Origin: the human T2T-CHM13v2.0 reference genome, Homo sapiens
DNA: 64,000 nucleotides
Strand: one strand, 5' to 3'
Assembly: GCF_009914755.1 (NCBI RefSeq)
Contig: NC_060947.1
Shown here: one piece after another, positions 1 through 64,000 of the stretch
How the letters are laid out: each line of letters starts with the position of its first letter
Position numbering within the stretch: position 1 is the first letter of the stretch
Position numbers and translations under genes: made by a program
Notes under the pieces: model-generated
Told to the model about the DNA's origin: nothing
Databases searched by the model: none
The model's input: the letters and a program-made list of their open reading frames with translations, nothing else

Positions 1-42
1 TATTAGCAAGGTTGAGCTCACAATTTGAAGTTCTTTTGTATC

Positions 43-531
43 TGCCGAGACCAGCTTGGCCATGCAGACCTTAACCCAGTGGCGCTAGAGGAATTAAAGA
101 CACAGACACAGAAATATAGAGTGTGGAGTGGGAAATCAGGGGTCCCACAGCCTTCAGAGCTGAGAGCCTTGAACAGAGATTTACCCACATATTTACTAAC
201 AGCAAGCCAGTCATAAGATTTACTCAAAGTATTCTTTATGGGAAATAAAGGGATGGGCCAAAATAAAGGGATGGGATCTGGCTAGTTATCTGCAGCATGA
301 ACATGTACTTAAGGCACAGATCGCTCATGCTATTGTTTGTGGTTTAAGAACGACGTAAGTGGTTTTCCGCCCTGGGTGGGCCAGGTGTTCCTTGCCCTCA
401 TTCCTGTAAACCAAAAGCCTTTCGGCGTGGGCATCAAGGCCATCATGAACATGTCACAGTGCTGCAGAGATTTTGTTTATGGCCAGTTTTTGGGCCAGTT
501 TACGGCCAGATTTTGGGGCCTGTTCCCAACA
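43..531 (-). mobile_element. MER9 (MER9a-type) solo LTR of HERV-K(HML-3)/HERVK9
   Basis: Minus strand starts TGTTGGGAACAGGCCCCAAAATCTGGCC and ends GCTGGTCTCGGCA, matching recalled MER9 termini. Flanks GTATC (38-42) and GTACC (532-536) form a near-perfect TSD. Confidence 0.85.
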
Positions 532-1578
532 GTACCTACAAAGAAATGGCTGGAAAAGGCAGAGACTGACAGGACCTAGCTTACCCTGATGAGCAGCTCT
601 ATCTGGCCCCTTCTAATCATCTTTATTCACTTCTAGAAATCAAGCTATTCTGGATGGTATACTGAAATATGACTCTAGGAACAACAAGCAGAATGTGAAA
701 ATGGGAACAGAAATACTGATTTGGCTCTTATAATCTATTCCCTATGAAATATGGTTGTCATGCTGAATTTTTTTCTGTGGGGTTGGAGGTTAAGATAGAG
801 AATAAACAGATCTTAAAAATTGTGTTTATATTTATATATTCTGAGTAAAATTTATTGGCATTGCCTAACATGAGATATTGTTATGGCACAATGAAATGGT
901 AGATCTAGAGATAAATGAGTTTTCATGCATGATTTTGTTTTGTTTGAAGTGAATAATTCCTACCAGTAAAGATTAAAAAAATGTTTAAGAGGAATTTTGA
1001 ATAATTATTGAGATATAAAAATATTTTGTAATTGATTTTATAATTCATATATCACTCTTCTTTTTACTAAAACTATATGTCTATAATACACTATTATATT
1101 TTTAAGATATTTATTTCAGATATTTTACTGTAGATGTATATATGTTAGAAATTTTAATGTAATTTTTCTCCCTTGTTGAATTATAAGAATGAATATAGAT
1201 GATCCAGAAAACCTTCTTCAGTTGTAGAAGCTATGTGATATTAAAGCACAAGTATTACTTGTGTTCTAAATACAGCCTCTGTTTAAAGGACAAGCCATTC
1301 ATGTGCACAAAGCCACAAACATTGAAGCAAGGGAAATAGGATGTAGTTCCTTGTCACTTCAGAATCTGAGGGTTTTGATGTATAAAGTCACTTGAATAGT
1401 GCTTTCTGCTCCTTAAGGAAAAGTTATAATTTGCCTTACCTTCAGTTTAATTTCACTGCTTGAACCTAGACTCAGATATTAACATAATGTTTCAGATCCC
1501 AAACCTTGCCTTTGTACCATCTGCTCTTTCATGGCTTTGTTCCTTCAGGCCTCCCGAGATTCACTGGATACACCTGAC

Positions 1579-1579
<1 letters not shown>

Positions 1580-1615
<36 letters not shown>
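1580..1615. repeat. (CA)n microsatellite
   Basis: About 18 uninterrupted AC units. Confidence 0.97.
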
Positions 1616-1617
<2 letters not shown>

Positions 1618-4600
1618 GTTTTCCAAGGAAACATAATAAACTAAAAGTCATTTGGGCATTTTTTTCTTCCTAGAACTTTTTAGCAGGTAGTTTTCTTCAA
1701 TTAAAAGGAAACTTTTTAGGTGGAGTAAGATGGCAGAATAGAAGGTTACATAATTTATCCCCCTTCTGGAAGACCAAATTTTAACAACTAACTACACACA
1801 AAAAGCATCATCAAGAACCAAAAGTCAGGTGAACAATCACAGTACCTGGTTTTAACTTTATATCACTGAAAGAGACACTGGAGAGAGTAGGAAAGATCAT
1901 CTTGAAGTGCCAACACCAACCGTCCTCCATCCCCTTGCAGTGGCCACATGACATGGATATTCCATGTGCTTAGGAGATGCAGAGCACAGCAATTGTGAGG
2001 ATTTGCATTGAACTTTGTGCTGTCCTATCACAGCGGAAAGCAGAACCAGGCTGTATTCACCTAACATCTACTCGTGGAAGGAGCACTTTGATCAGCCCTA
2101 GCCAGAGGGAAATTACCCATCTCAGCACTGGAGCTTGAGTTTCCACAAGCCTCACCACTGCAAGCTGGAGTGCTCTGGTGCCCTAAGTGAACTTGAGAGA
2201 CATCTAGGCCACAAGGACTGCAATTCTTAGGCAAGTTCTAGTGCTGAGCTGGGCTCAGAGCCCGTGGACTGGGGGGACATGTGACCTTCTTAGACATCAA
2301 CCAGGGTTTCTAATGGAGTAATTGTGTCACTCCTCATACACTCTTTGGCAGCAGCCACATAGTGGGAAGAAATCTGTGTTTGTGAGAGGGAGAATACAGC
2401 AAATGTGAGATTTTACATTGACCTCAGTGCTGCCTTGTCACAGCTGAGACCTGGCAGGATTCATCACCTGATAACTAAAAAGCCCCTGGGCCCTTAATAA
2501 CCAACAGAAATACCCAGGAAACATGTCATGGACATTGGGCTTTGAGGTGTGTGGGCTCCAGGCGTGACCCAACACGTTCCCAGATGTGGTGGCTATGGAG
2601 ACTCCTGTTTGAGAAAAACATGGGAAAAGTAAATAAAAATCTGTCTTGCACCTTAGGAACTAGCTCAGCCACAGTGGGGTAGAGCACCAACAAGATACTT
2701 GGGGTCACTGAGTCCAGGTTTAGGCTTTTCGTCAACATTTCTAGACCTGCCCTGAGTCAAAGAGTAACTCCCAGGCCTGGCAGCATTTATCACAAACTGA
2801 CTGAAGAGCCCTAAGGCTTTAAGTGCAAGTTGATGATGGCCTGGCAGAAACCCCATGGGCTAGTAGTGGTGGCAGTCATAGGGAAAGATTCCTTTACCTG
2901 TGGAAAAAGGAGGAAAGAGTAGGAAGGAATTTATTTTGCTGTTTGAGTGCCACCTTAGTCACACTAGAGTAGAACACCAGGTAAATTTCTAAGATTTTTA
3001 TCTTTAATGTCTGGCTCCCAGACAGACTCTCTGGACCCACCTAGGGCCTAAGGGAATTCACTTCCCTGAAGGAAGGGACAAAAACCTGGCTGGCTTTGCC
3101 ACTTGCTGATTGTAGAGTCCCAGGGGCTTAAGTGAACTTAGGTGGTAGCCATGTAGTGGTTACAATGGTGGGCCTTGGGTGAAATTCAGTGTTGTGCTGG
3201 CTTCAGTTTTGAACCAGTGCAATCCCTGTGGTGGTGGCCACAGTGACGCTTGTGTTACCCCCACTACACATCCAGGTGGCTCATCTCAGAGAGAGAGACT
3301 CCATTTGTTTGGAAGAAATTAAGGGAAGAAAAAAAGAGACTATGCTTGGTAATCCAGTTAATTCTTCTAGATATTATCCAAGACCACCAAGGTGGTACCT
3401 CAACAAGCAAGAACCACAGTGTTGTTGAGTTTATGCCTCAAATCTCTCCAAATACCTGAAAAACCTTCCCAAGAAGGATGGGCATGAACAAGACCAGGAT
3501 GTGAAGACTACGATAAATACCTAACTCTGCAATGCCCAGACATAGATGGACATCTTCAAGCATTTAGATCATCTAGGTAGATAAGACCTCAGCAGACAAA
3601 GTAAGGCACCAAGGACAAGTACTGGAAGAACAGAGATATGTGACCTTTCAGATAGTAAACTCAAAATAGCTGTTTTGATGAAATTCAAAGAAATTCAAGA
3701 TAATAGAGAAGGAATTCAGAATTTTATGAGATAAATTTAACAAGGAGATTGAAATAATTAAAAGAATCAAGAAAAAATTCTGGAGTTGAAAAATGCCATT
3801 GACATACTCTAGAATGCATCAGTCTCTTAATAGCGGAATTGATCAAGCAGAAGAATTAATGAGCTTGAAAATAGGCTATTTGAAAACACACAGTAAGAGG
3901 AGACAAAAAAAGGAATAACAAACAGTGAAATACACCTACAAGACCTAGAGAATAGTCTCAAAAGGGCAAATTTAAGAATTATTTTCCTTAAAGAGAAGGA
4001 AGATAAATAGGGGTAGAAAGTTTATTAAAAGGGATACTAGCAGAGAACTTTAGAAACCTAGAGAAAGGTATTAATATCTAAGCACAAGAACATTATAAAC
4101 CATAAGCAGATTTAACTCAAAGGAAACTACCTTAAGGCATTTAATAATCAAAGTTACAAAGGTCAAGGATAAAGAAAGAATCCTAAAAGCAGCAAGAGAA
4201 AAGAAACAAATAATATACAATGGAGCTCCAATACACCTGGCAGCAGACTTTTCAGTAGAAACCTTTCAAGCCAGGAGAGAGTTGCATGACATATTTAAAG
4301 TGCTAAAGAAATAAAAAAAATTTTACACTAAAATTATGTATGCAGTGAAAGTATCCTTTAAGTATGAAGGAGAAATAAAGACCTTCCCAGACAAACAAAA
4401 TCTGAGGAATTTCATTAAGACTAGATCTCTCTTACAAGAAATGCTAACGGGAGTTATTGAATCAGAAGATAAAGGATGTTAATGAGCAACAATAATTCAT
4501 CTGAAGGTACAAAACTCACTACTAACAGCACACAGAAAAACACAGAGTATTATAACACTGTTATGGTAGTGTGTACTCTTAAATTAAAAGACCGAATGAT

Positions 4601-5181
4601 AAACCAATCAAAAATAATACGTGCAACATGTTTTCTAGACATAGTACAATAAGACATAAAGAGAAACAAAGTAAAAAAGTAGGGAGATAAGGTTAAGATA
4701 TAGAGTTTTTGTTAGTTTTATCTTTGCTTATTTATTTTGCATGCAATCAGTGTTAAGTTCTTGTCAATTTAAAATAATGTGTTACAAGATAGTACTTATA
4801 AGCCTCACGGTAACCTTAAATCAGAAAACATACAACAAATTCAAAAATAAAATAAAAAGCAAAACATTGAATAATACCACCAGAGAAAATCACCTTCACT
4901 AAAAGGAAGACAGAAAGAATGGAAAAAAGGAAAGGAAGACTATAAAACAACCAGAAAACAAATAACAAGACAGTGGGAGTAAGTGCTTACTTACCAATAA
5001 CACTGAATGTAAATGGACTAAACCCTCCAATCAAGACACAGAGTGGCTGAATGGACAAAAAAGCAAGACCCAATGATCTATTGCCTACAAGAAACACACT
5101 TCACCTATAATCACACATATAGGTTGAAAATAAAGTGATGGAAAAAGATATCCCATGCCAACTGAAATCAAAAAAGAGTAA

Positions 5182-5400
<219 letters not shown>

Positions 5401-8400
5401 TAGCTTTATATATATCAGACAAAATAGATTTACAGACAAAAACTATATAAAGTATCAAAGAGAGTAATTATGTAACAATAAAGGGGTAAATTTAGCAAGA
5501 GGACATAAAAATTATAAATATATATGGACCAACATTGGAGCACCCAGATATATAAAGCAAATATTCTTAGAGCTAAAGAAAGCTAGATCTGAATACAATA
5601 ATAGCTGCAGTCTTCACCAACTGACTTTCAGCATTGGACAGTACTTTCAGGCAAAAAATGAACTAAGAAACAGCAGTCTTAATCTGCACTATAGATCAAA
5701 TGGATCTAAATAGATATTTACAGAACATTTTATACAACAACAGCAAAATACACATTCTTCTCAGCACATGGATCATTCTAAGCCTAGACCATATGTGAGG
5801 TAAACAAGTCTTTAAAAATTCAAAACAATTGACATAATATTAAGCATCTTCTCTGACCACAATGGAATAAAACTGCAAATCAAAAAAGAGAAATTTTGGA
5901 AACTCTACAAACACACAGATATTAAACAATATGCTCCTGAATGATCAGTGGGTTGATTAAGAAATTAAGAAGAAAATTAAAAAATTTCTTGAAACAAATA
6001 GTAATGGAAACACAACATACCAAACCTACAGGATATAGCAAATGCAATACTAGGAGAAAAATTTATAGCTATAAGTGCCTACATCAAAAAAGAAAAAAAA
6101 ACTTTCCAATATATAACCTAATGATGCATCTTAAAGAAACTGGAAAAGCAAGAGAAAACTAAACCCAAAATTAGTAGAAGGAAAGAAATAATAAAGATCA
6201 GAACAGAAATAAATGAATTTAAAATGAAGAAAACAATGCAAAAGATCAATAAAACAAAAAGCTGGGTTTCTTAAAAGTTAAACAAAATAGACAAAACTTT
6301 AGCCAGACTAACTGAGAAAAAAGAGAAGATCAAAATGAATAAAATCAGAGATGAAAAAGACATTATAGCTGATACTGTAGAAATTCAAAGGATCATTACT
6401 GGCTACTATCAGCAACTGTACGCAAAAAAAATTTGGCAATTCTAGAGGAGATGTATAAATTTCTAGACACCTACAACCTACCAACACTGAACCAGGCTGA
6501 AATCCAAAATCTGAACAGGCCAATAACAAGTAATGAAATTTAAGCCATAATAAAAAGTCTCCTAGTAAAAAAAAAAAAAAGCCTGGAATCTGATGCTTTC
6601 ACTGCTGAATTCTACCAAACATTTAAAGAAAAGCTAATACCAATATTACCCAAACTATTCCAAAAATAGAGGAGAAGAGGATATTTTCAAACTCATCTTA
6701 TTAGACCAGTATTACCCTGACACCCAAAGTAGACAAAGGCACATCAAAAAAAAGAAAACTACAGGCGAATATCTCTGATGAATATTGAGCAAAAATGCTC
6801 AACAAAATACTAACAAACTGAACACAACAATACACTAAAAAGATTGTTAATCTTGACAAAGTGGGATTTATCCCAGGGATGCAAAGATAGGTAAACATAT
6901 GCAAATCAATTAATGTGATACATCATATCAACAGAATGAAGGCCAAAGCCATATTATCATTTAAATTGATGCCAAAGAAGCATTTGATAAAATTTAACAC
7001 ACTTTCATGATAAGAACTCCAAAAACCTTGATATACAAGGAACATATGTCAACATAAGAAAAGCCATATATGTCGGATCCTCAGCTAGTATCACAATGAA
7101 TGACGAAAAACTAAAAGCCTGTCCTCTAAGATATGGAACAAGGCAAGAATGCCCACTTTTGCACTGTTGTTCAACATAGTTCTGGAAGTTCTAGCTGGAG
7201 CAATCAGACAAGAGAAGGAAAAAATGTTTATCCAAATTGGAAAGGAAGAAGTCAGATTATCCTTGTTTGCAGATTGCACGATCTTATATTTGAAAATATG
7301 AAGACTTCAACAAAAACTATTAGAATAAACAAATTTAGTAAATTTGCAGATACAAAATCAACATAAAATATCATTAGCATTTCTATACGCCAGCAGTGAA
7401 CAATCTAAAACAGAAACAAAGTAATCCCATTTACAATAGCCACAAATAAAATTAAATACATAAAAATTAACCAATGACATGAAAGAACTCTACAAAAAAA
7501 CCCTGCAAAACACTGATGAAAGAATTTAAAGAGAAAACAAAAAATGAAAAGATATTTTATGCTCATGGACTGGAAGAATCAATATTGTTAAAATGTCAAG
7601 ACAACCAAAAGCAATCTACAGTGCCTTTGCAACCCCTATCAATATACCAATTACATCTTCACAGAAATAGACAAAACAATTTTAAAATTTATATTAGATG
7701 ACAAAAGAAACACAGTACCCAAAGCTATCCTGACCAAAAGATCAAAACTGGAGAAATCAGATTACCTGACTTCAAATTATACTACTGAGTTAGAGTAACC
7801 AAAAACAGCATGGTACTTGCATAAAAAGAGGCACATAGATAAATGGGACAAAACAGAGATCCCAGAAACAAATCCATACACCTACAGTGGATTCCATCTT
7901 TGACAAACGTGCTAGGAATACCAATTTGAGAAAGGATAGTCTCTTTAATAAATGGTACTGGGAAAACTAGATATCCCTACGCAGAAGAATAAAACTTGAC
8001 ATATATCTTTTGCCATATACAAAAATAAGATAAAATTTGATTATAAATTTAAGCCCAAGACCTCAGACTTTGAAACTACTACAGAAAAATTTTGGGAAAC
8101 TCTCCAGGACATTGATTTGGGCTAAAATTTCTTGAGTAATACCCAACAACCAGGACAGGCAAACAAAGCAAAAATGGAAAAATGGGATCACATGAAGTTA
8201 AAAAGCTTCTGCACAGCAAAAAAAGCAATCAACAAAATGAAGAGACCACTCACAAAATAGGAAAAACTATTTTCAAACTACCCATCTGACAAGGGATTAA
8301 TAATCAGAATATAAAAGGAGCTCAAACATTTCAATTGGAAAAAAAAATCTAATAATATTAAAAAATGGGCCAAATATTTTAATGGAAATTTCTCAACAGA

Positions 8401-8837
8401 GGACACACAAATTGCAAATTGATCCATAAAAAGGTGCTCAACATCACTGATCATCAGAGAAATGCAAATAAAAACTACAATGCTACATTATCTCACTCCA
8501 TTTAAAATGACTTTTAGACAAAAGATAGGCAATAACAAATGCTGGATGAGGATGTGGAGAAAGGGAATCCTTGTACACTGCTGCTGGGAATGTAAACTAG
8601 TACAACCACTATGAAGAACAATTTGTATGTTTCTCAAAAAACTAAAAAGAGAGCTGACATATAATCCAGAAATCCCACTGCTGGGTATATACTTCACCCC
8701 TCAAATAGAAGAAAATCAGTATATAAAAAAGATATCTGCATTCTCACATTTGTTGCAGCACTGTTTACAATAGTAAAAAATTGGAAGCAACCTAAGTGCC
8801 CATCAACAGATGAATGGATAATGAAAATGTGGTACAT

Positions 8838-11183
8838 CAAAAAGCTAATCCACCGCAATCCAGTAGCCTTTATCCCTGGATGCAAGTTTGGTTCAACAAA
8901 CACAAATCAACAAATGAGATCAGATAAAGAGAACTACAAACAAAAAACACATGATTATTTCAGTAGATGCAGAAAAAACTTTTGATAAAATTCAACATCT
9001 TTTCATGTTAAAAACTTGCAATAAACTAGGTATTGAAGAAACATTCCTCAAAATAATAAAAGCCATGTATGACAAACCACAGCCAATATAATATTGAATT
9101 TTCAAAAGTTTGAAGCATTCCCCTTGAAAACTAGCACAAGACAATGATGCCCTCTCTCACCACTCCTATTCAGCATAGTATTGGAAGTCGTGGCCAGAAC
9201 AATTAGGCAAAAGAAAGAAATAAAGAGCATTCAAATAGGAATACGGGAAGTCAAACTATCCCTATTTGCAGACAACATGATTCTTTATGTAGAAAACCAC
9301 AGTCTCAGCCTCAAACCTCCTTCAGCTGATAAACAAGTTCAGCAAAATCTCAGGATACAAGATCAATGTATGAAAATCACTAGCATTTCTTTACACCAGC
9401 AACAGCCAAGCCAAGAGCAAACCAGGAACACAATTTCATTCACAGTTGCCACAAAAAGAATAAAATACCTAGGAATACAACTAACCAGGGCAGTGAAATA
9501 TTTCTACAACAAGAATTACAGAACACTGCTCGATGAAATCAGAGATGACACAAATAAATGGAAAAACATTCCATATTCCAATATTGTTAAAATAGCCTTA
9601 CAAACCAAAGCAATTTCTAGATCCAATGCTTTTCCTATTAAACTATTTTACCAATGACATTCTTTACAGAACTAGAAATAAGTATTTAAAAATTCATATA
9701 AAACGAATAGCCATGGAAGTCCTAATCAAAAAGAACAAAGCTGGAGGCATCATGAAACTCAACTTCCAACTACTACAGGGCTACAGTAACTGAAACTGCA
9801 TGGTACTGATACCAAAACAGACACATTGATCAATGAAACAGAATAGAGAGCCCAGAAATAAGGCTGCACACCTACAACTAACTGATCTTTGACAAAGCTT
9901 ACAAAAACAAGCAATGGGGAAAGGGTACCCTATTTAATAAATGATGCTGGAATAACTGGCTAGCAATACGCAGAAGATTGAAACTGGACCCCTTCCTTAC
10001 ACTATGTACAGAAATTAACTCAAGATGGATTAAAGACTTAAATGTAAAACCGCAAACTATAAAAACCATGAAAGACAAATTAGACATTTTGGACATAGGA
10101 ATGAGCAAAGATTTAATGATGAAGATGCCAAAAACAATTGCAACAAAAGCAAAAATTGACAAATGAGATCTATTTAAACTATAGAGCTTCTGCCCAGGCA
10201 TAAAAACTGTTAGCACAGTACACAGACAACCTACAGAACGGGAGAAATTTTTTGCAAACTATGCATCTGATAAAGGTCTAATATCCAGCATCTATAAGAA
10301 ACTTAACCAAATATACAAGAAAAAGAAAACCCATTAAAAAGTGGACAAAGGACATGAGCAGACACTTCTCAAAAGAAAACATACAAGTGGCCAATAAGCA
10401 TATGAAAAAAAAGCTCAACATCACTGATCATTAGAGAAATGCAAATCAAAACCATAATAAGATACTATCTCACACAAGTCAGAATGGCTGTTATTTAAAA
10501 GTTAAAAAATAACAGATGCTGGCAAGGTTGTGGAGAAAAAAGATTGCTTATATATTATTGGTAGGAATGTAAATTAGTTAAACCCTTGTGGAAAACGGTG
10601 TGGATAATCTTCAAAGACCTAAAAACAGAATTACCATTTGACCCAGCAATCCCATTACTGGATATATATCCAGAGGAATATAAATCATTCTACTAATAAA
10701 GAGACATACACGGGAGTGTCCATAGCAGCACTATTCACAGCAGCAAAGAGATAAAATCAACCTAAAAAATGCCCATAAGTGGCAGAGTGAATCAAAAAAA
10801 TGTGGTGTATGTACACCATGGAACACTATGCAGCCATAAAAAATGAGATCATGTCTTTTGCAGGAACATGGATGGAGCTGGAAGCCATTATCCTCAGCAA
10901 ACTAATGCAGGAAGAGAAAACCAAATACCACGTTCTCACTTATAACTAGGAGGTAAATGATGAGAACTCATGGATACAAAGTGTAGAACAACAGACACTG
11001 GGGCCTACTTGAGGGTGGCAGATTTGAGGGAGAAAAGTATCTGAAAAAATAACTATCGGGCACTAGGATTAGTACCTGGGTGATGAAATAATCTGTACAG
11101 CAAGCCCCCATGACACAAGTCTACCTATATAACAAATCTGCACATATACCACTGAACCTAACATAAAAGTTTTTTTAAAAAGC
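8838..11183 (+). mobile_element. 5'-truncated L1PA15/16-like LINE-1 nested in the L1MA
   Basis: Jumps back to RT-domain sequence at 8838 and has its own 3'UTR and tail. TSD AAATGTGGTACAT at 8825-8837 and 11184-11196. Confidence 0.85.
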
Positions 11184-11792
11184 AAATGTGGTACATATAC
11201 ACAATGGATTACTATTCAGCAATAAAAAGGAATGACATCTTTTCATTTGCAACAACATGAATGGAACTGGAGGTCTTTCTGTTAATTAAAATAAGTCAGG
11301 CATGGAAAGACTAACTTCATATGTTGTCACTTATTTGTGGGTGCTAAAAATCAAAACAATTGAACTCATAGAGATCAAGAGTAGGATGGTTACCAGAGGC
11401 TGGAAGGTAATGAGGGTTTGAGGGGAAGTGGAGGTAGTTAATGGGCACACAAACAAAAAAATAGTTAAAGAGTGAATAAGACCTAGTATTTGATAGCACA
11501 GCAGGGTGACTAAATAATAATCATTTAATTGTACATTTTATAATAACTATAATGTTATAATTGGATTTTTAGTAACACAAAGGATAAATCCTTGAGGGGA
11601 TGTATACCCCATTTTCCATGATGTGATTATTACATATTACATGCCTGCATCAAAGCACCTCATGTACCCCATAAATATATACACCAACTATGTACCCACA
11701 AAAATAATGAAACAAAAATAAATAAATAAAAAACAAAAGGGAACTTTTTTTTGAGCATTAAGACTTATTTATCCTTTAATACACAATATTAA

Positions 11793-12298
<506 letters not shown>

Positions 12299-12299
12299 T

Positions 12300-15230
12300 G
12301 TTGTGCACTTTTAAACACCTAGAAAGACTAGACGTTTCAAACTGGACTTAAGTTTTCCATTATATACACAGTAGCATTGAATAAATGGTATACATACATA
12401 ACACAGACAGTAATTTGAGTGTCTTCTAAATAGGAACATTCTGGCCTAGAACCCTTCCTTTTCCCACCTCTACCAACCCCGTGGACAGCTATAAGCCATC
12501 TGTAATGCTTAGGGTGGATTTTAACAATTTCACTTCTGTTTTTAAGAAGTCTTCCCTATGAATTTTAACACAAAGTGTACTCAATGCATTAGTTTACTAA
12601 TTCTACTTTTGTCATACACTGGCAACCTCTTTAACATCGACTACATGTAAATTAGGACTCCTATGTCCGCTTATATACACTATATACACAGCACAGTAAA
12701 TGAAAATGCAGACATAAGGGACAATGGTCAATGTGCCTCATCATAAACACAGTGGACACTGGTAGAAAGCCCTTTGCACTTTGTGCTCCTCCTTCCCCCT
12801 GAACCAGCACAAATATCATAATCTGTACTGCTCAGAGAATTGATCAATTTCCAAGACAATATTTCATATCAAAAGGATAGCTACAAAATGTGTTATTTAC
12901 TATCTCTACTTTTAACATACTTTGTGCACTTCTAAACATCTAGAAAGACCAGTTGTTTCAAATAAGGACTTAAGTTTGTCCGCTGTATACACAGTAGTGT
13001 TGAATAAACTACACACGTAACAATAGTTATATCTGAAAGTGTCTTCTAAATAGGAACATTCTGGTATAGAATGCTTCATTCCTTCCAACTCCTCTCCACC
13101 ACCAACCTGGTGGATATAGGCACGTGTCACTTAGAGCTGATGTTATCATTTCACTTCCGAAAGTCCTTTTCAGAAGACAGCCTTTCTATGAATTTTAACG
13201 AAGTGTACAAAATGTGTTAGTTTACTAACCCTACTTCTGTCATACATTGGCAACCTCTTTAATATCTAGAGACTAGATATTATAAAATCGGACTCATTTG
13301 TCCAGTATATACACAATATATAGAGTGTAGCAAAGTTAAATGAAATGCACGTAACATATAGGCAATGGATTAAGCGGAAATTTTCTAATAAACAATGGCA
13401 AAACACCTTTTGCAACTTCTTCCCTCCCACCTCCCAGGTGGTTCAACAATTCCACTTCCAAACAGCATTTCCCATCAGTTTTTAAAAGCTATTTACAAAA
13501 AGTGTTATTCTACTACTTTTAAATACATCAAGCACTTCCAAATATCTAGAAAGACTAGATATTTCATACTTGTCCACCACGTACACAGCACTGTTAAAAT
13601 TACACACACATAACAATGGTTATCATCTGAGGTATCTTCTAAATGTGACCACTTTGGCCTTGAATCATTCCCTCCCCTCTTCCTTCTCTGCCTTCAATCC
13701 AGTGGACAAGTACAGGCACGTGTAATGCTTAGAGATGGTTGAATAAATTCCTATGCAAAAGTCATTTACAGAAGACAAGTTTTCCTATGAATTTCAACAC
13801 AAAGCATACAAAATATGCTAATTTTACTACTTTGTCATACACTGGCAACCTCTTTAATATCTAGAAACTAGATGTTGAAAAATTAGGACTATTTGTCCAT
13901 TATATACACTATATACAGAGCAAAACAAAATGCACAAAACATACAGAAAAATGGTGTCTGGAAATGTTCAAGTATGAACACACTAGTATATTACCTTTTG
14001 CAATTTCTTTCCTCCCACCTCCTCTAAACCACTGAACAAGTATAGACATTACTATACTGTTCACAAAGGTGGCTTCAAAATTCAATTTCCAAAAGTATTT
14101 CCTATGAATTTTAGCAAAAAGATATTTACAAAGTGGTATTTTACTACCTCTACATTTAACATACATCAGGCACTTCTAAACATCTAGATAGACTAGATGT
14201 TTCAAGTAAGGAGTTAATTTGTCCACTATGTACACAGCAGTCTTGAATAAACTGCAAACATGTAACAACAGTTATAATTTGAAAGAGTCTTCCAAATGTG
14301 AACATTCTGGCCTAGAACCCTTCCCATCTCCATCAACCTAGTGGGTAAGAATGCTCAAATTTTCAGAAGACAATCTTTCCTAGGACTTCTAAAACAAAAT
14401 GTACAAAATATATTAGTTTTCCTAGGACTTGTAAAACAAAATGTACAAAATATATTACTCTACTTTTGTCATACACTGGCAACCTCTTTAACATCCAGAA
14501 AGACTAGATGTTGTCAATTAGGAATCGTTTGTCCTTTATGTACACTATATACACAGATAAGTAAAACAAAATGCACAGAGATAATGATTCATCTTGTAAA
14601 AAGGATGGCATAGAGCTCTCTGCACCTCCCCCTCCTCTCTCCTCCCCTGAACCACTGCACAAACACAATGAGTATTACTCCACAGGTGATTTGGCCATTC
14701 CCCTCAAACAAATTTCCTATGAATTGTAACAAAAAGATACTTACAAAATGTGATTTTGCTACCTCTAATTTTAACATATCAGTACTTCAGAACATCTAAA
14801 AAGAACAGACATTTCAAAAAAGCTTAGCATTGTCAACTATGTACACAGTAGTGAGGAATAAAATGCACACAAAACAATGGATAGAATACGAAAATGTCTT
14901 CTAAATATGACCAGTCTAGGAAAGAACCTTCTTCTCTTCCTTCTCAGGTCTTCTAGCTCCTTGTCATCTAACCCACCGAACAAACGTGGACGTATAGCTT
15001 CCAGAGCCCGTCTAACAACTCCATTTCCAAAAGTCATCTCCAGAAGACATGTATTTTCTATTATTTATTTTAAACAAATGAGAATTTACAAGACGTGTGA
15101 CTTTCTAACTCTACTTTATCATACGTCGGCAACCTCTTTCCATCTAGAAGGGCTAGATGTGACAAATGTTTTCTATTAAAAGGTTGGGGTGGAGTTGAGA
15201 GCAGTTTTTTCATATTATATACACAGGCCT
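12300..15230 (-). repeat. NORAD repeat-unit array: five A/B pairs (~600-650 bp period) with hairpins and PUMILIO response elements
   Basis: GGCAACCTCTT at 12621, 13249, 13844, 14478 and 15128. An interleaved CACTTCTAAACATCTAGAAAGACTAGA-like motif at 12306, 12927, 13533, 14171 and 14783. Confidence 0.88.
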
Positions 15231-15339
15231 TCCATAAACGGCCAGTAAATCTTCCCAGAGGGTGGTGGGCATTTCCAACGGGCCAAACGTGGCCTGTCAT
15301 TCTATCATTTCTCTCTTTCGACAGCAAGGTCTGGTAGAA

Positions 15340-15965
15340 CGAAGACCAACCGCCCGATGGCCGCTAACAGTTCCACCCGTCGCCGTCTGGGACTTCGCTC
15401 ACCTACCAGGCCGGTTAAGCCCTTTGTCCGTTGTCTTCAGGACTAGGTAGGTCTCGCCCAATGGCGACAGAGTGGTCACCTGGGACCCGGATCTGCGCGG
15501 CTCCGTGGCCTAAAGAGGCGGCCTAGCCTGCCTGCGTCCCTGGGCCGCTTTCCCGGGCCCTCCACGCCCTAACAGCCTCCGCCGCGCGGCGTTCGAGCGG
15601 CCGCCATGCTTCCCGGCCCTCCACTCCTGCAGCCGCCCAAAGGCGCTGCGTCCCGACAGCTCTGCGGAGGTTTAGCGGAGGCCCGGTAGGCTTGGGCCGG
15701 GGGGGTTCGGGCTGGGAGAGGCCGCCCCCGCCATCAGTCACCGAGGTGGGAGGGGGGGAAGAGAGGTTCGCTGTGGCTTCAAGGCCTGGGCACAGCCAGT
15801 GGGCAGCCACAGCAGAGGCCTCCATCCGGTATCTGCAGGGCAGAGGGCTCAGACTGTCCCGGGGCCCCCCAGTTCACCCGCCGGCCAGGGGCCGGAGGGC
15901 CTGGAGGCCCCTGGAGTAGCAGGCCGCATTCTTCGTCTCTCCGCGCTCTCTGCCGGACCTGAACT
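15340..15965. promoter_or_regulatory. CpG-rich island-like segment (5' head of the NORAD retrocopy)
   Basis: High GC with many intact CpGs (e.g. CCGCCGCGCGGCGTTCGAGCGGCCGCC) in an otherwise AT-rich, CpG-depleted window. Regulatory activity is not shown. Confidence 0.55.
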
Positions 15966-17389
15966 CACAAAAGTGAACTTTTTATAAATAGAAGTAAAAG
16001 CCAAAAATAAAATGTGACCTTATTTTACACACAGACACACACACAACCACAAAAGGCAGACAGCTGCAGAATGTTTAGCTCTAAATGGGTGATGTAAAGA
16101 GTTTTGTTGGCCAATGCTATAATGATTATAAATCTCGACCCTAAAATCATTCAGGCTTTGAGTGAAATTTATTAGATCTAGCCATTACAAAATTTAGCCA
16201 GATTTAAAATTTTACAGTATAAGGCATGACTATTTATGAGGCGATTATCATACTTTAGATAGAAATTAGTAAATTTTCAAATATCTTTCTGTGTAAATTA
16301 ACTCAATTAAAAAAAGATACAATAATATCCCTTCTTGTTTTTTTATATTTTTACTTGATTTGGCTTAGCAGGAAATGTTTTCCAAAGATTTTGGTAGGGT
16401 GAGTGCAGTTCAATCAGGTTTTGGAATTGTTGCACAAAGATATGGTAGAACAGGTCAATGCCTTACAATTATAGACATTTTGATTCTGACTTTAAATTAT
16501 GAGATTTAATCTAGAATTTATATTAATGTTTAAGGCAACATACACAGCATTGTGGTGATCAGTGTGTATGTATGGCAACTGTTACACATTGTTACTTTGG
16601 AAGTGTGGTTATTTTTAAAAAGCTGTATGTTCAAATAAGCATAAGTTTCTTGTCTATCTTATCACCCCAAGAAACATGGTATTCAGTAAAATCAATCAGA
16701 TTTGGCTGGTTGTTTTATTTGGTTTTAGTCATTAACATTTTTCACCCACAATTCATATAACCACTTAAAATTGTGTGCTATTAGCATATAATAAAAATAA
16801 TATCTGTGCCTCCTGGGCTCAAAAGTTAGCAGCAGGATGTCCTGACTCAATAGCAGGCTTTTCTGCATTAAAGTTCCATTCTTTTTCTTAAGTGGATAAA
16901 ACCAGGTTCAGAAAGCTGGAGCTGGTCTTTAGAACAATATACAGTTTGTCATGAGATCATGAGAATGTGTGCTATAAGCCAAAGTAGCTTATATCCCATG
17001 AGGATATGTAAAATCAATCATTAAAGAAATGGCTTCTTTTGGTATCTTCAGAAATTAAAAAAAAAAAAAGGATAGTTAAAAATCCCTCCCCAAGATCCAC
17101 GGTGTGCCTGGCCTTAATTAGGGTATCTGAGAAATAAACTGACCTGATTAACACAACACTACACCATTCTAATTGCCATAGTATTACCAGACAAGTGTCT
17201 TTTATAAAAAAAGCATGCCTCAGTTTCATCACATTTAACATTTTTTAGTGTACTGTAACAAACATCCCATTTGCAAACCTTGCTAGGAGATTTTAGACAC
17301 TCAGATTTCAAAGACAATGGTGTAGTGACAAGAATATGGGAAAAAGGTTCAATACTGGATTAATGAAAGTGAGAACAATATGTTATTCA

Positions 17390-17560
17390 TGTTTATATCC
17401 ATGGCTTCTGTAACAAGGCTGGCATGTGGCAGGTATCAAATAAAAATATGTCAGTGACTTTCAATAAGTACCACCCTCTTTCTGTGCTTCAGTTTCCTCC
17501 TCTGGAAAATGAAAGAAATGGATGAGCTAAGCTTTAACTCTAACAATACATTCTAAGCAG
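17390..17560 (+). mobile_element. L2 3' fragment followed by a MIR core fragment
   Basis: GGCTGGCATGTGGCAGGTATCAAATAAAAATATG is L2-end-like. GTGACTT...TCTGTGCTTCAGTTTCCTCCTCTGGAAAATG is the MIR core. Confidence 0.55.
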
Positions 17561-17774
17561 ATGTTCTTTAAACTGTTCAAAAATTTTATTTTACCCGATC
17601 AGAGCTATTAGCAGATTATCAGGATCTGCAACATACTACTAAGCAATGGAACAAATTTTCCTCAGGAAGAAACATAATCTAGAATGAGAGACTCAGAGAC
17701 ATTTTGGACAAAATTACTCTAAAAACTTAAAAAAGTCTAAAATGGTGCTCAGATAATAAAAGTTTTGCTATGGA

Positions 17775-17890
17775 CAGAATGAGAGCCCTCACTAGAACCT
17801 GACCATGATGGCACGCTGATCTTGGGTTTCATGAGCTTCAAAACTATGACAAGTAAATGCTTGCTGCTTAAGCCACCCAATTTATAGTAT
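17775..17890 (+). mobile_element. MLT1A-type MaLR LTR 3' fragment
   Basis: GAGCCCTCACTAGAACCTGACCATGATGGCACGCTGATCTTGG...TTAAGCCACCCAATTTATAGTATTTT. Confidence 0.65.
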
Positions 17891-20800
17891 TTTTTTTAAT
17901 TTCAATACTTTTTAGAAAACGGGGTTTTTTATTACATGGACAAGTTCTTTCGTGGTAATTTCTGAGATTTTGGTGAATCTGTCAGCCAAGCAGTGTATAC
18001 TGTACCCAATGTGTAATCTTTTATCCCTCACCACCTTCCCCATTCCCCCAGAGTCCCCGAAGTCCACTATTTCATTCTCTATCATATGTCTTTTCATCCT
18101 TATCGCTTAGTTCCCACTTATAAGTGAGAACATACGAAATTTGTTTTCTGCTTCTGAGTTGCTTTACTTAATGGTCTTCAACTCATCCAGGTTGCTTTGA
18201 ATGCCTTTAGTTCATTTCTTCTAATGGCTGAGTAGTATTCCATGGTGCCACATTTTCTTTATCCACTCGTTGGTTGATGGGCATATACGTTCCATATTTT
18301 TTCAATTGTGAATTGTGCCACTGTAAGCATGTGTGTGCAAGTGTCTTTTTCATATAATGACTTCTTTTTCTCTGGGTAGATACTCAGTAGTGGAATTGCT
18401 GGATCAAATGGTAGTTCTACTTTTAGTTCTTTAAGGAATCTCTGTACCATATTCCATAGTGGTTGTACTAGTTTACATTCCCATTGGCATTGTAAAAGTG
18501 TTCTCTTTACATTCACATCAACATCTATTTTTTTTATTATTTTATTATGGCCATTCTTGCAGGAGTAAGGTGGTATCACATTGTGGTTTTGATTTACATT
18601 TCCCTGATAATTAGTGATGTTAATAATTTTGTCATGTTTCCTGATCATGTGTAGTATATGTTCTTTTGAGAATTGTCTATCCGTGTCCTTTCTCCACTTT
18701 TTGATGGGGCTGGGTTTTTTTCTTACTGATTTGTTTGAGTTCCTTGTAGATTCTGGATATTAGTCCTTTGTCTGATGCACAGTTTGTGAAGATATGCTTG
18801 CATTCTCTGTGTTGTGAGTTTACTCTGCTAATTATTTCTTTTGCTGTGCAGAAACTTTGTAGTTAAATTGGGCACCATGTATTTATTTTTGTTTTTGTTG
18901 CATTTTCTTTTGGGTTTTTGGTCATGAAGTCTTTACATAAGCCAACATCTAGGAGAACTTTACCAATGTTTCCTTGTAGAATTTTTCATGGTTTCAGGTC
19001 TTAGATTTAAGTCCCTGATCCATCTTGAGTTGATTTTTGTATAAAATGAGAGATGTGGTTTCAGTTTTATTCTTCTACATGTGGCTTGCCAATTATTCCA
19101 GCACCATTTGTTGAATAGGGTTTCCTTTCCTCACTTTATGTTTTTGATGCTATGTCAAAGATCGGTTGGCTGTAATTATCTGGGTTTATTTCTGGGTTCT
19201 CTATTCTTTTCCATTGGTCTACATGCCTATTTTTATATCAGTACCATGCTGTTTTGGTAACTGTAGACTGTAGGATAGTTTGAAGTCAGGTAATGTGATG
19301 CCTCCAGATTGGTTCCTTTTGTTTAGTTGTGCTTTGGCTATGCAGAATCTTTTCTGGTTCCACATAAATTTTAGGATTTTTTTCTAGTTCTGTGAAGAAT
19401 GATGATGGTACTTTGTTGGGAATTGCATTGAATCTGTAGATTGCTTTTGGCAGTATGGTCACTTTTATAATACTGAATCTACCCATCCATGAGCATGGGA
19501 TGTGTTTTTATTTGTATGTGTCATCTATGATTTCTTTCAGCAGTGTTTTGTAGATTTTCTTGTAGAGATCTTTCTCCTCCTTGGTTAGGTATATTTCTAT
19601 GTATTTTATCATTTTTGCAGCTGTTGTGAAAGGGGTTGAGTTCTTGATTTCTCAGCTTTGCCATTGTTGTTGTATAGCAGTGCTACTTATTTGTAAGCAT
19701 TGATTTTGTATCTTGAAACTTTACTGAATTCATTTATCAGATCTAGAAGTCTTTTGGATGAGTCTTTAGATTTTCTAGGTATACAAACATATCATTAGTG
19801 AACAGTGACAGTTGGCTTCCTCTTTACCAATGTGGATGCTTTTTATTTTTTTCTCTTGTCTGATTGGTCTGGCTAGAACTTCCAGTACGATGTTGAATAG
19901 AAGCGGTGAAAGTGGGCATCCCTGTATTGTTCGAGCTCTCAGGGGGAATGCTTTTAACTCTTCCTCATTCAATATAATGTTGGCTGTGTGTTTGTCATGG
20001 ATGGCTTTTATTACCTTGAGATATGTCTCTTCTATGCCAATTTTGCTGAGGGTTTTGATCATAAATAGAGGCTGGATTTTGTCAAATACTTTTTCTGCAT
20101 CTGTTGAGATAATCATATGATTCTTATTTTTAATTCTCTTTATGTGATGTATTACACTTATTGATTTGCATATGTTAAACCACCCCTGCATTCCTGGTAT
20201 GAAACCTACTTGATTATAGTATATTATCTTTTTGACATGCTGTTGGATTTGGTTAGCTAGTGTGTTGAGTATTTTTTGCATATATTCATCAGGAATATTG
20301 CTTTGTAGTTTTTTATCTTTTTTTGTATGTCCTTCCTGGTTTTGGAATTAGGGTGATACTGGCTTCCAAGATTGATTTGGGGGGGCGGATTTTCTCTTTC
20401 TCTCTCTTTTGTAATAGTTTCAGTAAAATTGATACCAATTTTTCTTTGAATGTCACAAAGAATTCAGCTGTGAATCCACCTTGTCCTGGAGTTCTTTTTG
20501 TTGACAGTTTTTAAATTACTGTTTCAATATCGCTATTTGTTATTGGTCTGTTCAGAGTTTCTATTTCTTCCTGATTTAACCTGGGAGGATTGTATATTTC
20601 CAGGAATTTATTCATATCCTCTAGATTTTCCAGTTTTTCTGTAAAAAGATGTTCACAGTAGCCTTGAGTAAGCTTTTGTATTTCTGTGGTATCGGTTGTA
20701 AGATATCGTGTTTCATTTCTAATTGAGCTTATTTGGATTTTTCTCTTTTCTTGGTTAATCTCACTAATGGTCTATCAATTTTGTTTATCTTTTCAAATAA

Positions 20801-20972
20801 CCATTTTTTTGTTTTAGTTAACTCTTATTTTTTGTTTCAATTTCATTTAGTTCTGCTCTGATCTTTGTTATTTCTTTTCTTCTGCTGAGATTGAGTTTGT
20901 TTGTTTCTCTAGTTATTTGTGGTGTGACCTTGGATTGTCTATTTGTGCTCTTTAAGACATTTTAATGTAGCC
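17891..20972 (-). mobile_element. L1PB1-like LINE-1 3' portion (ORF2 RT to 3'UTR)
   Basis: L1PB1-type 3'UTR (GGACAAGTTCTTTCGTGGTAATTTCTGAGATTTTGGTG). ORF 19775-20281 encodes [13 protein letters not shown]...[19 protein letters not shown]. Confidence 0.85.
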
Positions 20973-22448
20973 ATATATATTAGTTAGCTCTTCTTGTTGC
21001 ATCAATACCTTTACCAGTATATAGTGCCCTTCTTTGTCTTTTTTGATCTTTGTTGGTTGAAAGTCTGTTTTATCAGAGACTGGTATTGAAACTTCTGCAT
21101 TTTTTTTTGCTTACCATTTCCTTGGTAAATATTTCTCCATACTTTTATTTTGAGCCTATATGTTTCTTTGCACGTGAGTTGGGTCTCCTGAATGCAGCAT
21201 ACTGATGAGTCCTGACTCTTTATCCAGTTTCCCAGCCTCTGTCTTTTAATAGGGGCATTTAGGCCATTTACATTTAAGGTTAATATTGTTATGTGTGAAT
21301 TTGATCCTGTCATCATTTTGCTAGCTAGTTATTTTGCACACTAGTTGATGCAGTTTCTTCATTGTGTCATTGGTCTTTCTATTTTGGTGTGGTTTTGAAG
21401 TGGTTGGTACTGGTTTTTCCTTTCCATATTTAGCGCTTCTTTCAGGAGCTCTTGCAAGGCAGGTCTGATGATGAAAAAATCCCTTAGCATTTACTTGTCT
21501 GAAAAAGATTTTTTTTCTCCTTCACTTATGAAGTTGTTTGGCTGGATATGAAATTCTGGGTTGAAAATTCTTTTCTTTAATAATGTTGAGTATTGGCCCC
21601 CACTCTCTTCTGGCTTGTAGGGTTTCTGCTGACAGATCTGCTGTTAGTCTGGTGGGCTTCTCTTTGTAGATGACCTGACGTTGCTCTCTGCCTGCCCCTA
21701 ACATTTTCTTCTTCACTTCATCCTTGGAGAATCTGATGATTATGTGTCTTGGGGTTCATCCTCTCATGGAGTATCTTAGTGATGTTCTCTGTATTTTCTG
21801 AATTTGAATGTTCGTCTGTCTTGTTAGGTTGGGGAAGTTCTCCTGGATAATCATCCCAGATCCATTCCAGACTGCTGTGCTAGCAGTGAGAATTTCAAGC
21901 CAGTGGTTCTTAGCTTGCTGGGCTGTTTGAGAGTGGGACCTGCTGAGCAAGACCACTTGGCTCCCTAGCTTCAGCCCCCTTTCCAGGGGAGTGAAAGTTT
22001 CTGTCTTGCTGGGGTTCCAGGTGACACTGAGGTATGAGAAACCAACAAAGAAACTCCTCCAGCTATCTCGGTGTCTTCCCAACAGCCGCCCAGTTTTGTT
22101 CTTGAAACCCAGTGCCCTGGTCGTGTAGGCACACGAGGGAATCTCCTGGTCTGAGAGTAGCAAAAACCATGGGAAAAGCATAGTATCCTGGCTGGATAGC
22201 ACAGTTCCTCACGGCTTCCCTTGGCTGGGGGAGGGAGGCCCCGGGTTCCTTGCACCTCCTGGGTGAGGTGATGCCCCACCCTGCTTCTGCTCACCCTCTG
22301 TGGGCTGCACCCACTGCCTAACCAGTCCCAATGAGATGAACAGGGTACCTCAGTTGGAAATGCAGAAATCACCTGCCTTCTGCATTGGTCTCGCTGGGAG
22401 GTGCAGACTGGAGCTGTTCCTATTTGGACCTCTTGCCTGATCTCCTCC
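20973..22448 (-). mobile_element. L1PA7/8-like 5' portion (5'UTR, ORF1 3' part, ORF2 EN start) with an internal deletion at ~21853
   Basis: ORF 21011-21316 reads MTGSNSHITILTLNVNGLNAPIKR. ORF1 C-terminal fragments are present. Minus-strand start GGAGGAGATCAGGCAAGAGGTCCAAATAGGAACAGCTCC. Confidence 0.8.
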
Positions 22449-23366
22449 GTTTTTATTTCTAAGTAATATTCCATAGTATGAATGTACCACAGTATGTTTA
22501 ATCTTTCACACATTGAAAGACATATGAAATGTTTCCATTGTTTGGCTATCATAAATAAAGCTGCCATGAACACTTTGTATAGGTTTTTGTGTAAACATGT
22601 TTTATTTCTTTGGGATGAATGCTCAGAAGTGTAATTGCTGAGTAGTATTGTAAGTGCATGTTTAATTTTATTAAAAACTGCTGAACTATTTTCCAAAGAG
22701 ATACCTGTGTTCTGTTCCAGACTGAACTGATACTGTATTTTTCAGTAGTCTTTTTTTCGGTGTGTTTCATTTTGTATAGTTTCTATTGCTATGTCTTCAA
22801 GGTCACTAATATTTTCTTCTGTGATATCAAATCTGCTGTTCATTATATTTGGTGTTTTTCATTTCAAACATCTAAAAAGAAAAGTCTTTAGAAACTTGAA
22901 TTGTTTTTATATCTTCCATGTTTCTTCTTCAGTTTTTGAATATTTAGAACACATTTATACTTAATAACTGCTTTAATGTCCTTGTTTATTGTTTCTAACA
23001 TTTGTGTCAATTCTGGATTTATTTCAATAGATTGATTTTTCTTTTCATTTTGAATTATGTTTCTTCTTCACATAACTGATAATTTTTTATTGAATGCCAA
23101 ATGTAAATTTTATCATCTGGTGCTTAAAATTTTTGCATTGTTGTAAGTGGTTTTGAGCTTTGTTGAGGGATACTATGAAAATTTCTTGGAAAATTTTGAT
23201 CCTTTTGTGTCATGCTTTTTAATATTTGTTAGGTGGGTCCAGAGCCAAGTTTAGTGTAATGATAATTATTTTCCGGTACAAAGACAAGACCTTTCTGAAT
23301 TTTCTACCTCACGTCTCAAGAAAAATGAGGTTTTCCATTTGGCTGGTGGGAACAGATGCTATTACT

Positions 23367-23407
<41 letters not shown>

Positions 23408-23780
23408 GTGTGTTTGTGTGTGCCGGTTATTGTTTTCTTTAATCCTTTTTAGGTGGTTCTTTACCTGCACACAGGTAGTAGTTCTCTCCCATGCATGCAG
23501 TGATTAGTACTTTGGTGAATACATGAGAGGAACCCAGCAGCTCTCTTTAATTCTCTCTCTGTGAAGCTCTCTCTTCCTCAGTACTCTGTTCTGTAAACTT
23601 TAGTTACTTTGGATTTTTGTGCTCTCAGCTTTGTTTCTTTAGCTCAGCAAGCCCTGCTTATTGTACTGTGGCTGCGAAACTCTCTCAATGCACTAAACTC
23701 AGGCAGTGGTTGGACTCACTTTATTATTTCACCATCTCTCGGAGATTGCTGTCCTTCCTTGCCTGATGGTCAGTGAATCA
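22449..23780 (-). mobile_element. Old L1MC/L1MD fragments (3' end piece, then ORF1/5' region)
   Basis: TATTCCATAGTATGAATGTACCACAG...TTTGGCTATCATAAATAAAGCTGCCATGAAC, followed by TTTCTATTGCTATGTCTTCAAGGTCACTAATATTTTCTTCTG. Confidence 0.6.
23369..23422. repeat. (TG)n microsatellite
   Basis: Long GT run with a degenerate 3' part. Confidence 0.95.
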
Positions 23781-23794
23781 GAAGCTTTTGTTTT

Positions 23795-24372
23795 GCTAGG
23801 TACAGTGGCTTATGCTGGCACGATTGTGTTTTGAAATGTGAAAGCATAAGGTTTAGGAGGGGACAGGGACTGAATAATATGGTATGGTTCTGTGTCCCCA
23901 CGCAAATCTCATCTCAAATTTTAATCTCCATGTGTTAAGTAAGGTACTTGGTGGGGGCGGGGATTGAATCTTGGGGGCAGTTTTCCCCATGCTGTTCTCA
24001 TGATAGTGGGTGAGTTCTCATGAGATCTGATGATTTTATAAGAGGCTCTTTTCCCTTCACTTTCTCTTCTCTCTCCTGACACCATGTGAGGAAGGTCCTT
24101 GCTTCCCTTTTGTCTTCTGCTGTGATTTTAAGTTTCCTGAGGCCTCCACAGCCATGTGGAACTGTGAATCAATTAAACCTCTTTCTTTTATAATTTACCC
24201 AGTCTCAGGTAGTTCTTTATAGCAGGGTGAAAATGGACTAATACACCCAGCTACTTAGGAGGCTGAAGTGAAAGAATGGCTTGAGTCCAGGAGTTTGAGA
24301 CTACTCTGGGCAGCAGAATGAGAACCCATCTCTTAAAAAATACAAATGAATAATAAATAAAAATAATAACAA
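23795..24372 (+). mobile_element. FLAM (Alu left monomer) split by a THE1D insertion
   Basis: 5' piece GCTAGGTACAGTGGCTTATGC (23795-23815). 3' piece CCCAGCTACTTAGGAGGCTGAAG...CCCATCTCTTAAAAAA from 24246. Confidence 0.7.
23816..24245 (+). mobile_element. THE1D LTR (23875-24245) with ~60 bp of 3' internal sequence/polypurine tract
   Basis: LTR start TAATATGGTATGGTTCTGTGTCCCCAC and end GTGAAAATGGACTAATACA. Upstream GGCACGATTGTGTTTTGAAATGTG...AGGAGGGGACAGGGACTGAA resembles the THE1-int end. Confidence 0.85.
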
Positions 24373-24404
24373 ATCTTTGAAAAATAAAAAAGGTTTTGGT
24401 TTTA

Positions 24405-24428
24405 TACACACACACACACACACACACA
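24405..24428. repeat. (CA)n microsatellite
   Basis: About 12 AC units. Confidence 0.9.
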
Positions 24429-24548
24429 TTTTCATTGTTTTTGTCATTTCCAGTGGGATGGTAAATTTGGTCCCTATTACTCCATTTTGGCTAGCAGCCA
24501 AGCTGACCAGTATAGAAACACAATGGATTCTGAATTTGATTTCGTTCT

Positions 24549-24992
24549 TGTATTACTCAGGCTTCTCTAGAGAGACAGAACTAATAGAATAGATGTATAT
24601 ATAAAAGGAAGCTTATTAAGGAGTATTGACTCACACAATAACAAGGTAAGATCCCACAATAGGTTGTCTCCAAGCAGAGGAGCTAGGAAGGTAGTTCGAG
24701 TCCAAAAGCTGAACAAGTTGGAGTCCAATGTTCTAGGGCAGGAAGCATTCAACACGGGAGAATGATGTAGGCCAGAAGACAAAACCACCCTAGTCTTTTC
24801 ATGTTCTTCAGCCTGCTTTTATTCTGGCCACACTGGCAGCTGATTAGATTGTGCCCACCCAGATTGAGGGTGGATCTGCCTTTTCCAATCCATTGATTCA
24901 AATGTTAATCTCCTTTGGCAACACCCTCACAGACACACCCAGGAACAATACTTTTGCATCCTTCAATCCAGTCAAATTGATACTCAGTACCA
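24549..24992 (-). mobile_element. MLT2A2-type LTR (HERV-L)
   Basis: TGTATTACTCAGGCTTCTCTAGAGAGACAGAACTAATAG...TTTGGCAACACCCTCACAGACACACCCAGGAACAATACTTT. The terminal ~10 bp appear to be lost. Confidence 0.85.
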
Positions 24993-25335
24993 ATTGGGCC
25001 AGATACTTTGTCTATTAGGCCAGCAGCAACAAATTCACTTACTTTGGCACAAATCTATTAAGGCAATAGTTTTTTCAATGGTGCTATTGTTATTTTTTAT
25101 AGCCTAAACTCCATTATTAAGCTGCTGTGTGTCTTGCTTATTTCCACTGAGAAAATTACCACACAATGCCATCTCTTTTATTTCTCTTTGTTCCAATTCT
25201 GGTTTGAAGTCTATTTAACTTCATTTGGTGATGTGTTGTTTCAAGGTTTCATTTTAGTCATTGCTTCTGAGTAGTATAATCTCTTTGTTATTGTTAAATG
25301 CATTTTTTCTTCTAGTCATCAGAAAAAGTTTTTCT

Positions 25336-25640
25336 GGGTGGGTGCGGTGGCTCATGGCTGAAATCCTAGCACTTTGGGAGGACAAGGAGGGCAGACTACT
25401 TGAGGTCAGGAGTTGAAGACCAGCCTGGCCAACATGGTGAAACCCTGTCTCTATGAAAAATACAAAAATTAGCCAGGCACGTTGGCACACCCCTGTAATC
25501 TCAGCTACTCAGGAGGCTGAGGCAGGAGAATCACTTGAACCTGGGAGGTGGAGGTTGCAATGATTTGAGATTATGCCACTGCACTACAGCCTAGGCAACA
25601 GAGTGAGTCAGACTCCATCTAAAAGAAAAAAAAAAAAAGA
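25336..25640 (+). mobile_element. AluS (Sz/Sx-like)
   Basis: Dimeric Alu with A-rich linker and A-tail. Confidence 0.9.
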
Positions 25641-25642
25641 AG

Positions 25643-26725
25643 AAGATGGCCGAATAGGAACAGCTCTGGTCTGCAGCTCCCAGCGAGATTGACGCGGAAC
25701 GTGAGTGACTTCTCCGTTTCCAACTGAGGTACCCAGTTCATCTCATTGGGACTGGTTGGACAGTGGTTGAAGCCCAAGGAAGGCCAGCTAAAGCAAGGTG
25801 GGGCATCGCCTCACCTGGGAAGTGCAAAGGGTTAGGGAACTCCCACTCCTAGCCAAGGGAAGCCATTAGGGACTGTACCATGCACCTGGCCCAGATACTG
25901 CACTTTTCCCACGGCTTTTGTAACTGGCAGACCAGGAGATTCCCCCCGGTGTCTATACCAGCAGGGCCCTGGGTTTCAAGCATAAAACTGGGCGGCTACA
26001 CCAAGCTAGCCACAGGCGTTTTTTTTTTTTTTTTCATACCCCATTGGTGCCTGGAACGCCAGCAAGACAGAACTGTTCACTCCTCTTGAAAGGTAGCTGA
26101 AGCAAGGGAGCCAAGTGGTCTGGCTCGGCGGGTCCCACCTCCACGGAGCCCAGCAAGCTAAGATCCACTGGCTTGAAATTTTCGCCCAGCACAGCAGTCT
26201 GAACTCCACCTGGGATGCTTGAGCTTGATGGGGGGTGGGGTGTCCACCATTGCTGTTTTTTGCAGCAATATTTAAAATAGCCAAGACTTGGAGCCAACCC
26301 AAAAATCCATCAATGATAGACTGGATAAAGAAAATGTGGCACATATACACCATGGAATACTATGCAGCCATAAAAAAGAATGAGTTTATGTCCTTTGCAG
26401 GGACATGGATGAAGCTGGAAACCATCATCCTCAGCAAACTAACACAGGAACAGGAAACCAAACACCACATGCTGTTCCTCGTAAGTGGGAGTTGAACAGT
26501 GAGAACACATGGACACAGGGACAAGAACATCACATACTGGGTCCTGTCAGGGAATGGGATGCAAGAGGAGATATATCATTAGGACAAATACCTAATTCAT
26601 GTGGGGCTTAAAACCTAGATGACGGGTTGATGCATGTGGCAAACCACCATGGCACGTGTATACCTATGTAACAAACCTGCACATTTATCCCATGTATCCC
26701 AGAACTTAAAGTACAATAAGAAAAA
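25643..26725 (+). mobile_element. Internally deleted L1PA8 (5'UTR joined directly to ORF2 end/3'UTR)
   Basis: Starts AAGATGGCCGAATAGGAACAGC. At ~26255 it switches to TTTTTGCAGCAATATTTAAAATAGCCAAGACTTGG. L1PA8-type 3'UTR (GGGGCTTAAAACCTAGATGACGGGTTG). Confidence 0.82.
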
Positions 26726-26744
26726 CAATCAAATGTCACAGAAA

Positions 26745-27320
26745 TATTTTCAAATTAATATACAGTAAAATTAACATTCATTTCCAGTTATACAAATTTT
26801 AGCATATTGGTTTATGTAACCACTATACTCAGATTACATAATATTTTCTTCACCCATTTAATACCTTCTTGCTGTCCTGTATAATCACTCGTGCTTCTCA
26901 CTGCTAACTCCTCGCAACCCATGATCAATCTCTATCACTATTTTTCTATATTTCTGATTATGTTGTATAAATTGAATCATGCAATATGTAACCTTTGATA
27001 CTTCTGTAACTCACGAAAATGATATTCATATTTATCCAAGCTGTGTGTATGAGTAGTTTATTTCTTTCTACTGCTGAAAAGTATTTTATTGTATGCATGT
27101 ACCACTGTATATTCGTTCACACAAAGAAAGACATTGGATTGTTTCTATTTCTTGGAACTTATAAATAAAGTTGCTATAAATAATTGTGGATAGGTTTATA
27201 TATAAATATAACATATATATATAAACATAATTATTATCTTTTAAGGTTAAATCACTAGGAGTAGGATTTCTGGTCATATGGTAAATGAATGATTAACTAT
27301 TAAAGAACATGCTAAACTGT
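26745..27320 (-). mobile_element. Old L1MC/MD 3' end fragment
   Basis: ATAAATTGAATCATGCAATATGTAACCTTT...ATAAATAAAGTTGCTATAAA...GGAGTAGGATTTCTGGTCATATGGTAA. Confidence 0.6.
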
Positions 27321-27845
27321 GCAAAAATAGTGAATTAAAATACTTCAAAAGTTTATTTCTGCAAGAAAGCAATAAAAAACTGACAATATATGTCAGAATC
27401 AACTGTTTTTGAACTCTAAAAAATAACTAAAAGTATACATCTACCAGAAAAGTGCTTAAGCAAGAAAAAATAACTAAATTTCAGTAAGAACAACAAGATT
27501 TTTGGTGTTTTAACCAAACTCTGGTCCCCTCCTCTACTCCACATTTCAGCAATAGTCTTGGAAATACCAGCTTACATTCCCAGTATAGAAGGTAGCAGAA
27601 TGTATTTCAATTACAAAACATTGTAATAATTTATTTTCTCCAGTCTAATGGCTCTCTGGAAGACCAGGCCAAAATGCTTGCCTTTGTTCTTTGTAACTTG
27701 GAACTCAGTGCAAAGCAGGTACTCAGCGGGTTTTCACTTTAAATATTTACAGGAAGACATATTAATCACTGCTGACTGAGGTAATAAAAAAACTGTTGGG
27801 GCAAATGGACTAACCAAAAAGCTTGATGAGAAAGATTTGGGAATT
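27320..27845 (+). mobile_element. Old L1MC/MD 5' region fragment
   Basis: AAAGCAATAAAAAACTGACAATATATGTCAGAATCAACTGTTTTTGAACTCT resembles recalled L1MC/MD 5' ends. Confidence 0.45.
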
Positions 27846-27849
27846 ACTT

Positions 27850-30800
27850 TCTATATAAATTTTAGAATAATTTTTTATAATTTTGTGAAAAATGTCATTG
27901 GTAATTTGATAGGAATAGTTTTTAATCTTTAAATTGCTTTAAGTACTATGGCCATTTTAACAATATTGTCTCTTCCTATACATGAGCATAGAATATTTCT
28001 GCAATTTGTTTGTCTTGTTTCTGATTTCTTTCAGTAGTGTTTTGTAATAATCATTGTAGAGCTCTTTTACTGCCTTAACTAGCTGTATTCCTAGGTATTT
28101 TGTTATTTTTGTGGATATTGTGAATGAAATTGTGTTATTTGTTTGGCTATCAGCATGAATGTTATTGGTGTATAAATGCTACTGAGTTTTCTACATTAAT
28201 TTTGCATCCTAAAACTTTGCTGAAGTTGTTGAGTAGCCTACGGTCATGGTGTTTTCTAGGTGATCAATTACAACGTCTGTGAAGAGAGAGAGTTTGGCTT
28301 CATTTCTTCCTATTTAGAAGCCTTTTAATTTCTTTCTTTTGCCTGTTTTCTCTAGCTAGGACTACCAGTACCATGTTAAATAGGAAAGGTGAGAGTGCGT
28401 AACCTTGTTCCAGGTCTCAAGGGGTATGGTTGCAGCATTTTGCCCTTTCAGTATGATGTTGACTGTCACATATGGCCCTCATTATTTTGAGGTATGTTTC
28501 TTCAATACCTAGTTTATTAAGAGTTTTTAACATTAAGGGACGTTGAGTTTTGTCAAAAACCTTTTCTGTATTTATTGAGATAATCATGGGTTTTTTGTTT
28601 GTAGATCTGTTTATCTAGTGAATCACATTTATTGATTTAAGTATGTTGAGCCAACCTCGCATCTCAGGTATGAAGCCTACTTGATCATGGTGGATTAGCT
28701 TTTTGATGTGCTGATGGATTTGATTTGCTAGTATTTTGTTGAAGAATTTTGCATCTATGTCCTAAAGTTTTCTTTTCTTATTGTGTCTCTGCCAGGTTTT
28801 GATATCAGAATGATGCTGGCCTCATAGAACGAGTTAGGGAGGAGTCCCTCCCGCTCATTTTTTGGAATAATTTCAGTAGGATTTGTATCAGCTCTTTTTT
28901 ATACATCTGGTAGAATCCAGCTATAAATATGTCTGATCCAGAGCTTTTTGTGGTTAGTAGGTTTCTTATTACTAATTCAATTTTGGAACTCATTTTTGGT
29001 CTGCTCAGGTTTTCAATTTTTCCTGGTTCAATTTTGGGAAGTTGTAAGTTTCCAGGAATCTATACATTTCTTTTAGGTTTCCTAGTTTGTATGCACAGGG
29101 GTGATTGAAATAGTCTTTTAGGGTTGTTTGTATTTCTGTGGGGTCGGTGTTAACATCCATATTGTCATTTCTGATTGTGCTTATTTGGATCTTCTCACTT
29201 TTTTATTAGTGTAGCTAGTATCTTATCAATCTCATTTATTCTTTTAAAGAACAAACTTTTGGTTTCATTTGTCTTTTATATGTTTTCTTTGTGTCTCTAT
29301 TTTGTTCAGTTCAACTCTGACTTTGGTTATCTCTCTTATTCTTCTAGGTCTGTTGTCGGTTTGCTCTTGTTTTTACATTTTTATAGGTGTAATATTAGGC
29401 TGCTAATTTGAGTTCTTTCTGCTTGATGTTGGTGTTTAGTGCTATCAGCATTTTTAACATTGGTTTAGATTTGTCTCAGAGATTCTGGTATGTTCTATCT
29501 GTGTTTTCATTACTTTCAAAGAATTTCTTGATTTCTGCTTTAATTTCAGTATTTACCCAAAAGTCATGCAGCAGTAGATTTTTGAATTTCCATGTAATTA
29601 CATGGTTTTGAGAGATCTTGGTGTTTGTTTCTATTTTTATTTCACTGTGCCCTGAGAGTGGTTGGTTTAATTTCTGTTTATAAAATTTGTTGAGAATTGA
29701 TTTATGGCTGAGCATGTGGCCAATTTTAGAGAATGTGCCATTTGCAAATGAGAAGAATTAATATTCTGTTATTTTTGAGTGGAGTGTTCAGTAGATGTCT
29801 GATAGGTTCATTTGTTCAAGTGTTGAAGTTAGGTCCAGAATATTTTGTGTGCTATTCTGCCTCAATGATCTGTCTAATGCTGTGAGTGGGCTACTGAAGT
29901 ATCCCACTATTTCTGTGTGGTTATTTAAGTATTTTTGTAAGTCTCTAAGAACTTGTTTAATAGACCTGGGTGCTCCAGTATTGGGTACATATATATTTAG
30001 GATGGTTAAGTCTACTTGTGGAATTGAACCCTTTGTTATCATGTAATGCTGTTCTTTGTCTTTTTTGATACTTGTTGGTTTAAAGTCTGTTTTACCTGAA
30101 ATTAGAATAGCAAACACTGCTCTTTATTTTCTGTTTGCTTGATAGGTCTTTCCCTATCCCTTTGAGCCTATGTGTGTCCTTTCATGTGAGATGGGTCTCT
30201 GGTAGACAGCATACAATTGAGTCTTGCATCTTTATCTAAGTAGTCACCTTATGCTTTTTAATTGGGGCATTTAGCCCATTTACATTCAAAGTTAAAATTG
30301 ACATGTGCAGATTTGATCCTGTCATCATATTGTTAGCCTGTTGTTATGTAGACTTCATTGTATCATTGCTTTATAGTGTAAATGGTCTATGTGTTACACT
30401 GAGTTTTTGTGTTGGCCTATAATAGTCTTTTGTTTCTGTGTTTAGCACTCCTTAAGGATCTCTTTTAAGGCATGTCTGGTGGTAAGAAATTCCCTTAGCA
30501 TTTTTTTGTCTGAAACAGATTGTATTTCTTTTTTGCTTCTGAAGCTTAGTTAGGCTGGATGTAAAATTTTTGGTTGAAATTTTTTTCAAGTATGTATGCC
30601 CCTACATACTTTTTATATTTTTATATTTATTATTAATATTAATCTTTGTATCTTTATATTTATAAAATATTTTAATAATATAAAATACTTACAAAATTAA
30701 TTTTTATTTTTAAAAATTTTTTAATTTTACTTTAAATTCTGGAATACATGTGCAGAATGTGCAGGTTTGTTATGTAGGTATACATGTGCCATGGTGGTTT

Positions 30801-33800
30801 GCTACACCCGTCAACCTATCACCTAGGTTTTAAGCCCCGCATGCATTAAGTATTTGTCCTAATGCTCTCCCTCCCCTTGAGGCCCACCTCCTGACAAGCC
30901 CTGGTGTGTACTGTTTCCCTCCTTGTGTCCATGTGTTCTCATTGTTCAACTCCCACTTATGAGTGAGAACATGCAGTGTTTGGTTTTCTCTTCCTGTATT
31001 AGTTTGCTGAGAATGATGGTTTCCAGCTTCATCCATGTCTCTGCAAAGGACATGATCTCATTTTTTATGGCTGCATGGTATTCCATGATGTATGTGTGCC
31101 AAATTTTCTTTATCCATTCTGTCATTGATGGGCATTTGGGTTGGTTCCAAGTGTTTTAGTCATGAAGTCTTTTGTATATTTGCTGTTTTAGTCATGAAGT
31201 CTTTTGTATATTATTATTTTTATATTTTTAGGGATATAAGCCCCCAATCTCTTCTGGCTTGTAGGGTTTCTGCTGAAATGTCCACTGTTAGACTGATGAA
31301 GTTCCCTTTGTAGATGACTTGCCCCTTCTCTCTAAATACCTGTATAATTATTATTTATTTTTCTTTGGCCTTGGAGAATCTGATGACTGTGTGTCTTGGG
31401 GATGGATGCCTTGCACGGTATCTCACAGAGTTTCTGTAAATTTCCTGAATTTGAATATCCATCTCTCTAGCAAAATTTGAAATATTTTTATGGATGATAT
31501 CCTGATATAGGTTTTAAAAGTTGCTTGCTTACTCGCCCTCATTTCCAGGGATTCCAATGAGTCATAGTTTTGGTCTCTTTACATAATTCCATTTTTTTGG
31601 GGGGGAGTTTGTTTATTTTAAGAATTATTGTTTCTTTATTTTTGTCTGACTGAGTTGAATTTTAAAAGAAATATTTGAGGTCTGAGACTTTTTTCAGCTT
31701 GCCCTATTCTGTTGTTAATACTTTTGATTGTGTTTTAGAATTCTTGTAGTGAGGTTTTTTTAAAATCTCTACCATATCAGTTTTGTTTATTTTTATAATG
31801 TATATTTAATCTTTCCGGTTTCTTATAATTTTATTGGATTTCTTAGATTCCTTGGATTATATTTCAACTTTCTTCTGAATCTGAATGATCTTTGCTGCCA
31901 TCCAAATTCTGAATTCTTTGTTGGTCATTTCAGTCATTTCGTTCAGATTAAGAACCATTGCTGGGGGCTAATGTGGTTGTTTGGAGGTAAGAAGACACTC
32001 TAGCTTTTACAGTTATCATAGTTTTTGTGCTGGTTCATATCTGTGTGGTCTGATGTTCCTTTAACTGTTGTGTAATTTGGGTATAGACAATTGGTTTTTT
32101 TTCTGGATGTTTACAGAGGATGGAGGCTTTGTTCAGGGTCTTTACTTGTGGCTGAATTTTTGCCCATGGTTTCTTAGTGGAAGATATTTAAAAAGTATTT
32201 TTGGTGTGGTAGTTTGGGCTGCTATCCTATATAAGGCCATTAAGTGTAACGGTCAATAGATAGGCTCTTACTTAGCTGCATTACTCCTCTGCATTTCCTC
32301 ATGTTTGCATTCATGCTCTGAGAGTGTGGGCTCCTCTCCAGATTGAGTACTGGTAGAAATCTTGCCTTGCCACTCCTGGGCTGTGCACCAGAGCCCTGGG
32401 GCAAGCTTAGACTTTTTGATTCCACCTCAGTGGGGGCAGCAGGGGTAGGCAATGGTAGAGTGCCTATCACTTATCTCTTAGAGCTCCACTTCAAAGAAAT
32501 GCAGAGCCTCTACCAATTTGAACAATCGGCTAAGGATGGGAGGCTGCATTATGGGTTCAAGCTACAGGGTCCTGCCTGGTGAAGAGGAGGTGGTTGGGGC
32601 ATCACAGGGAAGAGAGACTTGGCTCCTCTCTTTAAGAAAGCTGTGGCATGCTGAATGTGCAAGCAAAGTGATGAAGGTCTTTGTTCCCCAGCCTAAGGAC
32701 ATCAAGAGTGGGTACTGCCACACTGGCAATGGCCAAGGAGCTCTCAATTTTCTCTGTGAAACCCAACCTAGAGAGACACAGAGCTGCTGCCAGTGGGAAT
32801 GTTCAGCCAGGGGTCTAACAGCTGCACTGTGGGCCCAAGCCAGGAGACCTGCCTGGAGAAGAGCAGGGCGTCAGGGGTTCACAGGGAAAAGAGACTGGAT
32901 TCCTCCCCATATTGTGCCTTTGGTGTACTGGTAGGGTAAAGAAAGTGATTACAATTTTTGTTTTCTCCTCAGCCTGAGGGCACCAAGGGCAGGTACTGCT
33001 TCAGTGGCAATGACAGAGAGTCTGAGGGTTGTCTATGGAAATTCCACTCCAGAGAAATTCAGAGTTGTCACCAACTGATGTGACCAGGTGGAGGTAGTGC
33101 AGCTGCTCTGGGAGCACAGGCTGAAAGGCTCTGCCCAGCGAAGAGTAGCAGGGGCAGAAAACCATGTAGAAAACAGTCTGGTTTCTTTTCCAAATGGTAG
33201 CTTCAGCATGCTGGACACCCAAGACAGTTCTTGCGCTCTTCATTGCCTCCCCAGCTTGAGGACAGTAGAAGCAGGAGCTGCAGCAGTGGCAAAAGCTGTA
33301 GGCTTGTTGGTTAACTCTGAGAGCTCTGTCCCAGAGAAATGCAGAGCTGCCATCAGCCTGAATGCACCAGTAAAAGTAGGGTGTCTGAGGTGGGGTCCCA
33401 GGCCAGGGGGCTTTGCCTGATGATGTGCAGCAAAGGCAAGGCCAGCAGTCTATCCACTACTCAGCACCATGGATATGGCCCCTATCCTGGGGGAACAAGA
33501 GAGAGTATGGCCTCCCTTGTTGGCAGAGATATGGCAGATGGCATTGGGGTGCTCAGGGATTCAAGGCCCTTGGGGATCCATGTGGACCTGAGTGGCAGTT
33601 CTGCATAGACTCCATGCAGCTCTTTATGTCAGTCTGGAGGCCCAGGGGTGGGGGCTTAGGGGGTATCTCCTATGCTCAGGATTGCAAACGTTTATGGCAG
33701 AAATGTGGGTTCCAAGGGGCTTTCAATTATTCATCCTTTCCCCAGGGTAGAGAGCTACTCTTGTCTTTGCATCAATCCCAAGTAGGCTGCTGTCATGCCT

Positions 33801-33968
33801 CACTCTTCTCTGCTCTCCATGAGGCACTATTGCTTCCTTGATTAATCCTAACATGGCCTCGTGGATGATCCATTGAAAGAACTAGTGTTTACTGGCCACT
33901 CTATCATCATTTAATGAGAACAGCACAGGCCAGCTTTTTTTTATTTGTCCATCTTCACACCTCGCCCA
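27850..33968 (-). mobile_element. L1PA15-17-like LINE-1, 5'-complete (long 5'UTR, ORF1, ORF2 to RT), 3'-truncated
   Basis: ORF 29788-30117 is the EN domain (ILISGKTDFKPTSIKKDKE). ORF1-like sequence lies at ~30380-32000. Minus-strand start near 33960 reads GAAGATGGACAAATAAAAAAAAGCTGGCCTGTGCTGTTCTC. Confidence 0.78.
30624..31216 (-). mobile_element. Short L1PA8 3' insertion with a long AT-rich tail, nested in L1 ORF1
   Basis: L1PA8 3'UTR at ~30720-31152. Candidate TSD TTTTTATATTTTTA at 30610-30623 and 31217-31230. Confidence 0.75.
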
Positions 33969-33971
33969 GGG

Positions 33972-34290
33972 GCTTTTCTATATACCTAATAAAAAATGGA
34001 ATTCGAAGTTTAAGAAATACAATACTATTTACATTAGCACTCTTAAAATAAAATACTTTGATATAAAGCTGACAAAATATGTATAGAATCAATGTGAGGA
34101 AAGCTACAAAAATCTGATGAAAAAGTCGAAGAACAAATAAACAAAAAGATATTCCATATTTATGGGTAGGAAGACTCAATACTTGCAAGATGTCAATTCT
34201 TCCCAACTTGATCTATAGATTCAATGCAATCACAATGAAAATCTCACCAAGTTATTTTGTGGATATCAACAAAAAACTCACTTCAAAATT
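33972..34290 (+). mobile_element. Old L1MC/MD ORF2 fragment
   Basis: GGAAGACTCAATACTTGCAAGATGTCAATTCTTCCCAACTTGATCTATAGATTCAATGCAATC. Confidence 0.7.
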
Positions 34291-34299
34291 TTATTAAAC

Positions 34300-37200
34300 A
34301 ATTGCTTGTATTAGCAGCATAATTGACCAAGCTGAGGAAATAATTTCAGAGGTTGAAGACTTGTTCTCTAAAATAACTCAGTCAGAAAAAATTAAAAAAA
34401 AATAAAGAAGAATTATTAAAAACCACCATGAAATGTGGCATTTTTTAAAAAAGACCAAATTTTTGACTAATTGGCATCCCCTAAATAGAGGAATAAGAGC
34501 CTTTTCAGACAAGTAAAATCTAAAGAAATTTGTTACCATCAGACCTTTTTTATAAGTAGTTCTTAAGAGAGTGCTAAATATGGAAAAGAAAGACTGTTAC
34601 TGGCCACCACAAATACACACGCACATAGACCATTGACAGTATAAAGCAACCACACAAACAAGTGTTCAAAATGACCAACTAACAACAAGATGGTAGGATC
34701 AAACCCACACATGTAAATATTAAGCTTTAATGCAAGCCAGCTGAATGCCTCAGTTGAAAAGCACAGCATGGCAAGTTGGATAAAGTAGCAAGGCCCAACT
34801 GTATGGGTCTACAAGAGACTCATGTCAAATGCAATGACACCCATAAGCTCAAAGTAAAGAAATGAGACAAAATATACAAAGTAACTGAAAAAAATGCAGA
34901 GGTTTCTCTTCTAACTTCAGACGAAATAGGTTTTAAATCAGCAGTAAGTACAAAAGACCAACATGAGTAAAGAGAGAGGGTTCAATTCAACAAGAAGACC
35001 TAATTATCCTAAATACATATGCACCTGACACAGGAGCACCCAGATTCATAAAGTAAATTATTAGAAACCTATGACAAGACTTAGATAACCACACAATAAT
35101 AGCAGGAGACTTCAACATCCCAGTAAAAGTATTAGACAGATTATTGAGTCAGTAAACTAACAAAGATATTTGGGATCTGAACTCAACATTTGACCAAATG
35201 GGCCTAATAAACATTTACAGAACTATCCACCCCAAAACAACTAAATATATGTTGCTGTCATCTACACATGGCACATACTTTAAATTTGACTACTCAATAA
35301 GCATAAAACAATCCTCAGCAAATAAAAAAAATAAATTACATCAAAAACACTCTCAGATCACAGTGCAATAAAAATACAATCAATACAAAGAAAAATCACT
35401 CATAACTATACAATTCCATGAAAATTAAACTACTCACTCCTGAATGACTTCTAAATAAATACAAAACTAAAACAGAAATGAAGAAATTCTTGGAAACTAA
35501 TGAAAACAAAGATACAACCTACCAGAATCTCTAGGACAAAGCTAAAGCCGTATTAAGAGGGAAGTTTATAGTGATAAAAACCCATATAGAAAAGTTAGAA
35601 ACATCACAAATGAACCATCTAATATCACATCTAGAGGAACTAGAGATACAAGAGCAAACATGCACCAAAGCTAGTATAAGACAGGAAATAACTAAAATCA
35701 GGGCTGAAGTGAAAGAAACTGAGACATGAAAAACCATCTAAAATAGTAATGAATCCAAAAGTTGTTTTTTTTAAAGAATAAATAACATTATCAAATTATC
35801 TCTGTTTGAAAATGATATGATTCTGTAACTAGGAAGCCTCATTCTATAACTAAAAAACTGCCCAAAAGCTCATAGATATGATAAACAACTTCAGAAAAGG
35901 TTCAGGATACAAAATCAATTTACAACTATCAGTAGCATTTCTATAAACCAACAAAATTGAAAATGAGAACCAAATCAAGAGCACAACCACATTTACAAGA
36001 GGCACACACAAAAAATATCTACGAATACAGCTAACCAGGGAGGTGAAAGATCTCTACAATAAGTATTACAAAAACTCTGATCAAAGGAATCAGAGGTGAC
36101 ACAAGCAAATGGAAAAACATTCCATGCTCATGGATAGAAATAATTGATATTTTTTTAGTGGCCATGTGTCCAAAGCAACTTACAAATTCAATGCTATTCT
36201 TATCAAACTGCCAATAACATTCTTTACAGAATTAGAAAAGAAATATATTTTTAAATTATATGGAATGTAAAAAGAGCTCCAATATTCAAAGCAATCCTAA
36301 GGAAAAAGAAGAAAGCTAGAGAGATCACATTATCCAACTTCAAACAATACTACAAGGCCACAGTAACCAAAGCAGCATGGTACTAGTACTTAAACAGACA
36401 GATAATCAAATGGAACAGAATAGAGTTCCCAGAAATAAATTTGCACATCTACAACAATCTGGCCTTTGACAAAGTCAACAAAAACAAGCAAGGAGAAAAG
36501 GAATCCCTATTCAGTAAATGATGCTGGGATAACTGGGTAGCCATATGTAGAAGATGGAAACTGAACTCTTTCCTTATACCATATAAAAAGTCAACTCAAG
36601 ATGGATTAAAGACTTAAAAGTAAAACCTAAAACTATAACAACCCTGGAAGGTAACCTACAAAATATCATTCTGGATATAGGCCCTAGCAAAGATTTTATG
36701 ACAAAGATGCCAAAAGCAATTGCAAAGGAAGCAAAAATTGACAAATGAGACCTAATTAAACTAAAGGGCTTTTGAACAGCAAAAGAAACTGTCAACAGAG
36801 TAAATAAACAACCTGCAGAATGGGAGAAAATGCAAACTATGCATGTGAGAAAGGTCTAATACCTTGAATTTATTATTATTTTTAAGCAAATCAAGGAAAA
36901 AAACAAACTTCTTTATTAAAAAGTGGGCAAAGGACATGACCAGACACTTTTCCAAAGAATGTATACATGTAGTCAAGAAGTATATGAAAAAATATTTAAC
37001 ATTACTTATCATTAGAGAAGTGCAAATCAAACCACAATGTGATATCATCTCACACCAGTGTAAATAGTTACTATTAAAAAGTCAAGCAGTAACAGATGCT
37101 GGCAAGGTTGCAGGGAAAAGGAAATGCTTACATTCTGCTGGTGAGAATGGAAGTTAGTTTAACTCTTGTGGAAAGTAGTTTTTAAAATTCTCAAAAAAAC

Positions 37201-37740
37201 TTAAAACAGAAGTGCTATTTTACCCAGTAATCCCATTATTTGGTGTATACCCAAAATAATTTAAATTGTCCTGCCAAAAATACACATGCATGGGTATATT
37301 CATGGCAGCACTATTTACAATAGCAAAGTTATGGAATCGACCTAAATGCCCACAAAAGATAGACCAGATAAGAAAATATACACCATGGAATACTACACAG
37401 CTATTAAAAATGTGATCATGTCATTTGCAGCAAAAATGGATGGAGCAGGAGACCATAAGTCTAAGCAAAATAATGCAGAAATAGAAAACTAAGTGCTGCA
37501 TGTTCTCACTTACAAGTGGGAGCTAAATATTAGTACACATGGACAAAAATAAGGGAAAGGACCTACAGGACCTACTTAAAGTTGGAATGTGGGAGGAAGG
37601 TGAGAATTAAAAAACTACCAGATACTATGCTTATTACTTGGGTGACAATATAGTCTGTACACTAAACCTCTGTGATATTCTATTTACCTATGTAACAAAC
37701 ATGCACATGTATCCCTGAACCTAAAATAATTTTTTTTAAA
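34300..37740 (+). mobile_element. L1PA16-like LINE-1 with internal deletions (~34490 in ORF1; ~35790 removing much of RT)
   Basis: ORF1 end and EN-domain sequence, then a jump to ATCAAATTATCTCTGTTTG. 3'UTR GAGAATTAAAAAACTACC...ACTATGCTTATTACTTGGGTGAC. Confidence 0.78.
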
Positions 37741-38585
37741 TGTCAAGAATGTCATTGGTATTTTAATGGGGACTGCATTGAATCTGTATATTGCTTTGGG
37801 TAGCATGGACATTTTAGCAATGTTGATTTCTCCAAATCATGAACATGGGACACCTTTCCATTTTATTTTTGTTTTCAGTTTCGTACATCAATGTTTTACA
37901 CTTTTTATTGTAGAGATCTTTCACTTCTTTTATTAGGTTAACTCCTAAGTATTTTATTTTATTTGTAGCTATTGTAAATGAGATTACTTTCTTGATTTCT
38001 TTTTTTCAGATTGTTTTCTATTGGCATATAGAAATGCTACTGATTTTTGTATGGTGATTTTTTTTATCCTGTAACTGTACTGAATTTGTTTCTCAGTTCT
38101 AATAATTTGTTTTGGGGAGTCTTTTGGTTTTTCCAGATATAAGATTATATCGTCTGCAAACAAGGATAATTTGACTTCCACCTTTTGAATGTAAATGTTC
38201 TTTATTTCTCTCTTTGTCTGTTGATTTCTTGTACTATGTTGAAAAAAATAGTAAAAATGAGTGCTCATCCCTGATTTTTTTCCAGATCTTAGAGAAAATG
38301 TTTTCAAATTTTCCCCATTCATTATGATACCAGATATTGGTCTATCATATATGCATTTTATTGTATTGGAGTATGTTCCTTCTAGACCCAGTTTTTTCAG
38401 ATTTTTATTATGAAGGGATGCTGAACTTTATCAAATGCTTTTTCAGCATCAATTGAAATGATCATATGGTTTTTGCCCTTCATTCTGTTTTTATGATGTA
38501 ACATGTTGATTGATTTGCACATGTTGAACCATCCTTCTGGTGTCTCTGGGATAAATCTCACTTGGTCATGATAAACAAAATGATC
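37741..38585 (-). mobile_element. L1MA-type ORF2 RT fragment
   Basis: Minus ORFs contain [20 protein letters not shown] and [19 protein letters not shown]. Confidence 0.8.
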
Positions 38586-39038
38586 GGGGATGGAGCCAAG
38601 ATGGCCGAATAGGAACAGCTCTGGTCTACAGCTCCCAGAGTGAGCGACACAGAAGACGGGTGATTTCTGCATTTCCATCTGAGGTACCGGGTTCATCTCA
38701 CTAGGAAGTGCCAGACAGTGGGCGCAGGACAGTGGGTGCAGCGCACCATGTGTGAGCCAAAGCAGGGCGAGGCATTGCCTCACTCGGGAAGCGCAAGGGG
38801 TCAGGGAGTTCCCTTTCCGAGTCAAAGAAAGAGGTGACAGATGGCACCTGGAAAATTGGGTCACTCCCACCTTAATACTGCACTTTTCCAACGGGCTTGA
38901 AAAACGGCACACCAGGAGATTATATCTTGCATCTGGCTCAGAGGGTCCCAAGCCCACGGAGTCTCGCTGATTGCTAGCACAGCAGTCTGAGATCAAACTG
39001 CAAGGTGGCAGCGAGGCTGGGGGAGGGGCGCCCGCCAT
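38397..39038 (-). CDS. L1 ORF0 (antisense 5'UTR ORF), open for 213 aa and reading through into the flanking L1 RT fragment; translation unproven
   Basis: ATG at 39038-39036 gives [29 protein letters not shown], the known ORF0 N-terminus. No stop until 38397. Confidence 0.5.
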
Positions 39039-39617
39039 TGCCCAGGCTTGCTTAGGTAAACAAAGCAGCCAGGGAAACTTGAACTCGGTGGAGCCCACCG
39101 CAGCTCAAGGAGGCCTGCCTGCCTCTGTAGGCTCCACCTCTGGGGGCAGGGCACAGACAAACAAAAAGACAGCAGTAACCTCTGCAGACTTACATGTCCC
39201 TGTCTGACAGCTTTGAAGAGAGCAGTGGTTCTCCCAGCACGCAGCTGGAGATCTGAGAACGGGCAGACTGCCTCCTCAAGTGGGTCCCTGACCCCTGATC
39301 CCTGAGCAGTCTGAGAGACACAGCCCAGTAGGGGCAGACGGACACCTCACACGGCCGGGTACTCCTCTGAGACAAAACTTCCAGAGGAACGATCAGACAG
39401 CAGCATTCGCGGTTCACGAAAGTCCGTTGTTCTGCAGCCACTGCTGCTGGTATCCAGGCAAACAGGGTCTGGAGTGGACCTCTAGCAAACTCCAACAGAC
39501 CTGCAGCTGAGGGTCCTGTCTGTTAGAAGGAAAACTAACAAACAGAAAGGACATCCACACCAAAAACTCATCTGTACATCCCATCATCATAGACCAAAAG
39601 CAGATAAACCCATAAAG

Positions 39618-40634
39618 ATGGGGAAAAAACAGAGCAGAAAAACTGGAAACTCTAAAAAGCAGAGCGCCTCTCCTCCTCCAAAGGAACGCAGTTCCTCACC
39701 AGCAACGGAACAAAGCTGGATGGAGAATGACTTTGATGAGTTGAGAGAAGAAAGCTTCAGATGATCAAACTACTCCAAGCTACAGGAGGAAATTCAAACC
39801 AAAGGCAAGGAAGTTAAAAACTTTGAAAAAAATTTAGATGAATGTATAACTAGAATAACCAATACAGAGAAGTGCTTAAAGGAGCTGATGGAGCTGAAAG
39901 CCAAGGCTCAAGAACTACGTGAAGAATGCAGAAGCCTGAGGAGCCGATGCGATCAACTGGAAGAAAGGGTATCAGTGATGGAAGATGAAATGAATGAAAT
40001 GAAGCGAGAAGGGAAGTTTAGAGAAAAAAGAGTAAAAAGAAACAAACAAATCCTCCAGGAAATATGGGACTAAGTGAAAAGACCAAATCTACATCTGATT
40101 GGTGTACCTGAAAGTGATGGGGAGAATGGAACCAAGTTGGAAAACACTCTGCAGGATATTATCCAGGAGAACTTCCCCAATCTAGCAAGGCAGGCCAACA
40201 TTCAGATTCAGGAAATACAGAAAATGCAACAAAGATACTCCTCGAGAAGAGCAACTCCAAGACATGTAATTGTCAGACTCACCAAAGTTGAAATGAAGGT
40301 AAAAATGTTAAGGGCAGCCAGAGAGAAAGGTCGGGTTACCCGCAAAGGGAAGCCCATCAGACTAACAGCAGATCTCTCGGGAGAAACTCTACAAGCCAGA
40401 AGAGAGTGGGGGCCAATATTCAACATTCTTAAAGAAAAGAATTTTCAACCCAGAATTTCATATCCAGCCAAACTAAGTTTCATAAGTGAAGGAGAAATAA
40501 AATACTTTACAGACAAGCAAATGCTGAGAGATTTTGTCACCATCAGGCCTGCCCTAAAAGAGCTCCTGAAGGAAGCACTAAACATGGAAATGAAAAACCG
40601 GTACCAGCCACTGCAAAATCATGCCAAATTGTAA
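39618..40634 (+). pseudogene. L1PA4 ORF1 with premature stops
   Basis: ATGGGGAAAAAACAG start and canonical 1017-bp span. Internal TGA (~39762) and TAA (40071-40073). C-terminus RYQPLQNHAKL. Confidence 0.9.
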
Positions 40635-40697
40635 AGACCATGGAGGCTAGGAAGAAACTGCATCAACTAATGAGCAAAATAACCAGCTAACACCATA

Positions 40698-44519
<3,822 letters not shown>

Positions 44520-45109
44520 ACAATGAGAACACATGGGCACAGGAAGGGGAACATCACACACCGGGGCCTGTTTTGGGGTGGGGGGGATGGGGGAGGGATA
44601 GCATTAGGAGATATACCTAATGCTAAATGACGAGTTCATGGATGCAGCACACCAACATGGCACATGTATACATATGTAACAAACCTGCACGTTGTGCAAA
44701 TGTACTCTAAAACTTAAAGTATAAAAAAAGAAAAAAATTTTACATTATGGTTTTATTTTATTATTATTCATAATAAAATTAATTTCCTCCTACATGCCAA
44801 TATAAAGACAGAGATGGTAACTACTTACTTCACCTTATAAAAGATGAGATGTAGAATACCTTACTCTTTACCTCTCTCTCATTATCCTATCACTTCCTAG
44901 TTTCAATAAATAATTCTGGAATGTTCTGATCAAGAAAATTTTCAAATAATAAAATCCATATCACAGAAATCTCAGATACATTCAGTTTTATAATTACATT
45001 ACACCTCCTTTCAAAGATTTAATTATTTAACCTATTTTATTGCTCACCATCACTTCTTCTGTAACCTGTTTTATCTGTTAATTTCTTAGTTCCAATGTAT
45101 TTCTCAATA

Positions 45110-45200
45110 ATTTTAACATTTGATTAAGCAAATATCTATTAAGAATTTAATATGAGCCAAGTGTTGAGGCAGGCTCTGGGGATATAGTAATGGAGAGGAT
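45110..45200 (-). mobile_element. L2 3' fragment
   Basis: AAGCAAATATCTATTAAGAATTTAATATGAGCCAAGTGTTGAGGCAGGCTCTGGGGATATAGTAATG. Confidence 0.55.
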
Positions 45201-45347
45201 TAATTTCCATACATGCAATGGTTATTGTATATTAAATGAATGGGTATTGTATTTGAACTTTAGCATTCTTTCATATGGAATGAAATTTTTAGGAATGGTA
45301 AGAACTACGTTTTGTATGTTCTATTCATTATTATTATAATTTTTTTA

Positions 45348-45511
45348 ATTTAGGAGGTCATTAGGCTGGGTAGCTCCAGTGCTTTAAGTAAGCAAACTGA
45401 AGCTCAATGTAAACAGTAAAATGAAACAAGGGACTTTACCAGTCAGAAAACAGCAACTAGCCTCTAACTAGGGTCTTTTCACTCTAACCAATCAAATAGG
45501 TTTTCTTTCTG
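45348..45511 (+). mobile_element. MER67-type ERV1 LTR 5' fragment, truncated by L1PA5
   Basis: GAGGTCATTAGGCTGGGTAGCTCCAGTGC...GTAAGCAAACTGAA...TGTAAACAGTAAAATGAAAC...CCTCTAACTAGGG. Confidence 0.6.
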
Positions 45512-46555
<1,044 letters not shown>

Positions 46556-47998
46556 GGTACCTTTTAGTTTTGTTAATTATGTGCTTTGCAATGCGGAAAC
46601 TTTTTAATTTGAAAACACATAAACTGGCAAATTGGATAAATAATCAAGACTCATTCGTGTGCTGTATTCAAGAGATCCATCTCATGTGCAAGACACACAT
46701 AGGCTCAAAATAAAGAGATGGAGAGATATTTATCAAGCAAATGAAAAGCAATAAAAAGCAGGGGTTACAATCTTACTCTCTGACAAAACAGACTTTAAAC
46801 CAATGAAGATCAATAAAGAAAAAGAAGAGTATTACATAATTTTAAAGGGATCAATTCAACAAGTTCCTAAATATATAGAAATCCAATACAGGAGCACCCA
46901 GATTTATAAAACAAGTTCTTAGGGACCTAAAAAGAGACTTAAACTCCCACACAACAATAATGGAAGACTTTAACACCCCACTGTCAATATTAGAAAGATC
47001 AACAAGACAGAAAATTAACAAGGATATTCGGGACTTGAACTCAGCTCTGGATCAAGTGAACCTATTAGATACTGACAGAACTCTCCATCCCAGAACAACA
47101 GAATATACATTCTTCTCAGTACCACATGACACTCATTCTAAAATTGACCACGTAATTGGAAGTAAAACACTCCTCAGCTAATGTAAAATTACTCATATAA
47201 TGAGAAACAGTCTGTCAGACCACAGTGCAATCATATTGGAACTCAAGAATAAGAAACTCACTCAAAACCACACAACTACATGGAAATTGAACAACTGCTC
47301 CTGAATGACTCCTGGGTAAATAATGAAATTAAGGTAGAAATAAAGAAGTTCATTGAAACCAACAAGAACAAAGACAATGTACCAGAATCTCTGAGACACA
47401 ATTAAAGCAGTGTTAAGAGGGAAATTTATAGCACTAAATGCCCACATCAGAAAGCTAGAAAGATCTTAAATCAACACCCTAACATCAGAATTAATCAAAC
47501 TAGAGAAGCAAGAGCAAAAAAAATCCAAAAGCTAGCAAAAGGCAAAAAATAAGATCAGAGAGGAACCAAAGGAGATAGAGACACAAAAAACCCCTTCAAA
47601 AAATTAACAAATTCAAGAGTTGAATTTTAAAAAATAATAGTAAAACAGATACATCACTAGCTAGACTAATAAAGAAGAAAAGAGAGAAGAATAAAATAGG
47701 CACAATAAAAAATAACAGAGGGAATATTACCTCTGACCCAACAGAGATACAAACTGCCATCAGCGAATACTATAAATGCCTCTATGCAAATAAACTAGAA
47801 AATCTAGAAGAAATGGATAAATTCCTGGACACATACACTCTCCGAAGACTAAACCAGGAAGAAGTCAAATCCCTGAATAGGCCAATAACATGCTCTGAGA
47901 TTGAGGCAGTAATAAATAGCCTACCAACCCAAAACAAAGCCCAGAAACAGATGGATTCACAGCCAAATTGTAACAGAGGTTCAAAGAGGAGCTGGTAC

Positions 47999-48888
47999 TG
48001 AAAGGGGAACCTATCCCTTGTCCCCCTCACAGGGCATGCGATGGGGGTGTGGCTCACTTCGTCAGTGCCCCACTGCTCAAACCTCTAGAGGAGCTTACAG
48101 ATGGGCGGGCTGTAGGGCTCCAACCCCACAGCAGTGTCTAGGGGTGAATGTTTACAGCTGAAGCCCCAGTGGCCATGTGTTACAGGTTGTTCTTTTAGTT
48201 TGGCCATCTGTAGGTGGCTTGTGTTAGTCAACTAAATTAGACCACCCTGTCTTATCACAGGGACAGAGGGCTTTCTGTATCTCAGGGTTCTTGCCTCGGT
48301 GTGCTTGGAGAATCGGATCACACGTGGGCTTGGAGAATGAGTGCCAGGTTTAATTGAGTGGAAATAGCTCTCAGCAGGTGGGGGAGCCAGAAGTTAGATA
48401 GTTTTCCCCGGAGTCAGGCTGCTTGGTGGGCCAAGCTCTCTTTCAACTATGCCAGCCAAACTCAACATCATTCTGCCAGTCGGTAGCCTGCTGGTGGGCC
48501 AGTGCCTGTCTGTGTGTTCCTCTAGACATCCAGCCTCCCGTGTATTCCTCTGCTGATGTGTTCCTCTCGACATCCAGCCACCTGTGTCTTCTTTTACCGA
48601 TGTGTTCCTCTTGATGTCTAGCTGCTTGTGTGTCTGCTTGTTAGGGTCTTGGGGCTTTTTTAATAGGCACAGGATGGGGGCATGGTGGGCTAGAGCGGTC
48701 TTGGAAAATGCAACATTTGGGCAGAAAAGCAAAAACTGCCTGTCCTCACCTAGATCTGTGTGCACAGGCCCGGGGGTGGAGCCCTAGCCAGGGACTATGC
48801 CCTCTTACACCCAGCACTTTCCTTCCCTCCTTCTGTATTATTTAAAGTGACCATTCCCTTCCCTTCCCCCCACTTCCCTTCCGTATCA
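47999..48888 (-). mobile_element. LTR1-family (HUERS-P2/ERV1) solo LTR
   Basis: Minus strand TGATACGGAAGGGAAG...CCCTGGCTAGGGCTCCACCCCCGGGCCTGTG...TTCA. 4-bp TSD GTAC at 47995-47998 and 48889-48892. Host ORF2 resumes exactly. Confidence 0.8.
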
Positions 48889-50269
48889 GTACCATACCTT
48901 CTGAAACTATTCCAAACAATTAAAAAGGAGGAACTCCTCCCTAACTCATTTTATGAGGCCAGCATCATCCTGATACCAAAACTTGGCAGAGACATAACAA
49001 AAAAAGAAAACTTCAGGCCAATATTCCTGATGAACATCAATGCAAAAATCCTCAATAAAATACTGGCAAACCGAACCCAGCAGCACATCAAAAAGCTTAT
49101 CTACCATGATCAAGTTGGCTTTCTACCTGGGATGCAAGGCCGATTCAACATATTCAAATTAATAAACGTAATTTATCACATAAACAGAACCAATGACAAA
49201 AAAACTATGAATATCTCATTAGATGCAGAAAAGGCCTCTGATAAAATTCAACATCCCTTCATGTTAAAAACTCTCAATGAACTAGGTATTGATGGAACAT
49301 ATCTCAAAATAATAAGAGCTGTTTATGATAAACCCACAGCCAATATCATACTGAATGGGAAAAAGCTGGAAGCATTCTTTTTTAAAGCTTGCAAAAAACA
49401 AAAATGCCCTCTCTCACCACTCATATTAAACAGAGTATTGGAAGTTCTGCCCAGGGCAATCAAGCAAGAGAAATAAATAAGGGATATTCAAATAGGAAGA
49501 CAGAAAGTCAAATTGTCTCTGTTGGTAGATGACATGATTTTATGTTTAGAAAACTCCATCATCTCAGCCCAAAAGCTCCTTAAGCTGATAAGCAACTTCA
49601 GTAAAATCTCAGTATACAAAATCAATGTGCAAAAATCTCAATAATTCTTACACACAATAATAGACAAGCAGAGAGCCAAATCATGAATGAACTTCTATTT
49701 ACAATTGTTACAAAGAGAATAAAATACCTAGGAATACAGCTAACAAGAGATATGAAGGAACTCTTCAAGGAGAACTATGAACCATTGCTCAAGGAAATAA
49801 GAGAAGACACAAACAAATGGGAAAAGATTCCATCCTTATAAATAGAAATAATTAATATTGTGAAAATGACCATGATGCCCAAAGTAATTTATAGATTCAA
49901 GGCTATTCCCATCAAACTACTATTGACATTCTTCACAGAATTAGAAAAAACAAACTACTTAAAAACTCATATGGAACCAGAAAAGAGCCTGTATAGCCAA
50001 GACAATCCTAAACCAAAAGAACAAAGCTGGGGGCATCACACTACCTGAGTTCAAACTACACTACAAGGCTACAGTAACCAAAACAGCATGGTACTGGTAC
50101 AAAAACAGACACATTGACCAATGGAATAGAATAGAGATTTTAGAAATAAGAATGCACATCTACAGCTATCTGATCTTTGACAAACCTGACAAAAACAAGC
50201 AATGGGGAAAGGATTCCCTGTTTAATAAATGGTGCTGAAAAAACTAGCTAGCCATGTGCAGAAAACTAA

Positions 50270-51342
<1,073 letters not shown>

Positions 51343-53832
51343 AGAAAATTTAACTCAAGATATATTAAAGACAAATATAAAACCAAAAACCATAAAAGCC
51401 CTAGAAGAAAACCTAGGTAATACCATTCAGGACATAGGCATGGGCGAATATTTTATGATGAAATCATCAAAAGCAATTGTAATAAAAGCAAATATTGAAA
51501 AATGGGATTTAATTAATCTAAAGAGCTTCTGCTACAGTCAAACAAACTATCATCAGAGTGAATAGGCAACGTAAAGAATGGGAGAAAAGGTTTGCAATCT
51601 ATCCATCTGACAAAGGTCTAATATCCAAAATCTACAAGGAACTTAAACAAATTTACAAGAAAAAACCAAACAACTGCATTAAAAAAGTGGGCAAAGGATG
51701 TGAACAGACAATTCTCAAAAGACGACATGCGGCCAACAAACATGTGAAAATGAGCTCAACATCACTAATTATTAGAGAAATGAAAATCAAAAAGTCAATG
51801 TGATACCATCTCACATCAGTGAGAATGGCGATTACTAAAAAGTCAAGAAACAGCAGATGCTCGTGAGGCTGTGGAGAAATAGGAATGCTTTTACACTGTT
51901 GGTGGGAATGTAAATTAATTCAACCATTGTGGAAGACAGTGTGGCAATTCCTCAATAATCTAGAACCAGAAATACCATTTGACCCAGCAATCCCATTACT
52001 GGGTATATACCCAAGGGAATATAAGTCATTCTATTATAAAGTTACATGCACACATGTTTATTGCAACACTATTCACAATAATAAAGACATGGAACTAACC
52101 CAAATGCCCAGCAATGATAGACTGGATAAAGAAAATGTGGTACATATACAACATGGAATATTCTGCAGCCATGAATAGGAATGAGATTATGTCCCTTGCA
52201 GGGACATGGATTAAGCTGGAAGCCATCATCCTCAGCAAACTAACACAGGAACAGAAAACCAAACACCACATGTTCTCACTCATAAATGTGAGTTAAGCAA
52301 TGAGAACATATGGGCAGAAGAAGAGAAACAACACACACCAGGGACTGTCAGGGAAGGGGCAATGAGAGGAGGGACAGCATCAGGACAAATAGCTAATCCC
52401 TGCAGAGCTTAAAACCTAGGTGATGGGTTGATAGGTGCAGCAAGCTACCATGGCACACATACACCTATGCAACAAACCTGCACCTTCTGCACATGTATCC
52501 CAGAACTTAAAGTAAAATTAAAAAAAATAAATAAAAAGAGATGGAAATACCATTTGACCCAACAACTCCGTAACTGTGTATATACCCAAAGGAATATAAA
52601 TCATTCGATTATAAAGACACACACACATGTGTGTTCACTGCAACATTATTCACAATAGCAAAGACATGGAATCAACCTAAATGCCCATCAATGATAAACT
52701 GGATAAAGAAAATGTGGTACATATACAATATGGAATACTATACAGCCATAAAGAAGAACTAGATTATGTCCTTTTCAGAGACATGGATAGAGTTGGAGGC
52801 CATTATTTTTAGCAAACTAACACAGAAACAGAAAACCAAATACTGCATGTTCTCAATATATGTGGGAGCTAAATGATAAGAACACATGAACAAATTAAGA
52901 GTGGAATAACACACTCAGGGGCCTATTGGAGGGTGGAGATTTGGAGGAGGGAGAGCATCAGGAAAAATAACTAATGTGTACTAGGCTTAATACTCAAGCG
53001 ATGAAATAGTCTGTACAATAAACCCCCATGACACATGTTTTATCTGTGTAACAAACCTGCACACGTACCCCGAACTTAAAATAAAAGTTAAAAAAGCAAA
53101 AAAATAAACTTTTTAATTTGATGTAGTTCCACTTGTTTATTTTGCTATTGCTGCCTGTGTTTTTGATTTCATATCCAAAAAATTATTGCCAAGATCAACA
53201 TCAAGGGGGTTTTTATTTACAGATAATATTTGCACATATCTATGAGGACATGATATTTTATTACATGCATATAATGTTTAATGATAAGTTAAGGTATTTA
53301 CAGTATTCATCAACTTGAATATTTATCATTTTTATGCATTGGAAAGATGTCAAGCTCCTCCCTTTTAGCTATTTTGAAGTATACAGTACATTGTTCTTAA
53401 CTATAGTTACCCTAGTCTGCTATCATATATTAGAGCACAATTCTCCTATCTAACATAATGGAAATAATTGTACCCATTAACCAACCACTCTTTATTCCCC
53501 ACCCCCAATACACACACCTTTCCCAGCCTCTGGTATTCATCATTTTACTCTCTACCTCCATGACATCAACTTTTTTTAATCTCCCACATATGAGTGACAA
53601 CACGTCATATTTGTTTTTCTGTGCCTGGCTTATCTCACTTAACATAATGACTTCCAGTTCCACACATGTTGCTACAAATGACATGATTTCATTCTATTTT
53701 ACTGGCCAAATAGTATTCCATTGTGTATATGTATCACAGTCTCTTTATCAATTTGTCTGTTGATTGATACGTTTATTCCATATATTTTCTTTTGTGAGTA
53801 GTGCTGTAATAAACATGAGAGTGCAGCTGTCT

Positions 53833-54511
53833 TTTTAAATTTAATTTTTATTTTTATAGATTTAGGGGTACAAGTACAGTTATGTTACATGGATATATTG
53901 TGCAGTGGTGAAATCTAGGCTTTTAGTGTACCTCTTACCTGACTACTGTACATTATACCCAATAGGTAGTATTTCATCCCTTATCCCTCCCACTCTCCCA
54001 CCTTTTGGAGTGTAGAGTGTCTATTATTCCACTTGTATGTACGTGTGTACCCATTGTTTTGCTCCCACATATAAGTGAGAACATGCGGGTTTTAACTTTC
54101 CATTTCTGAGTCATTTCACTAAAGATAATAGCCACCAGTTCCATCCATGTTGTTGCAACAGACATTATTTCATCTTGTTTATAACTGAGTAGTATTACAT
54201 GGTAGATATATACCACATTTTCTTTATTTTATCATTGATTAATGAATAATTAGGTTGATTCCATAACTTTGCTATTGTGAATAGTGGTGCAATGAACATA
54301 CCAGTACAAGTGTCTTTTCAATAAAAAAAAAAAAAATGACGTATTTTCCTTTGGGTAGATACCCAGTAGTGGGATTGTTGGTTGAGTTGAAGGGTAGATC
54401 TTTTTGTAGTTTTTTGAGAAATTTTCATACTATTTTCCATAGTTTGCTCTAATTTACATTACACCAACAGTGTATAAGCATTCTCTCTTCTATACATCCT
54501 TGCCAACATCT
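53833..54511 (-). mobile_element. Short L1PB4 3' insertion
   Basis: TTTATAGATTTAGGGGTACAAGTACAG L1PB4-type end. TSD GTGCAGCTGTCTT (53821) / GTGCAGCTATTT (54512). Confidence 0.78.
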
Positions 54512-55278
54512 GTGCAGCTATTTGATATACTGATTTTTCCCCCTTGGATATATACCCAGTAGTAGGAATGCTGAAACATAGGGTAGTTTTACTTTTAGTT
54601 CTTTGAGAAATCTCCATACCATTTTTCATAGTGGCTGTACTAATTTATATTCCCCTCTACAGTGTATAAGAGTCTCTCTCTTCATCCTCACCAGCATTTG
54701 TTGTTTTTCGTCTTTTTAGTGATAGCCATTTTAACTGGAGTAAGAGGATATCTCATTGTGGCTTTGATTTGCATTGTCTTGATGGTGAATCATAATTAAG
54801 CATTTTTTTCATAGTTGTTGGCCATTAGTATTTCTTCTTTTGAGAAATATATGTTAATGTATTTTTTCCAATTTTTAATGAGATTATTAGTGTTTTTACT
54901 TGAGTTGTTTGAATTTCCTATATATTCTAGATATTAGTCCATTGTCAGATGAATGTGAGAGTTTGCAAATAATCCCTCCTATTATGTGGCTTTTCTCTTT
55001 ACTCTATTGATTCCTTTGCTGTGCAAAAGCTTTTTAGCTTAATGTAATTCCAATTCTCTATGTTTTAGTTGCCTATGCTTTTGACATCTTAGCCATAAAA
55101 TCTTTCTTTAGGCTAATGTTTGAAGTATTTCCCTATGTATTATTCTAGTTGTTGTATACTTTGGGGTCTCACTTTTAAGCTTTTTAATCTATCTTGAGTT
55201 GATTTTTGTGTACGGTGAGAGATAAGGGTCTAATTTCATTGTCCTGCATATGAATATCCATTTTTCTCAGTACTCTTT

Positions 55279-55584
<306 letters not shown>

Positions 55585-56414
55585 TTCTCAGTACTCTTTA
55601 TTGAAGAGTGTGTCGATTCCACAATGCATGCTTTTGGCACCTTAGTGAAAAATCAGTTGGATGTAAATATGTCGATTTATTTCTGTGTTCTCAATTCTGT
55701 TCTGTTGGTTTATGTGTGTTTTTTTAATAACAATATCATACTATTTTGGTTACTATAGCCTTTTCATATATTTTGAATTCACTCAATGTGGTGCCTCCAG
55801 CTTTATTTTTTTCTATTCAGAATTGCTTTGGCTATTCAAGCTCTTTTTTTTTTTTTTTTTTGGTTTTATACAAAATTTTTAAGATTTCTTTTCTATTTCT
55901 GTGAAAAATTACATCAGTTTTTTTGTAAGAATTGCTTTGAATCTGTAGATTTCTTTGGGTAGTATGGCCATTTTTACAATATTAATTCTGCTAATCCATG
56001 AGCATGGGATGTATTTCTATTTGTTTGTGTCGTCTTCAATTTATTTCATCAGTGTTTTGTAGTTTTTCTTGTAGAGGTCTTTCACCTCCTTGGTTAAATT
56101 TATTCCTAGATATATTCTTGTAGGCATTGCAAATTGGAATGCCTTCTTGATTTCTTTCTTTGCAAGTTCACTATTGGTATATAAAAATGTTACTGATTAT
56201 TGTACACTGATTTTGTATCCTGCAACTTTACTGAATTTGTTTATCAGGCCCAAGAGGTTTTTTTGTGTGTGTGTGTGAAGTCTTAAGATTTTTCTACATG
56301 TAAGGTCATGTCTTCTGCAAAGAGGGACAATTTTATTTTTTTCAATTTGGATGCATTTTATGTTGTGAGTCACATTTATTGATTCGCATATGCTGAACCA
56401 TTTTTGACTATTGA

Positions 56415-56788
56415 ATAGAAGTTCCTGTTTTCTTGCTAGCTATCAGGCAGGGGCTATTCTCATTTCCTGGATACCACCATCCATATTACTTACCATGTGG
56501 CTCCCTTTAGATGTGACCCCCTTCATCTAGCAACCAAAATCCTCCCTTGTATTGAATCTCTCTCACACTTTAAATTTATCTGACTTCTTTGTTTCTGACA
56601 TCTAGACCCAGATTTAAAGGGACCATGTGATTAGGTCAGGTCCACCCATATAGTCTCTTTTTTTTAAAGTCAACTGTGACATATAACATAACCTAATCAG
56701 GAAAGTAAAATCCATTATATTCATATTCCCTGGAATCACACAGGGCATGTTCTCCAGAGGAAATCAATTGTAGACATCATCTTAGAAT
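56415..56788 (-). mobile_element. MLT1E-type MaLR LTR fragment
   Basis: TTTAAAGGGACCATGTGATTAGGTCAGGTCCACCC...TAAAGTCAACTG...CATCTTAGAATTGCCTA. Confidence 0.68.
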
Positions 56789-56799
56789 TGCCTATCTTA

Positions 56800-57769
56800 G
56801 AGGTAAAACGTATGTGATTTGAAAAACACAACTCCTGAATATATTATTCCATGTGTTCTAACAAATGCATTGATCCCATGAAGTTCCTCTGTTAACTTTC
56901 TCAATAAAACTGTATCTGCATATTCCTCAGAGGCAACCATTGTTCTAACTTTATTCTGTAATGTATTAGTTTTGCTTGTTCTGTATCAGGAGTCATCAAA
57001 CTATAGCCCATGGTCCAAATCCAGCCCACCACCTGTTTTTATAAATAAAGTTTTATTGAAACACAGCCATGCTTATTTGTTTACCTATTGTCTTCAACTG
57101 CTTTCTTAATACAACGGCAGATTTAAGTAGTTACAACTACTTAATGACCCATAAAGTTTAAACATTTACTATCTGGCTCTTTACACACAATTTGTAAACT
57201 CTTCTTCATATAAATAAAATCATACAGTGTGTATTCCTTTCTGTAAAACTTCTTTCAACATAATGTTTTTGGGATTCTTCTATGTTGTGTCTATTGGTAG
57301 TTAAAAAAATTTAATCGTACTCAATTGTATGGGCACACCACAGTTTATCTAGTCTTACGTTGATGGATACCTGCCCTGTTTCCAGTTTTGAACTATTATG
57401 AGTAATCTTCAGTGATTATTCTTGTACAAGTCTTTCTATAAATGTATGCTTTTATTTCTCTTATGTAAATATTTAGTGGTGAAATTGCTGGATTATAGGT
57501 TGAACATATATTTCATTTTATAAAAATCTGCCAGAAATTGTTTCAAAGTGGTTGTATCACTTTATACTCCCAGTTTCACTTTCAGTTGCTTTAATTCCTT
57601 GTTAACATTTTATGCTTTCAGACCTTAATTTTTGCCATTCTGGTAGGTTCTAGTAGTATTTCACTGTGATTTTATTTTTCACTCTTTTGATAAATATTTT
57701 GTAGATAATTTTTTGTTATTGATCATTCTTCTCTTTGTGAAGTGTCTGTTCAAATTTTTGCACATTTTA
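56800..57769 (-). mobile_element. Old L1ME/MD 3' fragment (resumes at ~60809-60990)
   Basis: CAGAGGCAACCATTGTTCTAACTT...GAAATTGCTGGATTATAGG...TTTGTGAAGTGTCTGTTCAAA. Confidence 0.6.
56987..57204 (+). mobile_element. MER58A hAT-Charlie MITE
   Basis: CAGGAGTCATCAAACTATAGCCCATGGTCCAAATCCAGCCCACCACCTGTTTTTATAAATAAAGTTTTATTG...TTTACTATCTGGCTCTTTAC. Confidence 0.8.
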
Positions 57770-60700
57770 TTATTTTAATTAATTTATATATTTAGGGGGT
57801 AAAAATGCAGTTTTCTTACATGTGTATATTGCATAGTGGTGAAGTCTAGGCTTTCAGCGTACCCATTACCCCAATAGTGAACAATGCACCCAATAAGTAA
57901 TTTTTCAATCCTCAATCCCCTCCCACTCTCCCACATTTTGTAGTCTCACGTGTCATTATTACACTCTGTATGTCCAGGTGTACCCTTTGTTTAGCTCCCA
58001 CTTATAAGTGAGAACATGCAGTATTCAAATTCTGTTTCTGAGTTATTTCACTTAGTACAATGGCCTCCAGTTCCATTTATGATGCCGCAAAGGACATAAT
58101 ATCATAAAATATTATCTTTATCCAATCATCTGTTGATGAGTGCTTAGGTTAATTCCATATCTTTACAATCATGAATCATGCTGCTATAAACATACAAGTG
58201 CAGACATCTTTTTGATATAATGATTCCTTTTCTTTGCATATATACCTGGTAGCAGGATTGCTGGATCAAATGATCATTCCGTTTTTAGTCCTTTTTAACC
58301 CTTTGGAAAATCTCCATACTGGTTTCCAAAAATGTTGTACTAATTTACATCCCCACCAAAAGTGTATAAACATTTCTTTTTCTCCATATCCTCACCAACA
58401 GCTGCTGTTTTTAGACTTTTTAATAATAGCCATTCTAACTGGTATCAGATGATATCTCATTGTGGTTTTGATTTGCATTACTTTGATGATTCGTAATAAT
58501 GAGCATTTCTTCAAGTTTGTTGGTCACCTGTATGTCTCCTTTAGAAAGTGCCTGTTCATGTCTTTTGCCCACTTTTTAATGGGATTATTTATTGTTTTCT
58601 TGTAGAGTTGTTTGAGTTTCTTGTAGATTCTGGATATTAACCCTTGGTCAGATGTATAGTTTGCAAAAATTTTCTTCCATTCTATAGGCTGGCTGTTTAC
58701 TTTATTGATTGTTTCTTTTGCTATGGAAAAGCTTTTTAGTTTAATTAAGTCCCATTTGTCTATTTTTGGTTTTGTTCCATTTGCTTTTTGGGTCTTGGTC
58801 ATAAATTCTTTGCCTAGGCCAATGTTCAGGAGAGTTTTCCTATGTTTCCTTCTAGGATATTTGTAGTTCCAAGTCTTATATTTAAAACTTTAATTTGTCT
58901 TGAGTTAACATTTTATATGGTGAAAGGTATGCATCCAGTTTCATTCTTCTGCATATGGTTAATGTCTGCACATGGCAAATTTTCTTCACACCATTTATTG
59001 AATAGGATGCCATTTATTCAGTGTATATTTTTATTGACTTTGCCAAAGATAAGTTCATTGTAAGTATGTAGCCTTATTTCTGGGTTCTCCATTCTATTCC
59101 ACTTTTCTATGTATCTAATTTAATGCCAGTAGCTTGCTGTTTTGGTTACTATAGCCTGGTAGTATGATTTGAAGTCAGATAATGTGATGTCTCCAGCTTT
59201 GTTGTTTTTTTTATCAGGATTGCTTTGGCTATTTTGTCTATTTTTTTTGGTCTATATGAATTTTAGGAATTTTTTTCTAGTTCTGTGTAAAACAATGCTG
59301 GTAATTTGATAGGGATTGCATTGAATCTGTAGTTTGCTTTGGGAAGTATAGTTATTTTAACAATATTGGCTCTTCCAATCCATGAGCATGGATTTTTCCA
59401 TTTGTTGATGTTGTCTCCGATTTCTGTCATCAGTGTTTTGTAATTCTCCTTATAGAGGTCTTTCGCATCCTTGGTTAAATACATTCCTAAGTTTTAAAAA
59501 AAAGTGTTGTAAATGAGATTGACTTCTTGATTAGGTCCTTGGTTAGATCATTATTGGTGTACAGAAATGCTACTGATTTCTGAATGTCAATTGTGTATCC
59601 TAAAACTTTACTAAACTCATTGATCAAATGTAAGAGTATTTTTATTGGAGTCTTCAGATATTTCTGGATACAAAATCATATCATCAGTTAACGGGAATAA
59701 ATTGACTTCTTTTTCAATCTAAATGCTTTTTTTTCTTCTTTCGTGATTGCTCTGGCAAGGACTTCCAGTGCTATGTTGAATAGAGTGGCGAAAGTGGGCA
59801 TCCTTGTCTTGTTCTAGTTCACAGAGAAAATGCTTTAAACTTTTCTCTATTAAGTAAGATGTTGACTGTGGCCTTGTCATATATAGCCTTTTTTATGTTG
59901 AGGTATGTTTCTTTTATGCCTAGTTTGTTGAGGATATTTCTCATAAAGGGGTGCTAAATTTTATTGAGTGCTTTCTCTCTCTCTATTTAGATGATCATAA
60001 AATTTTTGTCTTTAATTCTGTTTATGTAATGCATCATATTTATTGATTTGCACATGTTGAAACATTACATCCCTGGGATAAATCCCACCTGATCATGGTG
60101 TATTATCTTTTTGATGTGCTATTTGATTCTACTTGCTAGTATTTTGATGAGAATTTTTGTATCTATGTTCCTCGGGGATATTGATTTGTAGTTTTCTTTT
60201 TTTCTTGTGTCCTTGTCTGGTTGTGGTATCAGGGTGATACTGACCATGTAGAATAAGTTAAAGAGAATTTCCTCCTGCTTGATTTTTTTAGAATAGTTTC
60301 AGAAGGATTGGTGTTACTCTTTGCATATTTGGTAGAATTTTGCTGTAAATCCATCTGTTTCTGAGCAATTTTTTTCTTGGGAGATTTTTTATTACTGATT
60401 CAATCTTGCTACTCACTATTGATCTGTTCAGGAGTTCTACTTCTTCCTGGTTCAGCCCCAGAAGATTGTGTGGTTCTAGTAGCTTATTCATTTTCTCTGG
60501 GTTTTCTAGTTTATGACTATATAGCTGTTTGTAATTGTCTCTGATGAACTTTTGTATTTCTATTGCATCACTTGTAATGTCTCATTTTGATTTCTGATTA
60601 TGTTTATATGGATTTTCTATTTTCTTGCTTAGTCTAGCTAGTTGTTTATCAAATTTTTAAATTTTTTTTAAAAAACCAACTGTTTGTTTTATTGATTCTT

Positions 60701-60808
60701 TGTATTTTTTTGTCCCCATTTCATTTAGTTCTCTTTTGATTTTTGTTATTTCTTTTATACTGCTAACTCCAGGTTTGATTTGTTCTTCTTTTTCCTAGTT
60801 TCTTGGTG
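57770..60808 (-). mobile_element. L1PB4-like LINE-1, 5'-truncated
   Basis: L1PB4-type 3'UTR and ORF2 fragments ([31 protein letters not shown]). Approximate TSD TTTTGCACATTTTA / TTTTGTCCATTTTA. Confidence 0.8.
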
Positions 60809-61667
60809 TTTTTGTCCATTTTACATTGGGTCTTTCTATAATTGTATTGGAGGAATTCTTTATACATTCTGGATTCCAGTCCTTTCTCAGATATATGTTT
60901 TGCAAATATTTCTCCTAGTCTGTAGTTTAAATATTTTCTTAATGATGCCTTTTGATGAAAAGTTTTTAATTTAGATAATGTCTAATTTTTTTTTTTCAGC
61001 ACAATGCCGCTATGGGTAAGGAAGGAAGGGGCAGGCAGCATAAGGAAGCAACATGTTGCTAGCATAGACAGGAAATACCAGCAGTTATGTGGCACATTTT
61101 TGCCATGTTGGGGAATAATGCCACTCAAAATTATGAGATCAAATATTTACTTATAATTCCAGAAATAAAAGGACAGATAATTAGACTGAGGAAGAGTGCT
61201 GTGGACACTCAAGTCCTATAATGGTCTTATGACCAAACTAGAGAAAAGCTTATTACATAATTATTTTTTTATATATAAAATATTATCTTATATGTCTTTA
61301 TACCATATGGAGATTCTCTACTTTGCTTAATTACTTTTCACAGGCAGGCAGCCAATTGTAGGCATTGATTTTGGTTCATACATCAGCATGACACACAGAT
61401 TGAGATAAGGCTTGCTAGTCACCTAGTGAGAGTGAGATGAGTTTTTCTGCTTGTTGGATAACAGTGCTTCCTATAGCTGATCAAAGTACACTTAATCCTA
61501 CTTATTAAGAGTTGATGTAACAAAAAATAAGCAAGATATTAAGTCCATGTATACAGTAATAATATTTGATTGCTTTGTTTTGTATTTATGTACACGGTGT
61601 TTAAAATACTGTGTGGATATAAACTCAAAAAAGAAATTGTTTCTTCCTTTGTAGAAAGATCAGAAGA

Positions 61668-62093
61668 AGTTCTGAGACTTATGAGGATCTGTGAGATAAA
61701 ATGATTTTCCTAATAATTCTACAAAATTATTTGCCATTTTCATTCCCATTCTTTTATTGTGTAAAGTAGAGTTTTTCAAAGGTTATAAGATGTGTTGTGT
61801 CACAACAGACTGAATGCAGAAGCAGATTGAGAACCTAGCTGTCCTCTATTAAGCTAAACATTAAGGGGATTTGCAAAATTAGAAACAATATCACTCTTCT
61901 TACTGTTTTTAGATATATAAATATTTTTCATAAAATTTTATACATATTACCATATAATGGATTTTTGTTACTATTTTTAAATAAATTCATATTGACTGAA
62001 AAGTTATTATCAGTTTTAAACAAAAGCTCTTTGAGCTTCTCAATAAGTTTTGAATGTAAAGAAGTCCTGAGAGCAAATGTTTCAGAATTGCTG
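61668..62093 (+). mobile_element. MER119/Charlie1-type hAT DNA transposon remnant
   Basis: CAACAGACTGAATGCAGAAGCAGAT...CTATTAAGCTAAACATTAAG...CAAAAGCTCTTTG...GTCCTGAGAGCAAATGTTTCAGAATTGCTG terminal repeat. Confidence 0.72.
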
Positions 62094-63486
62094 GACTAGA
62101 TTACCTTGTAAGTCTTGTTCAGCTAAAATTTTCTGTATCTTTCTGACTCCAGCAGAACAGACCACTGTGTCAGGCCCATAAATACTGTTTCAATCATGAT
62201 TTTTATTGCTTTGCCCATTAATTTTCAAAAAGCTGAAAAACACTGTATAAAGGAGAAGCTCTTGATTTTTTTATCTGTAGGAAACTGACTACAGTGTTAG
62301 CTTTTTAAATCTCTTCTCTTTATGCTTCCAACTTTCCTCCTGTTAAGTCTCCTTTCTCCCTCTTCTTCTATTCAGTGTATTGGGTAGTTTCTTATTTGAT
62401 ATTTGTGGGCTGCATATAAAATCAATTGAAATGTAAGCCCCCATAGGGAAATTCTTCTCAAAGAAAGGACAAATCATGAAAAAAGGCCCCTTCTGGACTT
62501 TTGTAATCTTTAACGCCTTGTCAGAATTCATAGATTTATTATGTATTCTCTAAGGAGAAAAGCACTACGTGGAAGAATGAATAGTTAAAGGAATACATTG
62601 TATTTTCTTAACTCTAAATATGTGAATATCTTAATATATAATATGTGTAATTCTATAATTTGATAAATGAAATAATTTGGTATATATACATATATATATA
62701 ATCTTGAGTTTATATGTATTAAGTGCACAGTATTCACTGCAATTGCTTATCTAACTTCAACGTTTGTGAAATGTCCTACTATGTGTCTATGAGTACACAG
62801 TGCTTTGTATCAGTGTCAAATGAATATGCATGCATGCAAATTCAAAAAGAGCATCTTGCTAGTTTCTTCTAGTATGGTGGTTCTTCTCAAGTTTTAACTT
62901 ATCCTATAATGCTTCTCTTTTAGCCAAAATGGTAAACTAATTAAAGTAGCATGATATAAGAATACACAGATATTACCACCATCTATAGGCAAATTATTAA
63001 ATTTAGTTTTTAAAATAAAAAATATCAAGATGTCTTTGGCTGTCTAAAGACCTCTTTATATATCTTGATACAGTGCAACTGTTCGATGATATCATACTAT
63101 CAGAGCAGCTTATAGAGAACTTCTAATCTAATACCTCGATTCCTATGTGAATCTCTTTTACAACATCCACTGTCAACACAAATAACAATTAATAATTATA
63201 CTTAGGATGTCTATAATTTACATCCAGTTAAACAACAGCAAAACTTATCTCTAGCCATTACCATGTGAAAATTATAAAATAATAAATTACTATCCAGTGA
63301 TGACTACTATTGTTAAGCAGGCTTTGAGTACAGAGGGCACAAAGAACATTGAGAACAAAGTTTTTATGTGAATAAATACACTTATATTAAAGTGGGAATG
63401 AATATAGACGTAATGATCTGCTGAGAGGAGGCTAAAATCATCATCTTGGCAAAAAAAAAATATTTCATCAAGTCTTGACACATTCC

Positions 63487-63610
63487 AAATCTTAGGTATT
63501 GTAAATAGTGCTGCAGCAAACAAAGGAATGTAGATATCTTTTTGATATATTCATTTCCTTTCTTTTGGACATGTACCCACAAAAATTAAAATAATAATAA
63601 TAGTAATAAA
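63487..63610. mobile_element. Tiny L1MA insertion with an inverted 5' part
   Basis: Antisense ORF2-end sequence (ATTGTAAATAGTGCTGCAGCAAAC...) joined to a sense L1MA terminus ATGTACCCACAAAAATTAAAA plus A-rich tail. Confidence 0.55.
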
Positions 63611-63694
63611 ACATTTGGCACATTCCTCACTCATGCTTAGCCTTAAGAAACCTGTAAAGAAATAACACAACAACATCAGGTCATTTCATTTAGA

Positions 63695-63913
63695 ACATTT
63701 TTGCTAGCATTTAATTTTCCACAGTGTACCAAGCACCATGTTAGGCACTTTTCATATGTTATCTAATTTAATTCTCATAATTTTCTTAAAAGGTTGTTAT
63801 TAGTATTCCCATTTTACAGTTGATGGAACTATGATTCACAGTAAGTAAATGACTTATCCAGTGCCACTCAGTTAGTAAGGGGCAGAACTGGGATTCAAAT
63901 CCATCCTGTTTGA
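63695..63913 (-). mobile_element. MIR
   Basis: GTGTACCAAGCACCATGTTAGGCACTTT...CCCATTTTACAGTTGATGGAACT...AAGTAAATGACTTATCC...GGCAGAACTGGGATTCAAATCCA. Confidence 0.82.
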
Positions 63914-64000
63914 GGAACAAAAGATAGTCTTCATGTTATTTATATGTAGCTTTTGAACATGTTATCATTTATACCAATATGTCCCAGTTCTTTGTACAAT

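What the first reader, a model, noticed from the sequence alone, without database searches (positions are those of the whole stretch)
12361..15223. Thirteen canonical PUMILIO response elements retained, all on the NORAD-sense strand
Seen (manual count): plus-strand TATNTACA (UGUANAUA on the minus strand) starts at 12361, 12672, 12681, 13306, 13490, 13901, 13910, 14123, 14227, 14537, 14546, 14838 and 15216. Three of these are tandem pairs 9 nt apart. I saw none in the opposite orientation, and a few near-miss sites (e.g. ~12984, ~13318, ~14738) look decayed. Known: NORAD has roughly 15-18 PREs, and multivalency drives PUM condensation. Inference: binding capacity is largely intact. Whether retention exceeds neutral expectation is untested.
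Basis: partly seen in the sequence, partly recalled or inferred. Interest (0 to 1): 0.7.

Follow-up and report, generated by a model that had tools for sequence, protein, structure and literature searches.

The report
NORAD pseudogene with neutrally inherited PREs
This X-chromosome stretch is a 4.2-kb, 91%-identical copy of the human NORAD RNA gene carrying 13 Pumilio-binding motifs, no more than chance decay would leave, so it is likely an ordinary silent pseudogene.

Summary
They lie in a processed retrocopy of NORAD (window 15966 to 11750, minus strand): 91% identity, 17-bp target-site duplication, NORAD's own Alu, and an end at NORAD nt ~4243 of 5340. The motifs are inherited. Retention is what neutral decay predicts: 4 of 98 PRE positions differ from NORAD against 129 of 3003 elsewhere; 13 of 16 sites survive against 13.9 expected; 10 of 14 are intact against 10.6. 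Power is low: the same test finds no constraint on NORAD itself. Tichon 2016 reports four such >90%, >4-kb human pseudogenes, unexpressed except HCG11; this copy is very likely one. Two by-products are more interesting. Six of seven internally ending, A-tailed copies stop 12 to 21 nt after a poly(A) signal, which suggests short NORAD isoforms. And two sites canonical here are non-canonical in human NORAD, which appears to have lost them. Verdict: known kind, likely inert, low interest.

The parts
11750..15966 (-). Processed retrocopy of NORAD, colinear with NORAD nt ~1 to ~4243 of 5340; lacks the last ~1.1 kb
   Evidence: BLASTN to the chr20 locus L016: 91.0% over 4312 columns
15967..15983 (-). 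Target-site duplication, 5' copy (A-rich start, as at L1 endonuclease sites)
   Evidence: 17 bp, 1 mismatch to the 3' copy
11733..11749 (-). Target-site duplication, 3' copy; 8 A at the junction, 5 of them inside the duplication
11775..11780 (-). ATTAAA, matching NORAD nt 4220; likely the proximal poly(A) signal at which the source RNA ended
   Evidence: One of only three A[AT]TAAA hexamers in NORAD; copy end lies ~18-21 nt downstream
12001..12301 (-). Alu inherited from NORAD (NORAD nt ~3665-3953), not a later insertion
   Evidence: The alignment to NORAD runs through it; six older copies lack it
15230..15966 (-). GC- and CpG-rich 5' segment of NORAD (transcribed part of its CpG island); the promoter upstream of the start site was not copied
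   Evidence: GC 0.69, CpG o/e 0.66 in the first ~580 nt; no match to NORAD upstream DNA
12361..12368 (-). PRE, shared with NORAD nt 3596
12672..12688 (-). Tandem PRE pair, shared with NORAD nt 3278/3287
12984..12991 (-). Decayed PRE (canonical in NORAD nt 2975)
13306..13313 (-). PRE, 2 nt out of register with NORAD nt 2651
13317..13324 (-). Decayed PRE (canonical in NORAD nt 2642)
13490..13497 (-). PRE, shared with NORAD nt 2469
13901..13917 (-). Tandem PRE pair; 13910 shared with NORAD nt 2042, 13901 canonical here but not in human NORAD (nt 2051)
   Evidence: nt 2051 is canonical in the chr12, chr6:26.4M, chr2:108.9M and chr9:116.2M copies
14123..14130 (-). PRE, shared with NORAD nt 1828
14227..14234 (-). 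PRE canonical here but not in human NORAD (nt 1724)
   Evidence: canonical in the chr6:26.4M, chr9:38.7M, chr6:29.0M and chr6:28.5M copies
14537..14553 (-). Tandem PRE pair, shared with NORAD nt 1445/1454
14738..14745 (-). Decayed PRE (canonical in NORAD nt 1244); the same variant occurs in two older copies
14838..14845 (-). PRE, NORAD nt 1143, differing only at the free position
15216..15223 (-). PRE, shared with NORAD nt 764

Best explanation
The stretch is a 4.2-kb, 91%-identical copy of NORAD flanked by a target-site duplication, likely made by L1 reverse transcription of a short, proximally polyadenylated NORAD RNA in an Old World primate ancestor, and it is likely silent, its 13 PUMILIO motifs being inherited and lost at the background rate. 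Shown: colinearity from the transcript start, no upstream promoter DNA, the duplication, the inherited Alu, the end after ATTAAA, and PRE loss equal to expectation. Inferred: L1 as the agent, the proximal poly(A) origin of the 3' end, the age (younger than the Alu, which a paper finds in human and rhesus but not night monkey; end branch 0.032-0.033 changes per site), and silence (from annotation and one paper; no expression data could be read here).
For: Retrocopy anatomy. Ladder-shaped tree with the copy branching from the NORAD line between the chr6:26.4M copy (taken as HCG11) and the chr12 copy, both nodes at 100 bootstrap; pairing with HCG11, chr12 or chr9:116M rejected, p-AU 1e-4, 4e-55, 1e-7. 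Neutral retention: 4 of 98 versus 129 of 3003, p=0.59; differences private to the copy 3 of 80, 2 of 84 and 1 of 52 against 1.60, 1.70 and 1.04 expected, and 13 of 16 sites against 13.9; 10 of 14 against 10.6. All 13 copies pooled: 83 of 138 against 77.2, z=1.09. Sister copies of like age hold as many sites (chr12: 16). Tichon 2016, section 5: the four >90%, >4-kb pseudogenes do not appear expressed except HCG11.
Against: Low power: keeping all 16 sites would have P=0.10, and NORAD itself shows no constraint in the same test (2 of 73 against 1.24 expected). The 5' CpGs have decayed little (5 of 55 shared CpGs to TpG/CpA, about twice background, much like HCG11's 3 of 44), so some promoter activity is not excluded. 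The three A beyond the duplication could be templated by NORAD, so internal priming is not excluded. Tichon 2016 gives no coordinates in the text or in the 2 supplementary files searched.
Confidence: 0.88

Rival explanations
1. The copy is transcribed at a low level in some tissue from its retained CpG-rich 5' end or by read-through, ends at the retained ATTAAA, and binds PUM as a minor HCG11-like target, without selection on it.
For: CpG-rich 5' end little decayed; ATTAAA kept; 13 canonical sites; an old L1 lies 2-6.5 kb upstream on the same strand; HCG11 is a precedent for an expressed, PUM-regulated copy (PMC5758885 passages).
Against: No RefSeq gene; Tichon 2016 reports no expression for these copies except HCG11; the promoter upstream of the start site is absent; low CpG decay is shared by the chr12, chr5 and chr7 copies.
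Confidence: 0.09
2. The copy is a functional second PUMILIO sponge whose PREs are kept by purifying selection.
For: 13 sites, including three intact tandem pairs; the tests are too weak to exclude mild selection.
Against: Three losses against 2.1 expected; PRE positions differ at 4.1% against 4.3% background; end-branch length fits the copy's place in the ladder. NORAD's action depends on abundance, ~400 copies per cell (PMC8594465 passages).
Confidence: 0.03

Closest known systems
NORAD (LINC00657), chr20
   Same: 91% identical over 4.2 kb; same repeat array, 5' GC-rich segment and Alu; 11 of its 14 canonical PREs in the span are matched (one 2 nt out of register).
   Different: Lacks upstream promoter DNA, the last ~1.1 kb, the 15th PRE and the main AATAAA; three PREs decayed; two sites canonical that are not in human NORAD; no annotated transcript. 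The name of the chr20 locus is my assignment from its features (5.3 kb, 5' CpG island, 17 UGURUAUA matches, Alu), which agree with PMC4947167 and PMC11723954; no call labelled it.
HCG11 (expressed NORAD pseudogene, 6p22.2)
   Same: Retrocopy with target-site duplication, NORAD's Alu, a little-decayed 5' CpG segment and 16 canonical PREs; branches just before this copy.
   Different: Full length and expressed at ~1/20 of NORAD, PUM-regulated. Not the parent of this copy (p-AU 1e-4). I assigned the name to the chr6:26.4M copy by position; PMC5758885 counts 19 PREs in HCG11, my counts are 14 to 20 by motif definition.
Unexpressed NORAD pseudogenes of Tichon et al. 2016 (four >90% over >4 kb)
   Same: My searches give four copies aligning over >4 kb at about 90% or more: chr12, this one, chr6:26.4M and chr9:116.2M (87-91%).
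   Different: The paper gives no coordinates in what I read, so membership is inferred; it does not discuss PRE retention or truncated ends in the passages seen.

Membership tests
L1-mediated processed pseudogene | Colinear with the mature RNA, starting at the transcript start, without upstream genomic DNA | tested here: met
   Alignment begins at the same NORAD position (nt 1-6) as four other copies; no upstream match except Alus
L1-mediated processed pseudogene | Target-site duplication with an A-rich start | tested here: met
   17 bp, 1 mismatch, 15967-15983 and 11733-11749
L1-mediated processed pseudogene | Untemplated 3' poly(A) remnant | tested here: inconclusive
   8 A at the junction: 5 belong to the duplication and 3 could be NORAD-templated; full-length copies show runs of similar length
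L1-mediated processed pseudogene | Loss of introns | not testable with these tools
   NORAD is unspliced (PMC4947167)
NORAD-type PUMILIO-sequestering lncRNA | Many PREs on the sense strand in the repeat array | tested here: met
   13 canonical, 0 antisense
NORAD-type PUMILIO-sequestering lncRNA | PREs conserved beyond background | tested here: not met
   low power, and the NORAD control also showed no constraint over this short interval
NORAD-type PUMILIO-sequestering lncRNA | Abundant cytoplasmic transcript from its own promoter | not testable with these tools
   No expression data; no RefSeq gene; literature statement against
NORAD-type PUMILIO-sequestering lncRNA | PUM1/2 binding and condensate nucleation | not testable with these tools
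   Needs CLIP or in vitro assay
HCG11-like expressed NORAD pseudogene | Retained, little-methylated 5' CpG segment | tested here: inconclusive
   43 kept, 5 decayed, 7 otherwise changed; similar in expressed HCG11 and in other young copies

The most novel reading that the evidence does not exclude
The copy froze a short NORAD isoform made at a proximal poly(A) site and is itself transcribed, for example in the germ line, from its retained CpG-rich 5' end as a 4.2-kb X-linked RNA with 13 PREs: a second HCG11-like PUMILIO decoy whose reads are routinely mapped to NORAD. The isoform half alone (NORAD retrocopies record proximal poly(A) sites at nt ~2152, ~2722 and ~4243, that is RNAs with 7, 10 and 14 PREs) I put at about 0.7, with interest about 0.35.
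Probability: 0.06. Interest if true: 0.55.

Novelty: already known. Interest (0 to 1): 0.2.

Why it matters
As found, little: a likely silent NORAD pseudogene that can mislead read mapping and probe design. If transcribed, it would be an unrecognised high-valency PUMILIO ligand. The by-products have some use: the retrocopy series dates PRE losses in NORAD itself and points to three proximal poly(A) sites that would yield NORAD RNAs of lower PRE number, a testable way to tune PUM condensation, which is reported to depend on PRE number.

Tried and rejected
Selection on PREs: rejected by three tests. Origin from HCG11, the chr12 or the chr9:116M copy: rejected by AU tests. Alu as a later insertion: rejected, it is NORAD's. 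CpG segment protected relative to the Alu: p=0.008 in the raw pairwise count but gone once only CpGs shared by two relatives were counted (5' 43/5, body 10/1, Alu 4/1). Another copy ending at nt 4243: none seen among 50 matches to that part of NORAD. Rfam: 0 matches in 11000-17000. No ORF of 150 aa or more in the copy. Lee 2016 and Elguindy 2021 could not be opened, so I do not know whether Lee 2016 lists this locus. No relatives of this genome are held, so no orthologue test. Searches for NORAD short isoforms or retrocopy analyses listed nothing on the point by title or abstract start; poly(A)-site databases were not available and may already list these sites.

Full report
Observation. In 12302-15300 the count is 13 against a shuffle mean of 0.55 and a maximum of 5 in 1000. 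The three near-miss sites are real.

What it is. A search of the window's own genome gave 77 matches (40 of 64 candidates scored, so a lower bound), the best on contig 20. That locus has a 5.34-kb unit with a GC-rich 5' end, an Alu, a terminal AATAAA, 15 UGUANAUA and 17 UGURUAUA matches. I take it as NORAD because these features agree with Tichon 2016 (PMC4947167; passages, section 5 and figure legends read); no call names it. The window aligns to it at 91.0% over 4312 columns, from the transcript start to nt ~4243, through the Alu. The copy spans 15966 to 11750 on the minus strand and is flanked by a 17-bp duplication with one mismatch. No DNA upstream of NORAD's start was copied. This is the anatomy of a processed pseudogene; L1 as the agent follows from established knowledge.

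Origin and age. Trees of 15 rows and of 11 of those rows (four short-coverage copies left out) are ladders leading to NORAD. This copy branches after the chr6:26.4M copy (taken as HCG11 by position) and before the chr12 copy, both nodes at 100 bootstrap (96 and 100). Pairing with HCG11, chr12 or chr9:116M is rejected (p-AU 1e-4, 4e-55, 1e-7). Its end branch is 0.032-0.033. It carries NORAD's Alu, which six older copies lack and which PMC11723954 (passages) finds in human and rhesus but not night monkey, so the insertion likely postdates the split from New World monkeys. The root is set by the Alu-less, most diverged copies, not inferred.

PRE accounting. NORAD has 14 canonical PREs in the copied span. 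The copy matches 11 (one shifted by 2 nt) and has lost 3. Its other two sites, 14227 and 13901, are non-canonical in human NORAD but canonical in four other copies each. So 16 positions are canonical in NORAD or in sister copies; this number comes from present-day sequences, not from a reconstructed ancestor.

Is retention above neutral? No. Pairwise, 4 of 98 constrained PRE positions differ, against 129 of 3003 non-CpG body positions (p=0.59). Differences private to the copy are 3 of 80, 2 of 84 and 1 of 52 for three pairs of reference copies, against 1.60, 1.70 and 1.04 expected; per-base rates predict 13.9 of 16 surviving, and 13 do (P of at least 13 = 0.84). Against matched AT-rich octamers, 10 of 14 are intact in register with 10.6 expected; over all 13 copies 83 of 138 with 77.2 expected (z=1.09). 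One loss (14738) is the same variant as in two older copies and may not be private; that leaves 2 losses against 2.1. Against my reading: the tests are weak. Perfect retention would have P=0.10, and NORAD as positive control shows 2 of 73 against 1.24 expected. The result is no hint of selection, not proof of its absence.

Expression. None could be measured. RefSeq has no gene here. Tichon 2016 says four human pseudogenes share >90% over >4 kb and do not appear expressed except HCG11; I find four copies of about that description, this one included, though the text and the 2 supplementary files searched give no coordinates. The 5' CpGs are little decayed: of 55 shared by NORAD and HCG11, 43 are kept, 5 became TpG/CpA and 7 changed otherwise, with 8 of 317 non-CpG C/G transitions, about twice background; fully methylated CpGs would decay roughly tenfold faster (recalled). 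HCG11 (37/3/4), chr12 (49/4/4) and chr5 (51/4/1) look alike, chr9:116M is more decayed (24/13/12). Weak promoter activity is thus not excluded but not special. Sponge function needs abundance, about 400 copies per cell for NORAD (PMC8594465 passages); PMC5758885 (passages) found even NORAD and HCG11 each under 1% of PREs in HEK293.

The 3' end. NORAD has only three A[AT]TAAA hexamers, at nt 2704, 4220 and 5317, and 0.8% of internal positions lie 10-30 nt after one. Of 30 loci examined (16 of them chosen by me, partly because their ends clustered), 9 end with an A run at the main site, 7 end internally with an A run, and 14 have no clear tail. Of the 7, this copy ends after the 4220 ATTAAA, two end at 2721-2722 after the 2704 ATTAAA, three end at 2152-2154 after an AGTAAA (one of 8 in NORAD), and one ends at ~2594 with no listed signal. 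This suggests minor proximal poly(A) isoforms in the ancestral germ line; Tichon 2016 describes a single major site. For this copy, internal priming on three templated A is a live alternative, and no second copy ending at 4243 was seen.

Literature. Searches: (listings and abstract starts). Passages read: PMC4947167, PMC6407921 (notes many NORAD pseudogenes), PMC5758885, PMC11723954, PMC8594465, PMC8353616 and PMC9186391. Lee 2016 and Elguindy 2021 were not held, and bioRxiv supplements are closed, so this locus or the proximal sites may be described there or in poly(A) databases.

Verdict. Real, exactly described, and ordinary: a likely silent NORAD retrocopy (0.88) whose PREs survive because it is young. 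Low-level expression without selection 0.09; selected decoy 0.03. Interest 0.2.

Noticed in passing
L021, L030, L031 (NORAD nt 2152-2154); L024, L033 (nt 2721-2722); window 11750 (nt ~4243); L020 (nt ~2594): A-tailed NORAD retrocopies end at recurring internal positions, 6 of 7 just after ATTAAA or AGTAAA: likely fossils of proximal poly(A) isoforms with 7, 10 or 14 PREs.
   Followed up: partly
L016 (NORAD nt 1724, 2051, 3081); window 14227, 13901, 12878: Human NORAD is non-canonical at three positions that are canonical in older copies; on the ladder tree the losses fall before the chr12 copy (1724), before the chr5 copy (2051) and before the chr9:116M copy (3081).
   Followed up: partly
L028 (contig 9, 38.68 Mb): An old copy keeps 9 of 12 PREs against 4.8 expected (p=0.015; 3 of 84 positions versus 12%, p=0.007), uncorrected, best of 13 tests; not significant after correction and not seen in the three-way counts.
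   Followed up: partly
window 14738-14745: The same A-to-G variant in this PRE occurs in the chr9:116M and chr6:29.0M copies but not in copies branching between them: recurrent mutation, old polymorphism or an RNA-level change.
   Followed up: no
L027 (contig 23, 77.69 Mb): A second, much older NORAD retrocopy on X, about 78% identical, Alu-less, with its 5' CpGs almost all decayed (2 kept, 23 decayed).
   Followed up: partly
L018, L022, L029 and contig 6:28.91 Mb: Four NORAD-like copies lie within 26.4-29.0 Mb of contig 6.
   Followed up: no
window ~14390-14450 and ~11920: A 33-nt tandem duplication (NORAD nt ~1543) and a 33-nt deletion (nt ~4037) relative to NORAD, useful as copy-specific markers.
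   Followed up: no
window ~17900-22430, 4000-11730 and 38400-51500: Decayed LINE-1 sequence flanks the copy; RT fragments at 19778-20281 (-), 42298-42951 and 48760-49473 (+), L1 ORF1 domains at 40074-40631. A further PRE match at 11676 lies in this flank, outside the copy.
   Followed up: partly
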